From NCBI GenBank assembly GCA_000708835.1, contig DF237330.1:26261-90260 (forward strand): a stretch of DNA of 64,000 nucleotides, given 5' to 3'. This document shows, one piece after another, positions 1 through 64,000 of the stretch. The stretch is from Klebsormidium nitens (lineage: Eukaryota; Plantae; Klebsormidiophyceae). A model generated the notes under the pieces. That model had not been told where the DNA came from and ran no database searches. It saw nothing but the letters and a program-made list of their open reading frames with translations. Positions within the stretch are counted from its first letter, which is position 1. Each line of letters begins with the position of its first letter. The translations under genes were made by a program, and so were the position numbers.

Positions 1-384
1 CATGCCCATGCGGCCACAGCGGGCTCATTGGATAGTCAGATTCACATCCGGAGACCGTTGGAAGCAAGCCCGCCTCTCAAAACACAGGGTACTAACGTAC
101 GGTGGGTATTTCCAGATCAGAAAAAATCGCATACGTCAAATCCAAGCGCAAACGTTGGACACCCAGACTCAGGTAAGTAGGCAGATTCTGGGCAACGAGA
201 TGGCTGCGCAAGAGGGACCAAAAAGCAACCGTTATAGGGGTTGCCGTGCACATCTTTTCTCCAGCTTCACACGCAAGCTGAGCAGCGGGATTTTATCCAA
301 AAGACGACAAACTCTAATCAATCCAATACATATCATTGGGTCATGCATGTGCCGTCTTCTATTGAAGTGAGCAATCCGGTGACG

Positions 385-13362
<12,978 letters not shown>

Positions 13363-13399
13363 TTTGCTGGCCGGTGGAATATGCAAATAAGCAGGTGCT

Positions 13400-14321
13400 T
13401 GCGGAAGATTCTGAAAGAAAGTGCTTGGTGTTCTCGAGCAACCTCTATTTGATCCTCTGCCAAGGAAGGAAGAGCAGAGACGTATGGAGCTGGGAAGATA
13501 CTGTCCGGTGATCACAAAGTCTCGGTGCAAGATGCAATGCTGCCAAACCGTGGAAGTAGAGCACCTTGTGCAACGCGTCGTGATTGCTGCAAACTCAAAA
13601 AGCTGCGCCGCAACCTTCATGGGGTCATCATAAGGCACCAGATTTGCAAAGGATCTGTGCGGTCTTGACAACCAATTCTTCGCTATTGGCCTGCTGTAGG
13701 CTTTCTAAGATACACAGACACGACTGGACCTCGAACAAGAGTCAATGGATGGGGACTGCCGCCATTGCACAGGGAGGCCGCCTAGGAGCTTACAACAGGC
13801 ATCAGAACCAGCACTTCTCAAGCGCTTTCAAAAACTTGCCGAGCTTTTCTACATGTCCACCCAAGCTGCGCACACCTGCACTCACTGCCTCAGGAGTCAG
13901 GCTACGTACAGGGTTTGGAATTTAAAGGAAAGCATTCAAAACGCATGGCGCGAAAAGTTGATCTGGCAAAGCCAGCCTCAAAAGCCAGCGCGCGCGTGAC
14001 ACGAGGCATTGGACTAGGAGAATCGCGTTCCGGTCCAGATCGCGGATCCTGTTCTCAACCGGAATGATCTTCCTCTTGAGCCTCGACTCGAGAGCTCAAG
14101 AGCTACCTAGGTCCTGGGTAGATGGAGGAGGAGAGCGCCTGGCGCACTGTCTGGTGCAATAAGAATGGCGGACTCTGCAGCCTTTCGAAACAGCAAGTAC
14201 GGGAGGGATGAATGTGAGCAGCAAAGGTGTAATATGATGGATGTGCCCGGCATTCGGGGCGCCCCTTGATTATCGCGCCCGGTTGTGCTTAGGAACATAG
14301 ATTATTGCACGAAACTTAACC
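13400..14321. promoter_or_regulatory. Probable bidirectional promoter / 5' UTR region shared by RecQ and RSH1
   Basis: The two inferred ATGs diverge 960 bp apart. There is a CG-rich stretch at ~13950-14110 and a minus-strand acceptor-like ctttctttcag near 13410, suggesting a RecQ 5' UTR intron. The TSSs are not determined. Confidence 0.5.
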
Positions 14322-17300
14322 ATGGCCAACTCTAGCATGTTGGGATGCCTCCGCTCGACTGGTGAAAGTAAGTTGTTTGCTTTTCCAAATTAATTCTCCT
14401 TGTTGTGTAGTGATGTTTCTAACCATTTTGAGACAGCAGCTCAGGTTGTGTCCATCCCTGCGTTTGAATATAGCTTCTCATATCAAGTCCTCGCTACCAT
14501 GCTTAGAAACACATGCCCACAGTCACATTCTGTTTGGCATGGATGCCTTCTGGTGCTACCTCTTCCTCCCGCAAGCAGGCGGAAAGACTCTGTGGCCTGC
14601 ATCAGAATGATCCTGCTGTGATCGGCTCGCTTGGGTTGTCTACATTGGTAGCTGATTACCACTTGCTGTTTTTCGTAAAAAGGCTGCTGTTGATCATGCA
14701 ACTGCAGAGCGGTGTCATCATGGAGAGCCGGATTCCAGTTGTCAGTAGCTCTCAAGGCGGCTTGGACTCTCAAGCCGCAGCTTAAGTGTTGTTCACAAAT
14801 AAAGCACCCCGGCAAAGCCAGGGATTCTGAGCTTATTCCGGGATCAAAAGTACTTGATCCCATCAAGTTGTGTCAACCCCGGATTTCGTTCGAGTTTGTC
14901 TTCATATACATGCCACAAACCTGATTGAAGATGGTCAACAATCTGCTTCTAGGGCACATTGCAGTTCCACTCTATCGTTTGTAGGTTCTTGACACGTACG
15001 AGGTTCTTAAACACTTTGGGCTGGTCTCAGCAGTTTGTATGTATTCCTCGGTTAGTGGCCTACCGTATTCAGGTCTTTCACACTTTGTGGTTTGGCGGAG
15101 CTCACCCGAACCAGCTCCTGGTTCCGAGCGTGTTGCTGAAAATCATAGCCGAACTCTCGCTCAACTCTGTGCTTGTTTCCGCAGATTTCCTGGGCAATGC
15201 CGTCTCTCCAGAGCCTCTAAGTGCCCCTTGGCAGCCACACGTGTCCAGATTCATCAGGGCCCTCTGCAGGAACTCTGAACCGTCCACACGCAGATGGCAG
15301 AGGCAGGTCGTTGCAGCTGCTCAAAGCAAGCAGCAATGGGTAGAATCCCGCTTTTCCGGAGGCTTAGATTTGTTTGGAATCAGTAGAGAGGCTATCGGCA
15401 ACAATGAGGGGGCGTTGGGGTTCAGAATAGGTCGGGGGCTGTTGGTCTGCAGCGCAGCCCGGGGGTCGGGGCTACAGGACGCTCCTCCGGCAGTCACTCC
15501 GCAAACGCTTTGGCAGGTGAGGGTTTTCATGGGGCGGTGACCCCAAAGTCACGGATTGAAGCTACATGGTTATGTTCATCTGAACCTAGTTGGATCGAAA
15601 GTGTGGGTTTCTTGTTTTTCGGCTTCCCCTCAAGCGACCGGGCTGCATTCAGTCAGAAAATCATGAGGGGGGCTTTCCTGCAATGTGCTGGTGCAATGCG
15701 CAGGTGCACTGCGTTTGGGCGACACGTTTTGTTGACCGGCAAGCAATGGATCCAATGCCAAATTGCCTTTGAAACTTATGCATCCTCCAGTTGAACAGAC
15801 ACCTCAAAGGGTCTCAGCCATTTGGTGTCATCAAGCACGCACGCTTGCGAACAGCATTCTGACCATCTGACTGATTCACATGCTTCATTATGGCGCTTTC
15901 AATCTGCAAGATGGCGCCTTCTCCCCACAACTCGTGAAATAGCGATCCCCCCTGTCTCGCACAACCTCTTCTTACTTCCCCTCACTTCCTCCCACGCTGA
16001 CATCACCACGGTTGGTCGGTGACATCATCCAAATGTCGCAATGCTGCGCAGGGCCTGAAACCAACGGTCTCTTACCTTTCCGACTACGAGCTCGATAGAG
16101 TGGAGGAGGGGCTCAAGGTGCGCAAATCACCTGTCTACTTTCTGCTTGGGTTTCACCACTTGTCCTCCTTGTATCTGACTATACGGCTGGAAGATTTTGT
16201 TTCTGTATCTGCTGCAGTGAGGATTGAGTTTGTTTCATCCCACTGACGCCTTCTGTTTGTCATTGAACGGAGTCCACCTTGGTTGGGAACAGCAAACCTG
16301 CTCTTCGTTTCCTCAATATTTGACATATTTGTCAGTCTTGCTTCTAGTAGCCCATGCAACCTAACTTCGGGGTCCTTGTCTTTTCTCACTGTCCCTTATC
16401 ACGTCTATCTGTGTGCGTACAAACAACAATCTGGCCCGCGTGCTTTTGGATCAGTTGTGCCAGCTTTGGCTGCTTTCCCTACCTTCCGTACGATTCATAT
16501 TTGTCCATGGCATGCCCGTGACATGGCAGGAAGTGTGTTGCAGGTTGCTTTTGACGCCCACGACGGGCAGCGGAGAAAGAGCGGCGAGCCGTACATCATC
16601 CACCCTGTTGCCGTTGCGGAGATCCTAGGACAAATGGTAAGCTCGCCATGTGTGCTTGGATTGCAACTTCAGTAGATTGATTTGGAGGAAGGAATTTACG
16701 CACATTTGCAGCATGAGCCCTCTTGAAGATCTCTGCGTCCCCTGGTTGTCAGCACTGTATGCCACAATGATGAGGGTTGGGGTTCAATGTTGAGGAAGTG
16801 AGTGTCGTGAGTACCTACGTTTTTGCGCTGAACATGTAACTGTCAGTCTGCAAGGCCCCACCCAAATAAGTTGTATCCATAGGGTGCGAACCAGCCGAAC
16901 ATAACAAAGTTCGAGTGGAGGAAAGCTCCATCTCGGTCACTGCTGAGTCTTACCACCCAGCACGAGGCGAGTCGATTTCGCACTTGTATAATGGGGTGGA
17001 TTCTTTTGGTGTTGAGCTGGAAATCACTTTATCTCCCCCTCTTTTTCCGCAGCAAATGGACTGCGAAACGATTATTGCCGGCCTGCTCCACGACACCGTC
17101 GAAGACACCGACGCCGTCACTTTCGAGTCGATCGAGCGGCAGTTCGGGGCGGGGGTGCGGCGCATCGTGGAGGGGGAAACGAAGGTGTCGAAGCTGGGCA
17201 AGATTCAGCGGCCGAAGGAAGGAGCGCCCCCGCAGGACGTCAAGGCGGAGGACCTGCGCAGCCTCTTCTGCACGATGACCCAGGAGGTGGGGGCCTCTCT

Positions 17301-20300
17301 GGAGGTGTCTGTTTGACGAGAATTCTCGGTGGATACCTTTAGTGAGACGATTTGTGATGTTTCTTGTTTGTCCTTCGTGTCAATTGCTGCCACGGGCAGG
17401 GTCCTGCAGTCTGATACGATGTTGGTGAGGGAGGTTTAGAATGGTGGGTTTTTGTGGGTAGCAATCTTGTCGCTTGGCCGGGGCTCGGGTGTTTGCCTGC
17501 TAAACTTCCAACTCCTCAAGTCCTGCCAGGATTGTCTAGGTCTGAGGTTCGTTTGCATCCATACCGGACTACCGTCTTGAAAATGTGCCAAGAGAAGGTC
17601 GGTGTTAAAAAGCCATTTATATAGGAGGGAAATCAAGGGCAAACTGCTGCGGAGGCTTCTTCAATTGTGTCAAGACACTTCTCCCGGACAATAACGGTCT
17701 CGTTTGACACAAGGTCTGATGCAGATTCCTGTTCCACACAGGTCCGCATCATCATCGTCAAACTAGCAGATAGATTGCACAACATGCGGACTCTGAGCCA
17801 CATGCCTCCGCACAAACAGGTGGGTGCAATCCTCCACAAGCTTTTGATCTCATTGCCGGTGTTTGCCAAACAACGGCTCTCGAGGAACGTTTAGATTAAA
17901 GTCAGCCGGACTGACTAAGCTCAAGACATGTTTCGGGACTCTGTCTTTTTCAATACGCAACAGGGTTTAAAGCAGTAGTACAGGAGACAAGAAGTTGCCA
18001 AGGAGGTTTTGAAAGTCCCTCTTTCTTTGATGCAACCAGGGGGTGAGATCCACTTTCGGCTCAATGTTGAATGGATTAGCGCCAGTCAGCGATTCTCACC
18101 TGTTCTGTCCCCAACGCAGCACTACTTTGTGACGTAGGATGTCTGCCCTGTGTGCTACAACGCATGCTGCAGACCCGCTCACTTTCCCTTGCAGCATCAC
18201 ATCGCCGACGAGACGCTGCGCGTGTTGGTTCCCCTGCTTTCGGTCATGCGGCGTCTGTTATATTCCTTTAAGAATGCTAACCCGCCTGGGATACAAAACA
18301 CAGTACTCACCTAATGTTGGAGCGATACTCCTCTCAGCCCTTCCTATGACTGCTGCATCATTACAGTACGTTGCTTACACTCTCGCTCTATCCTGTAGCA
18401 CTACATCGCCGACGAGACGCTGCGCGCTTTTGCCCCCCTCGCATGTCTTCCGGGCATGTACCGATCAGGAGCGAGTTGAAAAGGAGTTGTCATTCCTCAA
18501 CACTAATTGTACGGGCATAAAGCAGGAACTGCTTGGATGTTCTCAAACTTTAACCTCCTCCGCAGCCATACATCGCCAACGAGGCGCTGCGCGTGTTTGC
18601 TTCGTCGCGCGCCTTCTGGGCATGTACCTCATCAAGAGCGAGCTGGAGGAGATGTCATTCCTCAGCACTAATTGTGACCTGCACAATCGCAGAAAAGACA
18701 ATTGATGTATGTTCTAACATTCCAACTTTTTCCCACAGCACTACATCGCCGACGAGACGCTGCGTGTGTTCGCCCCCCTGGCGCGGCTCCTGGGCATGTA
18801 CCGCATATTGAGCGAGCTGCAGGAGCTGTCGTTCGTGAATACTAATAGTGACCTGCTGTTTACATGTTTTCACCTTATCGACTTTCCCCCGCAGCACTAT
18901 ATCGCCGACGAGACGCTGCGCGTGTTCGCCCCCCTGGCGCGGCTCCTGGGCATGTACCGCATCAAGAGCGAGCTGGAGGAGCTGTCGTTCATGTACAGCG
19001 CGCCGCAGCAGCACGCGCTCATCCGGCGCCGCATGGACGAGTTGCGCCGCCAGCAGGAGCCGGCCGTCGCCAAAGCCAAGCGGGATTTGGAGGACCGTCT
19101 CTCCAAGTGAGTCATTGAGCCTTTCTATTCTGCGCTTCCCTTTCTGGTGCATCCTGATTTGTTAATCCGCTCTTTCTTGCATAGAGTAGCAGTGCTACCA
19201 GCAGGAGTTGCTGGCGCCAAAGCCAAGCAGGGTCTGGAGGACAGCCCCTCTTAGTCACTTTCCAAGCCTCAGTCAAATCAATGTCTAGCGGGCCGAATTT
19301 GTCGACCAATTAGTACAGGACTGTTCTGAGCCTTTCAATGTGGGATGGAATAGACCGTTCACCCCAAATGGAGGGTTGAAGTCTCTGGCGGGCTTGCTGG
19401 ACTCTTCCATAAGGATGTCACGCTAGTCGTTTGAGGACTTGAAAGGTCGACGTTTGGGATATAGCGGCGTGGTGGGCTCCCGATGCTGGATCTTGGAATT
19501 GTTGGCAGTGACTGCACTGCTTTCTGGATCCGTTAGCTTCAAGGCAGGTTAGTTTCTCAGAAAAGGTTTCATACATCCGGCCAGTCCGAGCATTGCAGTT
19601 TGAACTTTCCGTCACCTTGCTTCAACTTTATTCTCGTTGAAACAGCCGGCCTGATACCTCTTCATTGCCTGCCGAAATTGTAAGCAAGTCGGTGGTTGAC
19701 TGTGCTGTCGAATCGTTGCAGGGATGCGTGCCTGTGTTTGACGCACAGCTTCCGGGTTGAAACGCTGTGCAAGGAAGCCTACAGCATCTACAAGAAAGTC
19801 AAAGCGAGCGGGTGCGAGATCGAGGACGTCTGCAACATTGCCCAGGTGAGGAAACAGTGATGACGGCCCCACCATCTGTTATGCACTGGCGTGATTATAG
19901 CGTAAGAATTGTAAGAATTGGAAGAATTGTAAGAGAATGCGCATGTTTGCATCTGTAGTGTAGTGTAGGAAAAAGGGCTTTTGTTGCAAACGCTATGCGG
20001 TGCCAAAAAGAATCGATGAGCGGCGGTATCCAGACACTGCTTACTTGGAGCCAAGGCCGTGGTCCGTTGACGTTTATTCCCACTCTGCGCGATTAAATGC
20101 GCTGATAGTCGCATTGTTCCTCCATGTATGAAGTCCTAAAAACCTCATAGACCGCATCACCTCTGGGTCCCATTCTGAGTCTGCAATAGGACTTTCGCAA
20201 CTCAAGCGCTATTCCGTCCTGCAGTTGCGCATCATTCTGGAGCCCAAACCGGTAGCCAGCTGAGCCTCGCCCCACCTGGCGCGACGTTCATTGATCTGCA

Positions 20301-23300
20301 TTCCTGCTGTGACTGAACTGCGAGAATTGGTGTTCTCGAAGTCTCGTCACTTCTCTTTCCAATTTCAGGCTTAGACCAATCGCTTCAATTTCATCCCGCA
20401 GTTGCGTATCATTCTGGAGCCCAAACCGATAGCTCAGCTGAGCCTCGCCCCACCGGGCGCAACGTTCACCGATCAGCAGCTGTGCTACCACGTGTTGGGA
20501 CTGATCCACAAGATGTGGACACCTGTCCCTGGTGCGGTGAAGGATTACATCGCCACCGCGAAACCCAATGGGTACCGGAGCCTGCACACGACGCTCCTGC
20601 CGCTGGGGGCCAAGCCGTTGATTCCGCTAGAGGTGCAGGTAAGATTGTTCTGGTTGCTTACAAAATGCTCAGTTTTGTTGAAGCTCGCTGGTTTACGATA
20701 GTCTTCGGACGGGTTCCTGAGAGGGAGAATCCGACGGTTACAAGGAGCCTGCACACAACGCTGCTGCCACGCCGTTGATTCCGCTGAAGGTGCAGGTAAG
20801 ACTCTTCTGCTCCTTTCCTCCTGCCTGCCTGAAGTGTGACTGGTTTAAGTCCGTCTAAAGACCCGAAGGACGCGAGGTTAGAGCTCAGAGGGTATGGGAG
20901 CTTAAACAGGATGCTCCTGCCGCTAGGGGCAACGCCGTTGATTCCGCTTAAGGTGCAGGTAGGTTTCCTTTCACTGTCGTCAAGGTCGGCAAGTCTTTTA
21001 AAGTATTCTAAGGAAATTCTAAAAAATCACGATGTAGGAAAGGTCAACCGCTATTTGAGGGCTGCCGACCGGGCTGCTCATCAGCGCTGATTGTGTTCGC
21101 AGCTTCAAGTAAAAAACGCCACGACGTCCTTGATCTCCGTAAGCTTCCTTGAATGTGTTGCTACTGTTGGCAGTGTGCAAACCGAGAAGCTTTTGCAGGC
21201 TTAGGAAGCCTAATAGACACCAAACAGTGTACTTTGTGCTTTCGAGCCCGTGGTAACTTGTTTGGTCGGTCGGCCCTATGATATTCGTGCCACCATGCAG
21301 ATCCGGACCGCCGATATGGACCGTGTTGCGGAGTGGGGCGACCACTGTCGAGCGGGCGGCGGCGGCCTGGTGTATACGGAAGCCAGTACTTCAGAAAGCT
21401 CGGAGGACGGTGAGTCTTTTGAGTTCATTTTGCATCGTTCCTTCTCAGAATCTGCAGGTTTCCTTCGTTTTGGCTTGGGCTGCTATGAACGAATATGCTG
21501 GCTCACCGCAGGAGCCATGTTAATAGAGTGCAACACCTCCGTTGTTTGAAGGACTCTACTCTTGTGATGTCAATCTTCTAGCGGAGCTCGACCAGATCCG
21601 GCCAATCTCTTTGATGCTAAAGCGTCCAATCCTTACCTAAAAGATATCGTTCACGGCAATACCTCGTTCCGCCAAAGTTGTGCCCGGCTGGGGTCTCTGC
21701 CCTGCCATCGAATAATGTACCTTGCCTTTATTGAATCGAACATCTTTGAGAAACTAGTTCGTGAAACACAGCAGGTGGGCACCACTCTGTGCCTCACCCA
21801 GTCTATCAAACAACGTTCTCACTCGCTCCAATGTCTCCCCCCATGCCTTCTTAAAATCCAGACATCTATGCAGGACCTCTTTGTGGTTTCCCGGGTATCT
21901 GCATCAGCAGTTTCCAAAATGGCCCGACTCTCCCACTGGCCGCCAAAAAAACCTCGGTTTCTCAGGGGCGATTATCCATTTAGTTTCTTTCTTCCTTTGT
22001 TTTGCACAGGTAACTGCAACGGAAACTCCCTCTACGGCCCCACTCTCCGCCTCGCCCGCAGCCGCGGTCCGGGTCTCGCGAACGAAGAAATAAAACGGCG
22101 TATGAAGTGGCTCGACTCGATCCGGGAGTGGCAAGAGGAGTTCGTCGGCAACATGACCGCGCGCGAGTTTGTGGATACCATTACTGGGGACCTGTTTAGC
22201 AGCCGCGTGTTTGTGTTTTCGACCAGCGGGGAGCCGCTGAACCTGCCGAAGGGGGCGACGGTGATCGACTACGCATACCAGAAGGATACGCAGATGGCGA
22301 ATAGGATGGTCGGAGCGAAGGTGAGGGCGTGCGATGTTCCTGTTCTCGCTTTGCTTCAATGCGGCAAAGCCAGCTTGGGCTGAGATATACCACAATTTTT
22401 GAAGTACCTGATAGGGGGGGTGACGAGGATTGACTACGCGCAAAAAGAGGATATGCAGAGGGCGAACCGGATGGTCGGCGTGAAGGTGAGGGCGTGCGTT
22501 TTTTTGGGTCTGTTCGCTCTGCTGTGCCATAGTCAACTGGGCTTGCTTATGTTGCATTTTCCAAATTGAGCATCGGCAAAAACTACACGTACCAAAAGCA
22601 TACGCAGATGGCCAACAGGATGGTAGGCGCAACGGTGAGGACGTGCATTGTGTCTATTCTCGCTTCGCTTCGCTGTGCCAAAGCCTGCTTGGGCTAGGGT
22701 ATACCACGTTTTCCGGATTCCGGATAACCTGATAGTGGGAATGAGGGAATGAATACGCGTGTTCAGAGAATACGCAGATGGCGAAGGGGATGGTGGGAGC
22801 AAAGGTGAGGGCATGCGATGTGTCCGGTTTGTTCCCGCTTTCAAGCTGCCCTGGCTTCTGTTGCATTTTCCGAGTCGAGGACCAGCGATAGTGGGGGCCA
22901 CGCTGACTCACTTGGGCGTACTAAAACGATGAGCAGATTGCGAACAGGATGGTTGGAGCGAAGGTGAGGGCGTGTGTTGTCCGTTCTCGCTTCGACCTGC
23001 CGCAGTTTATGCTGCATTTCTCGAAGCCCAGACTGGCGGGTAGGGGGTGCTATTTGACGCATGTGGTGTTTGTTTTTCCCTAGGAAGTGTCACCGTAATC
23101 AACGCAGAAGTTGGTCCAGAGACGGTGGGATCACAAGTTCAGCGAGGAAGTGTTCTTGATGTACCGATCTTTCATTTGCTTCCGGAGTTTGAACAGCTTA
23201 GGAAACAGCAGATTCCACTTGACCCTTTGGGGTCTTCTGTCTAGTGGCCTGTACAATGAATGTTACGAAAGCTAAACCAACCAATCGCTTGTGACGCGAA

Positions 23301-26035
23301 TTGAAAGCTCTTTTCAATAACGTACTTCTTTTCATCTTGCGAAGCTCGTACTTCTCGTTATAACTGGAGAATGAGTCCCCATGAGAACTTCTTAAGTCTA
23401 GGAAGCCCCTTTATGGAGCATACGGCACTATGAGAAGGACCAGGTTGAAGCAAGTAACTCTTTATGCAGCGAAAAGCTTTTTGACCAACATGTCATCCCG
23501 TCTCCAGGTAAACGGGAACAGCGTCCCCGTAAAAACGGTCCTTTGCAATGCCGACGTCGTTGAGATCCTGGAGTACGAGGGCGACAAGCGAAAGGCCTTC
23601 CGCCGACATCAGCAGTGGCTAAAGGACGCCAGAACGCGCAGCGCCCGGCACAAGCTGACGAAATACCTGCGCGAGACGGGCGTCACGCTCGGGGAGGAGT
23701 TAACCGGGGACTTGGTTAAGGAGTTTGTGTTAGAAGACGGGGCGGGGTCGTGGTCCGAACTGGTCGAGAGCAGCTCGTCCGGGGAAGACTCGGACGGCGT
23801 CTCGGACGGTGTGAAAAGGCGCGGGGCCGGTGTGAACGGGCACGGGGTGGAGTCGTTCGACACGCAGATAGACGAGGAGGAGAAACGGCTGCTCGCGCAA
23901 CGGATCGAAGAGGAGGAACGGCGGGTTAATGAACGGTTAGCGAGCAACGGGGCCGCATCCCCAAGCTCGAACGGGCGGGTTAAGGTAAACGGGTTTGCGC
24001 GGCCCGGGGGATCCCCCAAAGGAGAAAACGAAGCGGAAAACGAGGCGGGGGTGGTGTTCCGGGGGCATCAGCACCGGCAGCTGACGCAGTGGCACGAAGA
24101 GGGGGAGGCGAGCGTGATGTGGTTGGACGTCCGGTGTATGGACCGAAAAGGTGAGCCGCCTGCTTTTATCTGGTCGGCGAACGAGACCCGGTTCACAAAG
24201 AAAGGACCCGTTAGCATTGTCGATTGGCGAGACTCGGTCTGAAAAGGAAGGACCCGAGATTGTCAAGTGAGCGCCCGCTTGCATTCGGCGGAGAGGTCGT
24301 ACCGTAAGCTTGAATACCTGGATGTCAGGATTGCAGTTTTGTGTCTGCATGTAGTCCAGAAACTTAAAAGAAAGCTCAAGCGAGACCCGGGTGTCGGTGC
24401 TGAGAATAGAACCGCCGATCACGTATGAGCTTCTCAATGTGGACGTCTGCAAGCAAGACTGAAGCTTGCATGATTTTGTGTGTATGAAGTTCTGATGAAC
24501 TTACTGAAAGGTGGACTTGTCTGTCCATATTTTTACGACAAAAGAAGCACGAGTTACCTGCCTTAAGATCTGGTTGGGAAACGGAGGCCTATACGCAGGG
24601 GTTTCTTCTGCTATTCGAAAGAGTCTTCTGCTGTGCAGTAATTCTCCTCCCACCATCTTCCATTGTTTGCCCAAGTGCAAGCTTCGAACTCCGACCCCTT
24701 TTGATCCTTGCTCCCAGTCCCTAGTAGGATGAGCTTCACTTAAAGGGACGCGATAGTGGGTTCCCTCCCTGGCTGCAGCTCATCGAGCTTTTCTCTTTCT
24801 GAAAGATTGTCGTCAATGCAGTAGAGGCAGAACCATATCCAGGTTAAGTCTTCAAACCCTATCCATCACTCCGGAGGCCCTGAAATTGAAAGCCGCAATT
24901 CTCATCAATCACGACCGCAGTATTTGTCTGCGGCTCATGAAGGTTGACTTATTCTGGCCACAGGTCTTCTAGCGGACGTTTCTCAGATCCTGTCCGCATC
25001 CGGGTTCAGCATCAAATCCTACACCGGGCACACCGTCCGGGGGTACGGGATGATGCTGTTTGGGATCGAGCTGGAGGTCAGCCAGCAAACCAACGTGGAC
25101 AAGATGGTAAGCGCTTCTGTTCTCTAGGGTTTTGCCCTCAGGAGGGGTCGTCGGGGCCCGATTTTGTAGCGACACTTTTGCAGCATTTAGTGTCTGGTTT
25201 TTTGCCGCTGACGTCCAATTTGTGTCAAAACCAAGCCGTTGCCCTCATGTCCCTAACGGAAGGGTTATGCATCACTGATGCCCCGTGAATAGCCAACACA
25301 GAACTCTGTTGCTTGGGTTTGAGGTGGAGGTTTACCGGCACACCAACGTGACCACTATGGTTAGCGCTTGAGCGCTTGAGTCCTATTCTCAACACTTGTG
25401 TTTGTTTGGTCGCTAAGCCAGCGAATCTAGTACCCAACAGACAACTCTAACGTGGCCAAACCGGTACGCGATCAAGGCTATCATTGATTGCATTAGTTGT
25501 CGTACCTTTAAGGACGCTGTCTGTTTTGAGCCCGGAGGGTACCCACCGATGGTTCATTGGAAACGAAACGGTGAACGTCGAGTCCATTCCTGGACCCCGT
25601 TTTAGTTTCTGCGTTTGGGTTTGGGATGCAGCTTTGCCCGCAAAGTAATGGGAATCTCTGGTTTTGAATCTTGCTCTCTGCTTTTGCACTGGAGAGGAAA
25701 GTGCGAAACAGAAATAAGTGGTAAATCTCCACAAATCCCTCGTAGTTCCAGGTTGTACTGTATCTGCTTGATGGAATTTTTGGTAGGCATGCCCCCAAAG
25801 GGCTTAAGACGGTATGCTTGGTATGGTCAAAATGGTTGAAAGCACCTCATTGCTCGCAGTGGCCGGATTCGTGCAGAATTTTGCATCCTGGTTGGTCACC
25901 CGAAAGATCCTCACATTGTGGCAACTCCTTCCGCAGGCGACTGTGCTACAAGAAGTTCTGAGGGTCCAAAATGTGACCGGTTGGTACATCGGTTGCACGC
26001 TACGGCAAGCCTCGTTGATGTCGAAGAGCAAGTAG
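14322..26035 (+). CDS. RSH1: Plant RSH1-type RelA/SpoT homolog ((p)ppGpp hydrolase HD, synthetase-like, TGS, ACT), probably plastid-targeted; 14 exons, ~908 aa
   Basis: Exons: 14322-14367 (tentative), 15185-15516, 16052-16117, 16544-16636, 17053-17286, 17742-17819, 18895-19106, 19722-19845, 20402-20638, 21301-21409, 22010-22320, 23508-24150, 24964-25106, 25937-26035; phases are consistent (2727 nt). Motifs: AFDAHDGQRRKSGEPYIIHP, GLLHDTVED, VKLADRLHNMRTL, KPNGYRSLHT, EVQIRT, the RSH1-clade signature WLDSIREWQEEFVGNMTAREFVDT, TGS LPKGATVIDYAY, ACT DRKGLLADVS. The N-terminus is Ser/Arg/Ala-rich, like a transit peptide. Confidence 0.93.
18190..19255 (+). repeat. Four upstream copies (acceptor + 5' exon) and one downstream copy (3' exon) of RSH1 exon 18895-19106
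   Basis: ag|c(a/c)(c/t)(t/c)acatcgcc(g/a)acgag(a/g)cgctgcg-like starts at 18195, 18399, 18566 and 18739 precede the true start at 18895. gccaaagccaagc-g-g-t-tggaggac is copied at ~19215-19242. Confidence 0.9.
20222..20965 (+). repeat. Copies of both ends of RSH1 exon 20402-20638 in the flanking introns
   Basis: Acceptor copy cag|ttgcgcatcattctggagcccaaacc at 20225. Donor copies ccgttgattccgct-aaggtgcag|GTA have GT at 20796 and 20959 (true GT at 20639). Confidence 0.85.
22420..22975 (+). repeat. Four copies of the 3' end and donor of the RSH1 TGS exon
   Basis: ...gcagatggc-aa-aggatggt-gg-gc-aag|GTGAGG recurs with GT at 22486, 22635, 22805 and 22964 (true GT at 22321). Confidence 0.88.
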
Positions 26036-27971
26036 AAAAAGCATAGGAAAACGTGTTGATTGGTCTTGGTATGGCTTCCCGCACGCACCGAGATGCAAAC
26101 GTAATCCTCTGGTTGTACCTGTAAATATGAACGTGTTCATTGCTTTTGAAGACAACCATTCTAGCTTATGTCGCACAAGAGCGGTGTGTGTGCGGTCTGG
26201 ACCTGCTCATCCAGTGGATGAATTGGCGTCTCATCTCATCATGCGCGAACTTGGGGTAGGATACTCACGACCGCTGGTAAATTTTCCTATGCAGTCGCCA
26301 TGATCATTGCATGCCATGGATTGCCATGCAGTCAATGGATGCCAGGACGATCTGAGCCAGGCAACTGAGTCCAACTAAAAACAAGTAATTTGCACATTGA
26401 TTCGATCTCATGCAAGATGGCCTACATCAGCAGCAGCTGAGGGGAGTAGCATTAAATGTATCATATCATTCGCACTAATTACATATTGTCGGTCGTACTG
26501 AGTCTCTTAATTTTGGCAATGATTGTCGCGCTGCGCCATGCTTCTGGAGTGGGCCAGCGCATGCAGGCCGGCACTTGATTACGTCGTCCTTTTCGATCCA
26601 AGTGAAACACTTCGCCGTTACACTGCAAACTTTTATGCAGACTGGGGCGGCAATACGTGACTTGACGTGTTGACAAGATGAATGCATGCCTTATAGCACT
26701 AGGAAGCGACTCGGAATCGAAAGGTCTTGGGGAACGCTGAAGAAAGTCACTTGCAAGTAATACCGTACAGGCTGCTGCATGAAATGTTCTCGTTCTGATT
26801 AAGTATAGTCTGCTCAATAAGTCAACATTGCAGAATGTTGAGTAGCCGCCTGAGTCGGAGGCAAAGGTGACTTCGCGGGCAACTACTTTCTGGTGGTGGT
26901 GCGCGCTAGCTAGATAGTATAGATAGTCGCCGGCCGATTTGCATGCGGATGCTGTATAAGCAGCTAGCCGCCTAGAGTACCTGAAGTCTGGTCAATTGAA
27001 GAATGATCAACTCGAGTCGAAGCAAAAAGCATCATAAGACAGACCCATGTTTAAAGTCGATGCTTCTTCGAAACCCAAATCCAATGATCCTAGGAGCATC
27101 GGATGCTCGGATGCTAATTGGTTCAACACCTGGTGGACGACGGAACATTTAAGCGCCTAAGTACGTAAGTATAGTCTAAGTTGTCAAAGATAGCCCTAAA
27201 AGGGACGAGTTCTAAAGCTTGATGACGAGATACGAAGAGCATTCAGGATCCCAAATTGGGTACTAGGAATGAAGCGAAGAAAAGCGAAAAGAGGAAGCAC
27301 AATCTTTCCGAGCATTGAGTCAAGTCAGAACGGTGTTATGAGTTCTCAATCAATCCCGTGTACGGTAGGGCCGAGTTTAACCCGCGTACGCGTGTCCTCT
27401 GGGAATGGCGTGTTCTTGTCGCGGTGCGCGCGCGCCATATCATATCGCGCCTAAACCGTGACCGGTAGCGAGCAGTGCTTCGCCTTCTTATACCTGCGCG
27501 CAATATCGAGCTTAATCCATCAAATATTGCTATGAAGGGAACCCGTGATGTCTGGCCGTTTTCCTCCTCTTAAGCCAGCATGCAATTAAAATCTGAGGCC
27601 TCGTATAAATCAATCTGAGGCCATAGAAATGCATTCGAAGCTGGCTACGTCGGGCATTAGCGTACTGGAATAAGCCAGCTAGCGCCTTTTCCCGCCTTTG
27701 TGTCATAGATTCACTAGATAGATTGTTCCTGCGGCCTTTATCACATGCTGGTGAAAGTGAATCCTTATGGCAGAAGTTTCCAATGACGTACCTGCCAGTG
27801 GAGAGGGAGGAAAGATTGGGAATCGTAAGAAAATCTCGGTCAGGTCTTGGTCTTGTTGGCCGGGGTCTTCTGACTTGTGCCAGAGTCGCCGGACATAACA
27901 TGCCAGGGTACCCGGTACGCGTATACCTGATGACCACTGAGGGAGGGGCGGTCACTCTCTTAGTGGTGGAA

Positions 27972-28262
27972 TATAGCCGCGTCCGCTCCTTCGCAGCAAG
28001 GACCCTGAGCCTCGACTCGTCACGAAACTCCCCAAAGTGTGGATCCTGTACATTCACGTATCAAAACCGTACACACCGTGTTCGTGTACGCCTTGTGTAC
28101 GAGGCTGATGCAGGGCCTGTGACACGTGTACGAGATCGGCATGTCGTACCCGGCGTGCACAGGAGAGGCATGGTGCTGTCCGTATGCAGCTCATGTACCA
28201 GAATGACATGCGAATGATGCAAGCTGATGTGGCCGAGTCCCGGCCGTGCCGAACTTGTACAC
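27972..28262 (+). repeat. Left terminal/subterminal inverted repeat region of the Plavaka element
   Basis: 28043-28074 atcctgtacattcacgtatcaaaaccgtacac matches the reverse complement of 43451-43483 (attcttgtacattccggtatcattctcgtacac) at 25/33. Further collinear blocks: tatagc, gcagc, gagcct, tcac..aact.ccca..gtg. Five GTACAC/GTGTAC hexamers lie in 28069-28262. Confidence 0.7.
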
Positions 28263-28687
28263 GTTTTGCACACAAAACGTGCAGTTCTGACGTGCCCACT
28301 GTCCGGGCTGACACGTTCGATAAATAGCTTCACGAGGAGTTCCTACGTTGTACGCTTACATCCTTTATCAGACAGTAAACAGACTTCGTTCTTTGTAAGC
28401 AATCGAGGGCTGGTTTTTGATAAGGTGGGCGGCACGGAAACATCCATTCGATGCAACTCAGCTTGTACAAGGTGCAATGGTCCAGAATCCATTCACGCTT
28501 GAATCATTGATTCACTTTGATGTGGCACCTGACGCCGGGCTGAAACGGAGCCAAACCGGGACACATATCGAAAAACTTGCAGCATGATTTGAGAGAAGGG
28601 AGCGCCAGGAAGGTCCACGAACCGATTAATGTACAAAGGAGCCACCTTGCGAGCCTGCAACGTAGCTTCGTTGTCTTATGATTCTGA

Positions 28688-31600
28688 TCAGGACTCGACT
28701 TTGTACCACTTGAATCGACTCAAGTAGAAGCTTTCCCCTGAGTCGTCAGCGAAATCCGGAGCTATGTACACCATTCGCAGGATGCTATCCAACTCAATGA
28801 CGTCGTAGAAGTCTTTTTGCTGTCCACCGGAGGTATACTTCTCCCACTTCAATTGCCTGCAAGTCCTTGCATCGAGTCTGTCCGAACCGTTTGCCCTCTT
28901 TTGTACCTTGTAGTATCGAACAAACGCAAGCTCTCTGGTCTTTCCGTGCTGATCGACCAGAGAAAACAAGAGTCGGAGTTGCCCGTAATACTCTGGCCCT
29001 TCCGGGTCATCTTCGGCCGCTTTGATTGCCACGTCGTTGTAGTACGGCCGCTCATCGCTGAATGAGACCGCCGCGCGGGCGTGCATCACCGTCGGCTGGA
29101 AGCGCGCTCCAATACCTGGAGCGATAGCGGCAGCGTTCGCCACGTGCACCTGGCAAATGGTTGTGAAGCGGTCAATGAGCAAAATGACCGGAATAGATCC
29201 AGGTTTACAAGAAACGGAACGAATCTTGGAAGCCAGACGTGTCAAACTCAGCTCTTTCATTCAAGGGTCATCGCTTTGGATTCGGTTGCAGCCTTCGCAC
29301 TCAGCCTTCGCACTCAGTGATGTCCTAGAAGTCAGTTAGAAACACGGGAACGGACTTCGATTCGAACCGGTCGAAGATAGAGAGCGCCGCGGTTCAATCG
29401 AAGGAAAAGTCTATAGAGAAATCTGTAAAGTACTGCTTCAAGTCCACAAATGCAAGGAATTACACTACTTCATTTCCAGGCCAGATTTGCAACCAATTCT
29501 TTATGCCTTCTGTGACTGGTCATCAGCTTCTACCAAAAAAAACCTACCTCGGAATTCAGGCAATTGGGCTGGTTTACTAGCAAGGCACCACCTCCTCGCA
29601 CGCCGTGAAGCCCGCCCGCCAAGAAGACACGTGTACGTCGCTCCAGCTGTCGCAGCTCCGGTTGCGCTGCAACCCGAGCAGCAACAATATCGCGCGTCTC
29701 TGTGGAGCGGGGCAGGTCGGTGGCGGTCTCCACTCCGCCTGGCTGCAGCCATGCCCATTTGAAGGTCGTTCGGGTACTTTGAAGTGTGTGTCCGACAGCC
29801 AAGGCCTGCAAACAAAACTAATCCAGTTACATGGTCACGAAACGGACGCCGGAAGACTGCCTATCAGGTTGTTACCTGTTTGCAGGAAGAAGCTGCCGCA
29901 AAATGCATCCAGCGCAAGACCCACATTGAAGGAGAAGTAGAGCCGTGCACCGGGCGACGTGTTCTTTCAACGCCCACGTGGCCAGCGACTTTAGTGACCG
30001 ACAAAATGGGCTCCTTTGAAAAGGTTCAGGAATGTTCCGTCACAATCCTGGTCACTCGCAAGAATGGTCGTGAAATCAACGAGGCCAGACAAACAAAAGC
30101 AAAGAGGTTGATGGAATGAGGGGTTCTTGTCCAAAATCTCTGCATAAACTTCGCTCAGTTGATGCAAGCGTCTTGAAAGCATCTTCTCAGAAAGCCAGCC
30201 AGAAATAAAGTATACGGGTTCAAGGGAGGCTCACCTGCCGGGAAACCACGGTCTGGTGCCGAACTTTGGGAGGGTCCCGCACGAAACTGCCTCCGTAAAA
30301 GGAAATGCGGTCCGATATGTTTTCCCGTCGTTGATTGTGGCGAACAATCTGCAGAAGATGCGAAGTACTTCTTGAGACAGAATTGCAGAATCACAGAATC
30401 CCAGAATCACCGCCTCTGCACATGACATTTACGTTCTAGCTTCGAGTTCCCCAATAGCATTTTAAAGCGACAAAGCCCTCACAGCACGACTTAGTCCTGA
30501 GAAGATCGAAACCGACAACGGTAGGAGGAAGCGCAAACGACCAAGCCTCACTGATGCGAGAGTGGAAGCAAAAGAAACGCTCAGCACGACTTCCCAGATG
30601 TAAAACTCCTACGGCGAAGCCGGTGATCTTGAGCGTGGGGAATCTGCTCACGTGTCAGCAAGCTCAATCAGACTGAGTTAAATGTCGAAGCACATCGTCG
30701 GAGGGATACGAAACTTACGGCTCAGAATCAGAATTTGTTCACAGAGGAGTAGGCATGTTAGCAGAAAAGCGGAAAAGCGGAAAGAGGGAACAACGGACAG
30801 CGAGTAGTGGTCCTGAAAACGTGGCCGCAAGAGCAGCGACTGAAAGGAAATTCCGTTTCTGCTCCGTTGCACATGGGATTCGCAGGACACCGGTGGCCGG
30901 AAGCTGAAAGGCCACAGCGAAAACTCCTCAAGATAGAGACGGCTGGTGGCAACTTCACCAGCCATCTCGGATGGATTGAAGGGAGCTCCGTTACAAGAAT
31001 AGAACTGACACTTGCGGCGAGACCGAATGTTACGGAAGAGGTTCATTGCCACGGTGACGGACTTACGTAGGATTGCGTTTTCTCGATCGCAATGGTGGGC
31101 GGGAAGTCCGATGAAAAACAAGATCTTGAATTAAAGAAGGATCCAAGTTTACATAGTTACCTGTCCCTCTGCGTTTCTCTTGTTCGACATTCTGTACGGC
31201 TTTTTGGACGTTTGGCCGTGGAAGCTTTCTCCCGAATCCGTGTCCAGGTGCTTGAGCAAGCCGTTCTGCCAGATGTTGTCGGGATAGTGCGGGATCTGGT
31301 GGAACTTAATAAAGTTCCACTCGGACTTCTGGTATTCGCCGAAGGTATCAAGAGCGGATTGTCCGAATCTGAACGAGGAATTAAGTCCGCCCTTCAATTG
31401 AGGACATTAACAAAGCGTTTATGACCAGAAACTGATCATCAGATCAACGTTGGGGTCTCTCGGGAAGCTTCGAAAACTCGATCTCTAGGATGTCTTCGAA
31501 AGGAAGGCTGGGCACACAGAATGGCTGAGAATTTGCCGCCAAACATGCATTTTCAAATAGAGAAGCGTGTCTGGACGCACCAGTTTTGGCTTCCACACTG

Positions 31601-34600
31601 ATCGGCCACTGATTGAGCAAGAGAGCAAGGAGCTCGGCAGGTCCTTAGCAATGATTGTTCAAGTAAAAGAGTGCTCAGAGAAGCGTTTTTAAGTTTCACC
31701 TGAGTCCCAGCTCTCGACACTCCTCCAGGCTCTTCTCGGTGTGGTACTGAGGGCGGTTGCGGCAGGTAAGCAGCATGTACCAGTCCAAGAAGCTGACGAA
31801 AACGTCGGTGACAGGATCACTGCCGTTGACTTCTTCGAACAACCCATTGATGGCAAAGACGAAGACCTGCTCGTGTTGATTGTGCGAGAATCAGAAAAGA
31901 CAAATGTGACGCTGAAATGGTGCAAGTCATGGAAGACATGTCACACCGGCCCCGACCTCCTCAAGATATTTTTGTTGTAGATATAAGTTTGAACGTTGAG
32001 ATCGCTTGTTCGGACACAAAAACACAAAGCCTTGCTTTGTCACAAGCAATCAACCATTCAAAACTTTGTGACAGCAGAAGCAGTGATCACAGCTTTGAAC
32101 CTTGTTACCGAGCTTTGCGATCGAGCCTGTTTTGGTTACATGTACTTCTTGAAGAAGGGACTCTGCAACCTGATCATTTGCCCGCTTCTCTCCATCAAAA
32201 CTTTTCGAGCTGAGACGACCATGAGAAAGATAAGAAATCAGTCAGGAGTCGGAGGTTCCAGCTTGTCCTAATAAAAGCTTCGCTAAAGTACCTATTGTAA
32301 ACTCGAAGATGACTTGCCTGCATCACGTTGCGTTGCTCAAAAGCTTTAAATTTCTTCGTGCTTCGCACGTATCTTCCTCGGCCAGGGACACGGAAGCCTG
32401 GGAATCGTGGCATCGATCGAAGGCGGGAGTCGATAAGCCTGAGCTTGCGAGCGCCTTCTCGTGGGCTGTACTTGGCCTTCACGTACTCACGTAATGCGTT
32501 CAAAAGATGGACCCATAAGCCGAGATCGATGCCATGGAGTGTGTCGGGGGCGAACGCATTGAAGCTATTGCGAAGTTCAGATGGCACCTCTGGAACCAGA
32601 TCCGTGAAGAAGTCCCAGAGAGGCCCCTGCCAGGTGAAAAGGTTTTCCAATCAACCCTTGCCGCGGTTTTGAATGTAACCACTCGCCGGTCGTCTTCCTC
32701 AACGACCCCTCCAAAAGTGAAAACTTCATCATTGGCTCCAACCTAAGTAGAATTTTAATTTGCAGACGGATGCAAAGCCTGAAGAGCGGCAACAACAGTC
32801 GGACAAACGCTCTCGACGGCGAGAAGATTTCTTGCACTTTTGAACATTTGACTCGTTTTGCGCCGGGTACGCCTGCGTTGTCACATTGCCAGGCCTAGCT
32901 TTAGAGCTGTAGCCTGTGACTTTCAAACTTGACCTATAAAGTGTGGACACTTACCTTCATGGCAATCGGAACACCAGCGTCCTCTAGCAGCTTCTTTGCC
33001 CGAGCAATCTCTTGTCGGTTTCCGGCCAACTCGACGGACTTAAAATGCTCAATGACGCGCCTTGTGAAGACCTCAGTGCGCGCTTTAAAGTTCACATCCA
33101 AAGCATTCAGGCGGGACGGAGCAGCTAAGCATTGCAGGCAACGCCCACTTCGCACAAAGGCAACGTAGTAATGTTCCTGAAGGTCGGCAACGTAGGAGTG
33201 CAGATATGGAAACACGCAGACACGCGCCCCATAGGGGTCGGTCATCCACACTCCCCTGCAGATGGGAGGAAACAAGACCGCTTCAGTACTGTGGACACAG
33301 AGTAGAGTCTCTCGATTGGCGCTTGAGAACACGGTAGACTGTCGGTCCCCCTCACACCCGTTCTGGTTACGTGTAGAACGCGCTTCACAGCCCCGTGAAA
33401 CACCCGACAGAATTTTGATCAGCCCCAGGTCTTTTAGATGCCTCCAGCACTCCATTCAAGGTGCGCGCTGGAAGCATTGGATTTCTAGAGACTCTCTCCA
33501 GCCAATGTTGGACAGTCCCCGGGCTGTTGATCGAGGCTCTGGACAGCGCTCAAGTTTAGTGGCACGCTGGACGAGGCTCACAGCCCGGAGGAATTACCAC
33601 TCTCCAATAGCCCCGGGCTATGAGTTGCTTACTAACTTGGCAGCGCGCGCTGGTCCGCTGGATCTGGACATTAGCAGCCCGGGGGAACAATCCTTCCTGC
33701 CGTGAATTGATCAGACATAATCTTTTTATGAGGAAACAGCCCCTCAGAACCTGCTCACCTTGAGCTTGCCTCCTTGAGAGGAGTTAACCAAAGTGTTAAC
33801 TGTTGGTACATGAGGAACATCTTCCGGCTCGTCCAATTGACGGTGTCTCGTATCAGCCCTGAAGAGACGAAGATGCCTTGCAAACAGTCAATGGCCAAGC
33901 TTTACGGTCTTTGAAAGATTGGGTGCCCAAGTTCTGCTTGAATTTGATGGCGTAACTGCATTTTTTTGAACAGTCGGATTCTATAAAAGACAAACCGTAA
34001 GAGGAGGCTTTCTCAAAGAACATTGACAAACCACAGTCCTTGCGAAAAAAGACAATTAACATCATTCTCCAATCTGCTGGATGACGAGCCGACTTCCAAA
34101 TTTTAGCCGAATCCAATCAGAAGGAAAGCGCACCATGCCAAAGTAGCTAGCATAGCAAATTGACCTCAATGCTTACCATGCTCTGGCTGCTCTTTGAGCT
34201 GTGCAAAGTAAGCTGCCAGCTCGGACCCAACTCCGAGGCGCCGTTGCATCTCGAGATCAGCATTTTTGATGGCCAGGAGCCCGGCCCAGCCAGATGTGTG
34301 CAAGTCATTGGAGACAGCAGTCTTGTCGCTATACGGAGAGACCGCGAGTAGCACCGCATCCTCTGGAATATACTTCTGAGACAAAAGACAAAACGCATAA
34401 GTTCGGTCTAGTGGACGCGAAGCTCATACCGCAGGATGGGCATTGACAGCCTAGCAGGATTGCGCTGAATCGAGGTCGACTCGGCTGAGATCTACAGCCT
34501 CCATCCAGACTAAGCACGCTACCAGATCACCAAGACATCGTACCATGGCCAACACCATGTTCCAAGTGACCCAGATGCTTCAGCAACAGCCTTCTGTTTG

Positions 34601-35964
34601 CAGATTACTTCAAAAGCTAGGCCATCGAAGTGCAAAAGAGGAGTTCATGAAGAAGGGAAGGACTTGTTTACCTGGAGGTTTATCATCTTCTCAGCGGACG
34701 AGGCATCTGTTATACAACGGTCTCCCGCATTGTTGAATTCTTTCCGCGCGCTGAGTTTTATATGGCCACGCAGTTCGGGATTAGCGAACATCCTTCGTAG
34801 CAGCTCAATAGGATCTTTGCGGCGGAACCAAAGGTCTTGGTGATCAGAAGGGAGCCTCATGTTTTCCACAATAAAGCCCTGCAACCAGGAACGGAATTAT
34901 TCGAGCACCATGCCTCAACGATGAACAATATCAGCTGCGCAAAGGCTTGCTTTGGGAATCAGAGTGTCACAAAAGTGCCTCAACTTGAGGATTAAGTGCC
35001 CCTGCTTGTCAGAGAGACATTTTGCACAACTCTTGGTGTCTTTGCTAGAGGATGTAAAATAGAAAAAGGGGACTCTGAATCTGGTCCCAACACATCACTA
35101 AAAATAAAGAACAAGCTGGAGCTGACAACCTTGTGGAGTTTTTGAGCTGCAACATGAGCCAGTTCTGAGCAGCATGCGGTGCCATCAGAACAGACAGCTC
35201 AAAAGAAACAAAGACCTGCTCACCTCGCTGTCCACATGAGGGGTGTCCTGATACTTCCTCAATTCTCTTGAGTTTGAGAACGCTGCCCTCCACTCCTCTT
35301 GGTTAAAGTCTGGATGTAAAAGAATGCGCAAGAGCCAGTCTGCCTCGCTGTTGGAAGACCCGCTGCCCTGACCATTGTTTGTGAGGAAGTTTGCAACCTC
35401 CACTGAGGTTTTAAATCCCCGAGGCACAGCGTCATCATCTGGCTCAGGGTGCGGGCCGTTGCCGCCCCCACCACCAAGCCTATCATGGGACTTGAGCCAC
35501 TCTTCTGGATCAAAAGGAAGCAAGGGTCTAGGAGCCTCAAAACCATCTTCAGCAGCAGAGAAGGGGTCTCTGTCCTCGTCCGAGCTGGATTCTGAAGCGG
35601 AGCTGCTAGATTCATCGTCGCTAAGCTCAAAATCATTGGCAGCTGCAGCCCCAGAGTTTTGTTCAGGCTCATGGTCTAGGGGGTCTGATCGGAAGCTTTG
35701 TTGATCTAAAGACTGGCTGGCTGCAGGAGGGGTGCCTAAGGGATGCACTGAACCAGCGGGCGCTTGACCCTGTTGGCGATCAGCAGCGATGCGAGCTGCC
35801 GCCTCCGGAACTTCTGGCCTATCTTGCACTAGCTGTTGTGGTGGGTGCCAGCCATCAGGCAATCCACCTTGTCCACATGCTCCAAGGCCCCGTCGATGGT
35901 TGCCGAGACTCTGAGAAGTGTCAAACTTTTTTCCACAAATTGGGCAGGGGAAATTGCTGTCCAT
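28688..35964 (-). CDS. Plavaka-family transposase with an N-terminal Zn-finger; 11 exons, ~1021 aa, apparently intact
   Basis: Exons: 35224-35964, 34672-34878, 34177-34375, 33759-33858, 32955-33255, 32318-32626 (GC donor), 31700-31866, 31161-31368, 30235-30348, 29548-29805, 28688-29149; phase-consistent with no stops (3066 nt). Motifs: CPICGKKF..SLGNH..C, YSDKT, YVADLQEH, PDTLHGIDLG, RFPG, FLDWY..HTE, WNFIKFH..HY..I..G..DTDSGESFH..KKPY..SNKR, YYGQLRLLF, DVIELDSILR.VYIAPDF..FYLSRFK. This motif series is characteristic of Plavaka transposases. Confidence 0.9.
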
Positions 35965-37524
35965 GGCAATTAGGTCCAACTTCGGTACAAAAATTTAGCT
36001 CACATGATCAGATTCGCTTCCCGTTAGCTCCTTTGAAGCGAAAGGTGATGCACTGTGGCGCAGCATGCGGCGCAGGCGCCGCTGCCAGCAGCCTGAGCTC
36101 CTTCCTTATTGGGTGCACCCTTAAGGGCCCTGCCCAAGATAACAGTACTTAGCCCACTGCCAAGTCAGCCGGGACTCAGCCTGCTTGATTTTTCAGGTGT
36201 TCAAGCTTCAATCAACGCATCAGATTGGACGCATGGCGTCTGCTGATCTTCTAAGCTGCTCGAGCGCAGGGTGTTACTCATCCTTGGTAAAAGTTGAGTA
36301 CCTAGTCTGAATGTCTGAAAGGAGAATGACAACCCAGGGCCAATGACAAGTGTACCTACAGTAACAGCTTCCTTCTGCTTCCACTAGCTGCTGCCACTGG
36401 TATCACTGGTTCAGTACGGCGTATAGGTACCTGTAGGCTGTAGTCTGAGGTAATGATCCGATAACACGAATTATTTTTCCCATTCGTAAAGTCATAGACC
36501 CGGATTCCACAGTCAAAAGTTGGGATTTCAAAATGGTTGATTAATCATGAAATGGTCCTCAGGAGCCCCAGAATGGCCAAGCTCAGATCTAGATTCCCAT
36601 TAAATTCCATTACAAATGGCAACATAGGGCATTTTGAGTTTTGTCAAAATCAGCATAAATAAAGCCGCTTTTCTGGTCGGATTGTCGGAATATAATATGT
36701 AATAATAAAAATGGTTCGGAATCACCACGCGTACTAGGTAGGTATTGTACATGCATGACTCTGTCCCATGATGTCAGGCCCGGTCGGACTGAATCTACCG
36801 TACCTAGGTCCTAGTCCGAGACTCCAAGATCTGCCAAATGTTGCCATTGGTACCGGCCACTCTGATTTCACGTGCGCGTCCATCTTCATGAACGCATGCA
36901 AGCCATAAGATCTTCAAGTGCTGCAACCATGGCCTTCCGATCAAGTCTTGAGCCCAATCAGGCTGGCCACGTGTATCTCGTGGGACGTCTGAGTCACATG
37001 AGCGCACTCCCTCTCAGCCAATCGTGTGCTACTTTGAGGCAACTTGCATCTGCCGGGCATCTGCCAGGGCCGGTGCCGCTGCCTACCAGCTGTAAACAGG
37101 AAAGACTGAGCTGACGCAACATGCTGATCAATAGGGGATCAACGGCAGCTTTCGTTTCAAATCTTTCAGCCGTCAATGCAATGGCCGCCATGTTGCTAGC
37201 CGTCACAACGGCGGGGAAAAAGGGCGGGAGCTGGGCCTTTTTGAATCTAGGCGTGAGCGGCGTGAGTGAGCTGCCACTGCTTGCATTGGAAGTTGGAGGC
37301 TGCTTCTGGGAGTGACAGAGCAGGCTCTGTCAGCAAGCAGCTAGATTCTGATACCGGTACTGGGCATAAAGCTTTCTTTGGATCTTAAGCAGCCACTCAG
37401 AATTGCAGAAGCTTTCTTGAGGGGACAACGTCACCTACGGTCCAGCCCATCCCAACCTGAAGACATCGCTTCTTGATGGGGTTTTAGACAGCAGTGTTTT
37501 ACTTTTTTCCTGCAGCCTCTCACA

Positions 37525-40500
37525 ATGAGCTCAGCCGATGACGATAATCCCCGCATGATTAGGCGTTCTCAAAGGGAAAGGAAGGAGAATCGAGCGTGGA
37601 CTCCTACTAAGCAAGTGCAGCGACACGACGTTCCCACTGTTGACCCTGATGCAGAGACATGTGAGGGATCTGAAGGGGACTCGCACACTCCGATCCGCAA
37701 TGTGAACGCAAGACCTCGACGGGACTATGTTCCATCGCCGGGGCTTTCTGTGAGCACTGGGACCCCAAAGAGCAAGGAGGAAGAATCTGACGAAGCGTCT
37801 GGTTCTGCGTATGATGGTTTAGAAGATGAGGGCGAGGATGGTGTGCTTGGCGAGGCAGCATCTGCTGCGGACAAGGAGTATCAGTCGCTGAAGGCGGAAC
37901 TGGATGCTCAGCTTGAGAAAGCTGCAAAGAAGAGAGATGCTGCACAAGCACGTGTGCTAAAGTCCAGCCAAGCCCCCAGCAAGAAGAAAACAAGTGGACA
38001 TGGCGCGTCCCAGAGACCGTCCGATGCCGAACATCCTCCCAAGCGCAGCGAAAGAAGACAAGGTGAGCACCTTTGACCTTGACTATGTCCTGCGCAACAA
38101 ACAAACTTCTTGATTTTACAGGACAGCTTGTGCTCAGCGCACAGACCATATGGCTCTGACTTCCGATCATTCTGCTCCTTGCCATGCTGCACCATTTTAT
38201 CTTGCACCAGTGAAAGGTGCGGGAACACTCTGTTAGCAGCTTGCAAGGTTCGAGGAAGGTTCCCATCCAAAGTCTTATCCAGATGACCTATAATAGTTAG
38301 CAGTCTGACCATATGTCAATCTGCTAGGTGTGCTACAACAAAAGCAGGTGCTCAATGATGAAGCAGACTGTGTTCAAAGGTTAAACAAACCCTTGGCTTG
38401 TGAGTTGTCCTTCTTGTATAGAAACAATGACTTTGTCTGCTCCGTGAAATGAGCGTATCTATCATGTTGGACAGCCTTGCTGATTTGCATCTTGATTTCT
38501 CTATTGCAGATACTAGGCCCAAGGAAGTGGACCAGGAAGCGGCACGGACGTCAGCACTTGACAGGCGCAAAGGGAGCGGTGTGGACAGCGGCCCCGCTGC
38601 CAGCGAAGGAGGGAGACACAAAGAGCGACCTAAAATGAAGCCACTGTTCACTCCAGTCAAAGAGAAAGGTGACGTCATCAGACGCTACTTGCTGTAGTTG
38701 GCTGAAGGTTTCTGATATCTAACATAATCAGTTATTCGGTTGAGCTGCCACGATGGCATACTGTTTCTCCTTCAAATGCCGTCCCCAGGCTGGTTGCTTA
38801 TGGCCACTGTTTGACCGACTTCTCACTTTCTTTGGCCTGGCGGGTCAGACATGGAATGCTGAAAACGCATCTGCAATTAAGCTTCCTAGAGTCGGGACAA
38901 TCAGAATTCTGCTTGTAAGCACTTACAAGTTGCATCATCCCGACTGGTAGCATTTCTCCAGACCAACTATCTACTGTCCATGAGTTGAAGACTGTTTTGC
39001 TTTATGCTCTTGCAGCTTGAACAAGTAGCTTAGTAAAGTTGGTCTTTCATTTGCGGGCTCGAGATGTAAGCTTCTCATGCAGCAAGCCTCCCACCTATTC
39101 ACGATACTCTGGCTTCGCTAAGTTCATCCTGACTTCGTGCTTCATCTGCAGGGAAACCAACTGACAAAGGGAGGGACAACTCAAAGCGCCAGCGCTCCGA
39201 CACTAGGTCCGCGCGCGAGCTGGAGCTGGAGGAGCAAGTTCGGAAGCAACAGCGGCAGATGGTCGACCTCACCAACAAGATCAACTCCGCCCGTCCTCCG
39301 CTGCCTCCCGACATGGACAACCAGTGGAAGGGCTGGTATGGCGCGCCCCCTGGGTTTCCCCCGTTCTGGCAAGGCCCGCCTGCATCAGCCCTTCCCTCGG
39401 CACTTTCCAACGCCGCTCAACCGAACACAACTGGGGGCTCCTCAGTCCCAGCTGAGCTGGTGACATCTCCGAACCTGGTAAGCGGGCATGCCTACTACTG
39501 ATACATGTGCACAATCATACAGGCACTTTGAGACAGAAGTCGGACACGAGCACGTCATGAGGACAATTGCATGTCCGTAGTGAGTCTGATCCGGTACTGT
39601 AGGTCTGTGAAGCAAGACGCTGCTGAAGTTGGACTTTCGATCAGAGAACGGGACGATTTATATGCCGTTCTATTTCGAAAGGTGTTGGAACGTTCACTCT
39701 TATTCTGGTCGACTGAACGTGGCTCGGTGACTAGCAAGAGCTCAAACTTTAAACGTTCTAGTACTGCAACGATCTCTTCGCCATTGTGTGCGCCATCGTG
39801 TGCACAGAAGCTCCTCACGGTTGGCGCCTGATCTTGCAAAAGAAAGTCTCGAGAACTAGGACTAATAAACATTGACCAGCCAGAATGTTTTCTTTAACTC
39901 GCGCGTACTGGTTGTGTGCTTTTGTTCCTGCTGAGTTATCATGTGTTCTAGCTGCTGTGAATCAGCGATCGACACAAAGCACGCAATCAAGGGAAGGCTT
40001 TGCAGTGTCTAACGTCTAATGAGTTGGGAGACCCAAGACTCCCGGTAAAAGAGATTGCGGGAGTGGCATGTATCAATGTTCGACTTTGCGAGGTCGACTG
40101 AGTCGGTGACAAGTTCATGGAGTTAATCCCCTTGCTTGTTTTCCATGATGCAAGAATTTCATCGTCAAGATCATCTCCGACTTCTATAAGAGCGCGGACA
40201 GTGGGGCGACCTTCTACCCGGAGAACCAGGCCTTCATAAAGACGAGAATGGAGAGGGAGCTGGCCCAGTCGCCTTCGGATCCCCAGTGGCAGAGGCTGTG
40301 GGCGCCCGGGGGTGCCTTTCAAAAGGCCGCCTCCACCAAAATCATCAACCAGCGCTCCAACTACGTCACCAAGATGAAGGAGGGCATCGTCCAGTTCTAC
40401 AAGCCCCCGCACCATGCCGCGCGAGAGTTCTTCGACTTCGCCGAGCGGGAAGCCGCAGGTCGGGACCCATCTCTTGCGAAGATTGTCTGCTTCGTTTTTC

Positions 40501-42772
40501 CCCTGTGAAGTCAGGTCCGATAGGAGTACTTATATTGCTGATCGAATCAACTTGAAGAGTGCGTCCATCAGAATTATCGCGCCGGTTTGTTTCGTTCGAC
40601 CTCGTATGTCCGCGGCTGATTGCTCTTCCCGTTCCTCCACGTTAGCCTGCTCCGTCAGCACTTGTCCGTTCGTTCCCGTCTTTTCACTCTGGACTTCTTT
40701 CGATGCTGTCCGCATCCGTCCGTTCTCGACTCGTTATGGCCGCCTGAAAATTGGAACGTAATCCGGAAAACAAGGACTCTGTTTCTTTCTAGGTTGTTCC
40801 GTCCCCCTTTCGCCTCTTTGTCTTTTATCTCTTTATTCAGGGCTGGCAACTATTAACCTGGGTGATCGAGCCTCGCATGTTACTGAATGCAAAGCAACGC
40901 GGGGCTCTGTAATTCAAATTGTGCACGGAAAAGTTTGGAACCTTCTGTCGACGGAAGACTTTCTGATAGTAGAATCTCTAGAAGCTTTCAGATCTGCTGA
41001 CTGATCATTAGTTCCGCTACGGTGAGCACGCAGGACGTCGGGTGCTCCTCAGCTCGAGAGGATGAGTACTCAGTTCCCGGGTAAAGAACAAGGTTGAAAT
41101 CTTGGCCAATTGATTCCTATTCCTCGGCGGTTTGATAGAAGTACCCTCCTTTCGATTAAGATGACATCACCGATCTTTGCGGTCACGGTCCACAAACTTT
41201 GAAATAGACCTTGATGAGGTTGTCAGATCGAGTCTTAGCCGTCAGAATGACCGTTTCCTTCTTCACAGGTGCCACTTACCGCAAGGAGCCCGAGCCCGGT
41301 TTTGATCCGTTCGGGCGAAAGGAGTTCCTGGAGACGCTTGGCCACACCTTCGTCACCAACTGGAAAGATTTGCCTCCGGAGAGGCGGACCGAGGAGCTAA
41401 AGCTGAACGTCCAACAAGTTGCCCTGGCTGAGGCAGTGGTAAGTCAAATTGGATTAAGTTAAGTCTCTTTAGGAAGTAGAGTCTGGCCCTCTCCAGGTGC
41501 CTCAGGCTTTGTCGGTTGGTTTGTTGCTTGGGAGGGACTTTTACAATTCTTTGTCAGCAAGGTTTTCCGCTCACATCCTGCTTTTGTAGAAACCTTAGTA
41601 GTTTCGAACCCCTTTCTCCCTTCTATCAGGAGGGACCCTTACCAACGTTTAATAAATCGAGTCATCAATGTCATCATCTGGTTCGTTGTTTGCTCTGGTT
41701 TCAAACTTGGGTATGCACTATATCTAAGTTTTCATGGCACCCTTTCTCAAGCATTCTCTGTTTGTCAGAGCGAATTGACACAGCTGCTAGGACCCATCTG
41801 CTAGGCATTTGATATGTCCTTTTCTGGACCACTCATCGTACAAACCGCCAACGTATTCATTGCGAGTCTTCTGCGGGCTCCTGTCGTGCAGCCGTGGAAT
41901 CAGGCTTTTGCACTCCAAAAATTCAACAATCTGGTCATGGGCGGAACCAATAGCAGGCTCCAATTGAAAGTTGTTGTAGGCTGTCCAATGCACCAAGCTT
42001 TGTTGGATATTTTGTCGGTCTGAATCCTATTTCAAGAAAATCCTTTGGCTGTCTCCCAAACCTCGCTCGAAGCCTAGCGATTTTCGGTCGGACCAAACAC
42101 TGGCTTCTCGTATTCTCGCTTTCATCCACTTGTTCAGTCCGTCACTCAAACGTGTCTCAATGTGGATGATATATTTCGACGGTCTGTTTGCTTTGACGGA
42201 GCAGCTAATGTAGAGTTTGCGATATATCTTTCCAGTTTGCGGTGTGCTTCGGGTATGATGGCAACGTCGGCAACATGAAGGAGCTCCCCAAGAATGGCGT
42301 GATGGCGATCCTGTACAAGAAGGCAATCGCTTCCGTCAACGACCTGAACGAGGAGTACCTGAAAGCTGCGGTCGACGTGCTGCGTCACCCCCTGCTTCGA
42401 GAGCCCGCTTCAAGGGTTCCACCGCCTGTCCCCAGCCGTCTGAAGGCCCTTCCCCCTAGCGGCAGCCTCCCGGGCGGCCCGCCGGTTGCAACCGCCCCAA
42501 GCCTCCAACCCTCGGGAACTGCGGGTCACGTCCCCCCAAGCTTTCCCCTCGCACCTCCCCCCGTTCATCGGGGCTGGAACGGGTCACAGGGTACGGACGG
42601 GCTACCCCCAGTCTTCGAAGATTCCCCGGACGACTGGCGCATGTCGCCGCCGGGCAGGGGGGATCCCTTCGGCCCGCCGGGCAGCTATTGGGGGAAACCA
42701 AGAAGCCTGTTGGAACGGAACTTCATGATCGCTCAGGGGCATCTGGTCCCTGATTCAGAAGCTCAGGAGTAA
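37525..42772 (+). CDS. Transposon-borne accessory protein of unknown function (acidic/basic disordered N-terminus, coiled coil, Pro-rich segments, helical C-terminal domain); 6 exons, ~677 aa
   Basis: Exons 37525-38062, 38510-38668, 39152-39477, 40155-40458, 41269-41438, 42236-42772 are phase-consistent (2034 nt). The acceptor at 40154 is AAG and so less certain. Exons are GC-rich and coding-like. The gene lies between the element's inverted ends. Confidence 0.78.
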
Positions 42773-43329
42773 ACGTTTTAGTCGGTCGGCCGGAACCTCG
42801 TCGTGGACGTCACCGGGAGACCAGCGAAGCAAGGAAATTGAGTATAGCAGGGTATATTTTTATAATGCATCTCACGTAGTGAATTCAGTCGGGTTCCAGT
42901 CTTTTGATAGAAGCTATGAGTTTATTTGTTAGCCGTCTGAGTTCTCGTTTCCAGATCTGAAACTGAGTAGAGCATCCGCCAGGCAGTACGTTGCATACCA
43001 CCAGAGATACCAGAGAGCTTGCCAAGCAAATACCATACGTACCTAGCAGGCTAGCTGTAAGTAGCGAAGGGGGTGACATTCCTTATGTCTTGAGTCTGTT
43101 TTTGTAAATTCAATCTTTTCCATGCATTTTGCGCGAGGCGATTGACCGGATGCAGCCCCCGACATGTTTGGACATGTGTATGATGGACAAACTGACATTC
43201 TACGTATCCGATCCATCTTGTGCATTCATGTCACACCATTCTTATGCATTTCGGAGACTGGATTGCGCAAGGTGTGTATCCCAGATGCATGCCGGACGGA
43301 AGCTGTACTCTATCATTCTCGCACAGCTT

Positions 43330-43559
43330 GTGTACCCAGAGCGTATGGGCCAGACCTCCGATACCGTATGGCTTCTGTATGGTACACGTTCGTGTACACG
43401 TCATGTATGAATCAGCAAATCCCCGATACCCTGTGGCCTCGTGCACCACAGTGTACGAGAATGATACCGGAATGTACAAGAATGGTACCGGAATGCACCA
43501 TGGGAAGTTCTGTGATAGGCTCTTCTAAAACCGCTGCCCGCCATTTCAGGACCGCTATA
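43330..43559 (-). repeat. Right terminal/subterminal inverted repeat region of the Plavaka element
   Basis: Inverse counterpart of 27972-28074. Five GTACAC/GTGTAC hexamers lie in 43330-43456, with a local duplication of taccggaatg. Confidence 0.7.
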
Positions 43560-44990
43560 CTTAAAACGTGGCAGCTCCTTTCTGTCCAATATATTCGTCT
43601 GCTTCATTAAAATACCCTCTGTTAGTCGAATTCACTGCGACTATGATTGAGCAGCTCACCAGATCTGATGGAGAGCCTCGTATATTGGCCTTACCAATGG
43701 GTTAGGCAGTGATTAGATGGCGTTGGTACGATACCATGTTAATGATATTAGTCAGTGCGCATGGTGGCTTATAGCGCTCACTGCAGCTCTATGGGCTTAC
43801 TTCCTGGCCCCTCTACATAACCGGCCTGCATTTTCAGAGCCCTATCCCCATAACCGGCGTTATGGCTTGGCCGGCGGCTTCATACCCTTTGATCGACGCG
43901 GCTCTCTTCCAAATATGCTGGCCCCAAGTGGGGAGTGACCCCCGGCCCTCCCCACTGAGCGGGAAAGGAGACAGGCGGGGAGTGGGACAGGCCTATCGGA
44001 GAGGAACGAGCTGGAAGAGGGCAGAACATGTTATGATGTCCCCAGGCTCCTAGGCCAACATTTCATAGTAGCTGTAAGCTCCTTAAATATGGATCTTCAA
44101 TCTTCTGTTTCGTTCTTACATTTGAGCTCCATTGAGACGTAATGTTAAGGGTTTCAGAGCTGGCTGGAAGGAGCAACTAAAAGGCATTGAAGCTTGAAAT
44201 TTACACCGTGATCATCGGACCGATTTGGTCTGTTTGAGCGTCATAGATCTCAAGCCGCCCGAGTACAGACCCAGTACAGATTTAATAACATTCGGTATAT
44301 ATGTATGAGCAAGTCAGACTCCATCTGTATATGAGCCGCGCCAGCTTCTCGAAAGTCGCGCTTATTCATGCAGTACGTGCGCACGCTACTTAGCGCCTAG
44401 CTCGCTAGCCGCCATGAGGACTGCATATATGAGGAGTAGGAGCGCACCGCCTGCGTCAATCGCCGCCCGCGCACAGGGTTTCGGAAAGGTCACGGTCGGC
44501 GTACTGGACTTGAGCACGTGAACTATATCTGGCTGGAAAGCGTCTACCTAAGGGTTAAACCAACCAAGGTCATTTTGTAGTGAACCCACTACCGGTATGT
44601 TCAGTCCAGACTCCAGAGCCCCGGCCTCGATCGAGAACCGAACGGCCGGCCAAGGCCCCCCCGCCCCTCACGACTCTCCCGCTGCACTTGGGATTCCAAA
44701 CCCCCAACGGTCAACCCCCACCCTCTGAACTGAACATCATAGGGCGCGCGCGCGCGTCAGCTTCAAAACGACCTTTACGCTTTAACCCTCAATTGGACGT
44801 TTCATGCATGGCCTACTCCAGTACTACCGCCCGGCACTGAGCGGCAGTGCCGCGGGCACTAGTGCCGCCTGCATGTTTGCCCGCAAACGGGAGAAACACT
44901 CGACACGAGTCGTCATACCCGGCAAACGTCAGGCGACGGAGTTGTTGCTCGGCCGACTCTACCGAGGGGTGTCGGCCTAAACATGGTCTA

Positions 44991-45288
44991 CAGTACCGTA
45001 ATTGAGGTACCTGTGTGGCAAACACAAGATGACCGGTTCAAGTGCCCAGCCGACCGACCGGGCAACAATCGGCCTGGGAGCCGACAAAATCGAAAGTCCG
45101 TGTCGAACGCAATTTCCCAACGGACAATCTGTCGGGAAACTATTCCGTACGGTCCCCTCACGGGGTATGATCGCAGCTCCGGATCCCCCTCCGAGTCATG
45201 ACGACCATGTGCCTGCTTGTACGGACGGGGGATCAACGGGGTCTCGGCCGGGCTGATTCGGTTGAGGACGTACCTAACTCGGTCACTG
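44991..45288. mobile_element. Possible old ~300 bp MITE
   Basis: Imperfect inverted ends: ta|cagtaccgtaattgaggtac versus reverse complement cagtgaccgagttaggtac. The CAGTGAC start is shared with the 47044 MITE. No clean TSD. Confidence 0.3.
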
Positions 45289-45789
45289 CCAAATTCCAAT
45301 CACACTGACAGTGAATGAGGCAGACTCTGCTCGCCAACTTTCACGAATTGGCTGCGCAATACAACAGCTATACAGCTAGCAGCATAGGGCTGAAAGGACA
45401 ATGGCTCCGTAATCATTACTGCCGTCTAATGATATTGTTCATCAGCGCAATATGCATCCTGGTCAAGGGTAGTACCTCCTTCCAGGTTTTAGTTTTAAGT
45501 TCTACAGCAGGCGTGCATGAGAATGTTTTCTACTAGAGCTGGCTATACGCGCTCAACTTGAAGGGGTGCTCTTGAATGCTAGTGCTGAAAGTCGCAGCGG
45601 CTGGCTCGGCACAGAGTCTGCAGAGGAAACACCAGAGACTCATGAGCTGGCGCTCTGAACACATGCTGCCTCTTTGCCCAGATGTGGCAGTTTTGAGAAA
45701 TTTGTGGCCGCTTATATTACATTGTTAAAACAATCCTACCATATATATATATCAGCGTTGCGCAATACTGAACAGCCAGACCGTCAGCA

Positions 45790-48700
45790 ATGGAAAGCCG
45801 CATCGGCACTCATGCCAGGTTGGCGAGCACGTCAGTCAAGATGCTAAGGCAGGTTGCTGTTACATATTCCCTGCTCTGTCTGACTTCTAGTGTGGATGCG
45901 TTCTTCAACGGAAGCACTGGCGTGACCAGAGGGACAAAACCTTCAACCCTTCCAGGCGAGTCTAGCGGTCGGCTGCAAGACAGTGCATTAGCTGTATGGC
46001 ATAGCAGGTGGACAGGCTGCGCTCATGTGGTTGGACCCCCCTGCTAATTTGCAGTGCATTGTGTTGTCAGCTCGGGGTTGCTTGAGACAGACTCCGAGCC
46101 AGTCACTTAATAGGGACAAAAATGACTTCCCAAAATGACTTCTCAACAGCATGCAATGCTGCAACTAGGTTGGCATCCTCTATATTGCTGTCGTGTATAT
46201 GCTTCTAGTTCTGAGTAACATGGTGCAGGAGCTCTGAATGTAAGTGAGACGACTACCAACACTTCTTGAAGGTCTTCAAGAATTGGATTGACCTTCAAGA
46301 GATTGATAAATGAATCTGGTCGAATCCACAATGAACTTGACTCTACAACCAAGTGAAAGCTACCTTCATGACAGATGTGCAAGCAGTCTTCTTTCTCACG
46401 AGAATCTGACTAAGAACGATATAGCAGTAAACCAGGTATGCACGTAGAGGGAATGAGCTCACCAAGTAAATCCAAGGTTGTATCAGAGGGAGAGATAGAC
46501 CGCATACATTCCAACATGTTCTCAAGTGGTCCAAACACAGGTCAGTGCGAGCTTTTTCCGGCGCAAGACTTCCTGGGCCACGATATCAACAACGGGTGCC
46601 GCAACCCGCAGCCGTCAGCAGCTGCGTGCTGTTCCAGCTGCGACAGCACCGCTGGGTGCGTGGCGTGGACTTGGCATGGCAGCGTCAACCCAGGCGCCTG
46701 CAACGTCTGGGGCGAGTGCTGGCTCAAGGACTCCGTCACTGTGCTCGTGCCTTCAACGGACTCCCAGGCAGTTGCTGGGAGAAGCTCTGCGGTTCCATCG
46801 ACCCAAGGTACACCAGCTCTCTCTCCTTCTCTGGTTGCAGTTGAAGATTTCAACTCATTGAGCAAAAGTAGATTCAATAAGCAGGCGCAGAAGATTTGGT
46901 CAAAGCCATGGCAGAAGCGCCGGCTATTTTGCTGGCATAACCGGAAACCCATCCAAGCCGCAATTGGAACTCTGAAACATATATAGTTGAGCATCCCTGG
47001 CTTTATGTAGTAGCTCACTCAGCGTCATCTCATAACACTCTGACAGCCACTGCACGAACGCCGACAATTCGCCGGCCGCCACACCCCCGGCCCCCGGAAT
47101 TGTGCGAAACTTTTCCAGCCAGCCGCCAGGCTGGCCCCCCCAGATTGGACTTTCAAAAATTCAGGAAATTGCACTTATTTCGAAGAATACGCCCCATTTT
47201 CGTCCTCAATCAGCGCATATTCTCTGTCCGTATCCCATAGGTATGTCAAGTCGCCTGAGTTCAGCAGAATATATTGAATATTGTCTTGGTTTTGGCTGGT
47301 GGGTCAGCCCGGGGCGCTTTACCCGGCTGCCGCCGCCGCCGCCGGACCCCCTGTTCGCTCGTCCTCCGAGCACTTCCGCCAGCCGCCGACCGCCCCCGCC
47401 GCCATTTCAATTGTCGGCATTCGTGCAGTCACTGTAAATCTGTTATGAGACCACGCTGAGCGTGCATATATGGGCTTTGGAATCGATACCATGTGTGAGG
47501 TGACACTTTGCTTGTTTCTCGACGCTGCCAAAGTCTCCTCCAATTGGAGGACATTTGAAGGTGACACTCTGGAGCGGCTGCACTTAATCAACATGGGCAT
47601 TCAAGTTGGCCTCACGTCTAGCCCTATCTTGCGGTGGCATTTTCCTCTTTGGATTGAAGTGTTGTTATCAGAGAATGTGTGCATGTTCCGTTTTTATTGG
47701 GCTCTTTTGCCTTTATTGATTAATCACACGTTTATTTGCTAGCAGTGTGGAGGCACTACATCTCTTTAGGGGCCAACTATAGATTTTGGCCGTTTTAAGG
47801 AAGAACCCAAGGCTGTTCTTTCCTCGAGAGTAAACTGCAGGTTCCAAGTCTGACTTGGTCAGTCTTCTGCCTTTCTGATAAGGCCAGATTGACCATGTAT
47901 TAAGGCTGTTTGAGTTGGCCGTAAGACTGGTCTTACTAAGTACCTTAGCATAGTGACCAAGCATTTAACAGTGGCCTTCTACAACAAGCACCAACTCCTA
48001 CCGTCGGCCAAAGTTGACTCTGGCCCGAGCCAGCCCTCTGCTCCAGTCTCGAGCTGCTAGCTCCGTTCATGCCCAACTTCTTATTCGAATTCCATCCCCC
48101 AACAGAAGAAATACCAAGACTGAACCGTGTATGTTTCAACTTCGTATGTTGTTCCAGTAACCTCGTTTTCGAGCAGGGCGGCAACTGATCAGTCCTTGCC
48201 GCACTCTCGCTGCACTCTCGTTGGATCCTTAGTAGTTCTTAAAAGCCTGCGTCAAAAACAGCCCCGTTGCCCTTCGCATCCACAGGGACTTGCGACCACT
48301 TCCCCGCACAGGACTTCGTGGGACACGACATCAACAATGGGTGCGAGAACCTGCAGCCTTCTGCATCTGCTTGCTGCGCTAGCTGCTACACAAATGACCA
48401 TTGTGTGGCGTGGTCCTGGCATGGGAGCATCAACCCATCAGCCTGTAACGTCTTTGGCGAGTGCTGGCTGAAGGACATGGTGGCTTCGCTGTCCTCCTCG
48501 AGCGACCCCCAAGCAGTGGCCGGAAAGTTGAAGAATGTGGTCATCCCAACGACTCCAAGTAAGCAGAGCCGGACGTGCTTTTCCTAGCGACTCCAAGAAA
48601 GCAGACTCAGCCAATGATTGTTGCAACACCTGCATCTAAAAAAGGGATCCTAAAGTGTATTCCCCGTGGGAGAATCTGCCTTAGTACTGAGTACCCACTA

Positions 48701-51700
48701 TGGGAGGTTCCACTGTTATATCTAGCTCGGTTAGAGGGCGTTGCAACGCGGGGCACGTTGGAACTGTGGCCCCAAACGCGTACAGTGCCTTTCGGGTCAA
48801 GAGATAGTCAATCGAAGGCCTATCAAAGTCGGCTTAAGAAAGTTCCATCTTGATTTTGTAATTGGTCGCGGCTGATTTGTGGTCCTCTTACACTCAGCCT
48901 GAACTTTTGACCTCACAAACAGGCACTAGTCTTCCAAATGTGTTTCCTACTAAGGTGGATCAGCTATGTCCAGGGGAGATTGCGCAGATAGGCTCTGAGC
49001 ATTTGATGGACCATCCACAGCAGCTTCTATCAATGTTAAGCTGATTCGTTTGAGACCCAGCGCTTTTTGACTCACTAAATCCAAGTATTTTGTAAGCTAG
49101 GTGGCATTCAACTCTAGAACCTCTGCATGCATCCGGACCCTCATTACAGAAAGACTTTTTTTAGAAGCCCTCACGATCCCGACGGCGGCATTAGACATGC
49201 CTGGGTTAGCATCGATCTCAGAGATTAAATAGAAAGTCTATTTTTTCAAGCGCACCTGAGAAGCTGACGGGAAGACATTGGCTGTTTACTTAGCTTGAAT
49301 ATCTTTGCAAGCTGTCCACCGTCGATAACACAAGGAAACTCTGCCGTGATACCAACAATATCGGTCGTTGCTTGCTTCAATTTGAATGCCCTTATACCAG
49401 ACGCTGTAAAACAAACCTCCGGTGAATTGCCCCTTTCCTCAAAGATGCCAGTGCTTCAAAGCCAATCCTCCCTTATGACAAATCTGATCAGCAATCTGCC
49501 TAATTCTGACCAATCAAAAGTTTCATAATCCTGGGATAGCGGTCTCTATCAGAGCGTAGTGATGCAGGTTAGTGTCTCAATACGCTATTATCTTAGAGAA
49601 CAAACCTTGCGTGTATGCTTTACGATCTCAACAAAGGCATGTCGACACCGTTGCGAAAATTGCTGCAATGAGGTACGGTCACTCTACAAAGCCCCTTTTA
49701 AAGGAAAAAGGGGTCTTTTGGTCTTTATTTTTTCATCAAACGGCAAGGACGTTTCTGCTCTTTCTGACACACACCTGGCTCGCGGAGGCGCGCCTTGGAA
49801 TGAAAGTGGAGGGGCGGGTACTTAAGTTCGACCATGTGTTCAACACCGCGCCGCCTCGCAGGAAACCCCGTTATCCAGTGGGCCGGACTAGCGCCAAAGC
49901 TTCCTTGTCCGCACTTGAACGTCCACCTTGTTTTGCAGTTGGCTCGTACTGCGCCGCCCAGACGCACCTGGGCTTCGATTTCTACGGCGTCGACCTCAAC
50001 AACGGTGCCCAAAACCCCCAACCCACGGCGGACGCGTGTTGCAATTCTTGCGAGTCAGACCCTTACTGCGTGGGCTGGACGTGGCATGGCGCTCGCAATC
50101 CCCAGGGCTCCAACGTGTTCGGCGAATGCTGGCTCAAAAGCAGCCTCCCCGATTATCCCCAACGGTCCAACGACCCTACGGTGGTGACTGGCAGGATGCT
50201 CCGCAGCAGTGAGCTTACATGTCCTTGCTCGTGAATTGCAGTTGATGGACAATAATCAGCAAGCATTGAAGAGTCGACTTATGACCGAAGGTCGTCGTGT
50301 GATGCGAACTCGAGAGGAACATACGATTTTCCTATCGAGGTTTACTGACGGGAGCCGGCCGGTAGAAATACATGGTCAGTGACGTCATTACAGGTATCCC
50401 GATCTTTGAGCAGCTCCAGCACGATTTCGTCTTGATTCTTCCGGTTTTACAAGTCACGAAGTCACGATGGAATCTAAAAATTATACTTTGAAGGGATCCG
50501 TCTGACTTGCATGGATTCTCCATATAGCAGAGCTTTCTCATCATTGTCGTGTTCGCGAACATAGTAGCCTCTCGCTTCAAGTTCTGAGTGTATGGTCAAA
50601 CGTTCCTGGACTCGGTTCTTGAAACACGCTTGGAAGCCAAACTCAGCAACCTATGCGCAAAGATGAGCTGTCTCGTTTGTGTGGATCGAGATTCCGATCC
50701 AAACAAATTCGTTGACGAGTGGCGAATCGAGATGGTTATTACAGCTATCTCCCCCGTGACCAACATGACAATAGATATTTGCTACGGGCTTCCGTTTTTA
50801 CACAAATGTGCATGCTCGGAAACCTAGCTAGATTAAAACTGCATTCCGAAAATTTGAGGAAGTTAAAGCTTGGATCACGCCATTCACTTTATGCCCTCAC
50901 GCGTTTGAGAACAGTGTCCCACTGGCAATCTCCAACAAATGTCCTGTTTCTGTGCAGTCTGCGATGGCATTACCCCGAACAAATGTTACGATGCGGATAA
51001 CGTCGGCTTCACTTGTTGCCCCGGACGGTGCTCAGCACAGACTTCTCCCGTGGCCCTCTGTGATTACGGCGACGAAAAGCCATGTAAGTGAGCGGCGTAG
51101 ATTGTTTATATATAATAATTCTCGTGAGTTCGAGACTGTGACTCGGAGGCCTGAAACTCATGAAACTCAGGTTACTTCTCGTAGTCACAAGCCCTTTCCG
51201 TCCACACCCGTGTTTGCCAAGTTTTTGAAAGAGCAGCCTGAGGTAGCTTGAAATACATTTGCGCTTAATGGCGATGATGCGCATTTTAAGGATATCCATC
51301 AGACCAGAAGTTCTTAGAAGCTTTAATCTTCACGCTAACAACACGTCGATCCTGTACTAGCTGTTTCTAAGACGGTTCTGGTCACTTTGTGTTCATTGAG
51401 TTCGATATATGAGTGTAGGGGCGTGCCCTGCGATTGAGCACGGTGATCGTAGAAGCGATTCGTGACGATTTTCGACCATACTGTATGCGTTACTGTCCAC
51501 TTTTTAGCTAGCCTATTGCAGGACAGCATGATAAGCCGTGCAGTACCCGCGCGAAATAGGTTTTCCTTGTCTTCCCTTTGCAGCCAATGACAGTCTCATC
51601 GAGGTGGAATTTATTACGACCATAGAGGGCTACGCCTTCTCAGAGCTCACCCAAAAGATGATAGATGCATACATCACCGCATTCTCGTCTCAAGGAGACG

Positions 51701-54700
51701 TGATGGAGGTATCGCCACAATATTCGTCCTTTGACAAGCTGACTTTATGTTTGAATCAAGGAAGCAAACCTCGAAGACCCATGAGCAATACATCGATTGA
51801 AGGATGACCGACTCAACCTGGTCCAGTTTGAAGTGGCCTATATTTCTATCAGAATCACTGGCAGACCTTATAAGCCTGAGAAACGGTTGCAAATTCCTTC
51901 GGTTTGTTTGCATGCGATGTGAAGTATAACATTGTGTACAGGAAAATTTGAGGGTCCTTGTTCCGTCAGGGCTGCGTTTGCAACCATGGATCGACGTCGT
52001 CGTTATTCATAGAAGTCTCTGCCGAGCATGGTTGCTGTTAATCTGACTGCCCGCCAATCTACCAGCTAGACAGATCAAGTGGATTCCGATTAGATTTTTG
52101 GAATTGTGATCGTCAAGCTTAGAGTGCCCAGCTCGATTGCATACAGCTGTGCTCCTGCATTAAGAACCGCGCAGCAGAAGTAGTCAAGGACTGTAATGGC
52201 AACATCATGAGTCCCTTGAACCCCAGTCAAGCGCCTTAAGATATTGATGTTGATGAAGCTGCTTTACTTCACCGAATTTTGGTACTCTAATGCAGGTGGC
52301 GGTTATCGATATCACTGAAGGAAGTTTCCGATTCAGGACAAGGATTCGGATATTTTCGAGAGGTGTGGGTGCCGTATTTCGAGGAGCTAAGAAGCTCATC
52401 GAGGGAACCTTCCGGGCCGGGATAAATATCATTTTTAGTGTGTTCCAGGTGCTAAATCCAGGAATAGCCCCATCACGTGAGTCTTTGAATTTTACGTGCT
52501 TAGTCTGGACACGGTTCTTGTGCTTCGTTCTTGTGGCTGTTCAGATCTTCGTCAACATGTCAAAGTTGCTTGTATAAGGTTTGAAGACGTAATAATCATG
52601 CGTAGATAGCATCCACCTATAACCAACTAGGTTTCTATGTATGCTCTCTGCTGGCCCCTTAAAACTGTTTGGTCACGGTTTTGCCACGCAGTGGGCCCCA
52701 CGTGGCCAGCTTTCAGCAAGATGAAACCAGGTCTGATGATTCTGCATGAATGATTCTGTGGATTCTGTTTCAGCGCTCTGAACTCCGCGATGTACTTGCA
52801 GCAATTTGCGAAGAGGAATGCCCCTACCGCAACCGACAAGGAGATCTTGTCTGCAAGAATATGTGTACGGGTGGCGGGCAATTGTGTCCCACATATCCGG
52901 CAGATCCAAACGGCTGCGGCACGAGCACTGGTAAGCTACTGGGTTCATTGTTTCCATGCTGCAACAGTTAAGATTTTAGGGTACGCAGAGATTGCAAGGT
53001 TCTTTAGGATTCAACAAGACGGTCAACCTTCAAGCTAGGCGTCCCGACAACGACTTTTGTCGACTCTGCTTTAAAAGCCACAAGCGGTTCAATCGTAGTA
53101 TAAGGTGGACGTCCCAGGCCGGCCCAAGCTAGGTCGTTCTTGCTTCCCTCGTGGTGGTACGTAGATACGTACCGGCCAGAATATCAGCAGTATCGCCGAG
53201 CGGCTTGCTTTTCCATCGAACTTATTTAGTTTCGCAGGTTAACACCGTGACACAAGTTCATCCACGATATTGCTTAGTATCTCCATATTGCTTTCGCATT
53301 TTTTACCACTTCATTTCCTTCAACATTGCGTCCCGTTCAATTTTTGATTGTGGAATCAACTTGCAACTCGGAAAGCAGGGCTCGAGCTTACGTATTTACT
53401 TGACCTGTTCACCTTGGTTAGATAAGAACGTGCACTGTCACTTCGCACCTGGATTCAATCGTCCAAACCAGGCTGTAGTAGGTGGGATGAGTTCTTTCGG
53501 TGAGGGGAGCCTCAATAAAATTAGCGGGTCAAAAAGTTTGGATCGAAAGATAAGGGGCAATCCTAGAACTCGGATATTGATCTCAGGATTCCATGGATCT
53601 TCGTACGGTTACTTGGAACTGTAGATCCACGGGTTTTGAAATCTTCAAACTTGTCTCCAAATTCCAGCAAATTCAAGTTGTGACGCATAGGGCGCCTTGG
53701 CGAACCGGAGGCAAACAGGGGCAGAACCGGAGCATTCCGCTCCGGAAAAATGGCGGACGAACCGGAGCTGGGCCCCGGTTTGAGGCCGGTTCGGAGTGAA
53801 CAGGAACCGGTTCTTGCAAATCGGAGCCGATTCTCAGAACCGGTTCCTATTCTTCGCAAACCGGCCTCAAACCAGAGCCTAGCTCCGGTTCGTCCGCCAC
53901 TTCTCCGGAGCGGAATGCTCCGGTTCGGCCCCGGTTCAGCTCCTGTTTGCAGCCAAAGCTCCCAGGCTGTGCCGAGCTCGATCAGACTCATTAAGCTAGC
54001 TCACGATGAATAGGACCTAGACGACCGATGACTCAAACTCGATAGCGACGACGTTGACTCTAGTAATCTCCTCCGGCCCGCCTTCAATCCGCGTAGTATT
54101 GTCTTTGTCTGACATTGGCACGTGGTTTGCAGGGATTGGACCTATCGTCCAACCAATAGTCGATTTTGTGGCAGCAAATAGTGGTCAATATGCCAGCTCC
54201 TACTTTCAAAACGCATGTGATCATCATGATATATGTTACGGGTCGCCAGGGAAGAGCCAAGAAAACTGCGATCGCGAGTTGCAGTTGCGCTTTCAAGGTG
54301 CTTGTGCCGAAGCGTATCCAATATCTTCTTTGCCACTTTTCATCACTAATGGATACTTTCGCACCAAATGCCTGGGCATCGCAGTTATCATGGCGACTAG
54401 TTTGAGGTAAGCGATAGTTACTTTTCGTGCCCAACTAAGCTCTTTGATGCTCAGATCTACTAGACAGGAATGTGACGTCCGGTGAACGGCCTAGCTTAGG
54501 GCCGTCTCTTAAGTTCACCTGTAATTGAATGATCACTCATTGGTTAAATAGAGCCTTATCAGTGATACGGCCTACTTTCTGAAAGAGAAGTTTCATTACG
54601 AATCGGAAGAATCATTGAATCGAAAATCAGGCAGTGTACCGCAAGGGCTCTGCGAATCTGTGTTGAAATTGTTCAATCTTGCAGGATTGGTGGCACTTCT

Positions 54701-55610
54701 GCACACAGTAATGGACAAGATCTCACAAAGACTTTCTACACTTCCCAGTAAGTCCATTATTTATGCAATCTGATTCATGCAGAACGTTTTCCTTTGCCTC
54801 TGGCCTGGTAGCCTCGCGGTGTCGTAGGCCGGGAGCATATTACACCATGGTGTAGTATAGTAGCTCTTCATCTGGTAATGATACATAAGAGACGTCTTTA
54901 ATGCCGATGATGGGTAGATTTAATCATGTCGTTTGTATATGCTAAACGATTTTGATAAGCAATATGCATGTCTCAGACCAATGACGTGATTGACGTGATT
55001 TACACGAGTTACTGATCCGTGCAAGTGCCAGACTATATTGCAGGAACCTTGGCCTGGATGTGGAACGGCTTAATTAAGAACATTCTAGGACTTGAAGGTC
55101 TTCATAAATCGAAACTCTCAATGGCACTTTTAGCGGCCTCAATTGGACTTCCCACACTTTATCTTTTTGAAATCTAATGATGCTTGTTGTACGGATACCC
55201 GAATCGCTAACATTATATCTCTCCTTGTATTCTTTTCTAGTTGCACAGCACCAACAAGCCCACGCGTCTGCTTTGGTGCCGAGGTCGAAAAAGGGGTAGC
55301 AATTCTTGAATTTCGCCCCGATTTCATTCGTACCAATGCTACATCAGAGTGCCCTGGGGACTCTTATGTGTGTATTGATACCTATCAGTCGGCCACAAGG
55401 TTTGACGGTTTAGAAGCTGCATCGGATGAAAGGTACAACGGCACCCTTTACGAGTTCTACTCACCGGCGTTCGTTGGGCTTACCAACAGATTCGTCGGGA
55501 TCTTTGCCGGTAGACTTGGCCTGATCTGCAACAACATCACTACTCCGCAGCCATATGGAGCTCAAGTCAAGGCAATATTCTGTCAGTGTTTGGGGATCGG
55601 GCCTTCTTGA
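45790..55610 (+). CDS. Secreted multidomain protein: signal peptide, 3x PAN/Apple, Cys-rich module, SEA-like segment, secretory phospholipase A2 (His-Asp), unknown C-terminal domain; 11 exons, ~747 aa
   Basis: Exons 45790-45955 (GC donor), 46541-46807, 48286-48558, 49939-50208, 50958-51083, 51584-51708, 52296-52448, 52774-52930, 54133-54406, 54685-54747, 55241-55610 join in phase without stops (2244 nt). Hydrophobic leader VAVTYSLLCLTSSVDA. Three DFxGxDINNG..CCxxC..CVxWxW..CWLK PAN-type repeats. PLA2 motifs PNGCG, NACDHHDICY, NCDREL. Confidence 0.85.
47044..47434. mobile_element. ~391 bp MITE with 26 bp TIRs (Tc1/mariner-pogo-like ends) in intron 2 of the PAN-PLA2 gene
   Basis: Left cagccactgcacgaacgccgacaatt (47044-47069) versus reverse complement of 47409-47434, cagtgactgcacgaatgccgacaatt (23/26). 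TA follows the right end and GA precedes the left. The interior is non-coding and GC-rich. Confidence 0.75.
53711..53950. repeat. ~240 bp foldback (long inverted repeat) rich in GAACCGG motifs, in intron 8 of the PAN-PLA2 gene
   Basis: Left arm gaaccggagcattccgctccgga..tggcggacgaaccggagct..ggtttgaggccggtt..aggaaccggttct..aatcgg pairs with right arm ccgatt..agaaccggttcct..aaccggcctcaaacc..agctccggttcgtccgcca..tccggagcggaatgctccggttc. The centre is at ~53825. Confidence 0.88.
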
Positions 55611-57398
55611 AAATTGCAACAACTGCATGTGGACACGTGGACAAGTGAACTTTCAACAATTTCCGTTGGATTTGTCGTAGGCTCTCGGATGTCTAGGGCT
55701 GGGTTAAAGGTTCGAACTGTAACGTCTATAGCCTCGCACTGACTCAGCCTCCAGTCCAACCCTCTTATGCGCCGGGCAGTGTGTCCAAGTCGGTGTCAGG
55801 GTGGAGTGGAGCCAGTGGAGAACATTGGAACCGTTCAAGATGGCCTAGGGTGCTGAATCGAGCAGTGTACATAGTATTCTATGTGGGCTGTACATATTTG
55901 TTACTGGTGCATACATGTAGACTCTATGCTTTCAATGTTTTCACGTGGAGACCGACTCGGACGTCGGAAACAATGATTAGCATTGCGGGTTAAAGTCCAC
56001 GTGCATGGAGAGAAGGAGGAGGAGGCACGAGCCTCGGAGAACGTCGGAGAAAGAAACTTTGAGTAATGTACGTTAGGGCTGCATTGTAGTTCGAAGAATA
56101 GGTATTGGAAAACTAAGCCTAAAAGTATGTATGTCCAGAGATTCCATTTTTGTTTGAATCTCTTGAAAGTTGAGCAGGAAGTAGAAAGGTAGGAAAGACT
56201 TGGACATGAGAATATCCCCTTGCAAATGCAAAGGTAGATCCAAACGAGCTGCCTTGCGCCTTTTTTCTGATCGTTCACTGATTACGGTGCCGACGTGATC
56301 GTCGCACTGGCAAACGTACCGTTGCCAGCTGCTCGCTTGATGTCACGTCTTGAAGTCCGAAGCAGTTCAAAACTTAACATCTGCATTGCTAGATTGAATG
56401 AAAAGTTGCATCCGACACAAAGCGCGCCGAGCTGATCAAATCAATTTAAGTTACATAGAAGTCGGGCCGCATTGGGCGGCCCGGCCATGCACGGGCAGGC
56501 CGGCCCGATCATGCAACCGGACTCGAAATACTTGATCGCCAGCGGTTCTAGGGCAAGTGATCGTCGATCGAGTTATGGCCATAGACGGTCGATCGCAATT
56601 GTCTCAGTATAATCTCGATTGAGTTTATCTATTGGCCAACTGTGTAACGTCGGACATGCAAATCGTATAGGCGGTCACTCCGTGCACTTGACGTACGCAT
56701 TACTTAGTAGCTAGAAGGTATAAATGTATTCAAGAGTAACTTCGGTTTCAATCAGCTCATGCTATACGTTTGCCAGGCACGGGCCAGATGTTGGCCGATC
56801 ATCGATCAGCGCAACACGCGCCGTTAGTACCGTCCGTCCGATCGCTGTCACTATCATTGCACCACTACCGTACGTACTCCGTGTATCATTGATGGTGTCG
56901 GATTCACATTGGGTGACTCACATCTGCAAAGGTACGGTATCGTCGTATTTGTTTGCGTCAGATCAAGACTGAGATTCATAATACCCCAGTTTGCGGAGAA
57001 AATACACTGTTGCGGTACGTGCGGGACTCTGCGACCTGGGGGCTAGCCGCACGCACAGTCCTCTATTCTGTGTCCGAGTTCGGATGAGTCCGACTCAGCG
57101 ATTGTTTGATTATCCTAGACGTCACTCCCCATCCATATACTAGAAAAGTACACGAAGCGTGCTAGTGCACAACATTCAACCCTGTCAAGCTCGCTTAATG
57201 AAGGATTCACGGCAAATACACTTCTTATTGCATGTGCCCTCCTCTACCCCCTAGCTGCCCCAAGTTCTCTTCCGGTTGGTGACTCAAGTGACCCTATCGA
57301 ATCCCTATATAAAATACCCACCACGTGCATGCCACTACCATCTTCCGTTTCAGGCTACCGGGGAAGCTTTGCTGAGAAGAACCAGCAGACTTGAGGCG

Positions 57399-60300
57399 CT
57401 ATCTTATGTCAATTGTCTCTACACAGAGCTTGATGCGCCGCGCTCTTTGAAGACTGTCGAGAAGGAGGCTCTCCGACTCAACCACCCGTTCCCGCTCGCT
57501 GATCTCCCGTGCAATTTCGGCGAGCAAGAGGGCCCTGCGTGAGTCCTCTTGTGCCTCATCAAGCGCCAACTCCTCGGATTTTTGCTTGCCGGGTGAACCC
57601 CGGCCTTTCCTCTTGTTTCTCGGCTTTGTTAGTGCGAAGCTAGAGGGAACGAGGGCCACGGAACGTGTTGCACGCTTTCGGCCTTTCCTGGGTTTCGACA
57701 GGGTGGGCGCATTCGCGGGAGGACAACATTTGGGGGACAGTTGTCCCTCCTCCAAAGACGTGCCAAGGCCCGTGAGCCCGAACAACGCCATGTCGCGGTC
57801 GATGAAGGACGTTGACATCGTGGGGCTGTCCAAATCTGGCGTAAGGACGGGAAAGCGAGGGTGAGAAATGGAAATTTTTGGAGTGCAACCAACTGATAGC
57901 TGAGTAGTTCGGCTCGGGGGTAGCTTTCCACTGCTGGATTGATATCAAGTACCCGCTTCTGGCCGGGTTTTTGCAAGGAACTGGACGTTCAGAGATTGAC
58001 AATCGATCAAAGCAAAAACTAAGAAAGCTACGTTTATGTCACCTGTTCAAGATGCATGAGAAGGACACACCAGGAGCTCTTTGCCTTCTTTCTCGTCTTT
58101 CTCTCAGATAACGGTGCCTTTTATTAGCGCCTCCCATAAAAGGACTTACGATAGTAGATGGTAATGGTCCGGATATTTTAAGCTCACTGTTGTCCCCGCA
58201 GGCTCGACAAGGACTCAAAAGCACGGTTAGGACGTCTGTCCACACGTTGAAGCCCTCGGAACTCAACATCTGACTAATGGGGAAAAAACGTACGCAAAGG
58301 CAGATGCGTGTCACGGTTTGAATCTGAGAAGCAACCCGTAGTGGCAAAAACTTACCTTCGGTTTCATTGCAGTTTCGAGTCGACTCGAGGACTGTTGGAG
58401 CATCCATCGAGGGAATCACAACTCTGTAGAGAAAACCACAAGCGCACAAACATTAGTTGCCCCAAAAGATGCACGTGAAAGTAGTCCGGGACTGGGGCTC
58501 CCTGAGTTTGCAACGGCTTTTGCAGCGGCAAGCGTACTCTTTTTCCCATGTGATGCAGTGTAAAGCAGCTTCTAAAGTAGAAAGGCTTGGATTCCGGTTC
58601 AGCAACTACACACGATTCAAGCGGACTCGTTTTTGAAAGCACGACTAACTTCTTGATAGGTTGACGAAAGGAGCTCTGCCCTCCCTTTTGTCCCTTCTTG
58701 ACGATTATCAGGACTAAGGTGTTCATTCAAACAGATTCGGCAGTCCTGTCAGGTACCAAGTACTACGAGGGGATGGCCAAGAACCACTGCCACAGCGGCA
58801 AATCCTTCCTCACCTGGCCTCAACGGACGGCCGAAATCGCTTGGCAGGAACCGTGACGACAAACGTCGCCTTCTTTGACACGTGGGGCCTGATGGTTGGC
58901 TCCGCCTGCCTGGCCCCCGTGAGAACGTCCATCTCCGAAAAGCTCCGCTTGAGGCTCCGGTTCCGGGGCGTGTCTGGGACGGTTACTTCCGGGGGGGCAG
59001 CGGTCAACAGACACGGCAGGCTCTTGAACGACCCCAGAAGCGATTGGCCCAACAGGGACCACTCTTCCGGCCCCCCCGGTTCATTCCCGTCAACCGCATG
59101 AGGCGCGTCTCCGTCCGGCAGGGGCACGTGTTCCAGCAGAGCGGCTAGCTCCACGTCCGACATGTCTGGAAGCTCCAGCGAAGAACCCCCCGGAAGCAGG
59201 GCCTCCGACTTTGGCCCCCCCTCAGTCAGACTCGTAGCTTCGTTGGTGAGAGCTAAGGGGCCGCCTTGCTGCGAGAGGTTATTTGGCACCGCCCCGCAGT
59301 CCTTTTCGCCGCCCGTAACCCCCCATGTCAGCTCAACTGAGAGTGGATCTACGAACGGCTGGGCCACAGAACTCGCGGGGTCCGGAACTATCGTCTGCGG
59401 CAGGCTCGCACTGATGTGTTGCTGGCGTGCCTGCCCATCAGACTCACCCCCGACAGGGTTGGGAGTTTCGACAATTTTCTTAGCGGGCCCTCTGGGGGAG
59501 ACACGTGGCCCCTTGTGGGGAGCTGCCTCCGACTCTTCCCTTCTAGGACGTTTCGGGATCCGAGCGGATTCCTCGTCCGCTTCTGCCGCAAGTGTGTTGC
59601 GGTGAGGCAGCCTAGGAATCTCCCCTAATACCGGCCTGTCCGTGGCACCTGTTTCCCCTTGGTTTGCCGCCCTGGTCAGGGCCTCGAAAGTGGGTCGTTG
59701 AGCTCCCAGTTGCTGCAGGTCTCCGTTCTGTGTTTGCTCCTCCAAACGACTTGGCACTTTCGGAATTCTTGCGTGAACACTTTCCGTAGGGCTGACTGCA
59801 CCTTGGTCGGACGATGCCACGTGGCAGTCTTTGGAGGGTGGGCAGAGCAGAGGCGGCGCATGGTTCGGGACCTGCAGACGTTCTCAGTGTCAGTTCCTGC
59901 TTCTAGAAGTGGAAGCCTTCAGATACTCTGGACTGTATTCTCAGTAACAGGTGGTGCTCTGAGCGCCTTGCCAAAAAGAGGCAGTATGTGCAGTACCAGA
60001 TTGCGTGTAAATCACATAGGCCGTAAAACCCAAAGCTTACAGATCGGCACTGGGGATTCGCCGTGCTTCATGACGCAAACAACGGAGAACCCTCTGATGT
60101 TCAAACAGTAGGAAGTGATTTGCCTGAAGCACCAGAAGGAGGTGTGACTTTCCCAGCCGGTTTAGCCTTCTGATTCAAAGCTGGCACGAGCTAATCACTA
60201 ATATAGAAGAAGATTGATGACAATTCAGCTGCGTGGGGTCATGCAGAAGTAAGTCCAAAGCAGACCATCAGGAGAGCCCTGACTATCATTTTGATTCAGT

Positions 60301-62805
60301 GACGAGATGCTGCAGAGTCATATCCACCTTGCTTCGCCACCTCTGCTGAAATAGTTCGAGAACAAACGTTCATGACTCCGAAGTTCCCGCCACGCAGCAC
60401 CTGCGCTGATCCCTCTCTATGCAAAAGATGAATCAGCCGTCGACATAACTACAGCTTCAAGTGGGCATAATGACATTACGCAAATTGCATCAGAGAAGTT
60501 GACCTTGAGTATATAGAAAAACACACGGAGGCGTCACGAGAACCCACCTCAGGCAGGTCCTTGGGCACATTGGCACTCCCGCTGTTGCCGGGTACACCTT
60601 CCTTAGCTCCGTCGCATGGCGTTCCGTTGCATGGCAGACCACTTTCGCCTCCTGCCAAGTCGCCTGAGCGCGCCGCTCCAGAGGCCGACCCCCTTGCCCC
60701 CAGCTGCTGTGCCCCTGTTTGCCCCTTTGGTTTGCAGCGACCTTGCCCTGGTCCCTTGTGCGCTCCCGCAATCCTGGCCGAAAGCGCCAAGTCGTCGACC
60801 GAATCAGCGGGGTGCGCCACGGGACCGTCTCCCACGCTTGCCCGGCTGGTCGTACTCGCGCCACCTGTCCCGATCTCATTGGCTGGCTGCGCAGCTTCTG
60901 CGGCAAAGTGACGAAATCTGGTCAGAACCATGCTCCCAACTGGAATCTGCAAAGTCAGAGGCGTTCTCTACCGGGCCAGATTGAGGCGAAGGCTTGTCTC
61001 AAATCTGCTTTTACTAGGTATAAGTTCTGAACCCGAAGCACCTAATCGAATCTGCTCGACTGGCCTGAGCCACTAAAAATGAATTTCGTGTGGGCTTCAC
61101 AATAGTGTAGGATATCAGATTGCCAAGGGTTGAGGACGAGTGAGAAAGGCCTGCTCGTTTTCCACAATAACAACAACCATAGACACAAGACACGTACCAG
61201 GTCCCAAAACCAAGGCCTTAAGCATACACGCGGAAGTCTGCAACTGCATATACCAAGGATCCATATACACGGAAGTCTGCAACTGCATAAACCAAGGTTT
61301 GCTAGTCAGAACTCGTGTGCAGATCTGGATAGAAAAATCTACACCTTCTGGCAGTTTCAAGCTTCCTCTCTAGGCGTGGGCCGATCAAGAGAGAGCGGCC
61401 TTCTCCAGCATTTATCCACACTTGTCAAAAATCTGAACGAAACAAGGGGGCCCACAAATTCCTCACCTTCTGGAGGCGTGTCCCCAGACCGCGACGCCTC
61501 AGCCTGCTGGCAACCTTCCGTCGGCGCAGACTTTGTACCAGCCTCATCCCCTTCCCCTACGCCACACAATTCTGGGCCCTGTCCGACTCCCAAGGTGGCA
61601 CCTTGGAGACCGTCCGCTGCAGTCTTGAGGCAAGCTGATGCCTTTGACTGTTCAAAGTGGTGCACATCGTGCAGAGCCCCGAGCTTACAAGGGTTCCCAT
61701 TGCCTGGTCCGGCTCCAAAGGCAGCACCTTGGGGAATGTCTGTTGCGGTCTTTGGGGAAGCTGCCTCGGCTGTTTCTGGTGCTGTTGACTGTTCCACGTG
61801 GTTTACATCCTGCACAGCCTCAACCTCGCAAGGGGATACTTTGGCGATCTTGCTCCCCTCAAACACCTCAGCCGTCCCCCGGCTCATAGTCTCTGGCGCA
61901 GCATTGCCAGAAACCCCCTCCCGGCTTCCGTTCTCAGTCGCCGTTTGTGGTCCTGAGGGCCCCGTATTCACGGAGGCCGGCGTTGCATCTGCAGCTTGGA
62001 ACCCCTCGACCGGTGTGCCATTGGTTGCCAGGGGGGGTATGAGTGGGGACGCTTCAGCTGGGCTTGCCGAGGGCTGTTTGGGTTCCTTGAGCGTGGGTGA
62101 CGCGAGGCCGGACACTTGTTGTGGGCTCATACCTCCCAAGAGCTCCGCTTCACTGATAGGGCCCCCCTCTCCATGCGCAGCCGGTCTAGCTTTCTCGGGG
62201 TTTGCCAAGGGGCTGGGTGAAAGCGTCGACTCGACTGTCGACGGACGCTTCTCTGACTGTGACCGTGCTTCAAAACCGCCTCTCTGGATCTCCCGCGCCT
62301 CATCCGGTCCCGCCTTTGTTCCGACCCCCAGCATTCCGCTGGGAAGTGGTTGCGGGCACAGGAAAGGTGCCGCCTTTCCATCCCCCCTGTCGAGCCCATC
62401 GCTGGTCGTCTCTCCCCACGCCTCGATGCCACCCAGTGCTCCCGTCTCTTCCCCCTCATTGCTCACAGACTGATGCACTCTCCTCCCGCTTTCATGCCGC
62501 TGCTCGACTTCTATCCCTTCCCCCGACCGCCTGCAATCAGCTTCCCAAGCCAGGAAATCGAGCACCTGGTTCCAGAGGCCACCCCGCCTTGCGCTTCGTC
62601 CAATGTTGCGCCATCTGATCGGGCGCAAGCGCGCCGGCAGATCCACATTGTGTCGGGAGCTGCTGGGCCTCGCACTCGTGATCTCCCCTTCCTCAGCTCC
62701 TTCCGGGGTCTCAAACTGCCACTCTGTGATCCGGGGGATGACAATCTCCTCCTCACGGAGACTTTCAAAGCGCAACCTTTTTGGGGAGGGGCCGCGGGGA
62801 TCCAT
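57399..62805 (-). CDS. Hypothetical ~1083 aa, largely disordered protein with basic NLS-like clusters and a C-terminal coiled coil
   Basis: Long minus-strand ORFs join in phase as 61467-62805, 60548-60897, 58814-59871, 58356-58423, 57399-57835 (3252 nt). Rich in Pro/Ser/Glu/Gly/Ala; PSPKRLR, KPRKGRKR and RNKRKGR clusters. No recognisable family. The start and extra upstream exons are uncertain. Confidence 0.6.
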
Positions 62806-64000
62806 GTCGGCAAGGGGCCAGAGGGGAGAGGCTACCTTGGTGGAGGAGAAGAGGCGGGCTTTTTCTGCTGGAAAGGAATGACCTTTGCTGCAAAACAAAA
62901 TACCTTTCCAGTCAACAGGCGTGGGAGCGAGTCGTCAAAGACCGGTGCGTAACCACGACATTCCAATGGACAGCTTAAGGTTTTGTCGGGTCTGCTCTTT
63001 TTCAGGGCAATTGACAGGAGAGTAAAGATTACGATTTTGAACTCTTCTGTTCTGTTCTCCAGAGCTGCCATCTCCTTGGATCTTGAAAAGACCCCTGGTT
63101 TGTCTGATGAACTAGTGCTTGCTGCAGAGGGAACCCTCTTCAGAAGGTAGCATTACAGCTTGCTTGGTTTCCACAAGCATAACATCCAAAAGGGGCACCA
63201 TTTCCTAGTTTTCAGGTCAGCAGGAAGTGGGGGCCTGTAGGGTTGCGAAAAGGATGGCATTGCCCGCTGAGTAAGTTGAAGCACAAGAGGCCTGTGAATC
63301 TGGAGATCTCCCATCAAAGGTTTGCATCCCTACCTGTCTGCTTTGTTGCATCATGTGAAGGCTGGAAACCTTCTCTGCTGATGCTCCCGCTTGAGACTTG
63401 AGAACCTCGTTTGTTCTGAAACCTCCACACCTCTCTGCATTGCTCAAACTTCTCGAAAGCAGACTTCAAATTTCGTTGCGTTTAGGGCGTAAGATACTTC
63501 TGATAGAGGGGAGGTTCTGGAATCGCAAGAGCTTTGTCTGCCTGTAGATGTTTTCCCCACAGTCTTGATCCCGCTAAAATGTTTAGCTGATCTGCAGAAT
63601 GCTCGCTCTGAGGAGACTTACAGCGCACGTTTTACTTATCATGAGAGATGAGCGTCTGCCAAATTACCATCCAGCTTCCTCCCACGCGGCTGTCTAAGCG
63701 GAGGGTTACACAGGTGTGCTCCTCGAAGCCAAGACGCCGCTTCCAGGTTGTCTTTCTGAGACAGATCTGCGAGCTTTTGTCAGAGTGATGGTTTGGCCGG
63801 TTTCAGAAAAGCACATTATGCACCCTCTTCTTCGCATCTCCCCGCCGCACAACCAAAGTGATTGCGACAGCGTCACGGTGGCAATGATCATCATGGCCAA
63901 ACCCGAAAAGTGCATACGGATGACCGTCAGATGAGAAAGTTGATCGACGGTAGATTTCAGTTCCAAAAACTTTCCGGAGGCTTGTGGGCCCACGATACAT

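Follow-up and report, generated by a model that had tools for sequence, protein, structure and literature searches.

The window analyzed here is a 64-kb stretch of the Klebsormidium nitens genome (assembly GCA_000708835.1, contig DF237330.1, positions 26,261-90,260 of the forward strand), and all positions below refer to it. Two genes lie head-to-head in intergenic DNA of this streptophyte alga, a Plavaka-type transposase gene on the minus strand and a second, orphan gene on the plus strand, and both are enclosed by zones of short repeats. The flanks of this arrangement (24.3-27.9 kb and 43.6-46.4 kb) are without coding signal, and ordinary host genes are found farther out. From left to right, the features are:

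27953-28275, no strand: left end zone, candidate terminus CAC at 27953, end placed within ~27950-28020
from 28053 (plus strand) and from 28116 and 28214 (minus strand): left 21-nt units, from the unit scan
28688-35964, minus strand: Plavaka-type transposase gene, ~898-923 aa, from Pfam, motifs, exon chain and codon table
28688-29149, minus strand: last transposase exon, conserved C-terminal domain of 153 aa, 70% identical to P0008
31161-31368, minus strand: exon with H(3)H (HQIPH) and the catalytic E (GESFH), by motif
32318-32626, minus strand: exon carrying DTLH; its last residues, NVMQ, precede a consensus GC donor (CAG/gcaagt)
32955-33255, minus strand: exon with the second catalytic D (ADLQEH) and C(2)C (CLQC), by motif and alignment
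34177-34375, minus strand: exon with the first catalytic D (SDKT), by motif
34672-34878, minus strand: exon 2, Plavaka profile positions 41-99, by Pfam
35224-35964, minus strand: exon 1, start codon and C2H2-like finger (residues 5-25), donor GAG/gtgagc
35965-37524, no strand: spacer of 1.56 kb between the divergent start codons, positioned from the two gene models
37525-42772, plus strand: second, orphan gene, 677 aa, six exons, stop-free GT-AG model
37525-38062, 38510-38668 and 39152-39477, plus strand: orphan gene exons 1-3
40155-40458, 41269-41438 and 42236-42772, plus strand: orphan gene exons 4-6
43301-43570, no strand: right end zone, candidate terminus GTG at 43568-43570, end placed within ~43515-43575
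from 43493 and 43472 (minus strand, tandem pair) and from 43305 (plus strand): right 21-nt units, from the unit scan

The minus-strand gene was assigned to Plavaka by matching its exons to Pfam one at a time. Two of them exceeded the 26.3-bit cut-off of the Plavaka family PF18759, namely the exon at 34672-34878 (29.6 bits, E 5.2e-7) and the open reading frame at 32937-33455 (37.4 bits, E 2.3e-9, profile 200-275), and no other Pfam transposase family was matched. The Plavaka identity proposed in an earlier, sequence-only reading of this DNA is thus borne out, and the four motifs that it had quoted were all recovered on the minus strand: SDKT at 34330, ADLQEH at 33188, DxLH (as DTLH) at 32545, and GESFH at 31232. 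A DDE triad in the expected order is provided by SDKT, ADLQEH and GESFH, carried by consecutive exons that join in a single frame-consistent model. Alignment with five relatives shows no variation at the second D, whereas motif alone identifies the first D and the E. CLQC follows ADLQEH by 12 residues, HQIPH precedes GESFH by 24, and the order D, D, C(2)C, H(3)H, E is that of Plavaka/CMCT in Kojima 2025 (PMC12730594).

A stop-free, phase-consistent path with canonical splice sites leads from the ATG at 35964 to the stop codon at 28688-28690. The gene had been described as an uninterrupted transposase of 11 exons, and the open frame stands, whereas the exon count varies from 9 to 11 with the model: 9-10 exons if a GC-AG intron follows NVMQ, and at least 11 if only GT-AG introns are allowed. 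The predicted exons include one of 78 nt at 34073-33996. We favor the GC-AG model because of homology to P0005, which runs from NVMQ directly into VLPF, the counterpart of VFVF in the next exon. Farther downstream, a direct junction from 31161 to 29149 is phase-compatible, and 29150-31160 on the minus strand is probably a single intron of ~2.0 kb. Additional exons proposed by the splice search at 31.0-29.6 kb were discarded as probably noncoding because of their codon score (31003-30719 ranks fifth and 30414-30235 fourth of six frames). Scored against a codon table built from host ORFs alone, 9 of the 11 exons rank first among the six frames. The finger in exon 1 matches zf-C2H2 with an E value of 1.9e-4 and 22 bits, under the Pfam cut-off of 25.2 bits.

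Few relatives of the transposase were recovered. A search of a large protein collection with the core exon returned only five matches, two of which (P0002 and P0004) were discarded as spurious repeat proteins, and a word search with exon 1, limited to proteins between 0.55 and 1.75 times its length, returned no relatives. Identity to the transposase is 65% for P0001, 70% for P0008 (a Logan ORF of 150 aa that shares the C-terminus) and 34% for P0003, P0006 and P0007. The relatives have intron positions in common with the transposase; one, after AMK, is common to P0001 and P0003.

Beyond the spacer, which is presumably a shared promoter region, the divergent six-exon partner described previously was confirmed as a stop-free plus-strand gene. 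Could it be a chance chain of open frames? The model comes from the splice search alone, and a low intron penalty invents spurious small exons. Against this, the six exons are recovered unchanged with the intron penalty set to either 9 or 11, four of them span 101-179 codons, and all six rank first among the six frames under the host-only codon table, an outcome with a chance of ~(1/6)^6; we therefore regard a spurious gene as very improbable. Codon usage is host-like. Attempts to place the protein, made exon by exon, gave no Pfam match and no PDB match. For exon 4, a word search with the length limits given above found no homologue, a predicted model (pLDDT 60) had no fold match, and an Atlas search gave nothing useful. 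The sequence-only reading had likened this partner to TnpA of CACTA elements, a comparison that finds no backing in these domain, structure and homology searches.

The ends of the arrangement are marked by repeats. Each end carries three 21-nt units containing GTACA, in orientations that are mirror-symmetric between the ends. Allowing up to 6 mismatches, the unit occurs at 7 places in the 128 kb searched, 6 of them inside the end zones, and Tandem Repeats Finder reports a period of 21 at 43452-43495. The densest 250-nt interval for GTAC in the 64 kb is 28026-28275 (8 copies, Poisson p 1e-6) and the second densest is 43301-43550 (7 copies, p 1e-5), and these two intervals flank the gene pair. 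The hexamers GTGTAC/GTACAC behave similarly, with 10 of 25 occurrences in the window falling in the end zones. The mirror-symmetric units and GTAC clusters had been missed previously, and they are stronger evidence for the ends than the terminal inverted repeat.

The placement of the units bears on whether both genes belong to the element. Because it has no homologue, the orphan gene is attached to the element by position alone, and it lacks any recognizable domain; it might have been captured, or be a host gene with no relation to the element, with only the transposase borne by a transposon, or the true element might be shorter and the right cluster mark something else. Yet the right units lie 533-721 nt downstream of the orphan stop codon, mirroring the left units 474-635 nt past the transposase stop codon, and no unit cluster was found between the two genes. 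We consider a transposase-only element improbable on these grounds.

The inverted ends themselves are less distinct. Terminal inverted repeats of ~75% identity had been claimed; what holds is that repeat-marked ends enclose both genes, but there is no clean terminal inverted repeat. The strongest inverted similarity spans 31 nt with 77% identity (28044-28074 versus 43451-43481); among 289 random controls, 7 reached its score. When the alignment is anchored at CAC 27953 and GTG 43570, the ends are ~55% identical over 160 nt, a score reached by 1-2 of 1000 random pairs, with anchors that had been seen beforehand. The outermost 12 nt match at only 8 of 12 positions, and the sequences at the candidate termini are CACTC and CACGT. 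Published PlavakaA/B elements have TGT..ACA or CATCA..TGATG termini and a 2-3 bp target duplication (Kojima 2025, PMC12730594); the outermost 12 nt fit neither type. A check for a target-site duplication, which had been proposed as a way to fix the termini, found none at any candidate terminus, and a systematic search for termini together with a duplication gave pairs at chance level only. The CAC..GTG pair at 27953/43570 is flanked by GGT and GCA, with no duplication. The inverted pair TGTACATTC at 28047/43478 likewise lacks a duplication, and further repeat units lie beyond it; TGT..ACA termini at this pair were rejected, the 21-nt tandem unit running beyond 43478 and the similarity extending outward on both sides.

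Our results support a model in which ~27.95-43.57 kb is, with reasonable probability, a single structurally complete-looking copy of a cut-and-paste DNA transposon of ~15.6 kb, belonging to the Plavaka lineage of the CMC/CMCT group. It appears to be alone in the window: a BLASTN search of the window with the element found no second copy, and comparison of the left with the right flank gave nothing significant. No relatives of the element were recovered in two metagenome scans, one genome-contig scan and one viral-contig scan; eight ORFs of the window were absent from a public protein collection on exact look-up; and an Rfam and tRNA scan of the whole window returned nothing. Protein kinase, histone and chromatin-reader domains were not detected in the element.

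An alternative is that this is an old Plavaka insertion that has lost its working termini and been immobilized, the host having kept the transposase with or without the neighboring gene. Several observations would suit domestication: the two frames are intact despite ends that share only ~55-77% identity and the loss of any target duplication, codon usage is host-like, and searches of the public protein collection returned no near-identical ORF. However, an element's ends can differ from each other outside a short terminal inverted repeat, and for this reason their divergence cannot date the insertion. In addition, the mirror-symmetric subterminal units are still recognizable, and the empty searches, restricted by length or to exact matches, have little bearing on copy number. 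We regard domestication as unlikely, less so than a transposase-only element, and continue to favor a complete transposon copy.

The sequence-only reading had further proposed that the element defines the structure of Plavaka outside fungi, a claim overtaken by the literature. Plavaka has already been reported in Archaeplastida, including streptophyte algae, where the lineage is recorded by presence only (PMC13519894), and giant multi-gene Plavaka elements of 17-19 kb have been curated in red algae (bioRxiv 10.1101/2025.02.11.637652). Because these reports are already in print, the picture of Plavaka distribution is unchanged, and the present element is a fairly ordinary further Plavaka of a kind already known from algae. 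If other copies confirm its ends, it would add one curated streptophyte-algal family, with a defined size, gene content, subterminal unit and intron-rich transposase.

Comparison with characterized systems helps to place the element. Like fungal Plavaka (Iyer et al. 2014; PlavakaA/B, PMC12730594), it falls in the PF18759 family, but neither the published termini nor the 2-3 bp duplication was found, it has no TET/JBP gene, its transposase has 8-10 introns, and it is ~15.6 kb long with an orphan second gene. The giant elements of the red alga Bostrychia moritziana are similarly large and also combine a Plavaka transposase with accessory genes in an archaeplastid host (bioRxiv 10.1101/2025.02.11.637652). 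Their accessory genes are PAG1, of unknown function, PAG2, with N6-adenine methylase and SET domains, and PAG3, with ParB-like/2OG oxygenase domains (bioRxiv 10.1101/2025.02.11.637652); Pfam domains of the PAG2 or PAG3 type were absent from every scanned open frame of the K. nitens element.

CACTA elements offer a parallel in layout. In En/Spm of maize, TnpA binds short subterminal repeats that occur in both orientations at both ends, and both element proteins are produced from one alternatively spliced transcript. The K. nitens element resembles En/Spm in its two-gene layout, in its subterminal motifs in both orientations at both ends, and in candidate termini that start with CAC. It differs in that its two genes are predicted to be divergent rather than expressed as one transcript, in that neither CACTA/CACTG termini nor a 3-bp duplication was found, and in that its transposase matches Plavaka and not TNP2.

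If the element works as En/Spm does, its subterminal units would be bound by the transposase through its N-terminal finger, by the orphan protein, or by both, and this binding would bring the two ends of the element together. The DDE core would then cut at CA..TG-type termini and reinsert the element with a short target duplication. More speculatively, and in our view doubtful, the 677-aa orphan protein could be a new TnpA-like partner that recognizes the 21-nt GTACA units and is required for Plavaka transposition in streptophyte algae; alternatively, the gene pair could have been recruited by the host. Were the TnpA-like reading true, the element would represent a two-component system of independent origin from En/Spm. 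The element also offers a concrete pair for binding tests, with the 21-nt unit on one side and either the finger-bearing transposase or the orphan protein on the other.

Finally, the conserved C-terminal domain in the last transposase exon was considered separately. A profile search of the PDB returned nothing relevant, and an AlphaFold model meant to show whether it folds as a BAH domain, built from a two-sequence alignment, had a mean pLDDT of 36.6 and was unusable. The language-model neighbors of this exon are fungal clusters, one of which carries DUF6830, and we note these as a lead only.

On balance, we think that the ~15.6-kb element at ~27.95–43.57 kb is probably a DNA transposon of the Plavaka lineage, present as a copy that looks complete, in which two genes diverge and the subterminal repeats resemble those of En/Spm. 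All searches and folding used single exons rather than joined spliced proteins. In the exon-by-exon Pfam scan, two stretches of the minus-strand gene exceeded the curated cut-off of 26.3 bits for Plavaka (PF18759), namely exon 34672–34878 (E 5.2e-7, 29.6 bits, profile 41–99) and 32937–33455 (E 2.3e-9, 37.4 bits, profile 200–275), and no other transposase family was matched. The four motifs quoted in the sequence-only reading were all recovered on the minus strand (SDKT 34330, ADLQEH 33188, DTLH 32545, GESFH 31232). CLQC lies shortly after the second D and HQIPH shortly before the E, corresponding to the C(2)C and H(3–4)H motifs listed for Plavaka as well as the broader CMCT group (Kojima 2025, PMC12730594). 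Exon 1 opens with a C2H2-like finger (E 2e-4, under the Pfam cut-off).

Our gene models come from our own dynamic programme, which combines splice sites and codons. For the transposase it gives a stop-free chain from the ATG at 35964 to the stop at 28688–28690. The preferred model comprises 2772 nt (923 codons plus stop), with consistent phases throughout and junction codons free of stops:

35964–35224, 34878–34672, 34375–34177, 34073–33996, 33858–33759: minus strand, transposase exons 1–5
33255–32955, 32626–32318, 31866–31700, 31368–31161, 29149–28688: minus strand, transposase exons 6–10

The earlier description of an uninterrupted 11-exon transposase thus stands as regards continuity, whereas the exon count depends on the model (10 preferred, 11 if only GT–AG introns are allowed). 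We prefer a consensus GC donor (CAG/gcaagt) for the intron after 32318 because the relative P0005, an ORF from the protein collections, runs NVMQ straight into VLPF, and our following exon opens with VFVF; the GT–AG-only alternative adds one 70-nt exon. The 78-nt exon 34073–33996 can be removed with the frame kept. With a codon table drawn only from host ORFs outside the element, the predicted frame was the best of six for nine of 11 transposase exons. The stretch 31160–29150 is best read as a single 2-kb intron, since exons programmed there rank only fourth and fifth of six frames. This intron is unusually long, the others in the gene being ~100–500 nt; it contains small tandem repeats at 30377–30410 and 30760–30783, and may conceal either decayed exons or an insertion nested within it.

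Similarity to the ORF fragments P0001, P0003, P0006 and P0007 ends at the acceptor at 33255 on one side and at the donor following AMK (32955) on the other, so these intron positions are common to relatives at 34–65% identity. A representative protein search with the core exon returned five matches, the best being P0001 (Logan ORF, 103 aa, 65% identity), with JGI ORFs next at 34–35%; two of the five were discarded as repeat artefacts. The last exon matched one Logan ORF, P0008 (150 aa, 70% identity, same C-terminus). In the Atlas, this exon has fungal clusters as neighbours, all uncharacterised and one with DUF6830 (a lead only), and its single-exon AlphaFold model has a pLDDT of 36.6.

The partner gene was recovered as originally described, with six exons, by the same programme at higher intron penalties (2034 nt, 677 aa):

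37525–38062, 38510–38668, 39152–39477, 40155–40458, 41269–41438, 42236–42772: plus strand, second-gene exons 1–6

Its protein is an orphan. It had no match in Pfam, even at E 10, or among PDB sequences; a word search with exon 4, which sees only proteins of 65–208 aa, found no match, an Atlas search gave no useful neighbour, and a weak single-exon AlphaFold model (pLDDT 60) had no fold match. All six exons score highest of six frames in the predicted one under the host-only codon table, and we regard a spurious second gene as very improbable. Parts of the protein are charged, coiled-coil-like or proline-rich, and exons 4–6 probably encode a globular region. No cargo domains (kinase, histone, methylase, TET) were found in the element's larger open frames.

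The inverted ends of the sequence-only reading are weak as a terminal repeat by itself, but their positions are supported by GTAC clusters, 21-nt units and an anchored alignment. The best inverted match spans 31 nt at 77% (28044–28074 versus 43451–43481), its alignment score was reached in 7 of 289 random controls, and BLASTN of flank against flank gave nothing significant. Across the 64 kb, GTAC is densest in the 250-nt windows 28026–28275 (eight sites, Poisson p 1e-6) and 43301–43550 (seven sites, p 1e-5). Both lie just outside the stop codons of the two genes. That the transposon is real and the second gene no part of it seems unlikely. The end zones (27953–28275 and 43301–43570) hold 10 of the window's 25 GTGTAC/GTACAC hexamers. 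A GTACA-containing 21-nt unit stands in tandem at 43452–43495 (period 21, 2.1 copies, 91% match). At six or fewer mismatches it has seven matches in the 128 kb searched, against ~1.3 expected by chance, and six of these fall in the end zones as a mirror image:

from 28053 (plus), 28116 (minus), 28214 (minus): 21-nt units, left end
from 43493 (minus), 43472 (minus), 43305 (plus): 21-nt units, right end

Only the right end has the tandem pair; on the left the outer unit is single. The seventh match (18528, minus strand, six mismatches), in an 18500 bin with five TGTAC sites, is probably unrelated to the element.

Anchored at CAC 27953 and GTG 43570, the ends align globally over 160 nt at ~55% identity, above 998–999 of 1000 random pairs, a supportive test only, as the anchors were picked after inspection; the outermost 12 nt match at 8 positions. 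The TGTACATTC pair at 28047/43478 was ruled out as a terminus because repeat units and similarity extend beyond it. Published fungal Plavaka termini are TGT..ACA or CATCA..TGATG (PMC12730594); neither is evident at the candidate ends. No 2–5 bp target duplication was found at any plausible terminus, and four collection scans (two of metagenomes, one each of genome and viral contigs) yielded no relative. An immobilised or domesticated unit strikes us as possible though rather doubtful. In the transposon that we favour, the transposase finger or the orphan protein, or the two together, would bind the 21-nt units; the two ends would then pair, and the DDE core would excise and reinsert the element.

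Plavaka outside fungi has been published previously. According to the Spirogyra genome paper it occurs in red algae, chlorophytes, streptophyte algae and moss (PMC13519894), and a Bostrychia preprint describes curated elements of 17–19 kb with three accessory genes (bioRxiv 10.1101/2025.02.11.637652). Our literature search found no description of Plavaka structure in Klebsormidium. Only two features seem worth pursuing, the mirrored arrangement of the 21-nt units and the orphan gene beside the transposase.

At ~52% GC and rich in introns, the DNA of the window is eukaryotic, with RecQ-like ORFs and an RSH gene upstream of the element and PAN-domain ORFs downstream from 46.4 kb:

7566–9122, 13021–13704: minus strand, RecQ-helicase-like open frames, motifs recognised by eye
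21568–24239: plus strand, RelA/SpoT-homologue-type (RSH) gene with TGS domain (Pfam E 3e-6), 3' limit near 24.24 kb, ~3.7 kb from the element's left end
46414–46983, 49563–50231: plus strand, two PAN_4-domain open frames (E 4e-10, 4e-11)

The adjoining flanks (3.7 kb left, 2.8 kb right) carry no coding signal and long ORFs spanning the left end score as non-coding, which places the element in intergenic DNA. The two PAN_4 frames may belong to a small gene family arranged in tandem. On both sides of the element there are short (GC)n runs, at 27426–27436 (0.5 kb left) and 44743–44755 (1.2 kb right), probably by chance.

Follow-up and report, generated by a model that had tools for sequence, protein, structure and literature searches.

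The 64,000-nucleotide window of the Klebsormidium nitens genome analysed here (assembly GCA_000708835.1, contig DF237330.1, positions 26,261 to 90,260) contains a set of eleven exons, all on the forward strand, that join in phase to give 2244 nt, equivalent to 747 amino acids plus a stop codon. By phase arithmetic the 747 codons include no internal stop, so the ORF of about 747 aa in 11 exons put forward in a preliminary description of this DNA holds. The exons, in window coordinates and with the evidence for each, are as follows.

Exon 1, 45790..45955, forward strand: start codon and signal-peptide-like hydrophobic stretch ending ...SSVDA (ORF and phase arithmetic).
Exon 2, 46541..46807, forward strand: PAN/Apple domain 1, phase 1-1 exon (Pfam PAN_4 E 3.9e-10, 40.1 bits).
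Exon 3, 48286..48558, forward strand: PAN/Apple domain 2, phase 1-1 exon (Pfam PAN_4 E 9.1e-11).
Exon 4, 49939..50208, forward strand: PAN/Apple domain 3, phase 1-1 exon (Pfam PAN_4 E 4.3e-11; RNA junctions on both sides).
Exon 5, 50958..51083, forward strand: 6-Cys module C-x8-C-x9-CC-x3-C-x9-C (RNA junctions on both sides).
Exon 6, 51584..51708, forward strand: first half of a possibly SEA-like middle module (RNA junctions 51083->51584 and 51708->52296).
Exon 7, 52296..52448, forward strand: second half of the middle module, including ...ITEGSFRFRTRIRIF (RNA contig over 52294-52435; donor predicted).
Exon 8, 52774..52930, forward strand: Cys-rich lead-in CEEECPY...C...C...CPTYP, ending NGCGTSTG (similarity to KFL_000760015 and P0015).
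Exon 9, 54133..54406, forward strand: PLA2 catalytic core with C-D-H-H-D-I-C-Y helix, C-D helix and third helix (31 relatives, family profile).
Exon 10, 54685..54747, forward strand: end of the PLA2 domain, R-IGGTSAHSNGQ... (family C-terminal block, consensus splice sites).
Exon 11, 55241..55610, forward strand: 122-aa orphan C-terminal region and stop codon TGA (phase, open frame, codon statistics).

Variants of this model exist at two of its borders. Intron 1 could begin with a GC donor at 45956 or with weaker GT donors after 45967 or 45982, the latter giving proteins of 751 or 756 aa, and the border between exons 7 and 8 has a second, equally open solution (donor 52476, GTGAGT, with acceptor 52802) that leaves the length unchanged. 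Exon 1 also has a second in-frame ATG at 45841. Both VAVIDITEGSFRFRTRIRIF and ACDHHDICY were located in the sequence.

Read from the second methionine, the N-terminus, which can be divided by eye into MLRQVAVTYSLLCLTSSVDA and a following FF, resembles a signal peptide, and the protein is presumably secreted. It is followed by three PAN_4 (PF14295) domains that score 40.1, 42.1 and 43.1 bits against a Pfam cutoff of 27 and cover model positions 1–51 of 51, confirming the three PAN/Apple repeats of the preliminary description. PAN1 is 65% identical to PAN2 and all Cys positions are common to the two in the alignment; PAN3 lacks both cysteines of one pair and keeps the others.

A paralogue is found elsewhere in the same assembly. 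KFL_000760015 (P0019; GCA_000708835.1, DF237025.1) carries a cysteine module, a SEA-like module and a PLA2 domain in that order and is colinear with exon 5 (z 9), exon 8 (z 10) and exon 9 (z 19). In both proteins a putative signal peptide, the 6-Cys module, a middle alpha/beta domain, the lead-in and the catalytic helix follow one another in identical order, the lead-in having the form CPY...C...CP-x-(F/Y)P-x-DPNGCG and the helix the form C-D-x-HDICYG(T/S)PG, and in both genes an intron parts the NGCG exon from the HD exon. Unlike the gene described here, however, the paralogue has two copies of the 6-Cys module, no PAN domains and no tail resembling exon 11, and its middle domain shows no detectable (and to exons 6 and 7 no significant) sequence similarity. 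A search with P0019 as query returned itself as the sole match. In the public annotation KFL_000760015 is an uncharacterised hypothetical protein whose model, possibly truncated, ends directly behind the C-D helix.

RNA contigs from four runs are available for the locus at a coverage of 2–4x, a depth at which contigs drop rare forms and cannot show absence. They show four of the ten junctions (e3-e4, e4-e5, e5-e6 and e6-e7), the last 30 or more bases of exon 3 forming the free end of contigs whose junction is at 49939; the other six (e1-e2, e2-e3 and e7-e8 through e10-e11) are without contig support in these four runs, and the RNA confirms the front half of the gene only. Contigs from three runs connect PAN2 to PAN3 and then to exons 5, 6 and 7. 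Among the junctions covered is 50208->50958, which is present in runs X1, X2 and X3 and bypasses the in-frame TGA at 50232-50234.

This TGA, which is read after PAN3 when intron 4 stays in the transcript, might have ended a PAN gene lying upstream of a separate PLA2 gene, an arrangement that the preliminary description had named as one outcome that would undo its model. The proposal fails because the RNA contigs skip the TGA and, in three runs, tie PAN2 and PAN3 to the exons beyond it. In addition, exons 5, 8 and 9 are colinear within a single paralogous protein, and exon 9 has neither an ATG nor a signal peptide of its own. We therefore rejected the two-gene reading, which is largely refuted by the RNA junctions and which we regard as very improbable. 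The conclusion that there is one gene, not two, largely stands because RNA junctions cross the TGA at 50232, because the gene is colinear with KFL_000760015 and because a metagenomic relative, P0015, has parts resembling exons 8, 9 and 10 in one uninterrupted ORF.

Downstream of the PAN array, what had been described as a Cys-rich module is a genuine 6-Cys module that recurs as two tandem copies in the paralogue (z 9). The exon 5 module has no match in Pfam or in the PDB, and among all the relatives' loci that were fetched it is absent from every one other than that of the paralogue.

The adjoining SEA-like segment of the preliminary description fared less well, Pfam SEA (PF01390) giving no match at E values up to 10 for exon 6 or exon 7 (each alone) or for residues 120-255 of the paralogue. 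What lead there is comes solely from a predicted model of the paralogue (ESM-Atlas, whole-protein pLDDT 0.53), the middle domain of which has TM scores of 0.60 and 0.58 to SEA-bearing clusters over about 105 residues, and on this basis the alpha/beta middle module is possibly SEA-like. In the same model a fragment of AcrB scores nearly as well (TM 0.54) and, given this subdomain score, the paralogue's middle module may be a generic ferredoxin-like sandwich. Both proteins have a strand motif of glycine, serine and hydrophobic residues (EGSFRF in exon 7, SGSIIA in the paralogue), which we take to be reminiscent of the SEA cleavage site GSVVV. The module is placed as SEA modules are in animal mucins and adhesion GPCRs, with an extracellular binding array on one side and the remainder of the protein on the other.

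Scored against a profile built from its homologues only, with its own sequence left out, exon 9 reaches 76 bits (E 5.5e-22), and it has 31 relatives at E<1e-3. It keeps C28, H31, D32, C34, Y35, C45, D46 and C57, that is, all eight of the columns that are invariant in 30 family members, and the intact His-Asp motif claimed for it is therefore present as H31-D32. The end of exon 8, PNGCGTSTG, lines up with the family's NGCG motif, a conserved Gly-rich loop that precedes the catalytic helix and forms a putative calcium loop region. Exon 9 depends on exon 8, since this loop stands at the end of exon 8 and exon 9 itself lacks both a start codon and a signal peptide; exon 8 is 41% identical to P0015 over 49 aa. 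Exon 10 aligns with the C-terminal GGxAYxxAQ block of the family; taken alone this match is weak (E~15 window-wide, p of about 0.04 given its place and frame). The exon has a consensus acceptor and a GTAAGT donor and, were the donor to go unused, translation would stop at TAA 54749-54751.

Assignment to a PLA2 group comes from several comparisons. Searched against the PDB, a family profile containing exon 9 matches 4AUP (1.7e-7), 1FAZ/1LWB (1.4e-6) and 7YGK (3e-4); as a single sequence exon 9 has no PDB relative. Entered into a protein search as a 118-aa ORF, it gave no relative with a length of 65-206 aa. Its best Pfam family is PLA2G12 (PF06951; E 3.9e-4), over the HD helix and C-D helix, with no Pfam match of the exons to any other PLA2 family at E values up to 10. 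The PLA2G12 cutoff of 34 bits is missed by exon 9 alone (20.9), by residues 250-362 of the paralogue P0019 (16.6) and by the complete domain of P0015 (14.3); the relatives P0007 (57.8 bits), P0022 (37.4), P0006 (37.3) and P0030 (36.4) are above it, and some relatives also reach the cutoff for Phospholip_A2_3. An AF2 model of exon 9, which represents part of the domain only, has four helices and a pLDDT of 81. In Foldseek the top row for this partial model is the Tuber PLA2 4AUP at a non-significant E of 1.1 (TM 0.40-0.51), and the VIA wide structure search gave generic helical bundles with Z up to 6.4, likewise not significant. Judged by its sequence, exon 9 clearly belongs to a PLA2 family, which is of the group XII/XIV type and differs from the group XI type of plants.

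The group XIV enzymes (Phospholip_A2_3; Tuber borchii 4AUP and Streptomyces violaceoruber 1FAZ/1LWB) resemble the Klebsormidium domain in being small, helical and of the Ca2+ type and in having C-x2-HD-x-x-Y with a later Asp on the next helix. They are, however, single-domain, about 120 aa long and marked by HDFGY, whereas here HDICYG is followed by (T/S)PGxS, there are extra Cys and the domain lies inside a 747-aa mosaic. Group XII provides the best Pfam match, although one under the cutoff, and its animal PLA2G12 proteins are single-domain and of about 190 aa. What the protein would share with plant group XI sPLA2 is an HD dyad, Ca2+ dependence and secretion, in a PLA2 of the green lineage. 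Group XI proteins are 90-191 aa long and are marked by a YGKYCGxxxxGC loop and a CCxxHDxCY motif, and a single sPLA2 has been reported from streptophyte algae in a PA2c survey (PMC9995887). Neither the loop nor the motif is present in exons 8 and 9, which have instead NGCG and one Cys ahead of HD, and a PA2c search would miss the gene.

Amongst bacterial relatives the family PLA2 occurs as a C-terminal or embedded module on large delivery or adhesion scaffolds, as in the RHS/YD-repeat proteins P0011 and P0030 and the VWD-linked P0006. These are prokaryotic, rely on RHS/YD shells for delivery and lack PAN, 6-Cys and SEA-like modules. That bacterial family members sit at the C-termini of RHS/YD-type proteins lends some indirect support to the idea of an enzyme that attacks membranes. 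With a shorter motif alignment as query, 48 bacterial genomes, drawn from many phyla, proved to carry the family motif. A tree built from 78 PLA2 cores lacks resolution: one clade is made up of five eukaryote-like metagenomic sequences, and both exon 9 and the paralogue sit on long branches of the same 17-row group. We make no claim of a bacterial origin or gene transfer for the algal PLA2 copies, a single origin being neither shown nor excluded by this tree. A literature search on RHS and PLA2G12 yielded general Rhs papers only.

Might the full-length protein be made with a PLA2-like domain that is not a lipase but a lipid- or ligand-binding or structural module of a wall or mucilage protein? 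The domain is divergent, lying under Pfam cutoffs even in the complete form of P0015 (14 bits), and PAN, Cys and SEA-like modules are typical of matrix or adhesion proteins. Inactive PLA2-like proteins, however, usually lack the His or the calcium ligands, and here the domain keeps its His-Asp pair, Tyr, second Asp and conserved Cys framework as well as the NGCG loop. We consider a non-enzymatic role improbable.

No relative has a PAN domain, and the PAN profile is empty across the relatives' loci. The combination of PAN and PLA2, which the preliminary description had not recognised from land plants, is absent from the 31 detectable relatives and their loci, and our literature search found no paper on it in algae. 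This is probably a real new domain architecture around a known enzyme, with a function that is presumed.

The last exon is of a different character. Exon 11 is open over 122 codons, has seven Cys and three N-x-S/T sites, and in frame 0 has codon log-odds mildly above those of the remaining frames and of ORFs in introns. It has no relatives by Pfam (E up to 10), Atlas feature search, protein homologue search or tblastn against homologous loci, and its AF2 single-sequence model has a pLDDT of 37. Of the further Cys-containing domain proposed earlier, what stands is an open, in-phase exon with seven Cys, for which phase, the open frame and codon statistics provide the support.

The RNA bears also on how much of the gene is expressed. 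The one contig that covers exon 8 (52802-53041) is colinear with the genome, passes the exon 8 donor unspliced and continues about 110 nt into intron 8 at a depth similar to that of the spliced exons. Read on without splicing, the frame meets TAA 52969-52971 as its 526th codon, upstream of the catalytic His. The gene could therefore be real and its product usually truncated, with intron 8 retained or the transcript ending within it; the protein would then comprise 525 aa (three PAN domains, Cys module, middle module and a Cys-rich stub) and exons 9–11 would be either seldom used or a remnant that was stranded recently. Consistent with this, 53042-55700 is without a contig in the four runs, in each of which exons 4–8 are partly covered, and the PLA2 exons were not seen in mature mRNA among these contigs; intron 8 carries a MITE-like inverted repeat with 115-nt arms; and GC3, at 0.7-0.8 in the PAN exons, drops to 0.35-0.5 in exons 9–11. 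Against it, exon 9 keeps every invariant family residue and scores 76 bits, exons 9, 10 and 11 are all open, in phase and flanked by consensus splice sites, the contig coverage is of the low depth noted above, and unspliced pre-mRNA is common in RNA libraries. A predominantly truncated product appears to us unlikely, though far from negligible. Because a protein library search with exon 9 returned no protein containing it, the public gene model of the locus is probably without exon 9 and may need correction.

Our preferred reading, to which we give a probability of roughly 0.55, is that of one intron-rich K. nitens gene for a 747-aa extracellular mosaic of signal-peptide-like start, three PAN domains, 6-Cys module, middle module, Cys-rich lead-in, a PLA2 spread over exons 8–10 and orphan tail, acting as a surface-held lipase. 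We infer here how exons 7–11 are spliced, and the protein's secretion, its catalysis and lipolytic activity, its targeting, including that to glycans, and its biological role are likewise presumed. On this reading the core of Cys module, middle module and PLA2 would be an older unit common to KFL_000760015, and the PAN array a gene-specific N-terminal addition. The PAN modules would tether the protein to a glycan or protein surface, which could be a foreign cell or the wall or mucilage of the alga itself, and the PLA2 domain would then cleave sn-2 acyl chains from nearby membrane phospholipids, whether to ward off microbes or grazers or to scavenge lipids.

A more speculative version, which we hold to be a long shot, is that Klebsormidium possesses a small family of secreted proteins built as a 'warhead on a leash'. 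A bacterial-type PLA2 toxin, possibly acquired by gene transfer, would sit behind a self-cleaving SEA-like module, and in this gene exon shuffling would have joined that unit to a lectin anchor of three PAN domains. Parked on the wall or on a target surface, the lipase would be set free or become active in place, as the eukaryotic counterpart to bacterial polymorphic toxins.

If the full-length protein of our preferred reading is made, an early land-adapted streptophyte alga would be assembling extracellular enzymes by adding phase-1 PAN exons, through shuffling, to an older cysteine-module/SEA-like/PLA2 unit, and the green lineage would possess a second secreted PLA2 family, bacterial/fungal in type and invisible to PA2c-based plant surveys. 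In algal–microbe interactions the gene would then offer a concrete candidate for lipid scavenging or for a lipid attack targeted to a surface.

The DNA of this region is eukaryotic and intron-rich, with a G+C content of ~50%. The exon model was reconstructed twice, once manually and once by script. Its 11 exons, joined in phase, total 2244 nt and form an uninterrupted reading frame of 747 codons closed by TGA, in exact agreement with the ~747 amino acid ORF of the preliminary description. The exons and the evidence for each are as follows.

Exons of the gene (window coordinates, strand, content and evidence)
45790-45955, + strand: exon 1, signal-peptide-like start; reading frame
46541-46807, + strand: exon 2, PAN1; reading frame, Pfam PAN_4
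48286-48558, + strand: exon 3, PAN2; reading frame, Pfam PAN_4, 3' end in RNA contigs
49939-50208, + strand: exon 4, PAN3; reading frame, Pfam PAN_4, RNA
50958-51083, + strand: exon 5, 6-Cys module; reading frame, RNA
51584-51708, + strand: exon 6, middle module; reading frame, RNA
52296-52448 (or end 52476), + strand: exon 7, middle module; reading frame, RNA junction at 52296
52774-52930 (or start 52802), + strand: exon 8, PLA2; reading frame, one unspliced RNA contig
54133-54406, + strand: exon 9, PLA2; reading frame, PLA2 family match
54685-54747, + strand: exon 10, PLA2; reading frame, weak family-block match
55241-55610, + strand: exon 11, orphan tail; reading frame, codon log-odds

All acceptors are AG and all donors GT, except for a GC donor in intron 1, where two weaker GT donors would give products of 751 or 756 amino acids. 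The exon 7/8 border has two in-frame solutions of equal total length, donor 52448 (GTGCTA) paired with acceptor 52774 or donor 52476 (GTGAGT), the stronger of the two, paired with 52802, and one RNA contig starts exactly at 52802. GC3 declines across 46541-55610, from 0.70-0.79 in the PAN exons through ~0.6 in exons 5-6 and 0.5 in exons 7-8 to 0.43, 0.35 and 0.51 in exons 9, 10 and 11, respectively. Within intron 2, a G+C-rich, CCG-repeat-like stretch (47300-47400) has ORFs encoding proline/arginine runs on both strands; this is probably non-coding low-complexity or repeat DNA.

The three PAN/Apple repeats of the preliminary description are borne out by Pfam, with PAN_4 matching exons 2, 3 and 4 at E values of 4e-10 to 4e-11 (40-43 bits, cutoff 27). 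The three exons are 51-65% identical in pairwise comparison, and each has phase 1-1, as would be expected of shuffled or duplicated modules. PAN3 (exon 4, 49939-50208) lacks both cysteines of a pair present in PAN1 and PAN2: NNGC has become NNGA and the cysteine preceding NV(W/F)GECWLK has become serine, which from the sequence looks like the paired loss of one disulfide.

Exon 9 alone scores 20.9 bits against Pfam PLA2G12, below the cutoff of 34. Searched exhaustively with HMMER, a set of 1.84 billion representative proteins yielded 31 relatives at E<1e-3, the majority of which carry Pfam PLA2G12 and/or Phospholip_A2_3, several of them above cutoff. The family alignment runs from an NGCG loop through ~25 residues to F-x2-A-C-x2-H-D-x-C-Y-G-T-x-G-x-S-x3-C-D, a third helix and, last, a GGxAYxxAQ block. 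All eight invariant columns are conserved in exon 9 (C28, H31, D32, C34, Y35, C45, D46 and C57). When the window was searched in six frames with a profile made from the homologues and free of window sequence, the exon 9 ORF scored 76 bits (E 5.5e-22). The family profile also matches solved PLA2s from Tuber borchii (4AUP, 1.7e-7) and Streptomyces (1FAZ/1LWB, 1.4e-6), as well as 7YGK and 8K1W, which places the domain among the secreted PLA2s of the group XII/XIV branch, in keeping with the PLA2 with an intact His-Asp motif first described. The plant group XI (PA2c) PLA2s surveyed in PMC9995887 are a different family. With the family alignment, AF2 models exon 9 as four helices (pLDDT 81); searching with this partial-domain model, Foldseek ranked the Tuber PLA2 first (E 1.1, not significant) and VIA returned generic helical bundles (likewise not significant). 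No library match to exon 9 exceeds 47% identity, although the library includes K. nitens proteins (among them P0019, the paralogue KFL_000760015 on DF237025.1), so the public annotation probably has no exon 9-containing protein.

Whether the PAN and PLA2 parts share one gene is decided in 49900-55700, where we placed RNA contigs of the same organism, taken from four RNA-like runs (100% identity to the window, depth 2-4). The loose end of a contig carries the final bases of exon 3 ahead of 49939, and the junctions 50208 to 50958 (three runs), 51083 to 51584 and 51708 to 52296 (two runs each) are seen, covering four of the ten junctions. The TGA at 50232-50234, at which a separate PAN gene would have ended, is thereby spliced out, and PAN2 and PAN3 share RNA with exons 5-7. 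A two-gene reading is refuted by RNA for the PAN-to-exon 7 part and made unlikely by homology for the rest.

Across 53042-55700, and hence exons 9-11, the four runs gave no contigs, at a low depth from which absence is not demonstrable. The sole contig over exon 8 (52802-53041) is unspliced across the donor at 52930, and reading through would reach a stop (TAA 52969-52971) as the 526th codon. These two observations weigh most against the full model. They fit the main rival, in which intron 8 is left unspliced in most transcripts and the prevailing protein would be devoid of the catalytic exons, an account we regard as rather unlikely. The same intron contains a MITE-like inverted repeat (53694-53967) with 115 nt arms (53700-53814 and 53836-53950), 84% complementary and separated by a 21 nt spacer.

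Homology argues for splicing of exon 8 to exon 9. The NGCG loop lies at the extreme end of exon 8 (PNGCGTSTG), exon 9 has neither an ATG nor a signal peptide, and a six-frame search found no other NGCG-type piece in the window, so exon 9 is sensible only when spliced to exon 8, with which its phase is compatible. In KFL_000760015 the two parts are contiguous, also with an intron between them, and in P0015, a metagenomic relative on a eukaryote-like contig, parts resembling exons 8, 9 and 10 form one unbroken ORF. In the frame set by exon 9, exon 10 reads R-IGGTSAHSNGQ, aligned to the GGxAYxxAQ block; by itself the match is weak (E ~15 window-wide, p ~0.04 given place, strand and frame). If its GTAAGT donor is unused, a stop follows immediately (TAA 54749-54751). 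Exon 11 adds 122 open codons in phase, with frame 0 codon log-odds mildly exceeding those of the other frames and of intron ORFs; introns of this region also contain ORFs of ~150 codons. Pfam, an Atlas search, single-sequence AF2 and a homologue search gave it no relative and no fold.

The middle module, split over exons 6 and 7, had been called SEA-like. Pfam finds no SEA domain (E up to 10) in either exon or in the paralogue's entire middle domain. The paralogue's ESM-Atlas model, of modest quality, is nearest to SEA-bearing clusters (TM 0.60 and 0.58 over ~105 residues), with an AcrB fragment nearly as close (TM 0.54). The strand motifs EGSFRF (window) and SGSIIA (paralogue) are reminiscent of the SEA G|SVVV site. 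The SEA-like label is a lead only, suggested by a predicted model of the paralogue.

The motif C[DN]xHD[IAD]CY[GS][TS] occurs in 48 bacterial genomes from Planctomycetota, Verrucomicrobiota, Chloroflexota, Actinomycetota, Myxococcota and other phyla, and among metagenomic members some form the ends of RHS/YD-repeat proteins and others adjoin a VWD domain. A tree of 78 PLA2 cores was not resolved, and we therefore make no claim of gene transfer; five eukaryote-like sequences form one clade, near which exon 9 and KFL_000760015 sit as long branches. In this tree the core of a Clostridia MAG contig from roe deer caecum (JAFTHW010000034.1) pairs with KFL_000760015 (SH-aLRT 87), a grouping that may reflect long-branch noise or misbinning of the contig.

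KFL_000760015 comprises a signal peptide, two exon 5-type 6-Cys modules, a ~125 amino acid middle domain, a Cys-rich lead-in and the PLA2 core. In local alignments to it scored against shuffles, exons 5, 8 and 9 reach z-scores of 9, 10 and 19, and exons 6, 7, 10 and 11 show no significant similarity. The public model of KFL_000760015 stops (...ACLELPDDLASIDLSL*; 12622-12843 of locus L001, DF237025.1) right behind the C-D helix, with the last PLA2 helix missing, and the next called gene (12880-14328) starts 37 bp downstream; possibly the model is split or runs on into intron sequence. On the eukaryote-like Logan contig of SRR21860266 (locus L002, 1292-2377), the one ORF of P0015 encodes the full PLA2 domain together with a Cys-rich lead-in of the same type. 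ORFs upstream of it (…INFTVYMTDYDIVSFGQPQQATFIQMIQ… and …SMRFQTYNT…) have a pattern resembling the middle module, so that the middle-module/PLA2 pairing may extend outside the K. nitens genome. PAN domains were found neither in KFL_000760015 nor at the other relatives' loci; judged by these sequences, the Cys module-middle module-PLA2 unit predates the gene studied here, which itself added the PAN array.

The preliminary description was largely right. Its domain combination appeared in no database match and in no paper found, making the gene a novel combination of known parts. The most likely reading, to which we give a probability of roughly 55%, is that one gene encodes, at full length, an extracellular mosaic of three PAN domains, a Cys module, a possibly SEA-like module and a group XII-XIV-type PLA2, which would act as a surface-targeted phospholipase. 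Its function we infer throughout.
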